Part shown: piece after piece, positions 1-64,000 of the stretch | How positions within the stretch are numbered: position 1 is the first letter of the stretch | Layout of the letters: each line of letters opens with the position of its first letter | From: Naegleria gruberi | Lineage: Eukaryota | Strand: one strand, 5' to 3' | NCBI GenBank assembly: GCA_000004985.1 | Contig: GG738869.1 | Length of the DNA stretch: 64,000 nt | Notes under the pieces: generated by a model | The model's database searches: none | Told to the model about the DNA's origin: nothing | Seen by the model: the letters and a program-made list of their open reading frames with translations, nothing else | Program-made: the position numbers and the translations under genes

Positions 1-1178
1 TCGTCCTCTTCATCTTCTTCATCTTCTTCATCATCCTCATCTCTTTCACCTTCTTCATCATCCTCAATTTCATCATCTTCCAATAAATTACCAGAAAAGA
101 CAGCACAGGTCTTGATTCTTTCCCACAAAGAAGCATTTTCATAATTAGTTCTTTTTAAAAACGAGTTGGAACACAACATCATGAATGAAATAAATTGTTC
201 ATAATTCCAGTTACTAGGAAGTTCACAAGTCTTGATCAATTTTGTAATCTTACTCTTCTTTGTGTACCCTTCACCACTTGGATCTCTGTAAAACATATAT
301 TCCATTAGAGGTATAGTTTTGTTTGAACCTTCTTCTCTCATGAGCATGTAGTAACTCTCATCCATAGTCCCTTCTCTACCGTTCATTCCAACACAGTTAG
401 CTTGATACAAGTACACATAGGATGGTTTAGATTTTGAACTGTTAGATTTCTTCTTGATTCGGATTTCACAGGCAGAACCTTCACTATATTCCAATGTACC
501 AGCCACCCATTCTGTGTATTTTACAGCTCCACTTTTGAATAGATTGACATATTCATCATTCTTCACAAGTTCCTCAAAATTCAAATCTTCTCCATCAATG
601 AAATAGTTCTTGAAAGGATTTACTCTATCCTCCAACAGATGCTTTGAACACACCTGAGCATTTCTAATCTCTCCTTGAAGTCTTGTCAAACATCCACTCA
701 AATTGTAAAGTATTTTCCTACTTCTCATTGAACTGGCCTCCTCCTTCTTCATTTCTCTACAAAATCTTTCAAAATTCAACATTACTTGAAAAGCATACCA
801 AGGACATGCTCTTTCTCCCAATTCATCATCACTCCACAAGGCCAATTCTTCATTCATTCCACAATTTACCAATCTAAATCTCAACTGATCCTCAAACTCC
901 AAATATTCATATACATTTCTCAACACGATCGTATTCAACCACTCATGATCATTTCTCTTCCGATGATCAGCAGCATCATTACCAACATTTACCTTCTTCT
1001 TCTTCTTGGCGCTCTCCAAATAATAACCATCATCAAGAGTTCGATAGATTTGTATCGGATTTTCTGGTGGTTCGTATAATCTCTTGACTGCTCTATTGGG
1101 AATTGGTTCTCCTAGGCCAAGTCCTTTTCCTCCCTTTCCTCTTCCAAGGGAGATGGTTGGATCATTGTTTGTTGACAT
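1..1178 (-). CDS. Partial CDS (3' end beyond window start), ATG at 1178..1176. N-terminus MSTNNDPTISLGRGKGGKGLGLGEP mimics the histone H4 tail. Central globular region is unrecognised. C-terminus is a poly-acidic run (DDEEGERDEDDEEDEEDEED...) continuing off the window. Possible chromatin-associated protein.
   Basis: Hand translation of the reverse strand. One open frame runs from 1178 to position 1 with no stop. It is not in the ORF track because it has no stop inside the window. The + ORF 786..1079 is its in-phase antisense. Confidence 0.5.
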   Translation of the reverse strand, partial: MSTNNDPTISLGRGKGGKGLGLGEPIPNRAVKRLYEPPENPIQIYRTLDDGYYLESAKKKKKVNVGNDAADHRKRNDHEWLNTIVLRNVYEYLEFEDQLRFRLVNCGMNEELALWSDDELGERACPWYAFQVMLNFERFCREMKKEEASSMRSRKILYNLSGCLTRLQGEIRNAQVCSKHLLEDRVNPFKNYFIDGEDLNFEELVKNDEYVNLFKSGAVKYTEWVAGTLEYSEGSACEIRIKKKSNSSKSKPSYVYLYQANCVGMNGREGTMDESYYMLMREEGSNKTIPLMEYMFYRDPSGEGYTKKSKITKLIKTCELPSNWNYEQFISFMMLCSNSFLKRTNYENASLWERIKTCAVFSGNLLEDDEIEDDEEGERDEDDEEDEEDEED

Positions 1179-1374
1179 TTTTTTCAAAGTGTTAAGTTTT
1201 GGCGGTTTCAGTTTTCGCGCCTTTTTGTCATTGTTAAGCTGTTACTACAGACAAAATTCCAGTTTTTTAAAGAAAATACTATCAATACCAACCTTTCTCA
1301 TTAAAAAAGTTGTCAAAGAGAGAAGAACAAATTTATTAGTATATTTAACAAACTAACAAACCTTGACCTTTCAG

Positions 1375-1640
1375 AAAACGGGATTGAGAGTTGTGAATCG
1401 ATTGAGGAGTTGAAGCAATTGACATATCTCAATTAATGGAATTGATGATGAAAACGTTGGTTAAATTAGTCAATCTCAATATTTCATTTAATGATATAGG
1501 AGATAACGGGGCTGAACAGATCAGTGGTATAGAAAAATTGACACACCTTGAGATTCGTGGTTGTGAAATATTTTTGATGAAATGCAAGGAACGAGAATCT
1601 ATTAAATTAAGCTAAACATTTAATATAGTTCAGTAATATC
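1375..1640 (+). pseudogene. Leucine-rich-repeat (RNI-like) gene fragment. Reads LDLSENGIESCESIEELKQLTYLN then, after a 1-nt frame slip, LMELMMKTLVKLVNLNISFNDIGDNGAEQISGIEKLTHLEIRGCEI. Interrupted by stops; no start codon.
   Basis: RNI-type LRR periodicity (LxxLxLxxNxIgdxGa) is visible in two adjacent frames. No usable intron signals. Resembles the LRR part of the gene at 3162..4592. Confidence 0.35.
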
Positions 1641-1844
1641 TACTATCATGGAGTCATTTAAGAGAATTTACAAAGAATGGCAACAATACAATAATGGACA
1701 ACTAAACTCAAAAAGAGTTACTCAAATTCTGTGGATTTGACTGTATGGAACGTTCCTTTCACTTTGGATTTAACCACCGTATATGTTATAATAATCGCTT
1801 TGGGATTTATATTACGAATTGAGAAGTCAACAAACAAGAAAAAA

Positions 1845-2595
1845 ATGCCTAGAAGTCCTCTTAACACATTTCTGCTTTTATCTGTATTGATTGTATGTGT
1901 TAGTTGTGTGAATGTGTTGATCAATGTTAAAGATCTTCCAACAGATTCTGTAATAGAGATATCTGGTGAGAACCCAATTACCGTAATTATTCCAAGTAGA
2001 AATTACACAGCACCTGTTGGTTTAAAAATTGATGGAGCTAAAAAATTTGTGAATCATAGCTTTAGGATGTAAAATTTATTCGTTGAAGGTTTCATTGGAC
2101 AAACCTTACTACAGAGGAAATACTCCTGCTAGAACAGATATTCAAAACATTTACTTTGGATATCGTGCTAGATACAGAACATTGGACAATAGATGTATCG
2201 GTGTTGGTTCTGACTGGAGTTTGTATCCCTATGCAGATGGTGCTGAAAGTGTTTGCAATTGTTCAATGATATTCACAGTTTTCCATACAGGATTAGGATT
2301 CATCGATAATTCAACAATACCAGATGAATATTATCCCTTGACCATTAGTATCACACCAAGTTTCAAGAATTACAAAAATGAGCAATACTCCTACTGCACT
2401 GCTAACACACCTTCTTGTTCCAAACAATACTGTACATGTACTACATTGGGAGGCAACAATTTTGATGAAAATCGTTTCTTGTACCCTCCCATTAGCACAT
2501 CAACTAGTACAAGGAGTGTCTCTTCAGCTCGACCAATTTCACAAAATATTTATTTAATAGTTTTATTGATTTTCTTCATTTTGTATATTCAATAA
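1845..2595 (+). CDS. Probable secreted, GPI-anchored or C-terminally membrane-anchored surface protein. Has an N-terminal signal peptide (MPRSPLNTFLLLSVLIVCVSCVNV), a Cys-containing middle, a Ser/Thr stalk (PPISTSTSTRSVSS) and a hydrophobic C-terminus (IYLIVLLIFFILYIQ). The reading frame breaks near 2050..2085 (track ORFs 1731..2072 and 2083..2595).
   Basis: Signal peptide, stalk and C-terminal hydrophobic segment are seen directly in the translation. The two halves are in different frames with no plausible intron. A 20-40 nt GT..AG candidate is shorter than any verified intron here. Confidence 0.4.
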
Positions 2596-3161
2596 ATTAT
2601 ACAGTCTATCCTTTAGTGCAATTACAATATCATTACTGAAATAGTTTGGGCCTAAACCATAACCATCAATATTAAGGCATTTCAATACAAGTTACTTTAG
2701 AACCTAATGAGGAAAGGACAAGATAATAAGAAAAAGTATGTTTGATGGAACTTTATTCATTTTCGAATTAAGTATATTATTTAATAAGCATTCCATTTGA
2801 AAGGTTGGTGTAACGACCTCGTGCCTCAAGTACCTAATATCATCAAGGAGGGTGATCTTATGCATAGATTGAAGAGGCTTTATGATCAGTGTTACGTGTT
2901 GTAAACCATGCTTATTACTCTCCCGCCACCAGTGCTTCCATTCAGTTGATGGTATTTAATAGATTAAATTTAAAAAAAATATTTCCAACAATCAACAATA
3001 TAAAATTGATATGAATTAAAATACGTATTTTAAAAATTCATCATAAGCCAGGTTTGTTCCAACTATTGCAATAGTCAAGTTTTTTAAAGTACTTTTTCCT
3101 TTTAATTTAAAAGAATAACTTCGGAAATGTAACAGATACAAGAGCTATTTCAAAAAGAAAA

Positions 3162-4592
3162 ATGATCACTTCCCTACCCCATGAAATCCTTGCCAATGAA
3201 ATCTTTATTTTTCTTCCAGAATTATTTCTTTTCAAAGTTTGTTCTATATGCAAACTGTGGAGACATTTAATTATTGAAAAATTAACACAACACGGATTGA
3301 CCATTTTAAAGTACAAACAAATGGAAAATCAGTGGTCCGAAGATCAATTTAATATTTCCCTTCCGATTCATCACCTATTGATCATCAAATCACAATTTAA
3401 ATCTGCTTGTTTGGATGTGTTTTTTAAAAATGATATTTTGAGTTTTTTAACGAGATTCGAATTGATTGGAGTTCCAATAGGAAACAAACCTTTAAAGATG
3501 ATTTCAAATTGTAAATATTTGGGTCAATTGGAAAAATTGGTCATGTTGGCATGTGGGATTGGAGATGCTGGTGTGCAGTCTCTTGTTAATTCAAGTAAGA
3601 ATTTGAAATCATTGAAATATTTGGACCTTTCATGTAATGTAATTACTGACAATGGTTTGAAAATGATCTTAAATTCAGATTTTAATTTGGAAGAATTCTA
3701 CTTGACAACCAATAAGATTAAATATACAAGTATTAATGAAAGGCCAATGGAAAGTTTGAAAATTCTCCAATTGGAAGAATATTACACAGTGGAAACAGTT
3801 CATGATATGCATATGGAAATATTTTATCAAACTGGAAGGGTGCCAACAAATGTAAACACTCCCCAAGCTCAATCTCTGCATGATGTTGCACTAATGTTGC
3901 AACAACCACAGATTTTACAAGTTACTACAAGAGTTTCGTTAGAAATGCTTTTGGAGAGTGCCAAGCAAGGTTCAACACAAGCTCAGTACAGAATGGGAGG
4001 AATATATTTCGTAAAATGTGAACCAGATTATGGATTTTCTCAAAACATTGATCTAGCCATTGACTTTTTAAGGAAAGCAGCTGAAAAGAAACATCCTGAA
4101 GCGACTGCTTTGCTGTCTGTTCTTTATGAAGAAATTGGAAATTTGGAAAAGTCGTTTGAATGGTGTAAGAAAGCTTCTGAACTTGGCGATTCATCATCTA
4201 TGATAAGATTAGGATATATGTACGATAAGGGAAACGAATTTATTAAGGTAGACCACGTACTAGCATTGGAAATGTACGAAAAGGCATTGAAAATTGAAAC
4301 CTCTTCTCAAAACTATTATCTTCTTGGAAGTTTGTTTCATGAGGGAAGATGTGACAAATTTGGTAAAGTAATTATTGGACAAGATTATCAAAAAGCAATG
4401 GAATATTATCATGAATGTTTGAAACTTGAAGAAGATAACGAATGGGCAAATTATCATTTGGGTATAATGTATAAACTAGGGGAAGGTATTGATCAACCAA
4501 ATAACGAATTGGCTAAAAAGTATTTGTCGCGAGCAGCCGAGTTAGGGGATGACACAATATCAGAACAAGAATCGAATCAGAATTTGGAGTGA
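3162..4592 (+). CDS. F-box / leucine-rich repeat / Sel1-like repeat protein (476 aa).
   Basis: N-terminal F-box-like motif LPHEILANEIFIFLPELFLFKVCSICKLWRHLI. RNI-type LRRs (LKYLDLSCNVITDNGLKMIL). C-terminal Sel1/TPR-like repeats (AQYRMGGIYF..., LGYMYDKG..., HLGIMYKLGEG...). Confidence 0.7.
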   Translation: MITSLPHEILANEIFIFLPELFLFKVCSICKLWRHLIIEKLTQHGLTILKYKQMENQWSEDQFNISLPIHHLLIIKSQFKSACLDVFFKNDILSFLTRFELIGVPIGNKPLKMISNCKYLGQLEKLVMLACGIGDAGVQSLVNSSKNLKSLKYLDLSCNVITDNGLKMILNSDFNLEEFYLTTNKIKYTSINERPMESLKILQLEEYYTVETVHDMHMEIFYQTGRVPTNVNTPQAQSLHDVALMLQQPQILQVTTRVSLEMLLESAKQGSTQAQYRMGGIYFVKCEPDYGFSQNIDLAIDFLRKAAEKKHPEATALLSVLYEEIGNLEKSFEWCKKASELGDSSSMIRLGYMYDKGNEFIKVDHVLALEMYEKALKIETSSQNYYLLGSLFHEGRCDKFGKVIIGQDYQKAMEYYHECLKLEEDNEWANYHLGIMYKLGEGIDQPNNELAKKYLSRAAELGDDTISEQESNQNLE

Positions 4593-6163
4593 ATATAGGA
4601 CTATTTATTAGATCGGTTCTTTGTCAAATAAGCATTCTTGGTTTTTTAACAGCAAACAGTTCAGCAAAGTTCTTTTCCACAAGTTCATCAGTTTGAAGTT
4701 ATGGTCTTGTTTAGCCCTTGTTTTTGCTTCTTACTAACACGGTTAAGGAAGACTTGAATTTTCCTTTAAATCCGAAAGCATGAGGCAAAAATACATGATT
4801 TACAGTAGCATGAGGCAAAAATCAATCTTGTCTAAAATTCTTAATAAACATGAGCAAGAACATGATTTGATTAATGGCAATTAACGCACAACCCTGAATT
4901 GTTTCATTTTCTCAATTGCTCAATTCAGTCAATCTCTTCATAAATTAGATCTACAACATTTGACATCAACTAACATCAAACTCAATATCACAAGACATTA
5001 TCTCTAATACATTGAACAAGATTCAAAACATTGTAGTTCTTTCAAAAAAACTTCAAGAATCATTGTATACACTACAATGGAGTGCATGTTGTCAACTCTT
5101 ATATCTCACAAATATATGGAGGACATTTTTTCAGTTCCATTTTTGTAACATTTAGCAACAAACTAATTGAATTCACAATAGAGACTTCATGTCGTCATTC
5201 TTCACGCCTTCAACATTCCCATTTAGGCAGCTTTCGTTTATTTACTTGTAGTGGAAGATTTAAATTGGATACTTGTGGCAAAGATCTGAAACACTGTTGT
5301 GTGATATCTTTGAAAACCATCCGCTCTTAGTTGGTGCTTTCTTCATTTTTAGAATTTTTGTAAATTCTCCTTGTCGAATAGATAAACGAAAGTCAAAAGA
5401 AACGATAGATATTTAATCTGAGGATTTCCTCTTACTACGATGATATCATAGATAGTCCAACATTCAAGATCTCTTGCATATTATCCTATTGACATTTATA
5501 TTACATGTGTGTTGTATTATGAGATGAGGAAAGGTACAAATTAACTAAATATCCTATTCGGTAAGGTGTGTATCGATTACGGTTATCTTCTTGTTTTGAT
5601 AAGAAACGAACCCTATGATGTCCAGACAATATATAGAATGTGTATCTCATTGTTTGCGTGAAACCCTTCGACTTGCTTATTAGAAAGTAAACGAAACAGT
5701 GATAAAAAACAAGGTTCATGAATGAAACAGGTGCCCACACAAAGGTTAATTATGGGGCATTTATCTAAAATAACATGAACGCCTTGTTGGAAATAAAAGA
5801 TAACAGGAAAATGTGCTGCCAAACGTCAAACATCTTTTCTCACGAAGAATGAGAAAATGCAAATTGGTAACACAAGCAGAACAATCATCACTAAACAAGA
5901 TTTAAATAAAAAGAACATAAACCTAAAGAACCTGTCAGCTGCCAACACATCAACAGTGAACCATCACAACATTTCATTGGATTACCAAAAGTTTATTGTC
6001 GACTAGTTTGTGATAATATCAGCCGAATTGAAATAACATCAAAGTCTTTGACATATTCTGACATTGTTTCTAATCTCGCAACCTAAACTTGTAAGATCCA
6101 AACAAAGACGTTTCTTCCTCCTCTGCATTCAAGTTATTAGAAATCAAACTTTAAAAAAAAGAG

Positions 6164-7687
6164 ATGATACAACAATCTGCCAGCCAAATGTTATTCGAAA
6201 CAACCAACATGCATTCAAAGAATAATGCACAATTTCAACAAGCTTCCTATTCGAAAGTTCCCCCTTCCACTGCTGTACTATTAAACAATGAGACCCACAG
6301 AACTAATCGCGACAACAGTCCAGTACAGAAAGATATCAGCGACATGTCTGGGTCAACTGGACCATTTGTTTCGAATAACATTTCTAAAGAAAAATCACAA
6401 CAACCACCCATGATGTTACCAAACTTGAGAGATTTACTGAATGAATCAGCACCGCCTTCAGCACATGTTGCAGAAACCTTGTATCCACGTGTCCAGTACC
6501 AACAATCACAGCCACAGAATGGTGGCAACTTTAACTCCAGAAACTTGCATTCATACTATTCGAATACAAACAACAACATGTCTTCCAATCCCATGCATCA
6601 ACAACAATATCCAAATTTGGGTTTTGATAAAATCCCAGCTCACATTCAATCCAACTCTTCCCAACAAAATCCATTATTCGAAACATCACATGCAAGGTAT
6701 TCACCACCACATCCACAACAACATGTATACTCTACTCAACCACCACATACCATACAACCATCACCTCTTCAACAACAACATGTTTCAAGATTATCACCTC
6801 CTCATGATCCACATCCCCTCCAACCAATAACTCATCAACAACATTTAAATCAATCGTCTCCTCCACCACAACAACAACCAATGACACAACAACAACATAT
6901 AAATCCACAAGTGATTGCGAATAGAACAATTCAAGATTTGGAGAGAGAACTCGATTATCAGTCGAGGTTTATTGTAGAGTTGGAGAGGCAGAATAGTGAA
7001 TTGAGAAGGGAGTTGATGCATGTGAGACAACAACAACAGCAACAACATGTACCTTCACAGACAAGTTCTAATGGATCATCTATAGTACCAGCTGGTACTG
7101 CTCGAATGATGCCTATTCGAACAAAGAATGATCCATTCGAAACTGCCAACAAGAAGAGAAATTTTGCAGATGTTCAACCTACTACTGTAGGAGGATCTGC
7201 AGTAACGACCTATCTTACATCGAGTGTAAATGATTCAAAGAAGAGAAAGACAAGCGCATCATCACCAAGTGCGTCATCTGCATCAAATATCTTAGATTCG
7301 AATAATAATAAGGAAATTTCTATTGTTGATGAATCAGTGGACAAGTTAAATACTGCAAACATGCACAAGTATATTGTTAAATGGAAGGGCGAAACCTATG
7401 TTCTAGTCAGCATTTTCAAGAATAGAACCCAAATTCTCAATTATTACGTTCCTCTCTATCAGAGTCAGAATCCAGATAAGGTTTGCAAGATTGTGTTGAG
7501 TAATGAAGATTACAAACAACTTTCTAATGAAAACCCTGACACTGTTGAAAAGAAGAAGCATGCATGGAGAGTTTCTGTGTTTAGTTTGGATTTTTACAAT
7601 TTTGTAAAGAATTTTCAAAAGAAAAATCATCAACAGAAAGCTTCATCCTTCATTCCATTTGATGCCACAACACAAATAAATAAGTAA
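6164..7687 (+). CDS. Low-complexity Q/N/P/H-rich protein (prion-like N-terminal half) with a coiled-coil segment (IQDLERELDYQSRFIVELERQNSELRRELMHVRQQ) and a small C-terminal globular domain. Unknown function.
   Basis: Single 507-aa ORF. Composition and heptad pattern read from the translation. C-terminal motif KYIVKWKGETY weakly resembles a chromo-type motif. Confidence 0.5.
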   Translation: MIQQSASQMLFETTNMHSKNNAQFQQASYSKVPPSTAVLLNNETHRTNRDNSPVQKDISDMSGSTGPFVSNNISKEKSQQPPMMLPNLRDLLNESAPPSAHVAETLYPRVQYQQSQPQNGGNFNSRNLHSYYSNTNNNMSSNPMHQQQYPNLGFDKIPAHIQSNSSQQNPLFETSHARYSPPHPQQHVYSTQPPHTIQPSPLQQQHVSRLSPPHDPHPLQPITHQQHLNQSSPPPQQQPMTQQQHINPQVIANRTIQDLERELDYQSRFIVELERQNSELRRELMHVRQQQQQQHVPSQTSSNGSSIVPAGTARMMPIRTKNDPFETANKKRNFADVQPTTVGGSAVTTYLTSSVNDSKKRKTSASSPSASSASNILDSNNNKEISIVDESVDKLNTANMHKYIVKWKGETYVLVSIFKNRTQILNYYVPLYQSQNPDKVCKIVLSNEDYKQLSNENPDTVEKKKHAWRVSVFSLDFYNFVKNFQKKNHQQKASSFIPFDATTQINK

Positions 7688-7691
7688 TTTG

Positions 7692-10571
7692 TTAGAGCAT
7701 ATCACTTTCAATATTGTTTTGTGCCGTTTCAACTTCGTCTTCAGTTAAATCTATTGAACCTTCAGTTAATTGGAATTTCTCAATATTTACAATGAGCTTT
7801 TTGATGCTTGCAGGAACAAATTTGTTTCCAAAAGCTTTGATACATAAATCCTCTGGGATTTCATTTCTTTCTCGTGGTTTAATTATGGATGGAATATCAT
7901 CAAGCAACTTGTCAAATATAACAGTCTTGTGAGCTTGAAGTTCCTTAACAGCTACATCCACCGATTCTCGGCAAACCAATCTGAAAATTTTGACTTGTTC
8001 CTTTTGATTTTTTCTGACTAATCTGCAAATTGCTTGGTCATCTTTGGCAAAGTTAAAGTCCAAATTGAATAATACAACATTGGTGGCCGTTGTAAGGTCA
8101 ATACCAACACCTCCCGCATTCTTACTAATAAGCAAAGTGTTGATAATTCCCCTATTGAATTGATTGATAATCTCTGCTCTCTTGGGAGATGATGTATCTC
8201 CTGTAAATACACCAATCTTGATTGTATTGTCTTTGCTCAACTCCTTAACAATGACAGAGTTGTAGCAAACTAACCCAGAAAATACGACAACCTTTTCCTT
8301 TTTACCTCCAACTATCCTAGAAACTAAGTTTTTCAAAATTTTCACTCTTGTAGAGCCGGTTAATTTGGGATGGCTTTCTTGAATATATTTCTTGAGGGTT
8401 GTTTGAAAACTCTCAGGTGTTACATCTTCATCGTTATATTCTTGTGAAAATTCTTCCAAATCTTTCTCATCTGATTCTTTCAAATAATCGACACAGTCGA
8501 GGCATAATCTCTGATAAAAGTATCTGGCAAAGTAACACTTAGTTCTGTATTTTTGAGAAATGAACTCGTAAATATCCTTCTCCTCTTTGCTCATTTTAAA
8601 TTCTATGATAATATCCTCTTTCTTTTTTGCAATCTCTTCCATTTCCTTGATATTAACTTTTCTATGAATCAATTCCTTAAAGTAATTGTAAAAGACTTCA
8701 GTTCTAGCAAGAACCTCTCTGTTTTCAATGTTTTTTCTATTTTTAGAGAAGAATTCTGTAAATGTGGAATTAAAACAACGCATCAACTTCCTCACATATG
8801 GGTTCTGAGGTTCTAAAAATCTTATCAACGTGAATATTTCAGCTATACTATTCTGTAATGGCGTACCAGTAACTAGTAATTTGATAGATTTGGAAAAGGA
8901 TGAGAAATGCTTGAATCTTTCAGATTCTGGATTTTTGATAACATGAGCTTCATCAATTACTAAAATATCAGCTTTCTTTAGATACAATGCCTCCTCAGGA
9001 CTATTTTTCAAAATATTCATACACCTGTCATAGGTCATTACCATCATTCTTCCTCCCTTATCGAATTCCAACATTTTGTCGTACATATTTTCATTGTCAT
9101 TCAATACTATAATTTCAGATAAAAATCCTCCAGAAGGAAAATGGTACATGTACTGTTTTGAAAAGTGATCAATATTTGATTTTGGAACAAGAACTAGATA
9201 TTTGAGTGATTTACCAATTTTGTTCTGAGAATATATTCTGTTGTAATTCTTCAATATCAATAGGACCGTAAGTGTTTTACCTAAACCCATAGAATGAGCT
9301 GTAACACGTTAGAATATTGTGTTAATTTCACACTTACCAATCAATAAGGATTTTCCTTGCATCATTCTATTAATGGCCGTTCTTAAACAATCAATTTGGT
9401 GATCCATGACGTAGTCCTGATACTCTAATTCATACTCTCCATGTTGCTTCTTGATAAAGGTGACTGATTCCTTAACCTCCTCGACAATATGTTGATTTTG
9501 AAGTGCCTCCTCTGCCAATTGTTCCTTAAGTTTTAATTTTTGTGCCTCCTGTTGCATCTTTTTGAAACCTTGTTCGTATTGTTGGCGTCTGAAGTGATAG
9601 GCAAGTTTTGTTTTGAACGCTACAACAACTGGAATCTCCCTTCTTGCATACATTCTCAAATATTCTCTGAACTTATTATTATTTTTTTCCATAATGCATT
9701 TTTCAATTTCATCAGCCAATGCTTGTTGCTTTTCATTGAGGATTACTGTTTTGATTATTCTTTCAGTTGGCTCTTCGTCACTCGTTATAACTTCCTCAAC
9801 ACCCTCATCATCAATGAAATCATTCATATCATTCTCTTCATCGACTGTTGGTGCTGATTTTCTCTTTCTGTTTGGTCTCGTATTCTTGTTCAAAGTAGCG
9901 TCCACTCTTTTCTTCTTTTTAACCACTTGCTTGTCAAATTCCTGTAAAGCCAATTGATGAATAATACTATCTCTAAGAGTGGTGTCTAATCCTTTGAAAT
10001 TCCCATTCAATGTATCTTTCAGTTTTAGTAATCTCTCCTCCAACCTTTGCCAATTATCATGAATATCTTCCTTGGTTTTGTCTTGACAAAACTCACGAAT
10101 TTCCTCATCAGTACATTGAAATCTTTTTACATAGTTTTCAATATACATCTGACACTCATCCACTACCTCATCATCATCATTCAATTCTTCTACAGAATAT
10201 TCAATAGCCTTGTCTTCAAAAAGTAATTCTGGGCCATCATCAGAGTCTTCCGAATCAACTTCCGAATCAAAATCATTCAAGTCAATAGAAGACTCATCCT
10301 CTTCATCATTCATATCTATTATATCACCTACATCATAGCTGGCTTCTTCCGATACATCAAATTCTGATGGGGAAATTGGAGGCCGATACATTGGGGCCTC
10401 ATTGTGTTGTTCCATTTTTTTAGAATTTGTTATTTTAGCAATTGAACTGGCTTTCCAAATATAATTGTTAAGAAACTGGTTTGTGTTTTCAATGTTTTGA
10501 TCAAAATTATGAGAATTAGAACAAATTTTCTTGTAAGTGTTGGGAATTCTCAAAGATAAAGTAGTCGGCAT
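7692..10571 (-). CDS. SNF2-family DNA-dependent ATPase (Rad54/ATRX/ARIP4-like), about 950 aa. Two exons joined across a 39-nt intron (about 9299..9337). The splice reconstitutes helicase motif I as ...SLLIAHSMGLGKT.
   Basis: Track ORFs 9309..10571 and 7692..9290 are in the same orientation. GTAAGT..ACAG intron between them. Motif I GLGKT, motif II LVIDEAHVIKN (DEAH box), helicase-C motifs (LLISKNAGGVGIDLTTATNVVLFNLDFN, QAICRLVR). Acidic Ser/Asp/Glu-rich N-terminal region. Confidence 0.8.
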
Positions 10572-11045
10572 TCAAGATACTGGTCGAGATTGAACCTTGG
10601 AATGTTCAATTTCATATTCGAACAAGTAGTATTACTTGGTGATCAACACAAACTCGAAATACAAACATTACTCAACCCGAAACAACAACTTTTTATCATA
10701 CAACCATTAAACCCCAACCGAATTAAAAACAACAAAAAACCTCCTCAACTATCATAGGCTTGATTTTACAGCTCTTTGAAATCTTGTAGCCAAAAATTTC
10801 ACCAACTTCCAAAAAAAACAAAACAGAAAAAATTTACAAGGGTGTATTCTTGCTAATTTCTCTCTTCACGTTTTTTTTTCTTCTCTCTCTCGATCGCATC
10901 CAAGAAGGAAGACACATTGTTATTAGTAGCGTCATTGCTTCATAGTCATTAATTGTGGGAACATACTTTGTATCATCAATAGGAAAATATTTTTCTTTTA
11001 AGAGCAAAGAAAGAGAAAATATACTACAAATTCCGAAGATCAAAG

Positions 11046-13336
11046 ATGGTGAAGGAAAAGTTAACTTTTACAAACCCTAAGAAGGCTAACACAAAAAAGC
11101 CTCAGCCAAAACAACAACAAGTTGGGCAAACTAAACAACCTGTTGCTGAGGAAGTAGCTGCTGAACAAGTTGTTACTACTCAACAACCTGTAGTTACCGA
11201 AGTTGAAGATTCTAACAATGAATTAATCAACAAAATCAACAAGGAAATTAGACAATATAGAAAACAAGTTGTAAAGCACAAAAAGCTTCATGAAGATGTA
11301 AGTCATTTACATAGCAAAGCCTTTTCTAAAATGTAATAGATTACCAATCAATTGGATTTTAATATTGCTATTCCGACAATCCCTTCCCACCTCAACAAGA
11401 AGGATCTTTCATTCGAAGAGATTTTACAAAGAAAGAATTTCGATGCTCAAATCGAAGAATCAAAGAAGAAGGAAAAACAATTGAAGGATATGATTGAAAT
11501 TTTAGATAATGAAAACAAATCATTGGAGGTTCTCGAAACTATTCAAAGTAGTATGAGTAAGATTTTCAATGAGGTATGTAGTAGACTTTTGATTCGGAAG
11601 TAATAGTCTAACAATTTTTCTAATAGCATGATTCACGTCAAACAAAACTTGAAAAGGACTTGAAACAATTGCAAAAGGATGTTAAACAAAAGGATCAACA
11701 ATTGGAGGAATTGAATCAAACTCTTAATCATACCAAATTCCAACTTTCTCTGCAAGTTAACAACAAGAAGGAAAATGTTTCAAAAATCACTAGCTTTGAA
11801 CAACAAATCAATGAACTTACTGAACAAAACACAAAACTCTTGAAACAAAACCAGGATGTGGAATCACTCAAAACTGAAATTACTCGTCTTCAATCTTTGA
11901 ATTCAAATTTATCCAAAACACTTGAGGATCAAAGACAACAATCTTCCCAACAATTAATGGTTCAACACAATGTGATAGAGGAACAAAAAAAGCTTCTCCA
12001 ACAAAAGGAAGAAACATTAATGTTCAACTTTTCCAGATTTAACCAAGTGAATACAGAATTAATGATGATCAAACAACAATTTACCGACCAAGACAAATTC
12101 ATCAAATTCCAACAACATCAAATTTCTCTCAAATCTGAGGAAAATAACTCTATCACAAAGGAGGTTAATTCATTGAAAGAGGAAAACTCTTCAGTTGTGA
12201 AAAAGAATCAAGACTTGTTGGACAATATCAAACAATTGGAAGAAAAGATTGCTAATTTGGAAAACTCTAACAAGCAATTATTAGATAAAATGCAAAGAGA
12301 TGAAAATGACCACAAACATTCTATACAACAACTCGAAGAACAATTAAAGCACAGACCAATTGTGACGTTCCCTGTAAAGTTTGAAGAGGATATAATTAAT
12401 GAAGCTTTGGACAAGAAGAGAACCAAGGATATTGTTCAACTTATTCAAGTTTTGAGTTTTTTCAATATTTCTAATCCAGACTCATTCGAAAGAAGATCCA
12501 TGTTCCTTTCAGACCAACTTTGTATTAGCCAAACTGGAAAACAAGTATCAATTTTGACTCACAACGATTTTGCAGCTGTAGATGCTCTTTCACGTTCCCT
12601 CTTTGGTCAACAACAAAATATTGATCAAGTGGAAAATTGTATTAATGATGGAGTAAGAAAATTAGAAAAAATTATTGCAAGATCTGAAGATGATTCAATT
12701 ATTGGAGTTTCATACAAGATTTTAGCAGAACAAATAAGAGAACTTGCCTCTTCGAGTATCTACCAATATGGCAAGACTTTGTATCCATACTTGGGTCAAG
12801 ATGAACATTCCTTGACTAGTAATTCTATTTTCAATACTAATGGTTATAATATTAGAATGGATGATGCAAATCAATCAAGCTCATCTCCAAAACTTAAGAG
12901 TAATTTTATTAATACTGACATTTCTTCCACAACTTCTGAAACTAAAAAATCCACCATAATTGAGAATAAGACATTTGAAGAAACTCCATCATCCAATATT
13001 AATGTCACATACGAGGTTCCATCTGAACAAACATCATGGAAATTGGAAGTTACAAACAACAATACAAATGTTGAATCCACAACACCAAGTGCTCCAATAG
13101 AAAGTGACATAATTAACACCTCACCTGCCAATCCAAATGTTGTCTCTACCACAGAAGATGAAAATTCAGTTCCTTCAGCTCCATCTCCTTCATTAGAACA
13201 ACAATCTGAAAATGGTGAAAATCTGACGAAGAAAAAGTTTACAAACAATTCCAGAGGTAGAGGAAGAGGAGGTTTTGTTCCAAATTCACGAGGCGGCCGT
13301 CAAAGAAAACTCTTTGTACGAACAGATAATAAATAA
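11046..13336 (+). CDS. Coiled-coil protein with basic N-terminus and C-terminal RGG/RG motif (NSRGRGRGGFVPNSRGGRQRK). Three exons. Introns at about 11298..11339 (42 nt, GTAAGT..TAATAG) and 11574..11626 (53 nt, GTATGT..TAATAG).
   Basis: Three track ORFs (11046..11336, 11352..11603, 11660..13336) join in frame through the two short introns. Long heptad-repeat regions and an RGG tail are seen in the translation. Confidence 0.6.
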
Positions 13337-13387
13337 ATATTGTAAAATTAAAGTTTTTCAATGTTTTAATTCCAATTATTTTTACAA

Positions 13388-13936
13388 TTATTTCTTATTT
13401 TTGATATTTTCACTCAACCATTCCAAACCTTCATTTATACCAATTCCATTCAGTGCAGATGTTTTAAATATTGTCCATGTTCTATTCTTTATCTTTGTTA
13501 AATTCAATTGTTCAGAAACTTCTTCAACACTCATAGCATTCTTGGCATCTTGTTTGTTAGCCATAATTAAAAGTATAGAGTCTTTCAACTCCTTTTCATC
13601 GAGCATTGCAAAAAGTTCTTCTTTAGCAATACCCATTCTTTCTCTATCACTTGAATCAACAACATAAATAATAGCATCTGTGTTTGCATAGTAACATCTC
13701 CAATATGGTCTAATCGATGTTTGACCTCCCAAGTCCCACACTTGGAATTTTATATTCTTGTATGTTATTGTTTCTACATTGAATCCGATTGTAGGTATTG
13801 TTGTAACAGCTTCTCCTACTTGTAATCGGTAGAGAATTGTTGTCTTACCAGCATTGTCTAATCCCAATATTAAAATACGCACTTCTTGTTCGCTATTAAA
13901 GAGTCCTCCAAATATTGAAGCAATTAAATTTCCCAT
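13388..13936 (-). CDS. arl1: ADP-ribosylation factor-like GTPase ARL1 (182 aa).
   Basis: [13 protein letters not shown] (myristoylation Gly2), G1 [19 protein letters not shown]. Near-colinear identity to ARL1 recalled from memory ([83 protein letters not shown]...IL...ANKQD). Confidence 0.9.
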
Positions 13937-14432
13937 GTTTTTGTTTTTTTAAGTTACAATATATTCCTAGTGATATGTATAGTCCTGATGATGATGAAGC
14001 AATAGTTTGTTATATATTATTCAGTCCAATTACTTTAAAAATCAACCTTCTCCTTTTTTTAAATTACTCTAATGTACACAACTTCCGTTATTATTAAAAT
14101 TTACAAGTACAGCTGCTGTCTACTATTGTATCCGAAAGATTAAGCTGTTATAACAAGTGGCAAGGTGTGTTTTAAAGCCAATTTTTTTATATTGAAAGGA
14201 ATTGATGAGTCATGAACAGATGATGATGACTTGGAGTTTATGAATAATAATAAAATATGACGTCATAATGGAAGGGAAATGGATTGTGATAAGATGATTC
14301 TCTTGATGGTAATGATAATAAGATAACCAAAAAGCACAGTATATTATTTTGATGAAGAATTTAAAAAACAATGATGAAGAAGTTTGCGTTAATTTCCAAA
14401 GAGCAAGAACAAAAAAATTCAACTAGTAAACT

Positions 14433-16149
14433 TTGAAAAAGCACACAATGTCCTCCCTATTGCCCAAAACACAGGAAGACCAACAAGCAACAATAGTAGT
14501 AGAATTGGAGGAGAAGAATAAATTGAAAAGAGTTTTGGATCAGGTAGAATCATCTTCATCAATAGAGGAAAAACCACTAGTCAGCAATAAGAAGAGAATT
14601 AAATTATTTGATGAAATTGAGAGTAAACAGGGTGTTTGTTGGCACTTTAGAAAGAAGGGATTTTGCAAATTGGGCTCTGAATGTAAATTCCGACATATTA
14701 AAGTGGATGATTATGGATTAATTATTGAAAATGATTTGTCATCTTCTAATAATTCATCATCTTTGGATAATAATTCAAATACAACATTAGGAAATAATTT
14801 AGAGGAACCTACATTATCATTAACAATAGAACCATCATCACTCTCTAATAGTACATCATTAAATGTTGAACAACCAAGGAGAAAACTTTGCTATTGGATT
14901 TCAAAGGCTAAAGAAACAAAATCAGCAACCTCAGCTTTACGAAGAACTTACGAAGAGAATGGATTTAATTTAATACTCTCCACTGATAATACCGAAACAG
15001 AGAATTATACAGCAGTTTTCTGGGGACATACCTTCCCTCATACTTCAGACCTTTGGAAAAAGTTGCCATCCTACACTTACATTAATCACTTCCCTAATTC
15101 ACACCACTTATCTAATAAGAGTTTGATGGCAATGAATTTTCAGGAAATATCTAAGGATAATTCCTCAATCAAATTCAAATCAGAGTTTATTCCTCATACA
15201 TTTTACTTTCCCTCACAAATTAATTTATTCTTCAATTATTTAAAGACTGAAAAGGATGATATTTGGATTATTAAACCACAAGGTTCAGGCGAAGGAAGAG
15301 GAATCAGATTATTTTCCAATTCTAAACAAATTTTACAGGAGGAATTTCCAACAATACCAACCTCAGAAATAGAGTCTGGGTTTGTCTCTGAGGAAACTTT
15401 GAAAAGGAAGGAGATTAGAAAACACAAGATTGTTGTTTGTAAATATGTAAGAAATCCATTGTTAATTAATGGTAAAAAATTCGATATGAGATTGTATGTT
15501 TTGGCTGTGGGATCCTTCGAAGGACCTTTCAACAACTCCACATAGAGCCTATCTCTATAAGGATGGTATTGTAAGATTGGCCAGCGAGGACTATACGGAA
15601 TCAGAGGAAACTCTCACTAATGCATTCATACACATTACTAACAATACTGTAAATGATAAGAAGAATCGTCCTCAACATGAAACAGCCAAGTCCCAATATG
15701 GATTCTTTTGTAATATGAATTTGAATGAATTGGAAGAATACTTCCAAAAGAACTCTTTGGATTACCAACTCTTCTGGGATAGACTCAAAAATCTAGTTTC
15801 AGAATCATTGAAAATGACAATATTTAACACTGAAAAACAAGATGATACATTCAAAGCCTGCTCATCGAAATGTTTTGAAATTTATGGATTTGATGTAATG
15901 ATAGACAAGAATTTGCAACCTTATTTATTGGAAGTTAACTCAATGCCTGACCTTTCTGCTGTCAGTAATACTAGCCACTTGGTATTAAACAAGGATTTCA
16001 CCATCAAATCTAAAATGCTTGTCAATGCCCTCAATCTCATTGGCATAACAATCGAGGATGAAAACACAGTCCTGAGCCGATTCATCAACATTTCAGATTA
16101 CAACACTGATGACTATCTCAATAATTTTGAGAAAATAATTTATCAATAA
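14433..16149 (+). CDS. Tubulin-tyrosine-ligase-like (TTL/TTLL family) protein with an N-terminal CCCH zinc finger (CWHFRKKGFCKLGSECKFRH). Apparent +/-1 frameshift around 15500..15545 inside the conserved RLYVL...YLYKDGIVRLAS block.
   Basis: Track ORFs 14433..15545 and 15496..16149 overlap by 50 nt in different frames. Together they give the TTL signature FDMRLYVLAVGS / AYLYKDGIVRLASEDYT and downstream ATP-grasp motifs (EVNSMPDLS). The only candidate GT..AG introns shift the frame wrongly. Confidence 0.65.
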
Positions 16150-16302
16150 TAACCAAACAATTTGAAATTTCAAATGAACCAAGACCTATTCAACTAGTAA
16201 TACCCAAAAGATATTTTACTCTCTGGTTTACGCTCTGAATCCAATCAGACATTCACTTTACAATGTCGCATCTGCACCAATTATTTTCCACTCATCAAAA
16301 AA

Positions 16303-17703
16303 ATGCACAAAATCAAAGGGCTAACATCTGCGTTGGGTGCAGTTTTGGTTTTATCCATCATCGCCTTCTTGAGTGTTCATGTTGATGCTTGTGGTCATCA
16401 TCGTCAACAACATCATAATGGATATCATCACCATCATCACCATCATCATGAAGAAAATCCAAAATCATCCGATAAGCCTGTATCTGCCCCACCAAAATCT
16501 GTTTGGGATAATTTGGAAAATATAATTACCAAGTCCATTGCTTCTCAAGCCTTCCCAGGAGCTGTCCTTTTGGTTGCTTCTAAAAATTCAGGAATAATTT
16601 ATTCTAATAGTTTTGGACATTTTACCTACAATCAACAATCATCACCAATGACCATCGGAAGTAAATTTGATATGGCATCCTGTACAAAGGTTTTGGCAAC
16701 AACATCTGCTACTGCATTGCTTTATCAAAAAGGATTGATTGGATTGAAGGATAGAGTTATTAAATATTATCCTGCATTTGCTGTTAATGGGAAGAGTGAA
16801 ATTATGATTGAAAATCTCTTATTGCACAATGCTGGTTTGCCACCAGATCCAAATCCTGGTTATTCTGCAACTCAATTTGGTTGTCCTGCTACTTCTGACT
16901 ATCATCCTCCTCAAGTTTTCACTTGTGCATCAAAGATTTTCAATTCTTGGTTGAATCAAGTTTTGGAAAATAAGCCAGGTCAAGTTTATGTCTACAGTGA
17001 TTTATCAATGATTTCAATGATGTACATTATTGGTAATGTTGTCAAGAAGAATATGGCCATGTTGGAAATGCATGAAGGAGATTTGAGAGTTGAATGTGTT
17101 CAACAAGTTGGTGGAATAGATGCTCCAGGTCATGAAACTTGCTATTATGAAGCTTTTGTTAATAAGCATGTTTTACAAAATCTCCAAATGACAAAGAGTG
17201 GATTCATTCCAAAACCAGAAGAAAAATCCAACATTCCACCAACCTGGTTGGATACTACCTATAGACACGAACTCATTCAAGGTTATGTCTCTGACGAAAA
17301 TGGTTATGCTTTGGGTGGTATTGCTGGTCATGCTGGGTTATTCACTCCAGTTGTTGACGTCTATCGTTTGATGAATGAACTCATGTTCAGAGCTAGAGGA
17401 AACTTTATCAATGAAACCACTTTCGACATGTTTACAACAGTTAAGAATACCACTCAAAGTTCAAGAGCTTTGGGATGGGATACTAATTCTCAAGGAAATG
17501 GAACATGTGGTAGTTTATCAAAGAAGACATTCTTGCATTTAGGATTCACTGGTACCCAAGTTTGTGGTGATCCAGATAGAAATTTATTCACCGTCTTTTT
17601 AACCAACAGAGTTTATCCAGATAAGGATAACAACAAGATGGCTCCAGTAAGAAATGCTGTCAACTCTGAAATTCAACGAGTATTCGATCAATATTATCAT
17701 TAA
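16303..17703 (+). CDS. Beta-lactamase-family serine hydrolase (466 aa). Signal peptide followed by a histidine-rich tract (HHNGYHHHHHHHHEE).
   Basis: SxxK active-site motif (MASCTKV) in the expected position of class-C beta-lactamase / DD-peptidase-like proteins. N-terminal hydrophobic leader. Confidence 0.75.
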   Translation: MHKIKGLTSALGAVLVLSIIAFLSVHVDACGHHRQQHHNGYHHHHHHHHEENPKSSDKPVSAPPKSVWDNLENIITKSIASQAFPGAVLLVASKNSGIIYSNSFGHFTYNQQSSPMTIGSKFDMASCTKVLATTSATALLYQKGLIGLKDRVIKYYPAFAVNGKSEIMIENLLLHNAGLPPDPNPGYSATQFGCPATSDYHPPQVFTCASKIFNSWLNQVLENKPGQVYVYSDLSMISMMYIIGNVVKKNMAMLEMHEGDLRVECVQQVGGIDAPGHETCYYEAFVNKHVLQNLQMTKSGFIPKPEEKSNIPPTWLDTTYRHELIQGYVSDENGYALGGIAGHAGLFTPVVDVYRLMNELMFRARGNFINETTFDMFTTVKNTTQSSRALGWDTNSQGNGTCGSLSKKTFLHLGFTGTQVCGDPDRNLFTVFLTNRVYPDKDNNKMAPVRNAVNSEIQRVFDQYYH

Positions 17704-17903
17704 TTTATAAAATTTTCATTTGCACACGTATCTTCACAACAATTTTCCACACCATCATTACAAAAACCCATTTTTGCAAATTATACTTTTTTGGAAAGGA
17801 CTGTGATTTCCCTTTGGATTTAATAGACTTTTGGGCCTCTGAGCGAACATTATTAATAATGCATTCATTAATGATCACACAATCAAAAACACACACAAAA
17901 CAA

Positions 17904-18422
17904 ATGCCATACCAATCAACATCTCGACATTCTCAACAACGTCATCGATATTTCAATCAACAACAACAACCACAACAGCAGGAGCATGATGATGAAAATT
18001 TTAATCAAACCACTGGAAAACAAGAATCACAACACAAGGATTGGATTTCTAAAAAGAAAATCAAACAAAAGAACAAGTATTCATCTAAAATAAAAGATTT
18101 GAAAAGACAGTTGGCAGAGAAGGATGAACGTTTCGAAAATGAAAGATTTAAATTAAGTGTTAAAGAATGCAACAAATTGACAACACCTTATTTGAAACTG
18201 TTAAAACAGGATATTTCTGAAGCATTGAAATTGATAGAGAATGAACTTTCGGATAGAGAGGATAGAGAACGAAACTGTATCGTTTGTATGGAAAATCAGA
18301 GAGAAATTGTTTTTTTACAATGTAAACATTTTATAACATGCAGTTCATGTGCTGATCAGTTAAGAGAATGTCCAATTTGTCGACAATCTATTACTAAGAG
18401 CATGAAGGTAATTCTTTCTTGA
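17904..18422 (+). CDS. Small coiled-coil protein with a C-terminal C3HC4 RING finger (CIVCMENQREIVFLQCKHFITCSSCADQLRECPICRQ). Probable E3 ubiquitin ligase.
   Basis: Track ORF 17814..18422 begins at a non-ATG codon. The first in-frame ATG is at 17904. IAP/MGRN-type C-terminal RING spacing. Confidence 0.6.
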   Translation: MPYQSTSRHSQQRHRYFNQQQQPQQQEHDDENFNQTTGKQESQHKDWISKKKIKQKNKYSSKIKDLKRQLAEKDERFENERFKLSVKECNKLTTPYLKLLKQDISEALKLIENELSDREDRERNCIVCMENQREIVFLQCKHFITCSSCADQLRECPICRQSITKSMKVILS

Positions 18423-18781
18423 GGCAATTTACAGAGAAATTTTCTTATTCGAAAGCTAAGGAGAAAGACGATCAAAAATTAAAAAGTAACACATCAATTT
18501 GATTCTTGTCTTCTTTTGATAATTTCTTTAAAGAGACAATTGTAATCAAAGTCCTTCATCATCAGTTGTTATTTTGCATGTTGATCATCTTGTATTCTAA
18601 ACATTTCGAATAGAAGAAAATTAAAGAATATTATCTTTACCAACGAAATTCTTGTATCAATAAAATAGATCATACAAGAAAGAAGAGGATCTGTACCTTC
18701 CAAAATTGTTGTTAAATTCTTCACATTTCACTTGTCATTACAGAAACCACCTGTCATCAAGCAACAAACTCATCAAAAAAA

Positions 18782-21700
18782 ATGGCCAGAACTGTAGACA
18801 ATATGATCATGTTGGAGGATGTCTCTGAACGAGGCATTCTCACCAACTTGAAGAATATGTATAAGAAGGATAATATTTATGTAGGTTTCTTTAGTTTACT
18901 TTCGAATACAAACATAAAAGACATTTATTGGAGAAGTTTTAATATCTGTCAATCCGTTCAAACATTTGAACATTTATAACGAACAAAAACTTCGTCAATA
19001 TAGATCACACTGTATGTTTATTCTTCATTTCGAATAGTAGTATTCTAATCATCATCACACTAAATAGATCCTTTCGAATTACCTCCTCACGTTTATTCTA
19101 TTGCAGAAAGTGCTTACAGAAATTTGATTTCGGAAAGAGTTTCTCAATCCATTATCATTTCAGGAGAATCAGGTGCAGGTAAGCAAAAAAATCTTTTCTT
19201 TTCATAACTTTGAAATTTTCATAACTTGGGAAAAATAAATTCATAGGTAAAACTGAAGCTGCAAAACAAATCATGAATTATATTGCTGCCGTGAGTGGTG
19301 GAGAAAAAGAAGGAGAAAATAGGGTCAAGGCACAAATCTTGAAAAGTAATCCATTGTTAGAAGCTTTTGGTAATGCCAAGACAGTTAGGTAAGTTTTTAA
19401 GGATTTTACTGTAAATTCTAATGGTTTATATGTAATTTGTTGTGTGTACTGATGGTTTGAATTGATTTTATTACTGTATATATATAGAAATAACAATAGT
19501 TCTAGATTTGGTAAATATATGGAAATTTTCTTTTCAGATTTGAATCAAATTATGGGAGGTCAAATTATGCAATTCTTATTGGAAAAGTCTAGAATTGTTT
19601 CTCAATCACAAGGTGAACGTAATTTTCACATTTTCTATCAAATTTTCACAGATGATGCTTTGGCTAAAAAGTTAAACTTGACAAAACCTCAAGATTACAA
19701 ATATTTGAACAATACTTATACTGTTGATACAGTTGATGATAAACAAGGTTTCCGTGAGACAAAAGAAGCTCTCGATTTCATTGGAGTTAAAGAAGAAACT
19801 CAATTCCAAATTTGGGAAATGGTTGCTGGTATTTTACATTTGGGAAATATTGAATTCCAAGGTGTTGAAAAGAATGCAAAGGGTGGAAGAAAGGATGGAT
19901 CTGAAATTATTGATAAGAATCCATTGAGATTGTGTGCTAAATGCCTCCATGTTGATGAACAAATGTTGGAAACTTCACTCACCACTAAAACTGTCGAAGC
20001 TGGTGGTAGAAATTCTGTCTATGCTTCACCATTGAGTGTTGATGGAGCTATCAATGCAAGAGATGCATTGGCAAAGGGTCTCTATAGAAGATTGTTTGAT
20101 TGGATTGTAAAATCAGTTAACGAATCAATTACCTTACCGTCATTGATTAATAGAAGATTGTCAACTATGAATGGCAAACCAGGAAAGAAGGGAGAAAAGC
20201 TTAATACCAAACCAAATGAATTTGTAACTATTGGTATTCTAGATATTTATGGTTTTGAAATTTTTGAAACCAACTCACTCGAACAATTAACAATTAACTA
20301 CATTAACGAAAGATTACAGCAAATGTTTATTGAACTAACTTTGAAAGAAGAACAAGAAGAGTACATTAGAGAAGGTATCAAATGGGAAAAGATCCCATAC
20401 AGTGATAACAAACCTTGTGTTGAACTCTTTGATTCCAAACTTGGTATTTTCAATTTATTGAACGAGACAAGTTTATTGAGTAAGGGTGATGATGATTTCT
20501 TGAGAAAACTCAAGGAAAACAATGGAAAACATCCATTCATGGTTCCATTCGATAAGGTCATTTCAAAGGAACAAGAAAAGAACTTTAAGGTTAAACATTA
20601 TGCTGGTATTGTAGAGTATCACTCTCCAACATTTGTTGAAAAGAATTTGGATACCTTGTATCAAAATTTGGTCGCTCTTGCCTTGTCTTCAAGATCTGAT
20701 TTGATGGTTCAATTGTTTTCATCTGATAAGATTGCAACTGGTGGTAATAATGTTGCTGCTAAACCTCCAATGATTTGTACTCAATTCAAGAAGCAAGTTG
20801 ACCACTTGATGACCAAGCTCTACAATTGTAAACCACATTACATTAGATGTATCAAGCCAAACGATAGAAAGATTGGTAACTTGTTCGAAGATGAAATGGT
20901 TACTCACCAAATCAGATGTTTGGGTCTCTTGGAAAACGTATTGGTCAAGAGAGCTGGTTTCGTCTATAGACACAAGTTTGACTTCTTCCTTCATCACTAC
21001 AAGGTCACTACAAAGGAAACTTATCCATTCCTTGCCGACAGTTTCAGAGGTAATGAAATTGAGGCCTGTAAACATATTGCCCAAAATGTATTGAAATCTG
21101 GAGCTGATCACTCTAAAATGTTCCAAATTGGTAAAACCAAGATCTTTATCAAGAATCCGGAGACTGTATTCGCATTGGAAGAATTGAGAGATCGATGCTC
21201 CATTGATTGTGCCATTCAAATTCAAAGAAAATTCAGAAAATTCATTGCCAAGAAGAGAGCTGAAGAAAACAAACGTGAAATCAATAACATCTTTAACAAT
21301 CAAAAGAAGAGACGTCGTATCAGTTACAATAGAATTTATCAAGGTGATTATTTGAACTTTGCATTCAATTCTGAAATGGCCAAACTCTTAGCCAAACACA
21401 ATGACTCTATGATTCACTACTCTGGAAGAATTCAAAAGATTAACAATAGAAACAAGATTCAAGACAGAACCTTGGTCATTACTGAAAGTAACATTTACAA
21501 TATCGATTGGAATGATAAGAAGAATAAGATGAAACTCAAGAGAATATTGCCACTCTCAGATCTCATCAGTCTCAAAGTTTCTCCATTCACTGATGGTTAC
21601 TTTGTTCTATTCTTTGGTACAAGATATTGTTATTTCTTTAATTCTGATGATACTTCTGAAATTGTTTCAATTCTCATTAGAATTTTCAAACAAAAACAGA

Positions 21701-21879
21701 AAAAGATCCCAGTTGAAGTAGCTCAACAATTCGATTACAAACCAACTCTCAAAGAAACTAGAACTCTCAAATTCATTGAAGTTAGCGCCATTCCAAAAAA
21801 TGGTCCAATTGACAAGACTGGTAAATCAGAAATTACAGTTTCTATCATTCCAGCTGCTGAGGAAAAATACTACAAATAA
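18782..21879 (+). CDS. Class I (short-tailed) myosin heavy chain, about 1000 aa. Five exons: 18782..18880, 18921..19011, 19068..19178, 19247..19388, 19488..21879. Introns are 40, 56, 68 and 99 nt.
   Basis: Exon translations recover canonical motor motifs in order: [36 protein letters not shown]|KTEAAK (P-loop split by an intron), NAKTVR|[17 protein letters not shown] (switch II). These are followed by an IQ motif and a TH1-type basic tail, with no SH3 domain. Confidence 0.9.
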
Positions 21880-22104
21880 ATATCTCCATTACTATTAAAA
21901 TTCTATTGTAAACTTCCTGTCAATTATCTTGAAGATTCTTCTCATTTATTCTCCTGTGGTTTTTGTGCTCAACGAACAAATTCGCACATAAAAATTAAAA
22001 ATAATCAAAAAAAATAGGAAAACACTTATTAGAGAGAGGATTTTTCTCTATTCACCAAAGATTGATTTGTATTGAAGAAATAAAATTGAAGAAATTATCG
22101 GAAA

Positions 22105-22905
22105 ATGTTCGGAGTCAAAAATCCAAGGCTTCAAGAAGCCCAGAGAATGTTCAGTTTTAAAATTGATACAAAATCTGAAGATCAAAGAGACACAATGGCA
22201 ATGGTTAATAGTTTAGATCCAGAATCATCAACTGTTAAGGATATTACAATTGTAAAACAAATGAGAGATGAGCCAGAAAGATATGAAAGATTGAGTTGGG
22301 ATTATAATTTTCCAAAATTAATTGATACAACTATTCAAAGAAGTTTAGGAAGAAAAGGAAGTGCTTTTGCAGTTTACTCAATTGAGAAATTAATGTTTTG
22401 GGATAAGAAGGAGAAAAAGATTGTTGGAGTTGTTGCTTTTGCCAATGATTGTGAAGGTCCACCAGCTTGTGTTCATGGTGGTTGTATTGCCACTGCTTTG
22501 GATGAAGCTTTTGGTTGGTGTTGCATCAGAAATATTGGTTTCAGTGGTGTCACTTTAAATCTCAGTGTAAATTATTTCAAATTTATTCCACTCAAGAAGG
22601 CCATTGTTGGTTTGGAAATTGAAACTGAAAAAGTGGAAGGAAAGAAGGTCTTTATGAAGGGAAAATTATATGACCTATCAGATCCATCAGTAGTTCACAA
22701 TACTGGTACAGCCTTATTCTATAAAGCTAATGAACATATGCCAACATGGGAAGAAGCTGTTCAATACTTTGGTCCACAGTCTACATTGACAAAGAATCAA
22801 ATTCTTTCTTACTTTAAGGTAAGAATAAAGAAGAAGGCACAAGAAAAGAAGGAAGAAAAGGATCTTGACGTACAGTCACAACCTCATAGAACTTCCAAAT
22901 TATAA
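22105..22905 (+). CDS. Hotdog-fold acyl-CoA thioesterase (PaaI/THEM4-like), 266 aa.
   Basis: Motif CVHGGCIATALDEAFGWC (HGG...DE thioesterase signature). The last about 30 codons are duplicated downstream (see 23445..23550). Confidence 0.65.
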   Translation: MFGVKNPRLQEAQRMFSFKIDTKSEDQRDTMAMVNSLDPESSTVKDITIVKQMRDEPERYERLSWDYNFPKLIDTTIQRSLGRKGSAFAVYSIEKLMFWDKKEKKIVGVVAFANDCEGPPACVHGGCIATALDEAFGWCCIRNIGFSGVTLNLSVNYFKFIPLKKAIVGLEIETEKVEGKKVFMKGKLYDLSDPSVVHNTGTALFYKANEHMPTWEEAVQYFGPQSTLTKNQILSYFKVRIKKKAQEKKEEKDLDVQSQPHRTSKL

Positions 22906-23444
22906 ACGCTTATCCAATATTGTAAAATTTACCAACCTCTCGTTCGATCATTATTTAATATTATTGTAAATTTTAAAATGCATCAAAAAGGAAGCATACC
23001 TTGGCAACGCTGTAAATAGTTACCGTTTAAAAGATGCTTAATCACTTAATGGAAGGGAATTTGGCGTTATCAATAGAGATGCTGCAATTTTTATTGCCTT
23101 TTATTTAATTGAAAGGTGCTGCTTTGAAGAAATTTCTTGAGGATCAACCTGTGGAAGAAGTGAAGCCCGCTGATCTCAGAATCAGAAGGTCTCTTTTTTA
23201 AAAACACAGCATTTAGAGATTTTGCAAAAGGAATTCTTTCAAGAAAAAGTACATTTTTCTTTGTTCCAAAATTCCAATCCTACCATTTTTATCTGCGCAA
23301 GCTGATATCAAACAAGAAATTGAAGAAGTGGACTTGCTATGCTATGAAGATATTTAACTGACCATATCTACTTGATTGTCCACACAACAATTCAATTCCA
23401 AAGGTATCAAGATTGGAAGTCAAACTTTAGAATAACAACAACAA

Positions 23445-23550
23445 AATCTTTCTTACTTTAAGGTAAGAATAAAGAAGAAGGCAGAGGAAAAAAAGGAAGA
23501 AAAAGATTTCAATGTACAACCACAACCTACCCAAAGAATCTAAATTATAA
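23445..23550 (+). repeat. Roughly 105-bp duplicate of the 3' end of the thioesterase gene (paralogous to about 22800..22905). ORF-preserving: YFKVRIKKKAEEKKEEKDFNVQPQPTQRI-stop versus YFKVRIKKKAQEKKEEKDLDVQSQPHRTSKL-stop.
   Basis: Direct sequence comparison of the two segments, about 85 percent nt identity. Both copies are preceded by the string tctttcttactttaag|gtaaga. Confidence 0.6.
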
Positions 23551-23611
23551 AACTGGTATTTTCTCACCACACAGCTTAGAAGATAATCTCACAATGTTGA
23601 AATGTCAATCC

Positions 23612-25429
23612 TTAATATAAAGGTTCAAATTTACCCTTTTTCCATTTTCTATAACATCTTACCAATCTATCACTCACAATACCAACAATTAATCCAACAA
23701 GACTGAATAAAAGGAATGATACAAGACCTGTGGTAAACCAATTCTCATAAACAAATATGTAAAATCCCTCTGATGATGAATACGGCCGGGAAACATCTAT
23801 TTCTATTGAACTTGTGAGGAAAACATACTGTTGTAGTGGAACTTCACTATTAACAGTTACAACAGCAATTAAAGGATAGTAATCTCTATCAAATCCATAT
23901 TTGTCCTTGTGTGTATAGGTTGTATAACTTCCGAGTGAGATAAATCGCCAACGAAAATTAACAGTTGAATCCAAATCTAACTGATCTCTGTATGGGAAAT
24001 TGAGTCTAGGATCATTTGGTGAAAAGTCTTCATATGTTGGTGGTTTCTCCTCTGAAAAAGGTCCTCCAAATATTGAGAATGATGACATGTAATTATGAGG
24101 ATGGGTTGTGGCAATAAGAAACAAATCGAATGGTGACGTATCCAACAGAATATCACCAGCTCCAAAGTCTCTACATCTCATACCACTTTCTTGATAATAA
24201 ACCTTCTCCTCCAACATGTCTATTTTTTGTAAGATGCAAAACTCCTTTCTATAATATTTAACAATTACAAACAATTCAGTTGCATCACTTTTAGAGACCT
24301 TAATATTGGAATGCTCTGATTGTTCATGTGGTAAAAAGTTAATAGATTTCGTCTCGTTAAATTCTAGCAAATCTATTTGTTTCACTTCTGAAACGATAAA
24401 TTCTTCATTCCCTCTCAAGTAGTGCACACCAACATAGAGGAACCTAATCTTGGCTGTCCTAATGTTAGCAAGCTCGGTATAAATATTTACAATATACATA
24501 TTTGAAATTGATATTAAATCCAAAAAGCCATCATAACGAATATCAATAGGTTGGTTGTTAATTGTTGGATCTATCAATGATAACTTAATAATCTTGCTTT
24601 GGGGCATTTTAAAATCATTGGCACTCGTTAATATGTACACTAATCTAGATTCATAATCTACTTCAATACTATTTACAATCTTTTCTCCAATTGTTGGATC
24701 TATTTTCTCAATTTTTACACACGAGTCTTCCAATAAAAATCCATTACTATCAATAATTGATATATTTCCATAATTTGTTTGAATTAGGAATACCTTTTGA
24801 CAAAAGAGTCCAATCTTATTTTGAGTAGCCATATAGGTTAAATCAACAAATGACAATATCAATGTAGAAGTATACGAATCAACATTCATGGATGTACATT
24901 TCAAATTCGAAGGGAATGTAAACACTTTCTGATCTGAGAGAGAAAATTCATACTGTTCAGAACTATTTCCATTAATCTTTTGATCAAATATCCTCAATAA
25001 ATACAAATTCTGTCCAACAGCTCCCTCCTCTTCTCCAAACACCAATGAAAGTTTCACAAACACAAATACTCTATTCACATCAGAAGAATAAAAATCAGTA
25101 ACTGTAAATATCTCCTCCGAGATTGAACTACTCATATTGGCCGTGACAGTGTGAAAGTTTGGTATTGTATTATTATAAAAGAATGGATATAAATTCTTCA
25201 CGTAAATACTTTTTCCATCATCATCATCGTTGGAAGACAATAGGGAATTTAAATCCTTATTTACAATAGTCTTGGTTGATTGTCCTGAATACTTCACTGA
25301 TGGTTCTGTCATTTGATTAAAATTGAGAACATTTCTACTTTCCGAAGAAAAGGCTACTAATTCCAAAATCAACAAGAATCCAACAAGAATAATCAAATAA
25401 TTAATCTTCTTCATCTGTTCCGAATTCAA
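23612..25429 (-). CDS. Type I membrane glycoprotein of unknown function (605 aa). Signal peptide, large extracellular region with many N-glycosylation sequons, one TM helix (GLVSFLLFSLVGLIVGIV), short basic cytoplasmic tail.
   Basis: Hydrophobicity pattern read from the translation. No recognisable catalytic motifs. Confidence 0.55.
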   Translation of the reverse strand: MNSEQMKKINYLIILVGFLLILELVAFSSESRNVLNFNQMTEPSVKYSGQSTKTIVNKDLNSLLSSNDDDDGKSIYVKNLYPFFYNNTIPNFHTVTANMSSSISEEIFTVTDFYSSDVNRVFVFVKLSLVFGEEEGAVGQNLYLLRIFDQKINGNSSEQYEFSLSDQKVFTFPSNLKCTSMNVDSYTSTLILSFVDLTYMATQNKIGLFCQKVFLIQTNYGNISIIDSNGFLLEDSCVKIEKIDPTIGEKIVNSIEVDYESRLVYILTSANDFKMPQSKIIKLSLIDPTINNQPIDIRYDGFLDLISISNMYIVNIYTELANIRTAKIRFLYVGVHYLRGNEEFIVSEVKQIDLLEFNETKSINFLPHEQSEHSNIKVSKSDATELFVIVKYYRKEFCILQKIDMLEEKVYYQESGMRCRDFGAGDILLDTSPFDLFLIATTHPHNYMSSFSIFGGPFSEEKPPTYEDFSPNDPRLNFPYRDQLDLDSTVNFRWRFISLGSYTTYTHKDKYGFDRDYYPLIAVVTVNSEVPLQQYVFLTSSIEIDVSRPYSSSEGFYIFVYENWFTTGLVSFLLFSLVGLIVGIVSDRLVRCYRKWKKGKFEPLY

Positions 25430-25673
25430 ATTCTACAGAAAATTCCTCTCGGAGGGTGGGTTTTGGATTGTTGTGTTTTGTGGTATTCCACCTTCATCCA
25501 CTAATCGGAGAACTTGAATATTTTTTTAAGAAGATTTTCTGCAAGATTTTTAAATATTTAAATATGTTACAAATCCATAAATAACCAATCAACCAAATAA
25601 AGAAAATAAAGGATTTTTTTAATAATTTTAATTGATATATTTTGATTTATTTTGAAAATTAGTGTTGATTGCT

Positions 25674-28600
25674 TTACTCGTATTGCTTCTTATCTTCTAA
25701 CGGAGTGTAGGCATATTTTTGGCTGAGCAAAGCTTTAAGAATTTCATCAGATTGACTCAAAATGTCCTTTGGTAAGTACATGATTTCTTGTGTCACTCTA
25801 GTGGCAATGACACGTTCAGTTGAGGTTGGTTTGAATTGCTCGTTCAATTGTTTAATCTCAGATGTAGCAAGTGCCTTACGGGCAGCTCTAACAACTCTAG
25901 ATCTAAATCTACGCATGAGAACCTTTCTGATGAAGATCTTCTTGGCCTTCTTACCCCTGATGGCAGTTTCCTTATTCTTCTTGGCAATCTTCAAGATCTT
26001 CTTGATGGTTCTCTTGACCTTCTTGCCATTCTTCAAAACTTGTTTGAGAACAATCTTCCAAACAGCATTCTTAACTCTCTTATTGAGTTTGATAACTTGA
26101 ACCTTCCATGTGGCAGAAGTTCTAGTGTAACGAATGGTTTGGCCAGCAAGATCCTTATCAATATCAGAAACAGAGGTTGGGATCTTGGTATAGATAATCT
26201 TGGTGAAGACATTGTCCTTCAAATAAGAGGAGACCAATTCATTGATAAATGATGGTCTCAAACCACATCTCTTAGTACCAGCAACATAGGCACATACAGC
26301 TGGAGCATGAGTATTGTAACCAAGTTGTTTGATGAGCTTGACAATGGCCTTGATGTGATTATCGAGAGAAGTGAGACAGATGGTTTGTTCCTTAACTTGT
26401 TCTTCGAGGAGTTTCTTTCTCTTTCTAGCCATTTCGTCAGCCTTCTTAAACATGGAAGCAGAAATCTTCTTCTTGATAACCAATTGCTTCAAGATAATTC
26501 TGAGATTGACCAAAGCTCTTCTGTAAATGGTGATCTTCTTTCTCAAAACAACAATATAATTGTATCTCTTTTCAATGGCAATCTTGACTTCTTCCTTAGT
26601 TTGGAAGTTATTCTTGACCTTATCGAAGAATGCTGGATCATACCAAACAGTGTAAGGAATGTAAACTCTCTTTGGAACATGTTTAACAATTGGAATGGTA
26701 ATCTTCTTTGATTTACAACACTTGCATTGGACACAATTCTTACATTGGCAGTATTTACAACCATAATTATCAACAGCAACCTTTTCAAAGTATTGAGAAC
26801 CTCCACATCTGTCATTACAATCTGGAATTGGTGGACAGACAATAATTGGTTCTCCCTTGCATTTACATTGATCACAACCATTAGCATCCTTAACCATTTC
26901 AAACATGTCAGAACCGCAGATAGCAGAACAGTTTGGTAAAAGATCTGGACAAGTTGGTTTGATACATCTACATCTAGTACAGTTGTAGTTATCACGATAA
27001 GTGACATACTTCAAAGTACCACAGGTATCTCTACAATTGACATCATCAGCACAAACTGGAGGAGTATTACAGGTACACTTGGTACATCCTCTTTCATCAA
27101 CAGTTGTTTCCTTAATACCAGCACTTCCACAAACATCTCCACAATTGGTTGGTGGACACTTGAATTCAAGACATTTGCATTGTTTACAACCATTAGCATT
27201 GTAAGACACTTCAGCAACACCGAAAGTACATTGAGCAATACAATCTGGTTCTGGTTGTGGGCAAGTTGGTGGAGCAATACATCTGCACATATCACATCCA
27301 GAATCATCGGTAATCATTTCATAAGGAAGAGTTCCACATTGAGCTTCACAAATTGGGAGAGTATCTGGACAAGTTGGCTTATAACATTTGCATCTAGTAC
27401 AATTGTAATTGTCACGATAAGTAGCATACTTCAAAGTACCACAGGTATCTCTACAATTGACATCTTCAGTACAAACTGGAGGAGTATTACAGGTACACTT
27501 GGTACAGCCCTTTTCATCAACAGTAGTTTCCTTAATACCAATAGAACCACAAACATCAGCACAGCTAGTTGGTGGACATTTGAATTCAAGACATTTGCAT
27601 TGTTTACACTTGTTGCTGTCATAGGAAACTTCAGCAACACCAAAAGTACATTGAGCAATACAGTCTGGTTCTGGTTGTGGGCAAGCAGTGTCATTACATT
27701 TACATGATTGACATCCCTTAGAGTCAGTAGTGTAATAGTAACCATTTGGACAATTAAGAGAGGTACAATCTGGTGGGGTAGTTGGACAAACTGGTGGTTG
27801 ATTACAGACACATTGACGGCAACCAGTATCAGTATTGTACTTGTATTGATATCCATATGGACATTGAACAGCATCACAATCAACAGCAGGGCATTGAGTA
27901 CACTTACAAACTGGGCATCCATTGGAGTCAGAATCATAGGTGTGACTAAGCTTATTACCACAAACTTGTTGACAATCTGGAGGACTTGGTGGGCACTTGT
28001 TACACTTGCACAAGTTACATTCAGAGCTAGGATCGAAAGCATAAGAACCACCATAAACACAGCTGCTATTACACTTTTCAATATTAACAACTGGACATCT
28101 CAAACATTCACAGGTTGGACAACGAGCACCATCACTTGATGTTTGTGTAGTATTGACATAACCGTATGGACAGTTAGCTTGACAGTAAGAAATTGGAGCT
28201 TCAGGACAAGTATAACAGACACACTTTGGACAACCATATTGATCATTCTTCAAAGAACCACCGTATGGACAAGTGACAGTATTACATTTGGAAGCATCAT
28301 CAGGTGTACAAGCTGGTGGAGGATTACATGAACAAGCATCACAACCATTGGCATCCTTACCAATAATATAACCATATGGGCAGACAGATTCACATTTTGG
28401 AGTTGGTGGACAAGAACAATTACAAACTTGACAACCGTCACCACGTCCTGAATCAGAAAGAGTGAATCCATACAAACAGGAAGCAGCACAATTAAGGGTT
28501 GGACAAGTCTTACAAGAACATTGATTACATCCAGTTGTTTGATTCAAAACAATATCATATCCCAAAACTGAGTTACATTGATCACAACTTGTGGCATTAA

Positions 28601-29114
28601 CACAAGGTGGTGGAATAACAATTGGTGGTTTACATGTACAATTAGTAATGCAACCAGAAATTCCTCCAACAGTTCCATAAGTAATATCGTATTGTCTGCT
28701 ATCACAGGTACCAATCAATGGACAAGCTTCAGTTTCAGTTTTACATTTACAGATACATTGATCACATCCAACAGAGTCCTTTGAAATAGATTCTAATAAA
28801 AGCCCTTTGTTGGCACATTCTGCAGTACAATCCTTTGATCCTGTTGGACAATTATTTGGACAATCTGGACAAACACATTTTCCGTTAACGACTTGAACTT
28901 TTCCACAAAGACAAACCACTCCTGGACATTCTTCAAATCCTGGTTCTCCATCATTAGTAATGGCACCATCAAAATACATTGGATTTTCAGAACCAGTTGA
29001 TTGTTGGAGAGATGAATGTGTCATAAAGGACACAATCAACAAGACAACCAGCAATAAAGCTGATATCAAAATTGGTTGTTGCTTTCTCATATTATTACTC
29101 AATCGCACACCCAA
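25674..29114 (-). CDS. Giant secreted cysteine-rich protein built from about 30 tandem antistasin-like domains (C-x4-C-PYGY-x3-5-D-x2-GC-x2-C-x-C), with an N-terminal signal peptide. The same ORF continues into a 300+ aa lysine/arginine-rich C-terminal region (about 25674..26700) that may be a separate or mis-joined gene.
   Basis: Repeated motifs such as CESVCPYGYIIGKDANGCDACSC and CPNGYYYTTDSKGCQSCKC. Signal peptide MRKQQPILISALLLVVLLIVSF. There is no TM segment between the Cys-rich part and the basic tail. Overlapping + strand ORFs are antisense artefacts. Confidence 0.7.
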   Translation of the reverse strand: MGVRLSNNMRKQQPILISALLLVVLLIVSFMTHSSLQQSTGSENPMYFDGAITNDGEPGFEECPGVVCLCGKVQVVNGKCVCPDCPNNCPTGSKDCTAECANKGLLLESISKDSVGCDQCICKCKTETEACPLIGTCDSRQYDITYGTVGGISGCITNCTCKPPIVIPPPCVNATSCDQCNSVLGYDIVLNQTTGCNQCSCKTCPTLNCAASCLYGFTLSDSGRGDGCQVCNCSCPPTPKCESVCPYGYIIGKDANGCDACSCNPPPACTPDDASKCNTVTCPYGGSLKNDQYGCPKCVCYTCPEAPISYCQANCPYGYVNTTQTSSDGARCPTCECLRCPVVNIEKCNSSCVYGGSYAFDPSSECNLCKCNKCPPSPPDCQQVCGNKLSHTYDSDSNGCPVCKCTQCPAVDCDAVQCPYGYQYKYNTDTGCRQCVCNQPPVCPTTPPDCTSLNCPNGYYYTTDSKGCQSCKCNDTACPQPEPDCIAQCTFGVAEVSYDSNKCKQCKCLEFKCPPTSCADVCGSIGIKETTVDEKGCTKCTCNTPPVCTEDVNCRDTCGTLKYATYRDNYNCTRCKCYKPTCPDTLPICEAQCGTLPYEMITDDSGCDMCRCIAPPTCPQPEPDCIAQCTFGVAEVSYNANGCKQCKCLEFKCPPTNCGDVCGSAGIKETTVDERGCTKCTCNTPPVCADDVNCRDTCGTLKYVTYRDNYNCTRCRCIKPTCPDLLPNCSAICGSDMFEMVKDANGCDQCKCKGEPIIVCPPIPDCNDRCGGSQYFEKVAVDNYGCKYCQCKNCVQCKCCKSKKITIPIVKHVPKRVYIPYTVWYDPAFFDKVKNNFQTKEEVKIAIEKRYNYIVVLRKKITIYRRALVNLRIILKQLVIKKKISASMFKKADEMARKRKKLLEEQVKEQTICLTSLDNHIKAIVKLIKQLGYNTHAPAVCAYVAGTKRCGLRPSFINELVSSYLKDNVFTKIIYTKIPTSVSDIDKDLAGQTIRYTRTSATWKVQVIKLNKRVKNAVWKIVLKQVLKNGKKVKRTIKKILKIAKKNKETAIRGKKAKKIFIRKVLMRRFRSRVVRAARKALATSEIKQLNEQFKPTSTERVIATRVTQEIMYLPKDILSQSDEILKALLSQKYAYTPLEDKKQYE
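26990..27840 (-). repeat. Intragenic tandem duplication, about 420-bp unit x 2 and about 90 percent nt identity. Each unit encodes a four-antistasin-domain block (CPQPEPDCIAQCTFGVAEVSY...CKPTCPD).
   Basis: Near-identical nucleotide runs at about 27000..27420 and 27420..27840. Protein blocks differ at only a handful of positions. Confidence 0.7.
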
Positions 29115-29770
29115 TAAATATATATATAGAAAATAAATTAACCCTTCTCAAAAGTAATATTTTCAGTTCAGTTACAAACGCAACGATCGTTATTAAAGGT
29201 TCAAAACGTTGGCGCTTTTTTCGAAAGTCTATTGTTGTTGTTGTTGTTCAAACTTTGGCGCTCAACTCTACGTTCAAAACTCTCTCAAATATGATGAATG
29301 AAAAAAAACAACGTTGGGAAGTGCGTGGGTGTTTTTTGAATTTTTTTAAGATGGATTTTAGGCGTGACGGTTGAAATAGCGTATCAGTCAAGCATCAGCA
29401 GACATGACTTGGTGAAAGTTGCATTGCAATGTTTTTGGGTGCTGTTGTTCTGAGATACTGGGTGGGAATGTGAATTTTTGTAAGGTGGTTTGATTTTGCT
29501 TGTTGTATTATTGTTCGATGGACTGGTTGACTGGTTGACCAGTAAATTTCTGAAATAATTTTGAACAAATGGGAAAGAGATGATATTACTAGAGATGGTG
29601 TTGAATTAAGATTAGGAAATATCCAAATTCATTTAATTTCCAATTCTCTTTCTTCCTAATTACTTTTGTAAACTGTACAATTTAAATTCAATATTCACAT
29701 ACAACAATGAACCCATTACAACATAAAGTTAAGATATTTAACAAGAACTCAATACGAAATCAAAAAAAAA

Positions 29771-31456
29771 ATGTCCAGAATAACTGCGTTCCAACAGGAT
29801 CAACCTGCTGTCTTTTCAGAACCGAGAATTTCCCACAAAAAGACAACCTCTCTGCTCGTTGATAGAAATCCGGAATTTTTGAAGGGAAAAACAGTTTTTC
29901 AAGCCTTCGGAGAACATCAATATGATGTACAGGGAAATATTAATAATTGTAAACATTTGCAGGTGGGAGAGTATTTTCTAAAGGTATCTAGTGGTGCTCA
30001 TCACACGTTTCTATTGACAAATTATGGAAATGTATTGAGTTTCGGAAGGTAGGTTTTATTGTTAAATAGATAGATGATATATGTAATTTTTGTAATTTAT
30101 GTTGACTATGATGATCAAATTAGAAATGGTGATGGTCAGTTAGGTTAGTACTATAATTGATGATCAGTATTCAAATTTTCTGTTCTGATCATTATCACAT
30201 GTTAATTTATTAATAATTATTATTCATTATTTGATTATATTTAATTATGATGATTATTATAATTGAAAATTCAGGAAATGGATCAATTGAATCAACTTTT
30301 AGAAAGGATATTCTACCAGTTTTTCCAAAATATGCCAATGAAGGAGAATCTGTTGTTGATGTTCAATGTGGATCCAATCACACAGTTATTTTGACCAATT
30401 TTTCGAATTGTCTTGGTTGTGGTTGGAATGAGTTCTTCCAACAGGGTCAGAAACGTCATGGTGTTCAAGTATCCAAGTTTGGGTATTTGGATATTGGAAA
30501 GCCAGTAATTATGGTAAGATGTGCTAATAATATGACCATTGTGCTTACAAAGGAAATGGAAATTTATGGAAGTGGACGAGTTGCTGCAACAATTACCTAT
30601 GAAGATTTTACTCTTCTTCAAGATTTTTCAGAGCTCTTATCAGATGAGGAAGTTATTACTGATATACAATGTGGATCTCAACACATCATCGTTTCTTCAA
30701 GTTTCAACAGAATTTTTGCATTTGGATCCAATGGTTTTACACAAATGGGAAAAAATGTCAAGGATATGGATAAATTTACTGAAATTACAAAGAATTTACC
30801 ATTTCCAAGAGATGAATTCAAGAGTTTCGCTACTGGATTATTGTTTACCATCTTTTTAACAAAGGGAGGTGGTGTTTACGCTTGTGGTTACAATGGATAT
30901 GGTCAATTGGGTACAGGTACCAGGACTGATCCAGAGGATTTTGTAAGAGTGAAAAATTTTTACAAAATTAAGAGTCAATCTCAAAGTGTTTTATCCAAAT
31001 TTGAAAAGAGGAAGGAATCAGAATATACTTGCTATAAGGCCTCACTCAATTCAGAAATTGGAAATAATGTCTATTACATTGATGGAAATGAAATTATTAA
31101 GAGCATCCATGCAGGCTCCTCACACACAATTTTTGTATCAAATATTGGAAATGTCTACACATGTGGATTCAACAAGGTAAGTATTGCATATGAGGAATTG
31201 TAAATGACTAATTTTCACATTAAAGTTTGGTCAATTGAGTCTTCCAACAGACGGAGATGATTATGCTGCAACATACTCTGCAACTCAAGTCGTTCTCTCG
31301 AGCCACTTGATCGATGTTCAAGTATTTGCCAATCCAAGTGCTAACATCACAATCTTAGCTGATAGACAACCAATTAATTCCTATATGAGCAATAATTTAA
31401 AGAAACGAGCAAGAGAAGGCGACCTTTCAGATATCATTCTCAAACACAAGCTTTAA
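29771..31456 (+). CDS. RCC1-repeat (regulator of chromosome condensation-like beta-propeller) protein. Three exons: 29771..30048, 30303..31176, 31226..31456. Introns are about 254 and 49 nt.
   Basis: Repeated motifs: GAHHTFLLTNYGNVLSFGR, CGSNHTVIL, CGSQHIIVSS, YACGYNGYGQLGTG, AGSSHTIFVSNIGNVYTCGFNK, FGQLSLP. GTAGGT and GTAAGT donors with frame-consistent acceptors. Confidence 0.7.
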
Positions 31457-31521
31457 TATATATGCACTTTGAATAAAACTCTTTTCATAACTTTACAATT
31501 TCAAAAACGAACACAAAAAAA

Positions 31522-32808
31522 ATGGGAAAACGAAATGGCTTGAGAAAAGTCGTCTTTTTCAAGATGCATCTCCAGAATGGAACCAACACGATTTGTTCAT
31601 CATCATCGGAAGAAGATTTGGGGAAGATAGCGAGTGGTGTAGAATGGAAGGAATGTAAATGGTGGGAAAATAAGGAAGAGAATATCGAGCATTTGGCAAA
31701 TTATTGTTCCTCTTCCGATCAATTAAAAGTATTACAATTTAATATTTTGAATGATGATTTGGTGAATGAAACTCTTACTGAAAAAATTGCTACCCATAAG
31801 AGATTTGATTATATTGCTCATAAATTGTTGCCAAATTCAAATGCAGATGTGATTTGTTTGAATGAGGTGGGAAATGGATTTTTGAAGAAATTATTGGATG
31901 AATGTTCTGATGGTTGGATGAAAGATGGAAAGTATTTCTATATTTCTCATTTGGATCAAGAAAGATTCTTTGATATTCCATCTAATAAGGTCATTCCTGA
32001 AGAGCAACAAAAGGTATCAAAAAAGAATGCAAAGAAAGCTGTTGATGATGCTACTCAAATGACAGTGGAGAAGGCTTCATTTGTTAATTTGGTTATTTCA
32101 AGAATTCCATTCACTCAATCTCATAATTATTACTATCAGAATGATTTAGTTTACTCTAGGAGACCTGCTAATGTTATTACTCTCGCCAATCAAATGGTAA
32201 TGGTCAATTTGCACTTGAAAGCTTACAAAGAATGCCATCCTATCAGAAAGAAGCAATTGAAATGTATCTATTCACTATTTAGAATTCCAAGAGTTGATTT
32301 CAAAATGCATGAAGAAAATAAGGAAAGTTCTCAAAGCTCAACAATTTTGGAGGACGAAAGCAGATTTACCTATCATTTTGGTATTGAGGAGTTAAATCCA
32401 AAATCTTTGCTCTTTACTGAGAAGAAGGAATTTTCAGAAATTTATGAAAATGTAAAATATGTATTGATGTGTGGAGATTACAATCTTAATCATGATTTTG
32501 AGGAACACATGATTTCTGATTATGATCTAGAGGATGTATATGCCAAACTATATCCAGAAAAGATTGGATCAGTCGAATCTCTTACTTTCGACCATCAAAA
32601 CAATCCAATTGTGAACTTGTTTTCAGAAGACTCTCGAGGAAGATGCAGATATGACAGAATGATTGTTCACAGCCATAATATTGCCAACTCAAATCTAATT
32701 CTTGAGCCAACCACATGCCAAGTTGTGGAAAACAAAGCGTTTGAGGATAATATCTTTGCAAGTGATCATTTTGGATTAGTAACAGAGTTTTCCATTTCGA
32801 AACAATAA
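31522..32808 (+). CDS. Endonuclease/exonuclease/phosphatase (EEP) family protein, TDP2/CCR4-like phosphodiesterase fold (428 aa).
   Basis: EEP motifs in order: LKVLQFNIL, ICLNEV, CGDYNL, SDHFGLV. Confidence 0.65.
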   Translation: MGKRNGLRKVVFFKMHLQNGTNTICSSSSEEDLGKIASGVEWKECKWWENKEENIEHLANYCSSSDQLKVLQFNILNDDLVNETLTEKIATHKRFDYIAHKLLPNSNADVICLNEVGNGFLKKLLDECSDGWMKDGKYFYISHLDQERFFDIPSNKVIPEEQQKVSKKNAKKAVDDATQMTVEKASFVNLVISRIPFTQSHNYYYQNDLVYSRRPANVITLANQMVMVNLHLKAYKECHPIRKKQLKCIYSLFRIPRVDFKMHEENKESSQSSTILEDESRFTYHFGIEELNPKSLLFTEKKEFSEIYENVKYVLMCGDYNLNHDFEEHMISDYDLEDVYAKLYPEKIGSVESLTFDHQNNPIVNLFSEDSRGRCRYDRMIVHSHNIANSNLILEPTTCQVVENKAFEDNIFASDHFGLVTEFSISKQ

Positions 32809-32831
32809 ATCAGCAAGGTATTTATTTACAA

Positions 32832-34196
32832 TTATTGGGTTGGTTCTCCAAAGAAAGTATCAGAAAGTTTGGTACGTTGGGCTTTTTCTTTCATATTCCA
32901 AGTAAAGTCAGCAAATAAGGCATGTTGACCACCTCTCAAAATATTTCTAGAATCACCCTTGATTGTTTGATACATTTCATTTTCTTCAAAGCAATCAAAG
33001 TATCTATGGTCAATTTCACTCTCTAATTCTGGAACAAATGGAGGTTGAATATGTCTGATATTTTCCCAATTAATACCAGAAAAGAATGGATGGTTCTTAA
33101 TATCTTCTACACCATTAGTACCAATTCTATCTTCTGGATCACAGAGAAGTTTGAGAATGAGATCTTTTGCTTCATCTGACAAGACCACGTCGCTTGGGAA
33201 TTGAAGGTTTTCCTTCCACCTAATAATTCTGTGACATGTTTGAGCTGGAGGTTCATCATAAGAAAATGGTGGATAACCACACAACATTTCAAACATGATA
33301 ATACCAACAGACCACCAATCACATTCCAAACCATATCCCTTCTTTAACAAAACTTCTGGTGCAATATAACCAGTACTACCAACAGTAGAATATAACTTGA
33401 CACGACCTTTCTTTCTCCATTCATCTCTTTGTTTACCAGTTTCCACAATAGTAGAATTTAATTCACTGGCAGCTTCTTCTATTGATTTTCTTGCATCTTC
33501 AGATCCAGATTCCTCTTTATATGGTTTGGACAGGCCAAAATCACTCAATTTAATGTGACCCATTCCATCAAGTAAAATATTGTCCGGCTAATTTTTGAAT
33601 GAGAATCATTCCAAAATAATTCAACAACCTACCTTCAAGTCTCTATGTACATATCCTAAAGCATGAATTGATCCAACTGCCATCACTAATTCCGCAATAT
33701 AAAACCTTGTTTCTTCCTCAGTAAAATATTCCTTGTGAATTAACCAAGTCATCATATCACCACCTGGCAAAAATTCCATAACTAAATACAAGTATTCATC
33801 ATCTTGGAAAGAGCAATGCAATCCTACAATCCACTCGTTGAATTGACTGTTCTCGCCAGAATCGGCCATCAAATTTCTTTCAGTTCTTACGTGTTGGACC
33901 TGATTCTTTCTCATCATTTCAGTCTTTTTCAACATTTTCATAGCTGAAATTTTTCCTGTTTGTTTATCTTTAACAAGACGAACTTCACCAAAAGCACCTC
34001 TTCCGATAACAGCAATTTTATCAAAATCCTTTACAGATTTTGGTTTTGCCTTCTCGGACCAAGTTATTTTCTTTCTATTGGTGATCAATTTTTGTCCTTT
34101 ATACTTATCCTCAAGAAGTGACTTGGCAACAGCAACAGTATCTTGGGTTAATTGAGACAACTTTGGTTGTGTCGGATACGAAGTTGATGGATTCAT
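32832..34196 (-). CDS. NDR/LATS-family AGC serine/threonine kinase. Two exons: 33634..34196 and 32832..33587, with a 46-nt intron between HRDLK and PDNILLD.
   Basis: [16 protein letters not shown]|PDNILL, DFGL, the NDR-type basic insert before the activation segment ([22 protein letters not shown]), and a C-terminal hydrophobic motif FADFTW. GTAGGT..ATTAG intron. Confidence 0.8.
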
Positions 34197-34827
34197 ATTT
34201 TCTCTCTATACAAATAAATATATATTCAAAATACAATTTCTTCTCTACAAGTCAATGAAATGATACTACTACAACTATAATATCCAATAATACTAATAAT
34301 ATAGCAATATAAAAATCTTCCTATACAACAATTACTACAATAATGATTCTCAAAAATGATGATCGCTCGCTCGGGTACAGCACGGTGATGGTTTTGGTAA
34401 TAAAAACTTGATGATGAGGAATTTACTCGCTTCGTGCGATTACAGCTTGAGCAATTTTTTTTTTTAGAAATTTTTTGTGTTCATTGGCCATGAGAGGTGT
34501 TTTCCGTTGGTAGCGGACATTTGGAACGGCTTTCTAGGAGAGGTTCAGAGTTTGTCAGAATTTTGTAAAGTATTAAGAGTTTCTGAAATGGATTGAAGGA
34601 TGAACAGAGCAATCTGTTTGTGGTTGATATTAATCATGTCTTGTTGGAATTTCAATTCGGTTGACTGAGAAGATTGATGGTGTTATTAAAAAGGAAGTCA
34701 AGTGGTCAACTGGTTTACTATTAGAAAATTGAGTAGATCTTTAAAAAATGGTTTATTGTTTGAAAATTGTGTTTTATTTGATACAATGAACCACCATTTC
34801 TGAAATAGTTCAAAACTTCCTTGGATC

Positions 34828-37134
34828 TTATTTTCTTTTCCAGCGGGATTCAGGTACTGGTTTTTTGGATGTTAATTCCTCTCTTACTGTCAATTTAAAC
34901 TTCTTGATAAATAATAAAATTGTTGGAATATTGTTGGATTGCAAAACTGAAAGTAAAATTTCGAATGGAGAATCTCCATTATCATTCTTCTTGTTGATCA
35001 CTTCAGGAATTCTAGAAAGAACAGAGAGAAATAATGGTACTGATTCTGAATTGCTACAAAACATGGCAATAATGTGGAAAATTGTGTTTCCTTCAAAGTG
35101 TTGAGTTTCAAATAATGAATAATCTTCCATTTCCATTTGCAATAAAAATACATTCAATAGAGAGGGTACCACTTTCAATACTTGTATAAACAGTGGTAGG
35201 GATGTTTCAAAAGTGCTGTTTGATCTTTGTATTGTAAAGGGATATTGCTGAGAAAGTATTTGATAAAGTTGTTTAGGATTTTCCACAAGCATTTCAATAA
35301 CCTTGCTCGTCATCAATTCATGAGAAGTGTTGTTTAACGATTCATTGAGTAAGAATGAATAAAAGTCATCATTTGATAGAGAATGAGAAATTCTTGTGAA
35401 TACTTCTACTGAAACATTGGAAAAGAATGGAATTTCTTTCAATTGATTAGTAAAATCCCAGCCATATGAAATTGCATCATCTACAAGAAATTTGCATGGA
35501 ACGGATATTCTGAATAATCTTCCTTTTTGATACTTGTTTGAAAGGTAAACTAAATATTGAAAGCTTGTTGAATCAAAATTTGGATATTCTAATATCTCAA
35601 TAGGAAAATTACATTTGACGAAGAGATAATCAAAGAAATCTTTTCTCCAACTCTTTTCAAAATTTGGTAAAGAAGCAACATTTGCAGTTTCCCATAACAA
35701 CATTCCAAAACATGTTAAATGCTCATCAATCATTTTGCGAGCTTGTGAGAAATCAGTGTAAATATTGAGCTCATAACTTGAATCAATAACTGGTTTTCTA
35801 TTTGGTGCATTATAAATATCAAACTTATTTACACTAAAAGATTCTAAGATTCTGTTAATGCTACTATCACCAAAAACAATCAAGTGTTCTATGCTCAATT
35901 TGGCTCTATTCTTTGCATTTGTAGATGAGGGATAGATGTTCTGCTGTTCACCATGGCATAAAATCACTGTTTTCAATTGCTTACAAACTTTGACTATTTG
36001 GTATATAATTTCAGGGCAAAACACAATCTTCTTGATAGTTGAATTTTCTCCCACAAAGGCTGACAAAAATTCATTACTAAATGTTGTACGTTCCATACTA
36101 AAACGTCTCATTGTTTTGGACTTACAAGCAGCCAACCAAATATTATTTGTGGAATAAGGTGTGCTAGAATTGCTACCAGAAAAGGTGGCATTCTCAATGG
36201 AAAAATCTTGCTCTTCTGTTGATGATGTTTGAGCTCCACTACCTGAACTTGTACCAAAACTAAAACCACCTGAAGAGGTAATACTACTCCCACCAAAACT
36301 AAAACCACCTGAGGAGGTATCGTCTCTACCAATACTACTCCTTCTAACTCTAACTGGTCTAGCCTGTGGCGAGGTTGCTCCACTAGTTTCATTAAGTGAA
36401 GGTTTCACATTCGAGGTATCTATCTTTGAAAAGTTATTTTCAAATGTAAATTCATCTGTGTTTGAAGATTCACTTGCAACATATTTCACATCTTGATATA
36501 AATATAATGAATCAGAACTTTTGCCAGATAAGGAATATTTGGTTTGCTCTCTTAGTAAGGTGTAGATATATTTGAGATCTGTTGTATCTGAAATCAATAG
36601 ACTTTCGATAGTCAAAAGTTTCTTCATCATTCTACCGTTGAAATGCTTTGAGATAATTCTCATCTTGTGGAAAGTAACAAAACTTGAATCTATTCTAAAT
36701 GAATTTGTTCTTTCGATAGGATGTGGAAATTTAATGGATGCTAAACGATCCTCATCTTTTCTGATCGATTTATATTTGGAAAAAGTTGGAATGAATTCAA
36801 TAATTTCATAACAAATATTCATATCTAATAGTTGTAATAATTTTACATCAATTTCTTCATTATGATCGATTTGTGGATTTTCTATGGCTTTCTCCTGATC
36901 AGTACGAATCCACTCTTTTACAGTAGAACAGCATGCTACATATTGATCATTGATCAATTGATCAACAAGACTTTTATCCGAAACAAACTTTGGGGTTAAA
37001 GAAAAATCGTCAGAAATCCTGTTCAACTTGGTGCTAACAACATCTGCAACACTTGCTCGAGTGTTTTGTACTGGATTGCGAATAATTCTCATTATGCTGC
37101 ACTTTTTTTGATGATTTTTTCTTGTTCGTACCAA
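34828..37134 (-). CDS. Hypothetical 768-aa protein with a short Gly/Ser-rich FG-repeat stretch (GGFSFGGSS...GGFSFGTSS) and C-terminal ankyrin-like repeats.
   Basis: Single long ORF. FG-type repeats and an ANK-like NDNGDSPFEILL motif are seen in the translation. No catalytic motifs. Confidence 0.5.
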   Translation of the reverse strand: MVRTRKNHQKKCSIMRIIRNPVQNTRASVADVVSTKLNRISDDFSLTPKFVSDKSLVDQLINDQYVACCSTVKEWIRTDQEKAIENPQIDHNEEIDVKLLQLLDMNICYEIIEFIPTFSKYKSIRKDEDRLASIKFPHPIERTNSFRIDSSFVTFHKMRIISKHFNGRMMKKLLTIESLLISDTTDLKYIYTLLREQTKYSLSGKSSDSLYLYQDVKYVASESSNTDEFTFENNFSKIDTSNVKPSLNETSGATSPQARPVRVRRSSIGRDDTSSGGFSFGGSSITSSGGFSFGTSSGSGAQTSSTEEQDFSIENATFSGSNSSTPYSTNNIWLAACKSKTMRRFSMERTTFSNEFLSAFVGENSTIKKIVFCPEIIYQIVKVCKQLKTVILCHGEQQNIYPSSTNAKNRAKLSIEHLIVFGDSSINRILESFSVNKFDIYNAPNRKPVIDSSYELNIYTDFSQARKMIDEHLTCFGMLLWETANVASLPNFEKSWRKDFFDYLFVKCNFPIEILEYPNFDSTSFQYLVYLSNKYQKGRLFRISVPCKFLVDDAISYGWDFTNQLKEIPFFSNVSVEVFTRISHSLSNDDFYSFLLNESLNNTSHELMTSKVIEMLVENPKQLYQILSQQYPFTIQRSNSTFETSLPLFIQVLKVVPSLLNVFLLQMEMEDYSLFETQHFEGNTIFHIIAMFCSNSESVPLFLSVLSRIPEVINKKNDNGDSPFEILLSVLQSNNIPTILLFIKKFKLTVREELTSKKPVPESRWKRK

Positions 37135-37183
37135 CTTCGTTTCAACAGTTTACAATGAAAAACCAATGTGTTTATTGAATGAA

Positions 37184-38410
37184 CTAGTCCACTTCTGGTA
37201 CTTCCTCTTTTTCTTCTTGTTTCTGTGTGTCTGATTCAGTATCTTCATATTGCTCTTCGTTATTTTCATCCTTGTTGGTTTCTTCCTTTTTACTTTCTGG
37301 CGTTTCATGCTTACTGATTTGGATACCAGCCATAAGCTTACTAATATCACTCATCATAGGCATTTGCATAGCTGTTTGAGGTGGGATGTTCATTTGTGGT
37401 GGAGGTGTACCACTAGGTATCGTTGGTTGTCTGAACATTGCAAATGGATTTCCTTGCATTCCTTGTAAGAATGGTGAAGCAAATCTTCCAACTTCTCCCA
37501 TCATTCTATTCATCATTCTTTCTTCCCAATGTTTCATTCTTTCATCAACACATTCATTAATATAATTCTTCAAATCTTCCTTGGATTTAAATTCATTCAA
37601 GAGTATTGGATTTTCTGGAATATCGTTCAATGTTTCCATTTTAGGAGGTAAAGTTGGTTTAGGCATTTCTTGTTCAACCTTCCTCTCGGAAGCCACATTA
37701 TCAATGGTTTTTGTGATTGGCATTATTTGACCTACTATCATACTCATTTGCTTAGCTGTTGGATTATTCATTCCATTCATTAAATTCATTAACATTCTAG
37801 GATCGCTCATTAGTGCACTCATAGCTCCAGAAAATTGTTTCGATTCAGTTTCTCCTCCCATTGCTATCGACTGATTTTGATTCAATAATTTTTCTCCCCT
37901 TCTTTTACCATGAAAAATTATAGCAGAGACACAAATTTTTGTCTGTTTAGCAATTCTATCAGGATAATCCAATGATAAGAATTTCAAAGTAAAATTTGAA
38001 TGTCTCTGAATCTTCCTCTCACTCTGATTACTATCCAAACATACACAATTATACTGATAGGCATTATCCTCTCCAATCTTTTCAGTAAATCTACAAGTTT
38101 GTCCATATTCCTTTTCCTTAGAAGTATACAATTCCACAGTCCTAGCAGTACTAAAAATATCAATACTCGTCCATTCAATCATATAATCAAATTCTATCGT
38201 CAATTCAAAATACTTTTCATCATCAACTTTTTCAAAAACAACAAAGCCTCTCTTTTCTTGATTTTTTTCATAATCTTCAATATCATCGGTATGAATTAAT
38301 TTTCCAAATAATTCTGTAGGCTCGGAAGAAAATTGCCAATTTGCCTTCACATTCGGAAGAGAAGGAGGAGGGCAGACTAACGGTTCACCATCATTTGCAT
38401 TTTCTGTCAT
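37184..38410 (-). CDS. Hypothetical 408-aa protein. N-terminal globular domain, Met/Gln-rich central region (MSALMSDPRMLMNLMNGMNN...), acidic C-terminus.
   Basis: Single ORF. It starts only about 50 bp downstream of the stop of the gene at 34828..37134 on the same strand. Confidence 0.45.
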   Translation of the reverse strand: MTENANDGEPLVCPPPSLPNVKANWQFSSEPTELFGKLIHTDDIEDYEKNQEKRGFVVFEKVDDEKYFELTIEFDYMIEWTSIDIFSTARTVELYTSKEKEYGQTCRFTEKIGEDNAYQYNCVCLDSNQSERKIQRHSNFTLKFLSLDYPDRIAKQTKICVSAIIFHGKRRGEKLLNQNQSIAMGGETESKQFSGAMSALMSDPRMLMNLMNGMNNPTAKQMSMIVGQIMPITKTIDNVASERKVEQEMPKPTLPPKMETLNDIPENPILLNEFKSKEDLKNYINECVDERMKHWEERMMNRMMGEVGRFASPFLQGMQGNPFAMFRQPTIPSGTPPPQMNIPPQTAMQMPMMSDISKLMAGIQISKHETPESKKEETNKDENNEEQYEDTESDTQKQEEKEEVPEVD

Positions 38411-38687
38411 TTTTTTTTAATAATAATAATATATTAATATTAATTCGATATATTTAATTAAGATTATTAATGGATACTGGGAGGTACATGTAAATTATAA
38501 TTATTATTACATCTTATTCTTTTTTAATTCAAATATAATGAGGTTACATCGACCAAAATCTCACAAATTCAATCAACGAATTTCCATAATGTTCCAGCGA
38601 CATTTGAAGTCTTGATTACAATTTCCATTCCGTTTATTGTCATCTTCCAAATTGAAACTCCAACGTTCTGCAGCATACTACAAAAAA

Positions 38688-40304
38688 ATGGGTCAAGGAC
38701 AAGGTCTATCCGCCTCTGATTCTGATGTTCTATTCGAAGAATCTGAATCACAAGAACAACAATATCAGAAAGTAATCTCTGCACAAGAGATGGCAAAATA
38801 TGTACGTACAATGTGTTATGTTCTATATCTCTCTAATTATAATTTATATTACGATATAGCAAAAAGTGATCAAGTCAAAATTGTCGGAATTAACTTGTTT
38901 CGGTAGCATTCCACCACTTGTTTTGAATGATTTGCTTTCGAATCTATTCCTGAAAGACTCTATAAAAAAGTATTACCTCTCATCTACACCTGAAGGTACC
39001 ATTGAATATGTAGGTTTTATTGTCATCATTTCCAAATATTTATTAATGTATATTACATGAAAATAACAAAATGATGATAATAATTGTGTGTTTTATTCCG
39101 ACTGATTATGATGATGCTCATTACGATGATTAAATGGAACTTGACTGGCGTACAATGATGTTCTTCAAAAATGACGTACGACACGCTATTTTGGATCATG
39201 ATTTGATGTGGAAATTTTTAATGCGGCTATTTGGAATCAAACTATTTGGCTATTATTCTAAACTACGTGAAATAATCAAATAGTTGGGAAGTTTGTTGAC
39301 AATTTACGAAACCAACGATAAAAATCAACACAATTTCTATCGTAATGTAAAATTGAATCAATATGTGACGGAAATGAATGAAAGGCAAAAGATTCCACAC
39401 GATAAAATTTTAAAAGTGAGATTAGTTTTGATTCAGACACCCAAAGACTATTCTACTTTGAATTTATTTGATTTACTTTCACCAGTTTTGGATAATTTTT
39501 CAGGGCTCTCTCCATCCCAAGCTTTTAATTTAGCCAATAATGAGGAAAATTTTGAAAATCAACCAATTACAGATGTTCAATTAACACCTGCAATTGCTAT
39601 TGGACCATTTTTGTTATATTATAATTCATTAGGTAAGTTTCAGTTGAATTCAAACTAATAGTTTGTTATTAATAGGTCTTGTAATTCCTAAAAGAGTTGT
39701 TGGCGAAGCATCATTTATTCTTTCAGAAATTGATCCATTTGCTTGTATATATTTAAATGATGAAACTCTCCATCGGTTGTCAACCATAGTTTTTGATTGG
39801 AATATCACTGCGAGATACTCTGTACAAACCAATAATTCACAACATTTTGTTGATTCACTGGCTACTCTATTCAAAATTTCATTGGTTGATAATCCAACAC
39901 TTGCTGAATATTTAAAATCTGTGAGATCGAACGGAATTGGTGATTGCACAATACCTTTCTCTGAAGCATTTAGGGAACAGTTCAAAGTTAAGAAAACTGA
40001 AAAAACATTCACAGATAGAAATGAGCTTTTGACTTTTACTTCCAAATTGGCTCAACGTAAATTTTCCAAAGAATCATTTCCAAACGAATGGAAATTATTC
40101 CACAATTTTGAAAGAATGTTTTGGAGTGAAATGATCCAGAGAGAGAAATACTATTTACTTGCTCATAAAGCAAAGGAAATCAAACGGAGCAGTGTGGACA
40201 ATCCAACAAGACACTCCATCTCAACCTCGACCATTGAAGAGAATATCTTTGGAGATGGAACCAAACTTTTTGCAAAATTACCAACTGTTCATGATTGGTT
40301 TTAA
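38688..40304 (+). CDS. Four-exon gene of unknown function. Exons 38688..38801, 38860..39009, 39284..39632, 39676..40304; introns 58, 274 and 43 nt. Product begins MGQGQGLSAS.
   Basis: Exons correspond to track ORFs 38637.., 38866.., 39284.. and 39663... Donors GTACGT, GTAGGT, GTAAGT with frame-consistent AG acceptors. No domain recognised. Confidence 0.55.
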
Positions 40305-40478
40305 ATTATAATTTGCTTCATCATACATGTAATAAAAATTTAAGGATCTGTTTGTGATAATGAAATTCAATTCAATCGAGATCTTTAAAGATTCTCATAT
40401 TGAAAAACTTCAAGTTCATGACCTCTACCAAAATAAGAAAATTATTGTAAAATCAACAAGAAAACAAAATTAAAAAAA

Positions 40479-41072
40479 ATGTTCCTCTCTGATGATATTA
40501 TTATCAACATTTTTAAGCCACTCCTAGAATTCTGTCACTTTATTCAGCTCCGAGCTGTTAATTCTCATCTCTGTCGCTTAATTACCTCAAATTTAGAAGA
40601 AAATAATCAAATCATCAAGAAGGGAACACAACTGATCATTTTGAAAGGCAGTTTTAGAATTAGAGGTGATGTATTACTTCCCTTTACTGAAATTTTACGT
40701 AAACAGGAAATCAAATCTCAACACGTGATTGATGAATTCAACAGGAAGGATTATGGAAGATTATTTAAATTTTCTGATTTGGAATATGCTAGAACAAATA
40801 ATGCCTCTTTTAGAACTGAGTCTTTCCTACCACCAAACAATAGAAATTTAATTACTATCAAACATACTATCTCAGATCCTAATGATGATAGTGCTGTATG
40901 TTGTGCTAATTGTAAGATTGATTTGATTTTATCACCAACACAATCGAAAGCATGGAAAGAGGAAAATGGGTGTGTTGTTGGAATGGTTTCGAATGAATAT
41001 TTTGATTTGGTGTGGCATTATGATTTTCTTACTGGAATACGAGTTTATGTAAATATTTGTACAATCATGTAA
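40479..41072 (+). CDS. Small F-box-like protein (197 aa).
   Basis: N-terminal LSDDIIINIFKPLLEFCHFIQLRAVNSHLCRLI matches the F-box hydrophobic pattern. Confidence 0.45.
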   Translation: MFLSDDIIINIFKPLLEFCHFIQLRAVNSHLCRLITSNLEENNQIIKKGTQLIILKGSFRIRGDVLLPFTEILRKQEIKSQHVIDEFNRKDYGRLFKFSDLEYARTNNASFRTESFLPPNNRNLITIKHTISDPNDDSAVCCANCKIDLILSPTQSKAWKEENGCVVGMVSNEYFDLVWHYDFLTGIRVYVNICTIM

Positions 41073-41348
41073 AATAGGATTGAGTTTTGTGATGAAATGA
41101 AGTTCAAGATGGATTTGATAATTCAGCCAAAATGAATTGAGTAACCGAATGAATAGAACTGTTTTTGTATGGCTTTCCTCAATTAACTTGTTTAATTAAT
41201 AGTTTTTCAAATAAATATGAACGTTTATGAAGAAAAGTCTTCTTTCGAATAAGAAACATACTGAAACAGAAAATGGTCGTGTAGTGTACAACATTGGCAA
41301 ATCGTTTGCAATAGCCAAAACAAGCAACATCCACTCATTCCCAGCCAA

Positions 41349-44300
41349 ATGCAAAACGTCAATATTTATTCATCACAAAGAAAATACATGAATCGGCAAC
41401 TTTCCAATAACCAGATCTCTTCAATGAGTCAAGACAAAACCAACAATACATCCACAACAACAGTAGGAGAACCAGCACTTCTGGATTCTTCTCCTCACCA
41501 TCAACAACAACAACTCGAAGAAGAATTAATTCCCTCTTCATCATCGTCAACAACAAGCACAACCCCTCCACTATTACTCTCCAATCATAATCATCAAAAC
41601 AACAAGAAAGAAGAACAATCACTTGTTGCTACCAACTATAACACTCCTATCAATTCATCAACTCCTCTCGAAAATTCTTCTCCTTCCTCCTCTCCAAGCA
41701 CGACAGACGCAACAAAATCTTCTTCATCACCAAGTAATTCTCCCGCCAAACCGAAATTCAATTCAAAGGAAAAAACACCACAAGAAATCTACAGTGAATT
41801 GGCACTTGGTATTGCAGGCTCGAATTTTGGTTATCATCAACAGCAGCAACAACAGCAGGTGGGAAATAATGTGAGGCACTCGATAAGTATTCAACAGACG
41901 ACGAATAGGAGAGGAATAGCCTTTGAGTTGGGACGTGATGATGATGATTGTTCGGAAGGATTTAATAAGAAGGATTTGATGGATAAGGCTGATAAGAGAA
42001 AGAGTATTTCGATTGTTAGTAGTTTGGATATTCAACAGGTAAATCCAATTAGTCTTCATAAGAAGAAGAAGAAAAATTCACCAAGTTCAAAACAACCATC
42101 ATCAAATCATCCTAAAGGAGGATTATTCATGTTTTTCAATAATCCAAGAAATTCAATTACTAAAAGATTCAGAGCAAGTGTATCGGGAAAGGAAATGGAT
42201 GATGATTTAACTAAAATTCAACAGGAAATTAATGATCATGAGAGAAGGAGAACTCTTGGTACTACTTCAGACGAGGAAGTTGACGAAGAAACCAAATCCT
42301 TCTATAACATTATTCGAAATGGTGTTAGAAGAGGTAGTTCGAAACAATTGGAAACTCCTGTGAATTCTGGAAGTTTTATGGTTTTGGATGCCTCTCCTAG
42401 GATTCAGTCCAGTGATGTAACAAGAACTGGACCAATTCAAAATGTGGCCATGTCTTTGTGGACTAAGGTTGACAGTACTATTGCATTTAGATTGATGGAT
42501 TACTGCTCCTTGTTTGAGGTGAGCTCCCTTTCTAGGTTGAATCAAGAATGGCTTTCTTTTGTGAAGGGCTATTTTAGTAACCATTGCGATCCAGAAAATT
42601 TGAGAACTTGCATGTTGCTACTCTACTTTAAGTTGCAAGGTATCTTCTCAAATTTGAGAGCAGAGGTTTCTGCTGAGGACAGACATTTGAAATCAGTGTA
42701 TAGCGTTCTATTAAGTCACAAACATCTTTTGGAGCAATCTTTGACTAATACTTCAAAGAATAGAATTAGTATTACAACATCACGAGAACTTGGACTGGGA
42801 GATTTATTTTTGAACACATACCTGAATAATCTATTCAATATTATTCCAAGAGTTGCATACTATACAGCTAGAAAGAATGAAAGGAAGGTCATTAATTTTA
42901 ACGAAATTCAATATTCCTTAACTGTAGAAATATTTTTAAGAGACGAAACAGTTGTAAATACTCTAGATACGTACGATATTGAAAGATATGTACAAAACTA
43001 TTCAGGATCATTCGCTACTCAGTTAATTGCCACCTCAATGGCCTATTTTTCTGTTTACTATCTTAAAATAGAAAACTATACTCCTGCCACAGAACCTTTT
43101 GAGCTTACTGAATATACTGAAGCAGGCACTCCAGAGGCAAGAAGAGTAACTATTTCTGGTAACACACCAACTCCAAATTCGAAAGCAGGATCGTTTTCCT
43201 CACTCAAAAATCTCAAACTTGAAAGTAATTTTGAAGACACTATTGAAATGTTCAGAAGTCCCCGTACTCCTGCTACACCATCATCCAAAAACAATAGCTT
43301 CATAATGGACAAGGGAGAGTTCTTAATTGCCAAAGGTTCAGGTACAACCAAAAAGAGAAGAGAAAGTTTGGCTAGTGAGACTGGATCGGTCTCCTCCTCA
43401 ATCTCTACTCCTAATATTAATTTTAATTTCATTGAAATTATTCCGAAAGATAGTTCAGAGTTGGGCTATTTATTCCTTCTAGAATTCTTCAAGATTCTTT
43501 CAAAGTATATTAGGAGATTAACATTCAGCCGCAAACCTCATGCATCTGAAAGATTTAGAATGGACTATTTCTCTACAATGTCTCTATCACCTAATTGTGA
43601 GACCTTCTCAGCATTTATGACTAATGAAGAGGATGAATTTAAGAAAAATTCTAAAAAATTCAAAAGTGTTTGCAATGCTATTGCAACCTCAGAGGCACTA
43701 ACATGCTTAGTTATGGGTGGAAAGGAATGGAATCAAGAGGATGTCAACATTCTCTTCAATTCCCTTAGTAGGGCCGGTGATGAAATTAAACGAGATAACT
43801 ACAAAATAGATTTGATTCTTCCATGTTTGCTGGAAATTAGTGAAAGATGCACCAAGCCAAAACTGAGACCATCCATCTTCCTTCCTCCACCAACCAGTGA
43901 GAGTCTTGTCAGCGAAATTAATATTGCAGAAATTCATGAAAGTGTCACATCTCCTAGAATTCAAACAGACAGCATACAACCTTCCTTTGTTGTTTCCTCA
44001 TCTGGAGACTCACAAATTTCAAATGATTTTGATGAAGGTATTGTAAGATGGCCAAAACATTTAAAGCGTGTGTATTTGACAGATATCAATGAAAACTTGA
44101 TATTCCATGAAAGATGGTTGAATGGAAGTCCAGAAATGACTTCACTACATTTTAATTTTTCACTTTCTTCTCCTATTAATTTTGATGCTATTTGCCTTTG
44201 CTCAAATCTCAGATATTTACACATTTCAGATTGTGTATTGGGAAATAATAAGAATACAGCTCTGAATTTAATTAATGCAATCAAGAAATTAGACAAACTA

Positions 44301-44654
44301 GAAAGCCTGTCTTTAGAAAGAGTGATTATGGAAAATAATGCTTGGATACAACTCTTTGATGATGTCTTGACAACTTCTCCTACTCTTAGCTCAATAAGAA
44401 TTGTTGATTCAATTAATCAAACAACAATAGTTTCTTCCTTTGTTCATGCCTCAAAAATTAGAATTGGTCAATTGGATAAAATTGAACTCAAATTGAAAGG
44501 CTTCGGTGAAAAAGACAAGCTACTGATCAACTCACTGATTGAACAATTAATGTTACACGGTAATGCCAAGACTGTTATTGCTGATTGTAAATTCCTAAAT
44601 CCAAATCAATCAGGTGAAAAAGACAAATCCAAGAAATCTTGCATAGTCATGTAA
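41349..44654 (+). CDS. Large (1101 aa) Ser/Gln-rich protein with an internal F-box-like motif (FRLMDYCSLFEVSSLSRLNQEW) and C-terminal leucine-rich repeats. Putative SCF substrate adaptor.
   Basis: Single ORF. Low-complexity N-terminus. LRR-like LxxLxL periodicity in the last about 250 aa. Confidence 0.55.
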   Translation: MQNVNIYSSQRKYMNRQLSNNQISSMSQDKTNNTSTTTVGEPALLDSSPHHQQQQLEEELIPSSSSSTTSTTPPLLLSNHNHQNNKKEEQSLVATNYNTPINSSTPLENSSPSSSPSTTDATKSSSSPSNSPAKPKFNSKEKTPQEIYSELALGIAGSNFGYHQQQQQQQVGNNVRHSISIQQTTNRRGIAFELGRDDDDCSEGFNKKDLMDKADKRKSISIVSSLDIQQVNPISLHKKKKKNSPSSKQPSSNHPKGGLFMFFNNPRNSITKRFRASVSGKEMDDDLTKIQQEINDHERRRTLGTTSDEEVDEETKSFYNIIRNGVRRGSSKQLETPVNSGSFMVLDASPRIQSSDVTRTGPIQNVAMSLWTKVDSTIAFRLMDYCSLFEVSSLSRLNQEWLSFVKGYFSNHCDPENLRTCMLLLYFKLQGIFSNLRAEVSAEDRHLKSVYSVLLSHKHLLEQSLTNTSKNRISITTSRELGLGDLFLNTYLNNLFNIIPRVAYYTARKNERKVINFNEIQYSLTVEIFLRDETVVNTLDTYDIERYVQNYSGSFATQLIATSMAYFSVYYLKIENYTPATEPFELTEYTEAGTPEARRVTISGNTPTPNSKAGSFSSLKNLKLESNFEDTIEMFRSPRTPATPSSKNNSFIMDKGEFLIAKGSGTTKKRRESLASETGSVSSSISTPNINFNFIEIIPKDSSELGYLFLLEFFKILSKYIRRLTFSRKPHASERFRMDYFSTMSLSPNCETFSAFMTNEEDEFKKNSKKFKSVCNAIATSEALTCLVMGGKEWNQEDVNILFNSLSRAGDEIKRDNYKIDLILPCLLEISERCTKPKLRPSIFLPPPTSESLVSEINIAEIHESVTSPRIQTDSIQPSFVVSSSGDSQISNDFDEGIVRWPKHLKRVYLTDINENLIFHERWLNGSPEMTSLHFNFSLSSPINFDAICLCSNLRYLHISDCVLGNNKNTALNLINAIKKLDKLESLSLERVIMENNAWIQLFDDVLTTSPTLSSIRIVDSINQTTIVSSFVHASKIRIGQLDKIELKLKGFGEKDKLLINSLIEQLMLHGNAKTVIADCKFLNPNQSGEKDKSKKSCIVM

Positions 44655-44662
44655 AACATTAA

Positions 44663-45307
44663 TCATTTCATATCAATTCTATTACGCTCTTTTAAATAGT
44701 GATTTTCTGACTTAATTTCTCCACATACTGCAAAACAAGTTGCAAGAATAGCTGTTGAAATTGATCCAATTTCTAACATTGCCAACAAAACTTCATTAGG
44801 CAATTGCTCAGTCATCAAAGTATGAGGAAGTGTTTGAACAAATTCCAGTAAGCTTCTGGAATGATGAATTTGGATTTTAGTCTCATCAAAGAGTAATACA
44901 CCAGCGATTGCAATATTAACCACAACATCCAAACCATTTAAAACACTTGCAATGAAAAAAAGCTTACTTGCTTTTTTGGATTTTTCTGATTTGGATCTTT
45001 GATAATCAGCAAGACAACCTTGTAATGCTAAAATACCGCCAATCAAAGGCACTGATAGAATAATTCCTCGAGCAAATCTACTTGGAATTATCATACCCAT
45101 TCTCCACAATATTCTCAATCCAATAATTTCATACATTGATTCTTTCATTCGATGAAGAGGTTGCTTCTTATTATTTTGTTGATCATTTGTAAAATTAATA
45201 TTGGAAACTGAGAATTTTCTTTCTTTCGGAATCGTCCAGATAGTTAGTGCTGGATTTTTCTTTGAGATTAACCTATTAATAGGTATTAGGCATTTGAGTT
45301 TAATCAT
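44663..45307 (-). CDS. Small multi-pass membrane protein, hypothetical (214 aa).
   Basis: Several hydrophobic helices (IILSVPLIGGILAL, LDVVVNIAIAGVLLF, ISTAILATCFAVCG). Its stop lies only about 9 bp from the stop of the convergent gene at 41349..44654. Confidence 0.45.
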   Translation of the reverse strand: MIKLKCLIPINRLISKKNPALTIWTIPKERKFSVSNINFTNDQQNNKKQPLHRMKESMYEIIGLRILWRMGMIIPSRFARGIILSVPLIGGILALQGCLADYQRSKSEKSKKASKLFFIASVLNGLDVVVNIAIAGVLLFDETKIQIHHSRSLLEFVQTLPHTLMTEQLPNEVLLAMLEIGSISTAILATCFAVCGEIKSENHYLKERNRIDMK

Positions 45308-45354
45308 TTTTTTAATCCAATTAATACACGTTATTACAAATTTACAATTTAAGT

Positions 45355-47019
45355 TTATTTCTTAGCAGGAGCACCAGCAGCTTTTGAAAGAGGAATATCT
45401 TGAGCTGCAGATCTCAATTTTTCTACAGTAAAATCAGTTGTCATTAACTTCCCTGTGTACTTATCTTGAATACCACTCTCTAACAACTCATGCAATTTCT
45501 TTTTTCTTATTAATTCGACTTTCTTTCTCTCGAGTTCCATCTTTCTCTTGAGTAATTCGCCTTCCTCAAGATATTCTCTTCTTTGTTTGTCTTTTTCTTC
45601 TTTAGTGTTATCCATTTGTTGCATCAGCTGTTGTTGAGTCTGAACTCGTCTCTTTTTCTCCTCTTCAGCCTTAAGCTTTTCCAATTCTTCGAGCTTCTTT
45701 TGGTGATCCACAATCCTCGAAAAATCTTCTCTGTCCTCTCTTGCAAGTTCAGCAATCTTATTTTCCTTTTCCATCTTTTGCTTTTGTCTTGTGCCATGAA
45801 GTTCTTGATTCATTTTAACTCTCTTTTCCTCTTCTTGCATTTTCTTTTTTCTGAATTCTCTTTCCAGAGCTTCTTGTGCTCGTTTAGCTCTCAGAGTATC
45901 CATTTCAGAAAGCTTGTCTTGTGCCTTTTCTTGGAGAGCTCTTAGACGAGCAACTTCTCTTTCCTTTTCTGCTCTTAATCGTTCTTGTTGATCCGTTATT
46001 TCTTGTTCTCTTCTTTCCTTTTCTGCAAGGTAGTCAGCAATTTGTCTATCTTCTTCAAGCTCAGCAAGTTTTAATCTTCTCTTCAGAGATATTTGTTCTG
46101 CATTCGCAAGAGCAATTTCTTCCATAAGTAACTTTTCTTGCTTCTTCTTTTCCTCTGCCTCCTTAATATCTTCGGATTTCATCTTTTGCATGTGATACAA
46201 CATTGCATCTTGTTCTTGTCTCTTTAACTCGAGTTCTCTCAGTCTTTCCTTTTCTCTTTCCTTCATTTGTTCTTTAATTACAAGTGATCCATTTCTTCTG
46301 TCTTCTTGTCTCTTTTTTTCTCTTTGTTCATACATTTTAATGGCCTTTAACCTTTCAAGTTCCATCAATTCATCAAGTCGTCTATCTTCCTCTTGTTTCT
46401 CATAGATAATTCTTTGTTTTTCCTCCAATTGCTTGTCTCTAATTGTGACACATTGAGAATACAAGGCCATACTATTCATCCTCTTGACTTCATCAATATT
46501 TTCATCCATTTGAGTGATAGCTTTTTCAAGGAGTTGTAATTGTTTTTCTTCATTTTCTACGTCAAGATCAGATTTTTTCATGTCTCCCTTAGATTTCTTT
46601 TCTCTATCAAGCTGTCTTATACGTTCCTTTCTTTCCATAGCTTCCAATGTTTCTTCCCTTTTTTTTCTTTCAGCTTCCCTTTGTTTTTCAAGAGGAGTTG
46701 CTTTTTCTTTCAGGGTCATAAATTCGGAAGCTGAAATAACGACAGCATCTGGCTGCTTTTTGACAGTTTGTAATGTCCTTTTATCCATTTTCATTGAGTT
46801 ATTTTGTTGTTGTTTTTGTTGTGGTTGGCCCCTTGCTGATGACTTGTTCGTACCAAACAAGTTTTCATCCACAGTAGCCGTATCAGCAACTTTTCTATAG
46901 GTTGATCTTGCGTGAGATCCTGCACTAGATATCGAAGCATTAGATGATGGCTAATATAATAATATCAATTAAAATCAAATATCAGGTTAGAATACTTTGA
47001 GGGTAAGGCAACGTACCAT
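45355..47019 (-). CDS. TPH-domain (trichohyalin-plectin homology) ERK-rich coiled-coil protein of the CFAP45/CFAP53/MNS1 axonemal family. The track ORF is 45355..46872. A possible 1-codon first exon (ATG at 47019..47017) is followed by a 66-nt GTACGT..ATTAG intron.
   Basis: Dense E/R/K-rich heptads with motifs typical of TPH proteins (RLKAIKMYEQREKKRQEDRR, LAEKERREQEITDQQERLRAEKERE). The upstream extension is open in frame back to the acceptor. The mini-exon proposal is inference. Confidence 0.55.
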
Positions 47020-47214
47020 TTTTTTTGTTGGTTAAAAAACGACAAACTTAACTACGAAAAATATTTGGCGGGAGAAATTGTTTGAATGCATCCACTGGCT
47101 TTTACAAGTATTGACAGCTGGAGCCAATCTTATCAAAGTTTATTATAAGAATAGATTATAACGAGAACATTAGAATAGGTGGATGAAATCAATAAAATTG
47201 CCTTATTAAATAAT

Positions 47215-48875
47215 TTATTGTTCCATTTCTTCATCCTCAGGATCTTCTGAAAGATTAGATGGTTTAAAGATTGAATAGCCGTCAAGACTTGTTGTAATAA
47301 GCACATTTTGGAATTTTGGATGCCAGTGCACTTCCTTAATGTCAACTTGACCCATGTGTTCGAATAACAATTGTGGTGGGATTTCATTTCCGATTTCTTT
47401 TTCAATTTCTTCTTGTTCGGCATCTCTTTCGAGTGAGAGATCCCAAATTGTCACCTTATCAGAATCAGAAGCAGCCAATAACGTTGATTCAATTGGATTC
47501 CATTCTATTGATGTAATAGAATTCTTGTGATAAATAAATTGGCCAACTGGTTTCATAGGACTGCTATCAGAACATTGTCTGACGTCCCAAATACGAATAA
47601 CACCATCATCGTCACCACTTGCAATAAAGTAACTTGTGAGAGGATTCCAAGAAATAACGTTAACATCTGCCTTTTCACTAGCTTCAAAACTGAGAGCATG
47701 CTTTCTATTCTTTTTTCTTGTATCCCAGAATTTAATAGTTCTATCGCATGAACATGATGCAAACACACTGTCTTCACTTGGTGAGAATTGAAGATCCTCA
47801 ACACTTCCTGTATGTCCAACAAATGGTTTATCATAAATTCTCTTCCAAGTATGAACTCCACTATTTGTTTGCATATCCATAACGTTAATTTCACCATTAC
47901 AATCACCAGTAGCAAGTCTACCTTCCACACACTTCGACCAGTCCATAGCAAAACCTTCAGTAGTATGGAAATCGAAAGTTTGAATTGCCTTCTTACTCTT
48001 TGTAATAGATTTTAAGGAACTGGCCATATTTTCTTGTCTTAAAACTTGTGACATTTGTGTCAAGTCATAAATGTGAACCTTAGAGTCCTCACACCAAAAA
48101 CCAACAATATTTCTATTTTGTGGCATTGCTCTTACTCTATTAACATTACCAGTGATTGGAATAGTTTGGTATTCAAGTGATGGTTCATCATCCAAATTTT
48201 CATTATCATCATCTTCATCTTCAACGTCACTTTCATCTGAATCGTAACGTGTTTTGTACATATCGTAAGCTTTAATCATGTAACAATTCTTTTGAGGAAC
48301 AGTTTCATCAGTTTGCACACCCACAACAAAATAACATGACAATGGATAATTCATAGTATCGAGTGGTTGTGAAACAATATCAAAACTCAAAGCAGGCCAT
48401 TCATTTCTGATTTTGTAATTAATTTCGTAGGCCTTATTTTGAAAAGTTAATTCGAATTCTCCATCATTGTAATTCTCTCCAGGACGATAAATATCGGCTT
48501 TGGAATTTATACCTTCTCTATACTTTTCGGCTTCTTCCTCCTCTTCAATATATTGTTTTTCACTGTTTTGTACTTTCAAATTTAATTCATCCATCTTTTG
48601 ACGAAGTTCGGTTTCATCTCCTTCAAATTCATATTCACCTTCATCTTCATCAACGTAGTCTTCCGAATTTTCATCGTATTCATCTTCATATGGATCGCCT
48701 CTACACAAAATTTAATCATCATCATCTATGAAACTAAAAAAACCTACGCTGCATATTCGGCTCTATCTTCATGGTCTGATTCTTCATCAGATGAGTCAAG
48801 ATGTCTGACCACTCTCGATTCATTCTTACTTCCAGAAAAAGTGGCTACTTTACTTCTCTTCTTTGCGCCTGGCAT
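47215..48875 (-). CDS. grwd1: Glutamate-rich WD-repeat protein GRWD1/Rrb1 (ribosome biogenesis, histone-binding WD40). Two exons (48748..48875 and 47215..48700) with a 47-nt GTAGGT..TGTAG intron.
   Basis: Acidic N-terminal region, then WD40 repeats with GRWD1-type motifs (HTGSVEDLQFSP, CDRTIKFWDTR, GDDDGVIRIWDVR, IEWNP, WHPK). Exon 1 (MPGAKKRSKVATFSG...EYA) joins in frame. Confidence 0.8.
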
Positions 48876-49004
48876 TTTTTATTGTCTTGTTGACTTCAAC
48901 AATTTTTTTCAAACTTTCATCAACAAGGCTTGTTGGAAAAGTGAAGTAAAATGTTGAACAAGAATAAAAATTTAAAAAAATTGAAAACACTTTAAATTCA
49001 AAAA
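48876..49004. promoter_or_regulatory. Compact bidirectional promoter region shared by divergent GRWD1 (-) and BRX1 (+), both ribosome-biogenesis factors.
   Basis: Only about 130 bp separate the two start codons. A- and T-rich tracts (tttttt, aaaaaaa) flank both ATGs. Inferred from gene arrangement only. Confidence 0.4.
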
Positions 49005-50012
49005 ATGGTGACTACCAATAACAACAAGGAAACATCGGTCGCTTCAACAGAGAAGAAGCCAGTTGCTGTGACTACCAACAAGATTAGACAAAAGTTAAAG
49101 CAAATGAACAAACAAACAAAATCAACGGTTACAAATAGTGATAGTACCAATTCTAAATTCCACAACAAACAAAGAACTTTGATTTTATCTTCACGAGGTA
49201 TTCATGCTAAACATAGACATTTATTGAAGGATCTTCGTACCTTGTTACCTCACACTAAAACCGAAAGTAAATTCTCTAAAGAAGGAATAGATGAAGGAGA
49301 TTTGGTTAAAAAACTTCACAGACTTCAAAAGATTGACCACATTGCTGCTGCTTTGAAATGTCCAAATATTTTGTACTTTGAAGTTGATAAGGAATCAGCA
49401 GATACAGAATTGTTTTTATGGATGTCAAAGACTTCAACTGGACCTTCTATGAGATTTAAAGTTGAAAATATCAGTACTATGAATGAATTGAATCTTATCG
49501 GAAATTGTTTGAAATATTCAAGACCATTATTACATTTCGACAAAACATTTGACAATATTGAAGGCGAAGATAAGCTTACTCATCTCCCATTGATTAAGGA
49601 ATTATTAACACAAACTTTCTCTACACCACTTAATCATCCAAAATCAAAACCATTCTTTGATCACATGTTTGCTTTCTATTATTTGGATGGAAGAGTTTGG
49701 TTCAGAAATTATCAAATTGTTACAAAACAATCAAGCCAAGGAGTTGCATTGACTGGTTCCCAAAAACATGAATATTCTCTTGTTGAAATTGGACCTAGAT
49801 TTGTTCTCAAGTTGACTAAGATTCTCAATGGTTCTTTCGATGGTAGAGTTATTTTCAATAGTGATTCACACTTTGTTTCAAAGGCTGAAGTTCAAAGATT
49901 GGAAAGCATTAAACTTGACCTCGACAAGCAAAAAAAGACTGAAAAACACAGAAAGTACTTAGAATTGAGAAAGCCAGCTGATGCTGATGAAGTGAGTTCT
50001 GTTTTCAATTAA
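49005..50012 (+). CDS. brx1: Ribosome biogenesis protein BRX1 (Brix domain), 335 aa.
   Basis: Brix-domain signature NKQRTLILSSRGI..RHLLKDLRTLLPH plus a sigma70-like C-terminal half (YSLVEIGPRFVLKL). Divergent from GRWD1 with only about 130 bp between start codons. Confidence 0.85.
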   Translation: MVTTNNNKETSVASTEKKPVAVTTNKIRQKLKQMNKQTKSTVTNSDSTNSKFHNKQRTLILSSRGIHAKHRHLLKDLRTLLPHTKTESKFSKEGIDEGDLVKKLHRLQKIDHIAAALKCPNILYFEVDKESADTELFLWMSKTSTGPSMRFKVENISTMNELNLIGNCLKYSRPLLHFDKTFDNIEGEDKLTHLPLIKELLTQTFSTPLNHPKSKPFFDHMFAFYYLDGRVWFRNYQIVTKQSSQGVALTGSQKHEYSLVEIGPRFVLKLTKILNGSFDGRVIFNSDSHFVSKAEVQRLESIKLDLDKQKKTEKHRKYLELRKPADADEVSSVFN

Positions 50013-51199
50013 AAGTTTTTTCAAAAAACTGCTGTACTGATTTTTTTCAATATTCCCTAAAGCTCCTCACCTAAAGCAATAATAAGGACTTTGTGAGCGG
50101 ATTTTGAATGATATTGGAGCAAAATTTGTCGTGCCCAACTCAATTTTCCATCACTACAAGATATTAATCACCGCGTTTCATTTTGCTTTTTGTAATAAAA
50201 GTTGTAAAGTTATGACGTTGGATAGCTTTATAGAAAAAAATACCATCACCAACTGACAAACCAAAAATTATTACCTCCCAACAATAATTAGTAACATCAC
50301 ATCCTACCTCGTCTCTTAGGTTGAGTTCTTTTATAAGAAAGTTCTTTTCATGTAGAGGTGTTTTATAATTATTCCAAAATTGAAGTAATTGTTTTACTAC
50401 GAGGTAAACTCACAACAAATTCTCAAGGAGATGATGTTGTGTTTTGGGATGTAATGTTTCTTATTATGTCAGAAAACATCTAGTAAGGAATGATTTATTT
50501 AGAAGAAGAACAACAACAATATTTAGAAGATATAAAACCATCACTGTGGGCTGATGATTTTCAGCAATAATTTAGAGAGACCAAACAAAAAATGATTTAA
50601 TATTGCAACATACAAACACACCACTTCAGCACCAACAGCAAGTAATCGTCTATGGAAAACTTCATCAAAGAGGGTCTCCTTTTTTTCATCACTAAATTCT
50701 ATTGATGAAGCATCATGACTATATCCGAGGATTGTGAAACAACAACCAACAGCAGGCTTTTACGATGATTCCGCACATTTGAATGAAGTATTAGTTTAGA
50801 TCAACTGGTACTGAAAAGGAGAAAAAGTATGCTGCTTGTTTGGCTCCTACCTCATCACTTGCTGTTGCTTTTTGTTATTTACTCCTGAATGCGTTGCTAT
50901 CTTATATATGATTGTGATGTGTTTAATTAATAAGTTGGAGTGGGAGCAGCAACAGGGTAATAAATGTAAGTACCTACGATTTATTTGAAATTTTACCTTA
51001 ATTCCATTTCATAATTGACACCATGGAACATTTAAGGTGAAATCTTCACCAAAATAATAATTTGAAATAGTCAGTTTTGGAAAATGATGTCAGAGAATTT
51101 GATATTTATGAGTGTAATCTTTTCACATTTCAATTTGGTTGGTGCTATACATTCCATCATCAAGACTTAAGGTCCTGCCATTAATTAGAAACTGTGATG

Positions 51200-52110
51200 C
51201 AAGAAATAGTAACTGTTGTTGATGGAACTGTTTTAGAAGATTTAGCAAGTATTAATGTTGTCTACACAACAGCAACTGTTGCCATCTAAATCCTTACAAC
51301 TCTGAAGGTGAATTCATTTTGAAATATGATCCTCCAAGGGAAACTATGTTCATTCTCACTGATTAAAAGCTGATTTTACCGTTTGATTTGAGTGTAGACA
51401 TTTACAATAGATGATTCTCTTACACATACAGAGGTGAAAGAGATGCACTGATGATGTTCTTTCAACTCTTCAGTTTTGACTCAAGTCAAATTGTCTATTC
51501 AGTGGAAGGTATGGATGAGTTATCTATATAGTAGACACTTATAACTTTAGAATTAGAAAGCTATCAATTACCAATAAGACTATCATATTTATTACTTATC
51601 GGTGGACAAGAAGAAGGAAAACTTTGGAAATGAATATTACTGATACTCTTGCTCAACCAACAGGACTTGCTTTTTTCAGAATTCTGAACATGCTTCAATT
51701 AACACCATTCCATATACATTGCCTACAAGTTTTACATCAAGATTGTCAATGATCTTACAATAATTGCAAGATCTAGTGCTCCACCAACTCCAGGTCTGAG
51801 TTAGCAGCTCCTGTTCCTACTCTCAATACAACTATTGCCCCAACAAGTATTGCAGTTGGTGAGGATGGAAAAGTAACACACCCTCAAAATGTTAACACCT
51901 GCTCCAACCTGAACAATTTTTGTCGTGGCTAATACTGGATAATATCGGTCCTATTGAGGATGATGGCTTGGCTATTAGTTCTTCATTTATTACTGTTTCC
52001 TCTGAGGAGATTATTCTTGCTGATTGTATGAACAATAGAATTAGAAAGATTTGTGGAGAGGGAGTCATTACTACCAGTGGCTAATGCCTATGACTAAGAG
52101 AGATGTTTGA
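51200..52110 (+). pseudogene. Decayed NHL-repeat gene fragments, for example LADCMNNRIRKICGEGVITTSG and PTIAPTSIAVGEDGKVTHPQNVNTC, interrupted by stops and frameshifts.
   Basis: NHL-like motifs (aD..NnRIRKI...G.ITT.aG) recur in several frames. No continuous ORF. Related in motif to the intact NHL gene at 62615..64000. Confidence 0.3.
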
Positions 52111-53329
52111 AAGTAATTGACCTAACCTTTCATTTTGCGTATTGTATGGAATGAAATGTCTCTAGTCAAAGAAGTGTTTTTGAGAATTGTGAATAGTGCT
52201 TCAGTGATCGTTTGGGCTCTTGTTGATGGTAAGGAAATGAGTAGAGATATCAAAAAGATTGCATATGATTTTGCCTTCTTTACTATTGATGTTTCACAAG
52301 TTTGCCAAGGAATTGTAGTCATTCAAGTTATGTTAATATTCGTAAAAAAATTGAGAAAATGACTCTTTGCCACCTTGCTGATTTTCGAAGTGGTTTCTCA
52401 GCACCAAACTTTCACATCATCATCTAAACATCAATTTAGTAGTAATATAGTAATTTTTATTGGAGTATTTTCTTCATTATTTTGGAATTTATCTTCATGA
52501 TGAAAAATCACAAGTTGATGAATCATCAGAACATTATTGTTGTTTTCCATCAATATAATAATTTTATTTGTGGAAATTAATATATAGTAATGAAATTACA
52601 CTAAAATCTTCATCACCGTTGGATTTAATGGAAAAGTTGGAAAACTATTAATGTGGCATTGTTGGAAATGGACAATAGTATGATATAAAACTTTGTTTGA
52701 TCACTTTTCATCAAGTATTGATAGAGATAGGTACATGTGAATTTTGAAAACTAACATGAACATTACTCCATGTGTACTTCAACCAACTTGAATACAATCT
52801 TATAGAACTACTAGTACTATTTAAATCACGAATAAACACCATATTCATCATCAAATATTCGTCATCTTGTCGATTACGGAATTTCATTCCACCAGTGTTG
52901 ATTCGGGCCCAACAACAAAATATTAACAATAAAACAATTACCAATACTATTGTTTACATGTTTTATGTTAAATGATCGTAACGATCATCAAGATCATCCT
53001 GTTTTTATTGCATTTCTCATGATAATCAGAAATGTCACAGAGAGTGCCACATATCCATTCTACTCTCAATAAATAATAGTTCCTTTTTACACATGTGCAA
53101 CTTTGCTTATAAACATGATGAATTCATATATTAAAGACTCCAAAGGCTAGTATAATCCTCAATGTGATGTCTAATAATACCATTACAACTTAAAGATAAT
53201 TATCTTATAATTTCATTGAATATGAATTGAATTTGTAAATTGACATAAAACAGTGGTTTATTGTAATTTGGTTTAAAAATAGCTTTCTAAAGCACCTTGT
53301 TGTATCTTGTTGTGACATTTACTAAAAAA

Positions 53330-54385
53330 ATGGCAAAAGCACCAGCACAAATTGTTATGGAGAACAAATTGCGGAAATCATTAACATTAAAACAATTCAT
53401 AGAATTATCCAAGTCTACAAGAAAAAGGAGATTAGATAATCTTCGTAAGAAATTCTTTAATTCAAATTTATTTAAATATTCTTGGAGTAAATGGCGAGAT
53501 GCTATTATCGGAACAAACAATTCAATCCAATATTTATTAAAACAAAGAAAAAACATAAAAAATAATTTATCAACATCTACAATTGATACAATAATTCAAC
53601 AATTAAAAGAGGAAAGGAACAAATCTACAAAAAAAGAATCCAAAAAAGATTTTGAAAAAAAAATTAATAATTTATTACAATCTAAAAATTTATTCAAAAT
53701 CAATGTTAATTTGATATTATGTAGTAATTTGGCTAATACTATTCAACTAATGTTTTTAAGAAATATACTTCCCGAAAATACCACTACTGAGGTAACCAAT
53801 ATATTGGATAAAATTAACCAAAGAAGATCAAAGGAAAATTATTATATAGGAAGTTGGGGAAAGAGTTCTTCTTTTCTATTTAAAACTAATGACACTATTT
53901 TTAATGAATTATCTTCTCAATTTATTAAAATTATTAATTTATTAAAAAATTATGTTTTGGAAATATTGAAATTTGGAAATAACAAGATGAGGAAATTCTT
54001 AGAAAAATACAATAGTAGTGATTTTTTATCAATTTATCCGACAGTGTGTTTTAATTTTTTGGATAAATCTGTAGATGAAAATAGAATTCTACATATTCAT
54101 CCGGATAAGGAAGACACTGGAACTAGTCTAATTTTTTACTTTGGAAAGTTTAAAGGTGGAGCAATCTCATTTCCTGAATTAAATTTTAAGCTTATGGTTC
54201 AATCAGCAGATGTTTTATTGTTTGATGGTAAGAATAATTTACATGCTGTTGAATCACTTCATGGTAAAGATGATGTTAGATATTCCGTTGTATTCTTTGC
54301 TCATAAAGCAGACTTGGGTAAAACTAGTTATCCCATGAATAGAGGAGAAGTTATGAAAGGTATTAAGAATAAAATCAATAATTAA
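53330..54385 (+). CDS. Tet/JBP-family 2-oxoglutarate/Fe(II)-dependent dioxygenase (5-methylcytosine oxidase type). Small single-domain NgTet1-like form, about 350 aa.
   Basis: C-terminal core: HIHPDKEDTGTSLIFYFGKFKGGAISFPELNFKLMVQSADVLLFDGKNNLHAVESLHGKDDVRYSVVFFAHK. It aligns motif-for-motif with my recollection of the Naegleria NgTet1 core: HxD iron ligands, SL.FYFG.F, VQ..DVL.F.G, the second His (HAV/HVV), and R..V.FAHK for 2OG binding. The N-terminal half is extremely K/N/I-rich. Track ORF 53297..54385; first ATG at 53330. Confidence 0.75.
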   Translation: MAKAPAQIVMENKLRKSLTLKQFIELSKSTRKRRLDNLRKKFFNSNLFKYSWSKWRDAIIGTNNSIQYLLKQRKNIKNNLSTSTIDTIIQQLKEERNKSTKKESKKDFEKKINNLLQSKNLFKINVNLILCSNLANTIQLMFLRNILPENTTTEVTNILDKINQRRSKENYYIGSWGKSSSFLFKTNDTIFNELSSQFIKIINLLKNYVLEILKFGNNKMRKFLEKYNSSDFLSIYPTVCFNFLDKSVDENRILHIHPDKEDTGTSLIFYFGKFKGGAISFPELNFKLMVQSADVLLFDGKNNLHAVESLHGKDDVRYSVVFFAHKADLGKTSYPMNRGEVMKGIKNKINN

Positions 54386-56134
54386 ATTTTAAATAATTAT
54401 TTAAATAATTTTTATAAATAATTTAATTGTATTAAAAAAATGTCTCCACACTTTAACCTCGAATTTTATTCGAGAAGCACAACAGTAATAGATGAAAGCA
54501 CTCTCGGTGGGCTTGATTTGATAATAACACACTTATACATCCTCTTGTAGGAGTATAATTAGTGTTGTTGTTGTGAGTTGAGGACGTTATTTTAATTCCT
54601 TTTCCCTTCTTCCAAAGTTTCCTGTTCAAACTTTGTTGCTTCCGTAAATCATATTATCAACAGGAAAGATCATTTAACTGCGAGCATCGTTGTTGGATAC
54701 AAACTATGCATTGACAATTCTTTTAATTATCTTGAATGTTTGGTAATTGATGGCAATGTTCATATAATCAACTCTCACCAAAGAAGAATTCTAAAATATA
54801 TCTAATGATCAGGCTGTTGATTTTCAACAACATACAGGTATTCGGAGCTATTGTAAAATAATTGTTTTACTTTGATGATTCAAATGGTTTTCAACAACTA
54901 ACATAATTCTTATCCATCTTGCAAAAAAAGAGGATACCATGACAGCAATCAACTTATATCAATATTGAAAAATCATTAGGAAATTATTCAGAAGTAGCAT
55001 GCATTGTAATTGTTGCGTTCAAAACATTTCTCAACATTAAATTCTTTCTCCACAATCAAACCCTGCTCAGCAACAATCAGAAGAGGAGCCATCTTTTAAT
55101 CTAACTTGCCATCTATGTTGAAGGAATGTACATTTAGAAATCAGTGATGTTCACCCTGAATGTGATGGATCTTTTTCTGGCTACTTGTATTGGTTGCTCC
55201 AGTAATTGCACATATGGAGGCTCTTTTAATGTTTCCAATAACCAAACTATGCTGGTGATTCCACTCCCAACCAAAACCCTATCAAAAAGAATTCTTCTAT
55301 ACAACTAGTATGAGTCATAGAGCTGTTGTCTTTCGTCCACTTTTAATAATAATATATGGTATGCTTTTGTTCAGGCTGTAATGTTTCGAGTGCAATTCAA
55401 CACCAGTGTTTTCATTCCAACCATGATTGGATCATATCTCCAAAGAGGACACTGGGTATTATTACTATTTAAAGTTGGCTACTAATAGTGAAATCTACTT
55501 GTTCGATCCAATGTTGGATGCCAAGTTCACTAGTGCTGAGCTGGCTATTGATATTTCAGATATCCTTTTTGTTTGTTGTCACTACCACCCTATTATTCAA
55601 CTTCTAGGTTTACGTTTCAAGAATCATGGGTTTATTTGGTTTAAGATGTTATGTTTCAGTATTCACGTAAATATGATGCAAGGAGGACACTTATTGCTGC
55701 TGTGGTGGTAATAGTAGCATTACCTTAGGTGTTGTAGTGTATACTACTTCATCATCTATTAATACTTATTCTCCAATTACTCAAACAAAGACAATTTCAA
55801 TCAACATTCACTATGTCAGTGCTTAATTATTCCAAGTTGTACTAAAACAACATCACTAACAAGGTGCTAAACAACTATGCTTTCCATTTCAACGCAGAGG
55901 CATATGTCTTGCGTTTGGGGCAGAGATTTAGTGCTTGAATAGTGGTTAAACAACAATGGATGGGCATTTTGGCAACTGGTTTTCAGTAGCTTCACATTCA
56001 TGTTGTTTGACTTAACAAACACTTTGGCTGCAATCTATTCACTCTTTATCCATCATTTATTCATCATTTACACCAATACTGTATTGTTTACATTTTGTAT
56101 GCTAGCTGGTTATTATTATTAATCATTAAAAAAA

Positions 56135-58864
56135 ATGGGAGTAGCGACACTTTTTACCAAAGCTGACGTTTTAAATTCCCACAACATCAAAAAGCAAAAA
56201 GAAACCAAACGTCCTGCCTTTGAAGGTGATAATGATAGATCGATTGTGGCGGCAATTAAAAAAACAAAACAACAAGCATCCAACGACTTTGAGTATTACA
56301 AGACATACAAAGAAACAGATTTCACTAATGAACAGAATTTTAGTTCAATAATTTATCAGATAATGCTAGTTCTATTGCCCTATTTTGTTTTTAAAATAAC
56401 CTCAGGATTATTAGATTTTGAATCAATATTATTATACTTTCTAGTCTCCACAAAAAAAGGCAAAGATTTATTAGCACAAGCCAATCTATATAGTACTGAG
56501 GGTGTTTCTTGGTGTGAAGCAATAGTATTTAAAGCAATTTGTAATGCAGATATAAGTATAGGGAGTTATGGTAGATTTATTGGTTGTTTAGAAGAATCTA
56601 GTAAATCAGACACATCCAGAAATAAGAAAAAGGCAAGACATTTTTTACCATCACTCTCTACAATAACAAAATATTCAAGTAGTTTACATCAAGTATTAGA
56701 TATCAATCATGCTGCAGATAGCGAAGGACTTTATTGGAGAATATTTTGTTCATCCATAGAACTTAATGACAGGACATTCAGATATGCAACGCTTCAAAAT
56801 GCAGAATTGTTTTTATTCTCATTTATTCGCTACCATGAAATGATCATAGGAGAATATATCTTCTTTGTAAAGATAAGATGTACTGTTGATGGTTCACCTT
56901 TAGAGGGAGCCTGTACTGCGTATGATATTGTATTAATTCATCCCAAGATAGATCCATTTTGTGCTCGTAATTATATTTCTGTTATTATTGCCGAGCCTAA
57001 AGAGGAAATAGCGTTCAAATTAAACATCTGGGATTTCTCTCGCCAGTTAATGCGTATCACACAGTTGAAATACTCTGTACCTAATGAAGAAACAAGAATT
57101 ATTCCTGTAAAATTTATTACCAACCCTGATAAGGGCGCCTTTAACAAAATTATAGATGTGGAAAAGGTAACGCCAATTTGTGATCCTATTTTTAATTTGG
57201 TAAATCTTTATTGCCTATTATCAATGATTTTCAATACAGATAATTCCTTAATACTACCTCTAATTCCAACAATAAGAGGAGATTGTAATAATGATAGCAA
57301 CAAAGCAAAAGGACAAGCAAATCTAGCAAAGGTTATGGAAATTAAAAAGATTATGCCTGAAACGTTACCTTATTACCACAACATTCCAACAAAATCCCAA
57401 ATATTTACTGATTTTCAATTAGATGAAGATTCTATTTTTTTAATTGAAAAATTTATCATTAAGAAACCTCAAACAGATTATTTATGTTGTATGTTTTGTT
57501 ATTTAACTAAACAAACAAAAAGAATAGCATTGAAGTATCCTGATTTGTGTACATGGAAATGGTACAGATCAAACGAAAGCTCAAGTAATGCTTTAGGCTG
57601 GCCTTTTAAAAGTTTTTCATGGTGTCTTTCGCATGATATAAGAGCCTGTGGTCAGAATCTTATTGAAGAAGAGGTGGGACAAATTGAAGAAGATAGACAA
57701 TATTTTGCCAAATTATTCAGTTCTGAATCTCCAATTGCCTCTTTGAAATGTGGTTCTAAAAAGCTAATTAATGAACAACTAGATGCCAACCTTGTTTCTG
57801 AATTTGAGTTTTGTCAATGGAGTGTATTTGAATTAAAGGTGAAAGAAGAAAAAAAGAAAAACAAAACAGGAACAGAGCTACGAACTAGTTCAGTTAAACT
57901 AATCTATGATCAGATTTTGTTTAAACAAATAGACAAAATTATAATGACAATAGATGTTTGGTATCCTCATTGGCTCACATATCGAGAAAACAAACAATTA
58001 CAGGTTTGTCAATCCCTTAACAATAATCAATCATTTGAAGATTGTACAAATGAAGAACACTCCAAGCGAGGAACATACAAACCAAAAAACTATGAACATA
58101 TATGGAAAGCTCTTCAAAAAACATACATTACTCTTCGCCAACCAAAATCTAAATGGTTAGAATGGAAGAAAACTGGATATCAAGAGCCATTGCTAATATT
58201 TAAGAATTTAAATAAGGTTTGGATAAAAGATATTTTAGGAAGAATATCAGAATATTTACACATTCATCAACATGCAGATATTGTGTTCGATGAAGTAGAA
58301 GAATCATTCGTAACAACATCAAACATTGGATCTGAATCTAAAAATTCTTTAAGAAGGAAGCGTCATGTTTCATTTGGAGTTAATGGTGGTTTAAGACATC
58401 CTTGTGATGATTCTTTATATTATGACAGCAAAAGAATTCTTAATGAATTGAAGATCCTTGCTGAGACTCCTAATATTATTGCAAGACAAGATGAGATCAA
58501 AAGAAAACAAGTTTCCGAAAAAGAAAAACTCACACAACCAAAAAAGAAAAGAAAATCTGAAACTACTACACAACCCAATCCAATAAGCTCAACCAATTCC
58601 TCAATTAATTATATCAATCCTTCCCTATTACAACCTCTACTTCCAGATAATTTTAATTCAATTACATTACACAATCAACACTCCTTCTCACCTCCTATAT
58701 ATATTCATCCTCTTCAACTCCAACCTCCACTAACTAACAATTTAACATTTTCTCAATTCAATCCTTCTCAAAATTCCAATAACCAACCAACATCTCCTTA
58801 CCAACCATCATCTCCATTTTCATTCTTTTCATCCTCCAATCCATCACCAAACTCCTTTTTATAA
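56135..58864 (+). CDS. Orphan 909-aa protein immediately downstream of the Tet/JBP gene. Cys/His-containing central region (CCMFCYLTKQ...CTWKWY...SWCLSHD...C), then a Q/N/P/S-rich low-complexity C-terminus. Unknown function.
   Basis: Single uninterrupted ORF in an otherwise ORF-free 9-kb stretch. No recognisable catalytic motif by eye. Confidence 0.45.
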   Translation: MGVATLFTKADVLNSHNIKKQKETKRPAFEGDNDRSIVAAIKKTKQQASNDFEYYKTYKETDFTNEQNFSSIIYQIMLVLLPYFVFKITSGLLDFESILLYFLVSTKKGKDLLAQANLYSTEGVSWCEAIVFKAICNADISIGSYGRFIGCLEESSKSDTSRNKKKARHFLPSLSTITKYSSSLHQVLDINHAADSEGLYWRIFCSSIELNDRTFRYATLQNAELFLFSFIRYHEMIIGEYIFFVKIRCTVDGSPLEGACTAYDIVLIHPKIDPFCARNYISVIIAEPKEEIAFKLNIWDFSRQLMRITQLKYSVPNEETRIIPVKFITNPDKGAFNKIIDVEKVTPICDPIFNLVNLYCLLSMIFNTDNSLILPLIPTIRGDCNNDSNKAKGQANLAKVMEIKKIMPETLPYYHNIPTKSQIFTDFQLDEDSIFLIEKFIIKKPQTDYLCCMFCYLTKQTKRIALKYPDLCTWKWYRSNESSSNALGWPFKSFSWCLSHDIRACGQNLIEEEVGQIEEDRQYFAKLFSSESPIASLKCGSKKLINEQLDANLVSEFEFCQWSVFELKVKEEKKKNKTGTELRTSSVKLIYDQILFKQIDKIIMTIDVWYPHWLTYRENKQLQVCQSLNNNQSFEDCTNEEHSKRGTYKPKNYEHIWKALQKTYITLRQPKSKWLEWKKTGYQEPLLIFKNLNKVWIKDILGRISEYLHIHQHADIVFDEVEESFVTTSNIGSESKNSLRRKRHVSFGVNGGLRHPCDDSLYYDSKRILNELKILAETPNIIARQDEIKRKQVSEKEKLTQPKKKRKSETTTQPNPISSTNSSINYINPSLLQPLLPDNFNSITLHNQHSFSPPIYIHPLQLQPPLTNNLTFSQFNPSQNSNNQPTSPYQPSSPFSFFSSSNPSPNSFL

Positions 58865-58897
58865 AATAAAAGGAATAATTTAAATTATAATAATTGT

Positions 58898-59659
58898 TTA
58901 ATATTTATTCCATTTAACAGATTCATCAAGCATAGAGCAGAAATAATCAAATTCAATTCTAATCATCTTCTCTTCAGGTTTGTAAATTAATTTAAATTGA
59001 TTAATTCCAAATTTCCATAAAATACCATCATGCTCCCATTTAAATGCATACCACTTATCACTAAACAAAGGAGGAAGGCTATAATTTCCAGCAAACAACC
59101 AATGATATGTTATCTTTGGAACTATTCTTCCTTCCCTTGCAATGCCACCCTCAATCAACATCTCTTCTTTTAAAATGCTATATGGTTTTGCCTTTTGTAT
59201 TTGATAATCAAAGAATAGCTTTGCTTCGTGATCATCTGTTACAGAAACATAATGTTGATGATGCCACTTGACATTATGGGTTGTATCTGGCTGAGCATTT
59301 CTAATAACTACCTCCTCAATAGTTCTCGGAAGTACCTTTAGGTATCTTGTTGCATAATATTCATCAGAATATTTTTCATCCATTATCTCACGCAGTGTTA
59401 TTGTTGGTAGGGAAGTATCAAAAAAGTATTCAAGTTGTTGTCTTTTCTCTAATGGTATGTTCACTTTCTTACTCTCTTCACTGCCTTCAAGAATGTTTGT
59501 TACTTGGCGTTTAGCTGTTTTCAAATCATCAACCTTCTCTACAACAAAACGTATTTTGTTTGTATTGTTATTCTTCTCCAACGATTTATTCATAGCTACC
59601 CTCTTACTTTTGCTCAACCTGTATACTTCAAACGTTACTTCTGTTTTGTTGGTGACCAT
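58898..59659 (-). CDS. Hypothetical 253-aa globular protein, unknown family.
   Basis: Single ORF with balanced composition (for example WYAFKWEHDGILWKFGINQFKLIYKPEEKMIRIEFDY). Stop is only about 34 bp from the stop of the 909-aa ORF, in convergent orientation. Confidence 0.45.
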   Translation of the reverse strand: MVTNKTEVTFEVYRLSKSKRVAMNKSLEKNNNTNKIRFVVEKVDDLKTAKRQVTNILEGSEESKKVNIPLEKRQQLEYFFDTSLPTITLREIMDEKYSDEYYATRYLKVLPRTIEEVVIRNAQPDTTHNVKWHHQHYVSVTDDHEAKLFFDYQIQKAKPYSILKEEMLIEGGIAREGRIVPKITYHWLFAGNYSLPPLFSDKWYAFKWEHDGILWKFGINQFKLIYKPEEKMIRIEFDYFCSMLDESVKWNKY

Positions 59660-60045
59660 AGAAAATACTTGTTTGTTTTGTTTTGATTTTGTTGTTGCTC
59701 ATGTTGTTGTTGATATGTGGTGTTGTTGATGTTATTGTATTTTTTTTTACGTGAGTTTACAAATTGAAAAACAAGCAAGAATGAAACGCGGTGAAATTAC
59801 GATCAGGATTTGAAAAAATATCAAAAAAGACGTTACATAACAAACAAACCTCGTAACCGATCATCAACACTTGTACAACTTGACTCTTAACAAGTATTGT
59901 TGTTGTGGGAAGATTTTAATCTTCGTAACAAACTTCATCATCATCCGACTTTTTTAAAAACTCTCTTATCATCATCAACAAGAAGTGATTTTGTACTAGT
60001 ATTGTATTTTGGTAGTTTAATTATAATACAAGAAGATTAACCATC

Positions 60046-62412
60046 ATGGGAGGAGAAACTGAACCATCTAACGAAGCTCTAATATCACCAATTACACCTT
60101 TTTCAACCATTATTCCAAATACCTATTCTCAACAACAAGCTAATTTTGATTCAAGTACAATATCCGAAGAGAGGAATGATGGTGATAGTATCAATAGAGT
60201 TACCTCTCTTCCACCATTACCATCATTAGACTCTCCCAAGAAAAAACCTCTTCCATCCATTAACACTCTTTCTCCACCAAGAAAGACTTCAAAACCACTC
60301 CCACCAAGACCAACACAAACCTCTACGGAAATTAATAATTTAGTATTTTCTCATCCCTCTGCTATGAATACAACTTATTCTTCCGATAATTTTACCACCA
60401 ACAATCCATCCTATCCATCCACACCTCCAAAAGTTTTGTTCCGAGATTATACTGAGAATAATTTAGAGCCAGCTTCCAGTATTAATACATATAATTACGA
60501 GTTTGCAAATATAAACCCTGAACCAATATCACATATATTTACAAATGTAGATGGTAGTATGCACCGTAGTTCCTCCTTTGCGGGTACTTTGGTCAACAGA
60601 CGTTCAATTCCTTCGAATGTTGGTTTAAACTCTATACAGGAGGAAGCTATGATTCGTACTCAAAGTTATGACAAATTTAAATTGGACGAATTAAAGAAAC
60701 AAGGATCGACTGCTGCTGGCAATAATAACGGAAATAATAATAATAAGAGACATAAGAAAATATTTTATAATACTGAATTTTTGGAGAAATGCGGATTTAG
60801 TAATAATTCTATTGAACAGCAACAAATCAAACAACTGAAACAGGATGAACTTCAAGAGGAACAGATTCGTAGAATGCATTCTGAACAAGAACAAAAAATG
60901 AAGCAAATGGAATTAGAAGAGTTGGCTCTCGTCAACCGAACTTTACAACAAGAGTTCAGTTTTTCAGAATTTTTAACTTCTCAACCAAAATACTCATGGA
61001 GTGACTTTTTTGCCCATAACAAGAATGCATTTAGTTTAATCAGAGCTATGGCATCTCAATGGTCATGGGGAGAAATGACCTTGGGACTCGAATATTTTGC
61101 AAGAAGTAAGGGCAAGATGAAACGTGATTTTACTCAATTCAAATTAGAGTCAGATTTAGAGAGACTGCCAGCTTCAAACGTTGAGGTTTGGAGACATTAT
61201 GCACGTTTAACCTATCAAGTTTTTAGAGACTCGATAGAGGACATACCAAGGAACACCCGTTTGGAACTTCACAAAATTATTGCCTACGATAGAACTCAAC
61301 AAGCCATGAGACCTGGATATTTTCTGTGTGTGGACGACTATACAAAATCGGTTCTGGTTATTTTTAGAGGAACAAAATCATTTAGTGATATTCTGACTGA
61401 TTTGCACTGCTCCTCTATTCGTTACAAACATGGATATTGTCACAAAGGAATTTTGACAGCTGCTCAATATTTTGATTCGAACAAATTCATCAAGGAAGTG
61501 GTTAAAAGAACTCTTGAGCATCATCCAGGATACAAATTAAGGTTGCTGGGTCATAGCTTGGGTGGTGGTACTGCAGCTATATTGTCCACTATGTGGAAGA
61601 AAGACTTTCCTGATATTCACTGTTATGCATTTGCATGTCCACCAGTTTTATCACAAATTTTAGCTGACGAATGTGCTGACTATGTTACAAGTTTTGTAAA
61701 TGGTGATGATTTTGTAACAAGATTATCAATGACAGCTGTTCACGAATTGAGAAAGGAAGTACAGAACTATCCTTGGAAGGAGGAAATGATGAAAGATATT
61801 CAAAACTCAACACTTGGAAAGTTTGCAGCTGGAGTTAAAAATTATGCATCTGGTTTATTTAGTGGATTATTTGGAGGTAGTAAGAAGGCAGATGTAGTAG
61901 AGCCAATCATAGAAGTTAAAAAGGATGTAATCAAGACAGAACCTATCACCACAAACATTACAACAATAAGTACAGGAGAAGATGCCAAAAGAATTGAGTA
62001 CGATCAATCTAATTCATCGATGGAGGATCAAGATATTTCCAGTTCAAGTAATGCTGATGATGTGCAGAGTACAGATGAGCCTCTTTCCTCAATCTCACAA
62101 AGCACTAATGATGATGTTTTCCCTTCTTCAGGCTCAACTGTTAAAAGAAAAGTTTCCAAAAAACCAAAGAGGAACCCAGATTCTCCACTGATTATTAATG
62201 ATTATGAAAATCTTGTTGTGACTCTCTTCCCAGCTGGTTGTGTCTATCAAATTAGAAATATTGATGACACTGTGTACATAAAAAAGGCCAATAAGGAAGA
62301 CATTACTTCCATAATTTTGAGTGACAGCTACAAGGAAGATCACAGAATGATCAACTATTTATGTAATCTTGATGCTTACAATCCAATAACAACCGAGAGT
62401 AGTGTAATATAA
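60046..62412 (+). CDS. Class-3 (fungal-type) lipase family protein with sn-1 diacylglycerol-lipase-like core (788 aa). Ser/Pro/Thr-rich N-terminal region.
   Basis: Lipase_3 core: YFLCVDDYTKSVLVIFRGTKSFSDILTDL followed by the nucleophile elbow GHSLGGGTAAIL, and an Asp-containing NGDDFVTRL. Confidence 0.7.
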   Translation: MGGETEPSNEALISPITPFSTIIPNTYSQQQANFDSSTISEERNDGDSINRVTSLPPLPSLDSPKKKPLPSINTLSPPRKTSKPLPPRPTQTSTEINNLVFSHPSAMNTTYSSDNFTTNNPSYPSTPPKVLFRDYTENNLEPASSINTYNYEFANINPEPISHIFTNVDGSMHRSSSFAGTLVNRRSIPSNVGLNSIQEEAMIRTQSYDKFKLDELKKQGSTAAGNNNGNNNNKRHKKIFYNTEFLEKCGFSNNSIEQQQIKQLKQDELQEEQIRRMHSEQEQKMKQMELEELALVNRTLQQEFSFSEFLTSQPKYSWSDFFAHNKNAFSLIRAMASQWSWGEMTLGLEYFARSKGKMKRDFTQFKLESDLERLPASNVEVWRHYARLTYQVFRDSIEDIPRNTRLELHKIIAYDRTQQAMRPGYFLCVDDYTKSVLVIFRGTKSFSDILTDLHCSSIRYKHGYCHKGILTAAQYFDSNKFIKEVVKRTLEHHPGYKLRLLGHSLGGGTAAILSTMWKKDFPDIHCYAFACPPVLSQILADECADYVTSFVNGDDFVTRLSMTAVHELRKEVQNYPWKEEMMKDIQNSTLGKFAAGVKNYASGLFSGLFGGSKKADVVEPIIEVKKDVIKTEPITTNITTISTGEDAKRIEYDQSNSSMEDQDISSSSNADDVQSTDEPLSSISQSTNDDVFPSSGSTVKRKVSKKPKRNPDSPLIINDYENLVVTLFPAGCVYQIRNIDDTVYIKKANKEDITSIILSDSYKEDHRMINYLCNLDAYNPITTESSVI

Positions 62413-62614
62413 TGTAAATAAAATCTCGATTTTTGACCATTAAGGAATTTAATCATTTCACAACAAACAATTAGAAAGCACAATTTTCTTTTTTTGTATT
62501 GGAAAGGGAGCAAGCAATTAATTGAACTCAATTCGGAAATATTGAGCTATAATTTTAGAATGGATGTTGTATTGGTTGTGGTTGTATGGTTGCTAAAATA
62601 ATCAATCCTACAAA

Positions 62615-64000
62615 ATGTCACAACATCAAACAACACTACAACTACTCATTTCCCTGTTTTTATTTTTGATTGTTGTTCAATGCACAGCATCAACAATGGA
62701 ATACAATACTAGTCTATCATTTGGTATTGATACACTGGTTGGCTATGATCCGAATAATGGAAATAATCTTCCTTCAATATATGCCAATTTGAATCCCAAT
62801 AATTTGACATTTGGCACGAATACAAAGATAATGTTCATGTATGATGGTGTTAGGAATGCCATCATGAAACTTGATCTGAAAACAAATCTGATTTCGAAAT
62901 TAATTGATTTAGAATATAGAGCGCTCTCAATATTAGAAACTAGAAATGGAATTTTATTTACAGATGCTCAAGGAAGGAATATTAAAATGTTGGCCAATGA
63001 TTCAATTTCTATTGTGGCAGGAACATTAACAACAGGATATTCAGGTTTGTTGATCTTGGGATGATTTTATTTTAAACTAATATTTGATATTAAAAGGGGA
63101 TGGAATTGCAAACGAAACGAAACTAAACTCTCCAAAGGGATTAATTGAGGATGGTAATGGAAATATTTATTTCATCGATTACTATAATTATAGATTGAGG
63201 AAATTATCAGGTAATATGATTTCAACAATAGCTGGTGATGGAAAGAATGAAAATAATGGAGATGGAGGATCAGCTCTAAAGGCCAACTTGAAAAATCCTT
63301 CCAATCTGGCACTAATTGACCACAACTTATACATTTTATGTGATACAGCAATAAGGAGAATTGATTTAATCACAAGTAAGATTTACAGTTTCTCAGTTGA
63401 AAGTCCATTCAAATTTACTGGAATTTTCCAAGCCAATGGAACAATTTTTGTTCACTCTGCTACTGCAATTGGTAAAATTCAATCCAATCAGAAGATTTCT
63501 ATCATTTCCGGATCAGCATCTGTATCGGGTCCTTCTGTAAATAATATTCCAGCAATTGATGCCTTATTCAAACAAATAAGTTCAATTGGGGTACTTTCGT
63601 CTGAGTTAGGGGATGTTATTTATGTTTATGATTCTTCAAATAATGATATTAGGGTTATTAATGAGACTCGTTTTATTAATCTGTTGGCTGGTGTTAAATC
63701 TTTGAAAGCAAATGTGGATTTATCGGCTCCTTATTTTATTTCTAATGATCCAATTGGACTTGCTGAGCTGATTAATGGTGATTTAGCCTTTTCGCATTCA
63801 GGTGGAATTGCCAAATATTCCAATGGATTGATAACAAACATAGTCGAATCTTCTAGCCCAATATTAGGAATTGCTTTCTATGAGAAAGAGGATGAGCTCT
63901 ATTATGTGGATTCGAACTCAAAAATTAAAAAGCTCAAAGATGGAGAAACGATACACGTAGCAGGAGCATCGAATGGACAAAATGCAGACAACATTCCAGC
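62615..64000 (+). CDS. Secreted NHL-repeat (beta-propeller) protein, partial (continues past the window end). Exon 1 is 62615..63044; there is a 52-nt intron (63045..63096); exon 2 runs from 63097.
   Basis: Signal peptide MSQHQTTLQLLISLFLFLIVVQCTAS. Repeats such as NIYFIDYYNYRLRKLSGNMISTIAGDG and DVIYVYDSSNNDIRVIN. GTTTGT..AAAAG intron restores the frame. Open to position 64000. Confidence 0.65.

Follow-up and report, generated by a model that had tools for sequence, protein, structure and literature searches.

The island between the BRX1 and class-3 lipase genes of Naegleria gruberi is probably a copy of a class II DNA transposon that looks autonomous, with a 909-aa protein as its inferred transposase and a Tet/JBP dioxygenase gene as cargo (Table 1). 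It lies in a 64-kb stretch of contig GG738869.1, hereafter called the window. The element would represent a lineage of Tet-carrying DNA transposons that has not been described before and that resembles the CMCT clade. An earlier note on this DNA had suggested a mobile element with the Tet gene as cargo, and this idea is supported by terminal inverted repeats (TIRs), an empty site, other insertion contexts and a deletion derivative. The same note spoke of a remnant, a description that we abandon because none of the three ORFs is broken, the TIRs are intact, and the insertion is polymorphic. Its limits (50040-59000) are replaced by borders at 50169-59793, which take in the 253-aa gene.

Table 1. 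Features of the element and its surroundings (positions in the window).
Feature	Position	Strand	Remarks
BRX1	49005-50012		Left neighbour of the island; Pfam Brix E=1.4e-41
Left host flank, ending ...ATATTAAT	50161-50168	.	Joins right flank AAATTACG (59794-59801) in the empty site
Entire mobile element, 9,625 bp	50169-59793	+	Inserted in the BRX1-lipase intergenic region; empty-site contig L006 and TIRs at the ends
Left TIR, CACCGCGTTTCATTTTGCTTTTTG	50169-50192	+	Inverted match to right end
Decayed NHL-repeat coding fragments	51250-52085	+	Frameshifts and stops; stitched translation against Pfam NHL
Tet/JBP 2OG-Fe(II) dioxygenase, NAEGRDRAFT_79850	53330-54385	+	Frame open from 53297; first ATG at 53330
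Internal ORF-free spacer	54386-56134	.	No ORF of at least 100 aa, Pfam match or RNA family
Putative transposase, 909 aa, NAEGRDRAFT_67858 / EFC44211.1	56135-58864	+	
Conserved accessory gene, 253 aa	58898-59659	-	Convergent with the putative transposase gene, 33 nt apart
Right TIR, reverse complement CACCGCGTTTCATTCTTGCTTGTTT	59769-59793	-	Inverted match to left end; breakpoint in L007/L008
Class-3 lipase gene, NAEGRDRAFT_58119	60046-62412		Right neighbour of the island

The element is bounded by imperfect TIRs of approximately 22-25 nt, with the termini 5′-CACCGCG ... CGCGGTG-3′. Inspection of the island's edges, as recommended earlier, located them exactly at both ends: from 50169 and 59793 inwards the sequences match in inverted orientation over 14 of 14 nt (CACCGCGTTTCATT), and the match reaches approximately 22 nt with one indel. 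No 14-mer inverted match was obtained in any of 50 shuffles, and the gapped local score of 22 compares with a shuffle mean of 7.4 (sd 1.5, maximum 14). The heptamer CACCGCG has only two sites in the 64 kb, both in the TIRs. A generic repeat search with a minimum length of 16 nt missed these repeats. Another candidate pair of ends, CAACAACAAAAT at 52910/59697, was dropped because this 12-mer occurs five times in the window. No second copy of the element is found within the window.

The empty site and the other copies come from ENA metagenome contigs of one sample (L006, L007, L008 and L010). WD40, Brix and lipase genes are encoded on contig L006. Its identity to window positions 47150-50168 and 59794-62502 is 99.0% and 98.6%, respectively, and it fuses base 50168 directly to base 59794, giving an exact empty site with no footprint. 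Its junction reads AAGATATTAAT/AAATTACGATC, with zero bases gained or lost. BRX1 and the lipase gene are therefore adjacent in a 99%-identical relative from which the island is cleanly absent. Comparison of the occupied site (TTAAT/CAC...GTG/AAATT) with the empty one (TTAAT/AAATT) reveals that 0 bp were duplicated; the target-site duplications that had been anticipated at the edges do not exist at this insertion.

Two further contigs, L007 and L008, share 99.2-99.3% identity with the element as far as ...CGCGGTG, beyond which each runs into a different flank, so that the right end is found at other loci of the 99%-identical relative. Both reading frames of L007 are open over the part covered, which includes the whole 253-aa gene and residues 314-909 of the 909-aa ORF. 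The copies differ in the latter ORF by six nonsynonymous and four synonymous changes, which do not demonstrate selection. L010 represents an internally deleted derivative, in which 55862-56030 is joined to 57942-58924 at 85-96% identity. A scan of the metagenome with the TIR pattern gave one chance match, otherwise dissimilar to the window, and the exact sequences of BRX1, the 909-aa ORF, the annotated Tet and the TTG-start Tet were absent from the contig index searched. No mention of project PRJEB11402 was found in the literature searched.

An ordinary strain-specific indel or accessory segment, such as a 9.6-kb deletion in the metagenome strain, is highly improbable and largely refuted by these contigs. 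Such an event would be in keeping with the single fully bounded copy seen and with the absent target-site duplication, but its breakpoints would then have to match, to the base, a 14/14-nt inverted repeat starting 5′-CAC, with no microhomology at the junction; moreover, contigs of the same sample show the right terminus next to two more flanks that are unrelated, and the diverged, internally deleted copy exists. A single-copy, syntenic region without border repeats, the opposite picture drawn in the earlier note, is contradicted by the data on all three points.

The BRX1-lipase interval contains just three ORFs that reach 150 aa (Tet/JBP, 909 aa and 253 aa), compared with 36 in the rest of the 64-kb window, or approximately one per 1.8 kb. 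The tracts 50010-53290 (3,281 nt) and 54383-56122 (1,740 nt) are the two longest ORF-free tracts of the window, followed by one of 1,565 nt. The island is thus gene-poor, as first described. Its extra AT-richness is real yet modest: the GC content of the element is 31.3%, below that of every other 9.6-kb stretch (minimum 32.5%), versus 33.6% for the remaining window. Most of this deficit is accounted for by the Tet gene, the GC content of which is 25.2% versus 31.8-38.4% for the host ORFs. Rfam families and tRNAs were searched for between 49.5 and 60.5 kb, and none were found.

Low GC, orphan genes and the ultimately phage origin of the Tet family (PMC12730594) are features one might expect of an endogenised giant-virus fragment or another horizontally acquired block. 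We consider this origin barely credible, since searches of IMG/VR with the 909-aa and Tet proteins found no relatives, no viral hallmark domains were detected, and the species-named relatives of the 909-aa and 253-aa proteins are all chromosomal genes of Heterolobosea, the three other matches being environmental contigs.

The Tet ORF corresponds to N. gruberi NAEGRDRAFT_79850 at 100% identity; this 211-aa gene model covers 58% of the ORF. The ORF matches NgTet1 (PDB 4LT5/5CG8) with E=3e-21; its H-P-D is aligned with the H-K-D of NgTet1, and the distal His and the 2OG-binding Arg are aligned as well. The Pfam Tet_JBP score (23.6 bits) is under the cut-off of 34.9. From these residues the Tet/JBP protein of the element is predicted to be catalytically complete. 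The Tet of the Willaertia magna element likewise retains the HxD, distal His and Arg residues. Because the island is absent from its exact site in a near-identical relative, we conclude that at least one of the well-studied N. gruberi Tet genes resides on a transposon; no published link of Naegleria Tet genes to a transposon was found in the literature searched. Several annotation faults came to light in this region and its relatives: the Tet model is truncated, the 253-aa gene is unannotated, and the N. lovaniensis model is chimeric.

The product of the 909-aa ORF has the appearance of a DDE transposase with an RNase-H fold, of the RAG1/Transib/CACTA type. D252, D332, C452-x2-C455, H709-x3-H713 and E734 are its candidates for catalysis and zinc binding; D332, the C-x2-C and H-x3-H pairs and E734 are conserved in those N. 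lovaniensis, W. magna and environmental homologues that span the region. An RNase-H-like core with the order D, D, C(2)C, H(3-4)H, E, typical of the CMCT clade, appears to be present. A model built from an alignment of eight sequences reached a mean pLDDT of 48, and Transib and RAG1 are among its fold matches; Foldseek of the model against the PDB gave nothing significant (best E=0.04). The transposase assignment is therefore inferred from motifs and a poor model, and in this low-confidence form it agrees with the RNase-H-like or transposase fold that had been suspected. Sequence searches extending to E=10 found no Pfam family in nine family members except Zn_clus in one, no PDB match with the family profile, and no KDZ transposase or CxC domain in the protein or its relatives; N-terminal Cys-cluster modules are also missing from the 909-aa protein. 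In the protein database, NAEGRDRAFT_67858 sits under a spurious 54-aa cluster representative.

In W. magna all three gene families occur together. Locus L003 contains CACGGGGTGGT at 9004, and the reverse complement of this sequence ends at 17037; a Tet gene lies within the 8,034-bp stretch so delimited, together with one 253-like and one 909-like gene. The termini of the stretch are CACGGGG...CCCCGTG. The left 5.2 kb, with the 253-like and 909-like genes, is 98.5-99% identical to a second locus, L005, and the boundary of this identity is sharp and falls exactly at CACGGGG; the Tet gene is outside the 5.2 kb common to the two loci. The right TIR of L003 is short, its gapped score of 13 not exceeding the shuffle maximum of 14, and any target-site duplication amounts to 'TT' at most. 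L004 carries a third, degenerate copy.

Around the homologues in N. fowleri, N. lovaniensis and W. magna L004 no TIRs were detected, and there is no Tet gene within 10 kb of the N. lovaniensis and N. fowleri homologues. The lack of both TIRs and a nearby Tet gene in these two species indicates that some members of the 909-aa family may be domesticated or dead. The N. lovaniensis 909-like protein is fused to two Zn2Cys6 DNA-binding clusters, which, together with its missing TIRs, gives it the look of a transcription factor or domesticated gene. This raises the alternative that the unit is mobile and that the 909-aa protein is not its transposase: the element would have been moved in trans or by duplication-free recombination, and the 909/253 pair would be cargo or host-type genes acting, for example, in transcriptional regulation. 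The absence of a target-site duplication, the lack of sequence matches to any transposase family and the precedent of Chlamydomonas DNA-1_cRei, which carries Tet and has no recognisable transposase, are compatible with this alternative. We judge it unlikely, and retain the 909-aa protein as the putative transposase in what follows.

Of the four heterolobosean species examined, three carry the 253-aa gene together with the 909-like gene; in W. magna and N. lovaniensis it is located upstream of the 909-like gene on the same strand. A low-confidence model of the protein is of mixed alpha/beta type with no recognisable kelch propeller. As a guess, it might be a cofactor or a DNA-binding subunit.

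Decayed NHL-repeat coding fragments, reported earlier in the ORF-free DNA, are supported in part. A translation stitched by hand over three frames (51.25-52.08 kb) scored 26.2 bits against Pfam NHL (E=7e-6, two repeats, cut-off 20) and also matched PDB NHL regions of a teneurin-like protein and NHLRC2, whereas the plain six-frame Pfam scan of the unstitched tract was empty and an intact ORF is absent. The stitching was guided by eye and is to that extent biased; the best matches fall within single unstitched fragments. The debris, which has no similarity to the W. magna element, stems either from a captured piece of a host gene or from a passenger gene that has died. The spacer of approximately 1.7 kb is ORF-free, as had been stated, and homology searches, including a six-frame Pfam scan, were negative; its part 55862-56030 is conserved in the deletion derivative L010, at 87% identity. 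On the minus strand, a GxGxxG-like fragment (55137-55304) was considered and found unsupported.

Taken as a transposon, the element would function as follows. The 909-aa protein would cut at the TIRs and reinsert the element, here without target-site duplication. The element carries three intact genes, encoding the 909-aa protein, its 253-aa partner and the Tet/JBP dioxygenase, and the remaining 5 kb or so is filler, the decayed NHL-repeat fragments included. By analogy, the Tet protein may oxidise 5-methylcytosine on and around the element and so counter methylation-based silencing; for Tet-carrying transposons in fungi and in Chlamydomonas such an anti-silencing role has already been suggested.

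The Tet proteins of Naegleria, NgTet1 foremost, serve as a structural model for Tet chemistry, and the genomic nature of the eight-gene family has hitherto been unexplained. At least one NgTet paralogue now appears as transposon cargo, the presence of which varies between near-identical strains. This would provide a concrete mechanism for Tet gene expansion beyond fungi and green algae, and supports the notion of repeated recruitment of Tet by mobile elements as an escape from silencing by cytosine methylation. It also brings to notice a putative transposase family of RAG1/Transib-like appearance, restricted to Heterolobosea and lacking a Pfam model; its partner gene and the apparently duplication-free integration both bear on the evolution of RAG-like recombinases. 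The exact TIR sequences will allow the whole family to be mined. A further-reaching proposal, which we regard as rather doubtful, is that of an active, undescribed, superfamily-level RAG1/Transib-like lineage confined to Heterolobosea, with an obligatory 253-aa partner arranged tail-to-tail as in RAG1/RAG2, integrating without target-site duplication and carrying Tet/JBP since before the Naegleria-Willaertia split. If this were true, the eight-member NgTet family would owe its origin largely to the amplification of transposons, and the association between a RAG1-like transposase and a partner gene would predate animals by far and extend well beyond them.

The Spy elements of the PIF/Harbinger-ISL2EU group are a precedent for eukaryotic DDE-type DNA transposons whose insertion produces no target-site duplication. 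Their transposase group is unrelated to the Naegleria candidate. Nor does the 909-aa protein have Pfam or PDB sequence homology to Transib or RAG1, and the 5-bp duplications of Transib/RAG1 differ from the 0 bp found here. The terminal heptamer of Transib/RAG1 is CACGGTG-like, a consensus that CACCGCG and CACGGGG resemble only partly. The CxxC of the 909-aa protein is located approximately 120 residues beyond the second D, compared with approximately 19 in RAG1. Unlike the RAG1/RAG2 arrangement of ProtoRAG, the 253-aa partner is not recognisably kelch and, in W. magna and N. lovaniensis, has the upstream, same-strand placement noted above.

The KDZ (Kyakuja/Dileera/Zisupton) elements are said to have been presented by Iyer et al. 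in 2014 as Tet-associated transposons. As in the Naegleria element, their Tet/JBP genes sit with a DNA transposon and are spread along with it, often together with extra proteins. Kyakuja has the same 5′-CA..TG-3′ termini, yet its duplications are 7 bp and it lacks TIRs. The analogy with KDZ/Plavaka that was offered initially fails for KDZ by any sequence test, and holds insofar as the element is CMCT-like, a clade that now includes Plavaka (PMC12730594).

The CMCT clade comprises EnSpm/CACTA, Mirage, Chapaev, Transib, Plavaka, ESTA, Lanisha and RAG1, and its elements generate target-site duplications of 2-5 bp (PMC12730594). The order of D332, C452-x2-C455, H709-x3-H713 and E734 fits the definition of the clade (PMC12730594), and 5′-CA..TG-3′ termini are found in both the N. 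gruberi and the W. magna elements. In contrast, 0 bp were duplicated at the N. gruberi insertion, the sole one with a known empty site, and the 909-aa family has no Pfam or PDB sequence match to known members. Tet-carrying CMCT transposons of fungi are EnSpm/CACTA-like, ESTA and PlavakaB elements (Kojima 2025, PMC12730594). The Naegleria element differs from these in its heterolobosean amoeba host, conserved 253-aa partner gene, NgTet-type Tet and lack of a target-site duplication (2-3 bp or TA in the fungal elements). It resembles them as a TIR-type transposon with 5′-CA(C)..(G)TG-3′ termini that carries Tet/JBP, and some of the fungal elements likewise carry a third protein; as in ESTA, the resemblance to RAG1 is visible only at the profile or structure level (PMC12730594).

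Helitron2 elements are also Tet carriers, and in Chlamydomonas the 18.4-kb DNA-1_cRei, with 67-bp TIRs and 8-bp duplications, carries CMD1 (bioRxiv 10.1101/2022.06.16.496473). The Naegleria element differs from DNA-1_cRei in possessing a candidate transposase and no duplication. Both are multi-gene, TIR-bounded and strain-polymorphic elements of a non-fungal host, with a functionally studied Tet/JBP as cargo (bioRxiv 10.1101/2022.06.16.496473).

Between BRX1 (end at 50012) and the class-3 lipase gene (start at 60046) the DNA is gene-poor, as the earlier note had described it: no more than three ORFs reach 150 aa there, against roughly one long ORF per 1.8 kb in the window outside this island. 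The ORF-free DNA corresponds to the two longest such tracts of the window (50010-53290 and 54383-56122). The additional AT-richness is small but real (GC of 31.3% in the element vs 33.6%) and is mostly due to the Tet gene (25.2% GC). The lipase (NAEGRDRAFT_58119) and the 909-aa ORF (NAEGRDRAFT_67858) are located on a common 747-kb scaffold.

A search of both border zones of the island for inverted pairs beginning with CA revealed terminal inverted repeats (TIRs) at its edges: a perfect 14-mer, CACCGCGTTTCATT, begins at 50169, and its reverse complement ends at 59793. The match reaches approximately 22 nt with one indel, and the heptamer CACCGCG is confined, within the 64 kb, to the two element ends. 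No 14/14 inverted match arose in 50 shuffles, and the gapped local score of 22 compares with a shuffled mean of 7.4 (sd 1.5, maximum 14).

Decisive evidence was provided by contig L006 (ENA metagenome ERZ929261 / ERR1078381) of a near-identical relative, reached via a 90%-cluster mate of the lipase. WD40, Brix and lipase genes are present on this contig. Window positions 47150-50168 match it at 99.0% identity and 59794-62502 at 98.6%, the two stretches being joined directly and the island absent. The empty-site junction reads AAGATATTAAT followed immediately by AAATTACGATC, while the occupied site reads ...TTAAT/CACCGCG...CGCGGTG/AAATT...; L006 thus lacks the 9,625-bp unit to the base, its limits being exactly the TIR ends. 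The target-site duplication that the earlier note had proposed looking for is not present, 0 bases being duplicated or missing between L006 and the window, and this is the main anomaly of the element.

The same sample contains further copies. In contigs L007 and L008 the right part of the element is 99.2-99.3% identical and again terminates with ...CGCGGTG; beyond this point the contigs enter two flanks that are different and unrelated. In L007 both frames are open over the covered part (the whole 253-aa gene and residues 314-909 of the 909-aa protein). The insertion site in L008 lies 267 nt from a gene, at a locus outside the 64-kb window, with a weak, SRPBCC-like match to DUF2505 (E=3.5e-4, below cut-off). 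In a fourth contig, L010, 55862-56030 is joined to 57942-58924 at 85-96% identity, with most of the 909-aa ORF lost; this is an older, internally deleted derivative, and its retention of 55862-56030 places part of what had been called a spacer within the element. That a non-transposon indel produced the island is highly improbable, since the breakpoints fall exactly at the TIRs and the right end of the element occurs in additional flanks. The element is mobile, because there is an empty site, alternative flanks and a deletion derivative, and with the TIRs these bear out the idea of a Tet-carrying mobile element.

Coordinates of the element genes and related features
Feature	Location	Strand	Description
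Tet/JBP gene	window 53297-54385		uninterrupted ORF, 351-362 aa
GxGxxG-like frame	window 55137-55304	minus	short open frame
253-aa gene	window 58898-59659	minus	convergent with the 909-aa ORF, 33 nt downstream of it
L008 insertion site	L008 (Logan ERR1078381_2038231) 1-498		flank with gene weakly matching DUF2505
W. magna element	L003 (JBEGDK010000009.1) 9004-17037		8,034 bp; 253-like, 909-like and Tet genes
W. magna additional ORFs	L003 12602-14148		three ORFs (150, 286, 86 aa)
SprT-like gene pair	L003 18543-21763		adjoining genes, about 1.5 kb past the element
N. lovaniensis homologue	L002 (PYSW02000061.1) 10001-13765		C9374_012882, 1159 aa
N. fowleri homologue	L001 (VFQX01000066.1) 9812-11485		FDP41_009065

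The 909-aa protein has no sequence match in Pfam or PDB. HMMER identified seven relatives among 1.84 billion representatives; the four that are species-named are all from Heterolobosea (N. fowleri, N. lovaniensis and Willaertia magna), and the other three are environmental fragments. A "90% identity" database cluster also lists the protein under a 54-aa MAG fragment labelled "phage integrase", to which it is unrelated; this clustering artefact conceals it from word-indexed homology searches. The alignment retains the motifs VDGxP, PDxxAxxK, CxxC, YPxLxxWKWxR, CxAH, DYxHIxxxH and (S/T)E(S/G), with conserved residues D252, D332, C452/C455, C497/H500, H709/H713 and E734. Transposases of the CMCT clade have as their published signature this order, D, D, C(2)C, H(3-4)H, E; the clade includes EnSpm/CACTA, Mirage, Chapaev, Transib, Plavaka, ESTA, Lanisha and RAG1, possesses 5′-CA..TG-3′ termini, and already contains Tet-carrying fungal lineages (PMC12730594). 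An AlphaFold model from the eight-sequence alignment was poor (pLDDT 48); it places D252 at a strand end, D332 just past a strand and E734 within a helix, in a strand-strand-strand-helix-strand topology. These motifs, the predicted topology and fold hits of the weak model suggest the 909-aa protein as the transposase that would move the element. That the element is mobile, but moved by another enzyme, is an unlikely though live alternative.

The 253-aa gene is a conserved partner of the putative transposase gene, because its homologues directly adjoin 909-like genes in N. lovaniensis and at three W. magna loci. The N. gruberi proteins of NCBI/UniProt do not include it; the sole exact matches were to ENA/Logan assemblies of run ERR1078381. 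A low-confidence model of the 253-aa protein is mixed alpha/beta and led to no fold assignment. The Tet ORF has 100% identity to N. gruberi NAEGRDRAFT_79850 and matches the structurally known NgTet1 (PDB 4LT5/5CG8; E=3e-21), with HxD, distal His and Arg all aligned. The public model has 211 aa (58% of the ORF) and the W. magna counterpart 357 aa; the annotation is probably short at the N-terminus. A viral origin of the island is without support, no relatives of the 909-aa and Tet proteins being found in IMG/VR, and is very improbable.

The remainder of the transposon is filler. Decayed NHL-repeat coding fragments had been claimed there, and a hand-stitched translation does score above the cut-off of Pfam NHL (26.2 bits, E=7e-6) and also matches a teneurin-like protein and NHLRC2 in PDB, but unstitched six-frame translations gave no Pfam match, so that a dead NHL gene fragment is moderately secure. 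A short minus-strand frame at 55137-55304 (...ILFDRVLVGSGITSIVWLLE...) looks like the GxGxxG dinucleotide-binding start of a Rossmann fold; unsupported by Pfam, it may be chance or further pseudogene debris.

Two W. magna loci (L003 and L005) share 5.2 kb at 98.5-99% identity, with a sharp left boundary starting CACGGGGTGGTCTTCG. CACGGGGTGGT recurs once in the 22-kb L003 as its reverse complement, at 17037; this right boundary is moderately supported, because the TIR is short and its gapped score is not above shuffles. The L003 Tet gene has intact catalytic residues. Neither a Pfam match nor similarity to the N. gruberi filler was found for the three additional ORFs; internal cargo thus differs between genera. 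L005 is a truncated copy without Tet and a third locus, L004, is degenerate. One of the neighboring SprT-like genes also contains Chromo and HMG-box domains, and the pair could represent a further unit of mobile or chromatin-related nature.

The N. lovaniensis model appears chimeric, a predicted intron linking a 242-aa ORF (the 253-aa homologue) to a separate 994-aa ORF. The latter has two Zn2Cys6 clusters ahead of the transposase-like region, no TIRs were found nearby, and it may have been domesticated as a DNA-binding derivative. In N. fowleri the homologue is broken into two ORFs, its first 190 or so residues and the E motif of the C-terminus are missing, and no 253-like gene adjoins it; this is probably a decayed copy, which the annotation treats as an intron-bearing gene. 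No Tet gene lies within 10 kb of either homologue, and both may be domesticated or decayed relatives of the element.

The island is thus a DNA transposon with TIRs at both ends that contains Tet/JBP, the putative transposase and its conserved partner gene, and filler. Tet-carrying DNA transposons are already known from fungi (PMC12730594) and Chlamydomonas (bioRxiv 10.1101/2022.06.16.496473), and by analogy with these Tet may counteract methylation silencing. Our literature search found no published report of one in Naegleria or any heterolobosean. What is new is the heterolobosean host lineage, a putative transposase family without any Pfam profile, its conserved partner gene, and insertion without target-site duplication; the find gains interest from the wide use of NgTet enzymes as a model. 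Membership in KDZ, named by the earlier note as a carrier of Tet/JBP genes in fungi and some algae, was rejected, the 909-aa protein having no Pfam KDZ match. CMCT elements generate target-site duplications of 2-5 bp (PMC12730594). The element, showing no such duplication and no sequence homology to these superfamilies, is therefore not filed under Transib, EnSpm or any other named CMCT superfamily, but it is like them in its mode of working, motif signature and termini.

Follow-up and report, generated by a model that had tools for sequence, protein, structure and literature searches.

A divergent, AT-rich NgTet1-like paralogue of Naegleria gruberi: proposed gene model, active-site comparison and gene neighbourhood

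Among Tet enzymes, the best structural model comes from Naegleria gruberi: NgTet1 of this organism has been characterised in structure and biochemistry (PMC4678852) and serves in sequencing chemistry. NgTet1-like 5mC oxidases convert 5mC in DNA to 5hmC, 5fC and 5caC. Hashimoto et al. are said to have described eight NgTet paralogues in 2014. In NgTet1, R224 and F295 stack the base, and R224 also forms an ion pair with 2-oxoglutarate; D234, H297 and N147 are hydrogen-bonded to N4, N3 and O2, respectively, and the methyl pocket consists of A212, V293 and F295 (PMC4678852). The cytosine preference of NgTet1 is set by D234, while the mutation A212V limits the enzyme to 5hmC (PMC4678852). The Tet/JBP double-stranded beta-helix core and its cofactor ligands are also found in kinetoplastid JBP1/2, mammalian TET1-3 and Chlamydomonas CMD1. 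In fungi, TET/JBP genes are carried on KDZ (Kyakuja-Dileera-Zisupton) and other DNA transposons, where compact genes have undergone lineage-specific expansion and are physically linked to large uncharacterised ORFs (PMC12730594).

We analyzed a 64-kb stretch of N. gruberi DNA, here called the window. A Tet-like ORF was located on the plus strand at 53330..54385, running from the ATG at 53330 to a TAA at 54383-54385 and encoding 351 aa. An in-frame stop is present upstream at 53294-53296, and the ATG at 53330, which lies in an A-rich context, is the first one after it. No stop was found among the 362 codons of this frame, while the other five frames contained 13 to 53 stops. At 25% GC approximately 9.6% of random codons are stops, giving a composition-based probability of about 1e-16 for 362 open codons. 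The ORF is real and maintained. Its last 211 aa were 100% identical to XP_002676954.1 (EFC44210.1, UniProt D2VG54), which carries the database name "hypothetical protein NAEGRDRAFT_79850 [Naegleria gruberi]". In UniProt, D2VG54 is described as an Fe2OG dioxygenase domain protein and has a precomputed Tet_JBP Pfam match. Further ORFs of the window were exact matches to the N. gruberi proteins EFC44207, EFC44208, EFC44211, EFC44212 and EFC44290, which belong to one 747-kb scaffold, so that the window is reference sequence of N. gruberi. The Tet-like ORF is a known gene of a known family, and its domain is already correctly assigned in public databases. It is encoded by the same genome as NgTet1 and represents a paralogue of that enzyme, so no new organism is involved. 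XP_002676954.1 is reportedly the protein named mYOX8 in an NEB patent. The literature searched contained no mention of this accession, and for the patent name mYOX nothing relevant was found among the literature matches listed. The present analysis adds a corrected 351-aa model, a residue-level prediction of a cytosine-type base pocket with K178 and C240, a quantified composition anomaly and a linkage with two neighboring genes that is shared with Willaertia.

The database gene model (XP_002676954.1 / EFC44210.1 / D2VG54) occupies 53750..54385 on the plus strand and encodes 211 aa starting at M141, which is truncated relative to the fold. As determined by phmmer, homology to NgTet1 begins at aa 114, ahead of M141. 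In the AlphaFold model this residue is preceded by the predicted strands E122-124 and E128-132 and by a portion of E137-143, and several homologues could be aligned upstream of 53750. The 151 codons before the annotated start at 53750 are open (P ~2e-7), while the other two frames contain 10 and 16 stops. The W. magna homologue, KAL9657964.1, is of similar length (357 aa), and its best HMMER stretch was colinear with the query (101-348 vs 107-352); BLASTP similarity to this protein was detected only from query aa 174 on. Since homology, predicted strands and open codons all precede M141 and the W. magna homologue has 357 aa, the 351-aa ORF is a better model than the 211-aa database entry, and we propose it as the correct gene model. 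The 211-aa product would probably not fold, which matters for anyone expressing XP_002676954.1.

When all PDB sequences were searched with phmmer, only NgTet1 was matched (4LT5, 5CG8/5CG9; E 3-5e-21), over query residues 114-335; of the 218 positions aligned, 31% were identical. An AlphaFold model of the ORF was built on a 16-sequence alignment. The catalytic double-stranded beta-helix core, assigned with AlphaFold and Foldseek to aa 121-345 (53690..54364, plus strand), was modelled confidently with pLDDT values of 76-98. The best Foldseek match was again NgTet1 (5CG9/4LT5/5CG8), with an E value of 7e-21, a TM score of 0.79 on the target and an rmsd of 1.8 Å over 231 columns. It was followed by CcTet (E 1e-10, approximately 15% identity), CMD1 (4e-9) and then FTO/AlkB-type enzymes together with TET2 (about 5e-6). 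NgTet1, CcTet and CMD1 thus outranked the AlkB/FTO-type dioxygenases.

The Pfam profile PF12851 (Tet_JBP) gave 23.6 bits and an E value of 3.3e-5 for the ORF, compared to a gathering score of 34.9. This profile is insensitive to the clade under study: with a limit of E <= 0.01 NgTet1 was not matched, and the seven other relatives scanned all stayed below the cutoff. Because the biochemically proven NgTet1 itself gets no match, the Pfam threshold is uninformative for this clade. The Tet_JBP oxygenase half was the sole Pfam match of the ORF, and no JBP-type DNA-binding domain or SNF2 domain fused to the oxygenase was found. The ORF has the core and the cofactor ligands in common with JBP1/2, TET1-3 and CMD1; however, it is far smaller than these proteins and lacks the Cys-rich insert, CXXC, the JBP DNA-binding domain and SNF2. 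NgTet1, in contrast, has the same compact single-domain architecture and the same fold.

The iron and 2-oxoglutarate ligands were all identified in the ORF. The HxD iron ligands are H257-P258-D259 (cat ccg gat, 54098..54106), the distal iron ligand is H305 (54242..54244) and the 2-oxoglutarate-binding arginine is R317 (54278..54280), all on the plus strand. H257, D259, H305 and R317 were aligned to H229, D231, H279 and R289 of NgTet1, respectively, and these four were the sole invariant columns in the 16-sequence family alignment. Five base-contact residues of NgTet1 were also retained, namely R224 (R252 in the ORF), D234 (D262), V293 (V321), F295 (F323) and H297 (H325). Two pocket positions differed, with N147 of NgTet1 replaced by K178 and A212 by C240. 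Both variants recurred in other paralogues outside the NgTet1 clade including XP_002676528.1, and most of these paralogues had K or H at the N147 position in the family alignment. Further differences from NgTet1 are the basic, predicted helical N-terminus of 120 aa, which is unrelated to that of NgTet1, and the composition. Sequence, predicted fold and active-site conservation support the identification of the ORF as a compact NgTet1-like Tet/JBP dioxygenase of a protist. The initial annotation, made from the letters of the DNA, had proposed such an enzyme and had read the HxD...H triad and the 2-oxoglutarate arginine in the C-terminal part. Both readings agree with the alignment and structure results. 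As for the NgTet1 motifs it had quoted, SLIFYFGKF, VQSADVLLFDG and RYSVVFFAHK are present in the ORF, and only the third pattern was written one residue short (the shared form is R...V.FAHK). Its caution that 5mC and thymine cannot be told apart as substrates from sequence was correct.

Taken together, the ORF is probably a functional, fast-evolving paralogue in the N. gruberi Tet-like family, with a true product of 351 aa and an NgTet1-like mechanism. Most likely it would work like NgTet1, using Fe(II) and 2-oxoglutarate as a dioxygenase. A 5-methylpyrimidine would be flipped out of duplex DNA and stacked between R252 and F323, while D262 and H325 would read the edge of the base. The C5-methyl group would then be oxidised at the iron centre formed by H257, D259 and H305, with R317 and R252 predicted to anchor 2-oxoglutarate. 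Judged from the pocket residues, 5mC would be the most likely substrate, a view that we hold with moderate confidence, and thymine might serve as a minor or alternative one. The Asp at the position of NgTet1 D234 leans towards cytosine. Since A212V restricts NgTet1 to 5hmC, Cys240 at the equivalent position may limit iterative oxidation. Observations that count against this explanation include the GC content of the gene, which is below that of the short intergenic gaps, the lack of an orthologue closer than 33% identity (both described below), and two findings that concern the substrate. The O2 contact N147 of NgTet1 is a Lys in the ORF, and in N. gruberi DNA 5hmC was not detected and 5mC made up only 0.28% of cytosines (PMC12344493), so that for the family as a whole 5mC is only a candidate substrate in vivo.

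The two findings on the substrate favor a different substrate for the same fold, either mainly thymine with 5hmU as in JBP, or m5C in RNA or another base in place of DNA 5mC; we regard this as rather unlikely. The authors who failed to detect 5hmC proposed thymine or RNA targets (PMC12344493), and NgTet1 itself has a minor thymine activity that is raised by D234N (PMC4678852). However, the residue responsible for the cytosine preference is Asp in the ORF (D262) and not Asn, the counterparts of H297, F295 and R224 are likewise kept, and neither a JBP-type DNA-binding domain nor SNF2 is present. Being a full-length divergent paralogue with Lys at the O2 contact, and with Cys where the corresponding residue of NgTet1 controls iterative oxidation, the ORF offers a construct for comparing substrates and products among the paralogues.

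Relatives were searched exhaustively with HMMER among 1.84 billion cluster representatives. Only 32 matches were obtained at E <= 1e-3. The best non-self match was 33% identical, and no closer orthologue was found among these representatives. The identifiable matches were the N. gruberi proteins XP_002676528.1 (583 aa), XP_002674105.1 (174 aa) and XP_002668594.1 (207 aa) and the W. magna protein KAL9657964.1. One relative was encoded on an environmental contig together with PPR-DYW genes, which was taken to be heterolobosean, and a chytrid protein was also among the matches. A bacterial match in the list turned out to be a false positive, a cadherin-repeat protein. The three N. gruberi paralogues and the environmental heterolobosean homologues all belong to the same lineage-specific family as the ORF and retain its four invariant residues (H, D, H, R); their identity to the ORF was 23-33%. 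XP_002676528.1 additionally shared the Cys at the A212 position and the Lys at the N147 position. In a neighbor-joining tree, which was poorly resolved, the ORF was placed outside the NgTet1 clade, and its grouping with the W. magna homologue had a bootstrap value of 18%.

The W. magna protein KAL9657964.1 is a candidate orthologue of the ORF. The two proteins resemble each other in length, in their colinear layout, in the tail (YPMNRGE / YNMRKGE), in amino-acid bias and in the gene families found next to them. On the other hand, they were only 29% identical over 175 aa, their gene clusters differ in order and orientation, and the GC content of the W. magna gene, unlike that of the N. gruberi gene, is typical for its own genome.

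The base composition of the ORF was compared with that of the remaining window. The GC content was 25.3% and GC3 was 19%, the lowest GC among the 29 long ORFs (>= 200 aa), while the other 28 ranged from 31.6 to 40.6%. The lowest 1056-bp GC in the 64 kb was 23.3%, starting at 53386, compared to a minimum of 29.5% elsewhere (z = -3.3). This trough was centred on aa 1-250 (20-24%), with 28-30% in the catalytic C-terminus. The ORF lay below both the short intergenic gaps of the window (30.0% pooled) and its coding sequence (34.5%). K, N and I together made up 31.9% of the residues, the highest value among the long ORFs (next 28.4%). FYMINK residues accounted for 44% in the ORF, 34% in NgTet1 and 44.5% in the W. 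magna homologue, from a genome of approximately 28% GC. CpG observed/expected was 0.49 in the gene vs 0.43 in the whole window, and no RIP-like or CpG-specific mutational signature was found in the gene. In N. gruberi 5mC marks silent genes and repeats and occurs in all CN contexts (PMC12344493); because all CN contexts are methylated, the CpG ratio is uninformative. We tentatively read the AT-richness as lineage-specific rapid evolution with AT-biased mutation of a weakly constrained gene. If the locus were methylated, C-to-T decay by 5mC deamination might worsen the bias. The 25% GC of the gene, below the 30% of the intergenic gaps, is not fully accounted for by simple drift towards the composition of its surroundings.

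The initial annotation had noted that the gene is richer in A+T and in K, N and I than its neighbors, which is borne out by these values, and had taken this to suggest different evolutionary dynamics or a foreign or mobile origin. A foreign or mobile origin is not supported, because the gene is related most closely to heterolobosean cellular genes, resembles viral proteins much less, and has neither terminal repeats nor, within the window, extra copies. Regarding viruses, no relative was detected in IMG/VR by pattern scan and tblastn, a PHROG match was merely marginal, and structural matches in BFVD were weak (E 3e-13, 12-17% identity) and much more distant than NgTet1. No second copy of the gene was present within the 64-kb window, and no convincing terminal inverted or direct repeats were found around the gene, or around the gene and its two neighbors described below, in either N. 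gruberi or W. magna. Two 77% identical stretches of 35 nt in direct orientation, at 53278 and 59318, were taken as chance.

The ORF is flanked upstream by 3.3 kb (50013..53296) with no stop-free stretch of more than 81 codons, and downstream by 1.75 kb (54386..56134) with none of more than 94 codons. Apart from the gene itself, this stretch of 6 kb contains no ORF. The upstream flank had a coding-like GC content of 32% and contained a weak, sub-threshold NHL-repeat remnant at approximately 51.5-52.1 kb (E 0.17-0.21). No tRNA or Rfam matches were found near the gene.

Beyond the downstream flank, an annotated gene for a 909-aa protein (XP_002676955.1, NAEGRDRAFT_67858) is located at 56135..58864 on the plus strand, and a 253-aa ORF follows 34 bp away on the minus strand (58898..59659). 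Their GC contents were about 31.5% and 33%, respectively. Neither protein had a Pfam, PHROG or PDB match. The 909-aa protein contains a conserved Cys/His cluster, C-C-x2-C in N. gruberi and C-x-C-x2-C in W. magna, with C-x2-H about 41 residues on. A CACTA/KDZ-like transposase, considered from a motif seen by eye, was rejected with no Pfam match at E <= 10 and no PDB sequence or profile match, and a single-sequence AlphaFold model of the protein reached a pLDDT of 35. The 90% cluster of XP_002676955.1 is represented by an unrelated fragment of 54 aa.

Homologues of both neighbors were identified in W. magna on the same contig as its Tet homologue (L002; Tet at 10001-11074). The region 4118-6448 of this contig matched the 909-aa gene (BLASTP 3e-22, 26% over 320 aa) and 3282-4076 matched the 253-aa ORF (BLASTP 7e-17, 25% over 235 aa); the two lie 42 bp apart. 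When the 21-kb W. magna locus was compared with the 64-kb window by tblastx, the Tet, 909-aa and 253-aa genes were the only ones in common. The order is Tet(+), 909(+), 253(-) in N. gruberi and 264(+), 749(+), a 3.5-kb gap and Tet(+) in W. magna, and the cluster spans 6.3 kb and 7.8 kb, respectively. Co-location of the three genes by chance is very unlikely. With two instances only, the linkage may reflect residual micro-synteny or the presence of either a functional cassette or a mobile unit. Neither the 909-aa nor the 253-aa family was found on four other Tet-bearing environmental contigs searched with HMMs, and scans of metagenome and viral contigs yielded no further members of them. We suggest, tentatively and as an unlikely reading, that the three genes form a conserved vahlkampfiid unit (Naegleria, Willaertia) that was internally reshuffled but remained linked as its surroundings turned over, and that represents a new mobile element or DNA-modification cassette. 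If it were a mobile element, it would carry a Tet much as the KDZ-TET/JBP units of fungi do, but in a protist; if a cassette, the two partner proteins would work together with the oxidase or at a later step. Both forms of unit could relate to the aberrant composition and the ORF-poor surroundings. The conserved linkage is the sole new lead from this analysis.

A more specific proposal, that the Tet gene is cargo or a remnant of a mobile element or of foreign DNA together with the 909-aa and 253-aa genes, as in fungal KDZ, appears improbable to us. It is favored by the clustering of the three genes in both species despite differing order and orientation, with nothing else common to the loci, by the outlier GC of the Tet gene, by its ORF-free flanks and by the fungal precedent (PMC12730594). 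However, a transposase signature, terminal repeats and multiple copies, which distinguish the fungal units, were not found for the Tet-like ORF within the window: repeats are absent around the gene and the trio in either species, the window holds one copy, and the 909-aa protein without Pfam, PHROG or PDB match allows no transposase assignment. Furthermore, the two neighbors do not share the low GC of the Tet gene and are missing at other environmental Tet loci, the viral and metagenome contig scans gave no relatives, and in structure the ORF is far closer to NgTet1 than to Tet-like proteins of viruses. Decay into a gene that is no longer functional, with AT-richness as mutational erosion and the open frame as a leftover, would fit a GC lowest among the long ORFs and under the 30.0% of short ORF-free gaps, the surrounding apparent gene remnants, the lack of a close orthologue and the truncated database model, but is highly improbable given the 362 open codons at the expected stop frequency, the four invariant catalytic and five NgTet1 base-pocket residues that are intact and the confidently modelled core.

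In contrast to the core, the N-terminal extension of the proposed 351-aa product (aa 1-120; 53330..53689, plus strand) was predicted to be helical at low confidence, with pLDDT values of 32-67. No homologue of this part was detected by HMMER among the 1.84 billion cluster representatives. The extension is basic, with 30 K+R and 10 D+E, and may be a nuclear-targeting or DNA-affinity appendage; its 120 aa include an RKRR...RKK stretch.

The Tet gene (window 53330-54385, + strand) forms part of a cluster in N. gruberi (53330-59659) together with the gene for a 909-aa protein, XP_002676955.1 (56135-58864, + strand), and a 253-aa ORF (58898-59659, - strand). All three genes have homologues in Willaertia magna, where they are also clustered (contig JBEGDK010000009.1, locus L002, 3282-11074), and their order and orientation differ between the two amoebae. 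When the two loci were compared, no further similarity was found beyond these three genes. Two genes encoding SprT-like domains were located 1.6 kb from the W. magna Tet homologue (L002 12660-15880), and one of them also matched Chromo and, weakly, HMG-box. These neighbours may be related to chromatin or DNA repair.

The 909-aa protein carries a Cys/His cluster that is conserved, and its long tail is rich in S, P, N and Q. It was missed by the large word-indexed protein search, and its 90% cluster representative was an unrelated 54-aa fragment from a bacterial MAG, which is a clustering artefact of the protein collection. A very strongly negative GC skew (-0.6 to -0.9) was observed at window 58450-58900, and it coincides with the C-rich, low-complexity sequence encoding the Pro/Ser/Gln/Asn-rich C-terminus of the protein.

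The database model of the Tet protein, XP_002676954.1 (211 aa), starts at M141 of the 351-aa ORF, leaving out 140 residues (window 53330-53749) that include predicted beta-strands of the catalytic fold. A scan of NgTet1 itself with the Pfam Tet_JBP profile (PF12851) gave no match at E <= 0.01, and every heterolobosean relative scanned scored 32 bits or less, indicating that domain-based censuses will undercount this clade.

At L003 2970-6143 and L004 3137-5416, a 1057-aa ORF lies on the other strand approximately 1.1 kb downstream of an environmental Tet homologue, P0007. No Pfam match was obtained for this ORF, and no similarity to the 909-aa family could be detected. P0006 (1689 aa, L005 8911-13980), ranked sixth with 13 short stretches in the HMMER list of hits among cluster representatives, was a false positive, being a bacterial cadherin-repeat protein.

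The Tet gene is flanked by stretches without ORFs (50013-53296 and 54386-56134) that are long for such a gene-dense window and have a coding-like GC content of 32-33%. Two NHL-repeat-like fragments (Pfam E about 0.2) were found at approximately 51.5-52.1 kb, and an NHL-like gene at 63081-63998 shares a 15-aa match with them. Decayed genes may be represented here.

CpG was depleted throughout the whole window (observed/expected 0.43), with an excess of TpG (1.25) and CpA (1.31). This depletion stands despite a reported genome-wide 5mC level in N. gruberi of only 0.28%, which is not CpG-specific.

Follow-up and report, generated by a model that had tools for sequence, protein, structure and literature searches.

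A probable Tet-carrying DNA transposon of Naegleria gruberi with a candidate RAG1/Transib-like transposase

Introduction

What is the product of a 909-codon open reading frame that lies close to a Tet/JBP-like dioxygenase gene in the genome of Naegleria gruberi? The frame is part of a 64,000-nucleotide stretch of contig GG738869.1 (the window of this study), and an earlier note made from the letters of that stretch had described it as an orphan, serving either as a candidate partner of the Tet protein or as the product of a mobile element. The documented cases of Tet/JBP genes inside DNA transposons have so far come from fungi (PMC12730594), and the literature that we searched yielded no published link between the Naegleria Tet genes and transposons. 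N. gruberi concentrates 5mC on its repeats and young transposable elements, and the absence of detected 5hmC in this organism raises the question of the in vivo role of the Naegleria Tet-like enzymes (PMC12344493). Our analysis suggests that the frame, here termed ORF-B, probably encodes a RAG1/Transib-like transposase of a ~9.6-kb, cut-and-paste, Tet-carrying transposon (positions 50,169–59,793).

Results

ORF-B is a coding sequence with heterolobosean relatives

ORF-B (56,135–58,864, + strand) codes for 909 aa and is annotated here as a putative DDE transposase of the RAG1/Transib/CACTA (CMCT) type. The coordinates given in the earlier note proved exact, and the frame begins with an ATG; given the local base composition, a stop-free run of 909 codons has a chance probability of ~1.6 × 10–32, and ORF-B is therefore a real coding sequence. 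Its cysteine density is highest midway along the chain (9 of 21 within residues 451–560) and its low-complexity tail (residues 800–909) consists to 66% of P/S/N/Q/T, as against 26% in the body, which bears out the Cys-bearing middle section and Q/N/P/S-rich tail described before. The earlier statement that it has no recognizable domain likewise stands: neither a Pfam family (E≤0.1) nor a PDB sequence match (E≤1) was found, and the databases searched contain no corresponding protein. Word-indexed searches with ORF-B or the family alignment as query gave 0 matches, missing the known members too, probably because low-complexity words had filled the list of candidates; metagenome scans with the ORF-B protein and with the terminal-repeat pattern returned chance matches only; and we found no paralogue within the window. 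The existing N. gruberi annotation lacks the 909-aa gene.

The description as an orphan has to be given up, as ORF-B belongs to a heterolobosean family. Among 1.84 billion representatives we recovered seven relatives with ~25% identity. Five of them could be assigned a source, in every case a heterolobosean, and the remaining two are unattributed JGI metagenome proteins; diverged relatives occur in Willaertia magna as well as in N. lovaniensis and N. fowleri. The last of these species has a truncated, frame-shifted copy, and the N. lovaniensis relative carries Zn2Cys6 DNA-binding clusters (Pfam Zn_clus) like those of transcription factors. In N. lovaniensis the gene model is a fusion of two ORFs. 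No conserved neighbors are shared across the loci of the family. A copy with 99.3% identity is present elsewhere; the two near-identical copies differ by 10 substitutions, six of them non-synonymous and four synonymous, a ratio by which purifying selection is not demonstrated. The homologues away from Tet are dispersed, partly decayed copies, not the conserved orthologues of a housekeeping family that the earlier note had named as refuting its reading.

Inverted repeats enclose ORF-B, ORF-A and a Tet gene

The boundaries of the surrounding element are marked by a perfect 14-bp terminal inverted repeat (TIR). Its left copy (50,169–50,182, + strand; 5′-CACCGCGTTTCATT) lies 157 bp beyond the stop codon of a Brix-domain gene, and its right copy, at the other end of the element (59,780–59,793, − strand; the + strand reads ...AATGAAACGCGGTG), is an exact inversion of the left. 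These are the only two matches of the 14-mer in the window, and base frequencies give a probability of ~10–4 for a single exact reverse-complement match. The similarity of the two ends continues, with gaps, to ~44 bp, and the part beyond the first 14 nucleotides was equaled in none of 500 shuffles. Other inverted repeats in the window, such as 52,910/59,697 (CAACAACAAAAT), were rejected as low-complexity.

Comparison with further copies places the right terminus at the same point: in one contig from another sample (L007) the homology to the window ends exactly at 59,793, and in a second (L008) BLAST extends the match by another three bases, to 59,796; the terminus abuts three different flanks in the window, L007 and L008. 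An additional copy (L006) is internally deleted, retaining the upstream and 3′ parts and having lost ~1.9 kb of ORF-B. The left terminus in N. gruberi is set by the inverted repeat alone, with one left flank; looking up exact matches to the Brix protein, to Tet and to ORF-B revealed neither an empty Brix–lipase intergenic site nor a second left flank, and no second full-length Tet-bearing N. gruberi copy was recovered. The flanks in the window (...TTAAT| and |AAATT) show no clean target-site duplicate (AAT|...|AAA).

Three genes lie between the repeats. The putative cargo gene (53,330–54,385, + strand; frame open from 53,297, first ATG at 53,330) codes for a Tet/JBP-like 2OG-Fe(II) dioxygenase which is 100% identical to NAEGRDRAFT_79850 and matches the NgTet1 structures 4LT5 (5 × 10–21) and 5CG8 (3 × 10–21). 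Its Pfam Tet_JBP match is partial (E 3.4 × 10–5; 23.6 bits, below the gathering cut-off of 34.9), and the HxD (IHPD), distal H (HAVE) and R (VRYS) motifs can be read in the sequence. The annotated model of this gene is shortened. The distance from its stop codon to the start of ORF-B on the same strand is 1,749 bp, in agreement with the 1.7 kb given earlier; the compositional island that the two were said to share holds weakly, the element having 31.3% GC against 34.2% in the flanks, with the Tet gene (25.2%) as its only clearly AT-rich part.

The third gene, ORF-A (58,898–59,659, − strand), encodes a putative 253-aa accessory protein and stands tail-to-tail with ORF-B, 33 bp separating the stop codons; its ATG is 134 bp inward of the right terminus. 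The protein is encoded identically in another sample, has no Pfam family, and is conserved in one block of ~100 aa. At three Willaertia loci (L003, L005 and L004) and in N. lovaniensis (L001) a homologue of ORF-A sits immediately upstream of ORF-B in a head-to-tail arrangement, the tail-to-tail order being confined to N. gruberi. ORF-A pairs with the ORF-B family at five of six loci, the exception being N. fowleri, where none was detected beside the ORF-B copy, and Tet adjoins the family at two of the six. The constant physical partner of ORF-B is ORF-A, not Tet.

The rest of the element comprises a left arm and a spacer. The left arm (50,183–53,329) is 3.1 kb of non-coding or decayed cargo, with internal ORFs of at most 77 aa and one of 89 aa that crosses its right edge; neither an Rfam match nor, by tblastx, a match to the related loci was found in it. 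The spacer (54,386–56,134; 1.75 kb) has ORFs of at most 94 aa, and at least its last 270 bp are conserved in the deleted copy L006 (L006 1–182 aligning to window 55,862–56,030); the promoter and 5′ region of the putative transposase gene therefore probably lie in this spacer.

A parallel element in Willaertia

In Willaertia a comparable unit was recovered at locus L003 (9,004–17,037; 8.0 kb), where ORF-A, a homologue of ORF-B and a Tet gene lie inside inverted repeats. Loci L003 and L005 have ~5.2 kb in common at 98.5–99.2% identity in different genomic places, and the left boundary of this repeat is CACGGGGTGGT, an exact inverted copy of which occurs 8.0 kb downstream in L003, so that the element reads CACGGGGTGGT ... 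ACCACCCCGTG. The Tet gene of L003 (15,884–16,957) ends 70 bp before the right repeat and 80 bp before the end of the element; the copy in L005 is truncated and lacks Tet. The left terminus abuts two different flanks (L003 and L005), and the L003 flanks (...CTATT| and |TTTCA) offer a possible 2-bp TT duplication, which in AT-rich DNA may be due to chance. A Tet gene and a transposase gene candidate between the same TIRs are found both in the N. gruberi window and in Willaertia L003. When inverted repeats were sought blindly near the copies of N. lovaniensis, N. fowleri and Willaertia L004, the yield was limited to chance-level 11-mers; such pairs are informative only if one end is fixed independently.

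Taken together, the right-end flanks in N. gruberi, the left-end flanks in Willaertia and the deleted copy L006 provide the several copies or insertion sites that are taken as the mark of a mobile element. The element-encoded reading of ORF-B offered by the earlier note, which had remarked that Tet/JBP enzymes often accompany transposases, is borne out by its position with Tet within one inverted-repeat pair, the terminus with three flanks, the CMCT motifs and model fold described below and the Willaertia parallel.

Candidate catalytic and zinc-binding residues

Within the family, D252 and D332 are invariant in all five members that cover them and are candidate catalytic residues; E734, the candidate third, is invariant in five of five. 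C452, C455, H709 and H713 are candidate zinc ligands: C452xxC455 is kept in five of five members, and H709xxxH713 recurs as H(3)H or H(4)H in five of six. The distance from the second histidine to the glutamate is 21 residues in ORF-B (H713–E734) and 20 in RAG1 (H942–E962), whereas that from the second aspartate to the C(2)C pair is ~120 residues in ORF-B versus 19 in RAG1. We had also considered E511, which follows C497xxH500, as the third catalytic residue; E734, located behind H709xxxH713, was preferred for its better agreement with the CMCT signature and with the hhalign register. The ends of both the N. gruberi and the Willaertia element are of the CMCT type (5′-CA..TG-3′, often CAC..GTG, as TIRs).

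A single-sequence AF2 model of ORF-B was useless (pLDDT 35). The model that we used, with a mean pLDDT of 48 and values below 50 in the catalytic C-terminal part, appears to match the RAG1/Transib/CACTA fold best, and we judged it to resemble the solved RAG1, RAG1L and Transib proteins. In it D252 lies four residues past the first strand of the proposed core, D332 right after the fourth, and E734 at the start of a helix. A Foldseek search of the model against the PDB gave nothing significant, and comparison by hhalign with RAG1 residues 593–1010 gave E 0.16 and a probability <1%, though the expected motifs align; homology of ORF-B to RAG1 at the level of sequence is not significant. RAG1 was not retrieved in the A2 and A4 profile searches of PDB sequences, and at E≤10 none of the seven family members matched the Pfam Transposase_21, Plavaka, RAG1 or KDZ/CxC models, the yield being limited to Zn_clus (N. 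lovaniensis) and the chance-level DUF7781 (E 0.038) and Utp14 (E 3.1). The weak PDB matches from Foldseek lean toward RNase-H-like proteins (Hsp70 NBD, PIWI, RNase HII/H3 and UvrC) and carry no evidential weight.

Discussion

A probable Tet-carrying transposon and the alternatives

In the reading that we favor, the element is bounded by 5′-CAC...GTG-3′ inverted repeats and would comprise ORF-B as transposase, ORF-A as accessory and Tet as cargo. ORF-B would have an RNase-H-like DDE core with D252, D332 and E734 as candidate active site, and a large helical insertion that appears to be held by the candidate C452/C455/H709/H713 zinc site. Probably together with ORF-A, it would bind the inverted repeats, excise the element by DDE-catalyzed cleavage and allow its reinsertion elsewhere, while the element's Tet may oxidize 5mC (or T) within the element or close to it, countering the host's 5mC marking of repeats.

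The uniformly negative outcome of the sequence-based tests of transposase homology, the low confidence of the structural model with its empty Foldseek result, and the transcription-factor-like Zn2Cys6 clusters of the N. lovaniensis member would all suit an ORF-B that is an accessory, DNA- or zinc-binding or regulatory protein of an element that is or was mobile, with mobility supplied in trans or by ORF-A; we consider this unlikely. The gain of those clusters also fits a domesticated, transposase-derived host gene, for instance a lineage-specific DNA-binding factor working with Tet, with the inverted repeats as relics, as do the single copies of N. fowleri and N. lovaniensis, which lie amid ordinary genes and carry a gene annotation themselves; the substitution counts given above are compatible with some constraint. 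Such a gene is hard to square with repeats that are intact and perfect over 14 bp in N. gruberi and a terminus with three flanks, with the 99.3% identical copy and the deletion derivative elsewhere, with Willaertia copies 98.5–99.2% identical at different loci, with a frame-shifted, truncated N. fowleri copy lacking a detected ORF-A alongside, or with the want of conserved neighbors common to the loci, and we rate domestication as very unlikely.

The transposase might also come from another Tet-associated superfamily, KDZ (Kyakuja/Dileera/Zisupton) or a hAT/Mutator-like one with C(2)H, and not from CMCT. KDZ elements are the classical partners of Tet, Kyakuja ends likewise read 5′-CA..TG-3′, and the family keeps C497xxH500 followed by the acidic E511, resembling the [C/D](2)H motif that is reportedly found in hAT and Mutator transposases (Yuan & Wessler 2011). 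No KDZ transposase or CxC domain was matched in the seven members at E≤10. We rate this reading too as very unlikely, and retain the CMCT-type transposase as the probable identity of ORF-B.

Implications

If the favored reading is true, the association of Tet with transposons reaches Discoba, very far from fungi, which would point to either an old or a repeatedly invented transposon strategy against 5mC silencing; it would also supply a concrete hypothesis for the in vivo role of the Naegleria Tet-like enzymes. A very divergent RAG1/Transib-like lineage in an early-branching eukaryote would further be relevant to where the RAG/Transib fold occurs and how it arose. A wider proposal, which we advance tentatively and think more apt to fail than to hold, is that ORF-A and ORF-B constitute an unrecognized, deeply diverged RAG1/Transib-like lineage of Discoba, in which ORF-A is needed as an analogue of RAG2 or TnpA and Tet, recruited independently or anciently retained, acts against methylation, at least some Naegleria Tet-like genes then being cargo and not host epigenetic regulators. 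Were some of these genes indeed transposon cargo, the failure to detect 5hmC genome-wide in N. gruberi would be easier to explain.

Comparison with known systems

Fungi harbor DNA transposons that carry TET/JBP genes, as reportedly also described by Iyer et al. 2014. Those with CMCT-type transposases include TET/JBP-carrying EnSpm, ESTA and Plavaka elements (Kojima 2025, PMC12730594). Like these, the Naegleria element is TIR-bounded, predicted to be cut-and-paste, and has 5′-CA(C)...(G)TG-3′ ends, and like some of them it encodes a third protein. Unlike them, its host is a heterolobosean (Discoba), its ORF-B escapes the Pfam Transposase_21, Plavaka and RAG1 models, and it has a conserved ORF-A of 250 aa with a gene order that varies among genera.

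Compared with Transib, RAG1 and ProtoRAG RAG1L (PDB 6PQN, 4WWX and 6B40), ORF-B lacks significant sequence similarity (hhalign E 0.16) and the element shows no visible 5-bp target-site duplication; the ORF-A/ORF-B pair of Willaertia and N. lovaniensis is head-to-tail. As ORF-A has 253 aa and no recognizable Kelch-propeller repeat, it is not demonstrable as a counterpart of RAG2. With CACTA/En-Spm elements (TnpA plus TnpD) the candidate transposon shares CAC termini and a putative CMC-type transposase that is accompanied by one more protein encoded in the element; it differs from them in that no Transposase_21/DUF4218 match and no subterminal repeat arrays were detected, and in that ORF-A and ORF-B are separate ORFs instead of products of alternative splicing. 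In N. lovaniensis, RepeatModeler labels 38 repeats as CMC-EnSpm (PMC6125883).

A Tet-linked ORF within a putative transposon

The 909-aa ORF under study (ORF-B; window 56135-58864, plus strand) opens with an ATG, and a frame of 909 codons would remain open by chance with a probability of only ~1.6e-32 at the local base composition. Most of what the earlier note had said of it was recovered. It is a long uninterrupted ORF devoid of recognizable domains (neither a Pfam family nor a PDB sequence matches it), with a Cys-bearing middle section (9 of its 21 cysteines lie within residues 451-560) and a tail described as Q/N/P/S-rich (the last 110 residues are 66% P/S/N/Q/T). The Tet gene, placed 1.7 kb upstream on the same strand, ends 1,749 bp before it. 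The compositional island said to hold both genes held up only in part: the Tet gene is distinct at 25.2% GC, but the surrounding element (31.3%) differs weakly from its flanks (34.2%). ORF-B appears to be an unannotated gene because the collections searched contained no protein corresponding to it: looking up its exact product returned no record, an exhaustive HMMER search yielded no full-length N. gruberi protein, and a word-indexed protein search, which also missed known family members, returned nothing.

The boundaries of the element are marked by a 14-mer, CACCGCGTTTCATT, which occurs exactly twice in the window, in inverted orientation (50169-50182 and 59780-59793; chance ~1e-4). The similarity of these terminal inverted repeats (TIRs) runs on with gaps to ~44 bp, a score reached by 0 of 500 shuffles. 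The resulting 9,625-bp unit is lodged between a Brix gene and a lipase gene, its neighboring ORFs being ordinary eukaryotic genes (Brix, WD40, class-3 lipase), and comprises, from left to right, an ORF-poor arm of 3.1 kb, Tet, a spacer of 1.75 kb, ORF-B, and a second gene, ORF-A (58898-59659, minus strand, 253 aa). Two contigs from sample ERR1078381 (L007 and L008) encode an exactly identical ORF-A protein and match the window at 99.2-99.3% identity; their BLAST alignments end at 59793 and 59796, respectively, beyond which their sequences are related neither to the window nor to one another. Thus, the right terminus abuts three different flanks, and with ORF-B and Tet enclosed by one TIR pair, this bears out the earlier suggestion of an element-encoded protein. 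A third contig from this sample (L006) represents a copy with an internal deletion, in which 55862-56030 survives along with parts of 57942-58924 (85-96% identity); in its sequence it resembles a non-autonomous derivative. The window sequences abutting the element ends, AAT/AAA, form no clean target-site duplication, and look-ups recovered neither a site lacking the N. gruberi element nor another left flank for it.

Within the element, 50013-53296 (3.1 kb) and 54386-56134 (1.75 kb) lack any ORF >94 aa, although genes are otherwise dense in this genome; neither has an Rfam match, and window searches (none a dedicated tRNA scan) returned no tRNA or rRNA gene. A 28-bp tandem repeat (TTGTTGTTGATTGTGGTGTTGCTCATG; 2.3 copies, 59678-59738) occupies sequence between the start codon of ORF-A and the right TIR, and the window and L007 differ there by a single copy (a 6-bp TGTTGT indel).

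A dispersed and decaying family

ORF-B had been taken for an orphan; the exhaustive HMMER search, covering 1.84 billion representatives, instead recovered seven relatives. Sorted by source, these are from N. fowleri, N. lovaniensis, and Willaertia magna (three proteins), with two fragments of environmental origin and one that is near-identical. The Willaertia copies L003 and L005, which occupy different loci, have ~5.2 kb in common at 98.5-99.2% nucleotide identity. This repeat has a sharp left edge starting CACGGGGTGGT, with flanks that differ between the two loci, and farther downstream L003 has a single exact reverse complement of this 11-mer (17027-17037; chance ~2e-3 or less, given one fixed 11-mer and 10 kb of sequence). 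Enclosed in the resulting 8,034-bp span are ORF-A, ORF-B, broken ORFs amounting to 3.5 kb, and a Tet/JBP gene (15884-16957; HKD...H motifs) ending 70 bp ahead of the right repeat and 80 bp ahead of the element end; the flanks of the span show a possible TT target-site duplication. The N. fowleri copy has lost its N-terminus and is split by a frame break: the family C-terminal motif (NVDTECIH...NGGCGYDDFEDLFVRELK) lies out of frame at L002 11480-11700 (VFQX01000066.1), past the stop of the annotated 468-aa FDP41_009065, so that this annotated protein covers just part of a frame-shifted copy. Judged from these sequences, the pattern is what a repeat family that disperses and decays should show, and not that of a housekeeping orthologue, the alternative that the earlier note had set against its own reading.

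Several overlapping broken ORFs downstream of ORF-B in L003 (12602-14148) and its L005 equivalent may represent a decayed additional cargo gene; they do not resemble the arms of the N. gruberi element. L003 (5030-5147) and a third Willaertia locus, L004 (16973-17094), are otherwise unrelated but share, in opposite orientation, a 122-bp stretch at 95% identity, probably a further short interspersed repeat. Immediately upstream of the L004 ORF-A homologue, a 9-10-nt poly-A probe matches hundreds of positions over ~2.4 kb (~5800-8200), pointing to long A/T-rich low-complexity sequence.

ORF-B as a probable RAG1/Transib-like transposase

Identity to ORF-B is only ~25%, yet the family alignment displays sharp conserved blocks: D252 (in the context hhh-DG), D332 (PD[ML]G), C452xxC455, H709xxxH713 (as H(3)H or H(4)H in five of six members), and E734 (SE[SG]). 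From these motifs, ahead of any structure search, we proposed a transposase of the CMCT type (the DDE group including RAG1, Transib, and CACTA). E511, the initial pick for the third acidic residue at the motif stage, was dropped in favor of E734. The H-to-E spacing is 21 residues in ORF-B (H713-E734) and 20 in mouse RAG1 (H942-E962), whose 593-1010 sequence was checked against PDB 9jpu_A.

The similarity searches fell short of significance. Profile-profile comparison of the family with RAG1 by hhalign reached only E 0.16; at this non-significant value, its single local alignment pairs the family DYxHI..H with NYFHKTLAH of RAG1 and GSESKN with GNESGN, placing H709, H713, and E734 opposite H937, H942, and E962. 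A Foldseek search with the AF2 model, built from a seven-sequence alignment and poor (mean pLDDT 48), found no significant match; in that low-confidence model, the region near D252 and D332 shows a strand-strand-strand-helix-strand order, with D252 four residues past the first strand, D332 directly after the fourth, and E734 at a helix start. Pfam searches with the family gave nothing at E<=10 beyond Zn_clus in the N. lovaniensis member and chance-level hits, and PDB profile searches did not retrieve RAG1.

Sequence statistics thus offer no proof, but the assignment of ORF-B as a RAG1/Transib-like transposase is well supported because the motif signature, fold ranking, and element termini converge on it. 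That ORF-B is instead an accessory protein strikes us as unlikely; we give appreciably less credence to the locus being a domesticated gene, and marginally less again to a transposase of the KDZ (Kyakuja/Dileera/Zisupton) or hAT-like groups, each of these accounting less well for the combined motif, fold, and terminus evidence than a RAG1/Transib-like transposase does.

The conserved partner ORF-A

By tblastx, ORF-A is homologous to the ORF directly upstream of the ORF-B homologue in the three Willaertia loci (L003, L004, and L005) and in N. lovaniensis (L001). With ORF-A homologues adjoining the ORF-B family gene at five of six loci, the two form a conserved two-gene module. The pair is tail-to-tail in N. 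gruberi (33 bp between stop codons) and head-to-tail elsewhere. No Pfam or PDB relative of ORF-A was found. In N. lovaniensis, the NCBI model C9374_012882 (1159 aa; PYSW02000061.1, L001 10001-13765) fuses two separate ORFs, the ORF-A (10001-10729) and ORF-B (10781-13765) homologues, via a predicted intron. This ORF-B homologue bears two N-terminal fungal-type Zn2Cys6 clusters (Pfam Zn_clus, 2.1e-12) that N. gruberi ORF-B lacks.

Relationship to known systems and the proposed role of Tet

Tet-carrying DNA transposons are already known as a general kind. Closest to the present element are those of fungi, TET+ transposons whose transposases are of the CMCT type (EnSpm, ESTA, Plavaka; PMC12730594), and Transib/RAG1. 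Its novelty lies in three features: a host from Heterolobosea (Discoba), a transposase family that current profile libraries do not recognize, and the conserved ORF-A partner. CMC-like repeats are not unheard of in Naegleria, as RepeatModeler labeled 38 N. lovaniensis repeats CMC-EnSpm (PMC6125883); the literature searched yielded no paper tying such repeats to Tet genes.

We propose that ORF-B, probably with ORF-A, would recognize the CAC-terminated inverted repeats and move the element by DDE-catalyzed cut-and-paste, with a candidate zinc site (C452/C455/H709/H713) holding a large helical insertion, by analogy with the ZnC2/ZnH2 modules of RAG1. Tet would be cargo that acts on the element by oxidizing its 5mC or thymine. 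In N. gruberi, 5mC is found mainly at repeats and young transposable elements, and genome-wide 5hmC was not detected (PMC12344493), a distribution compatible with a local Tet function serving the element. Tet linkage with the ORF-B family is not universal: a Tet gene lies within 10 kb at only two of six family loci, and the truncated Willaertia copy L005 is without one.

The N. gruberi Tet ORF has intact catalytic motifs (IHPD...H...R) and is 100% identical to NAEGRDRAFT_79850, a public gene model that looks shortened: its 211 aa make up 61% of the 347 aa queried, and the genomic frame continues for 351 aa after its first ATG, at 53330. At 24-25% GC, the Tet gene (53297-54385) is the most AT-rich kilobase in the window.
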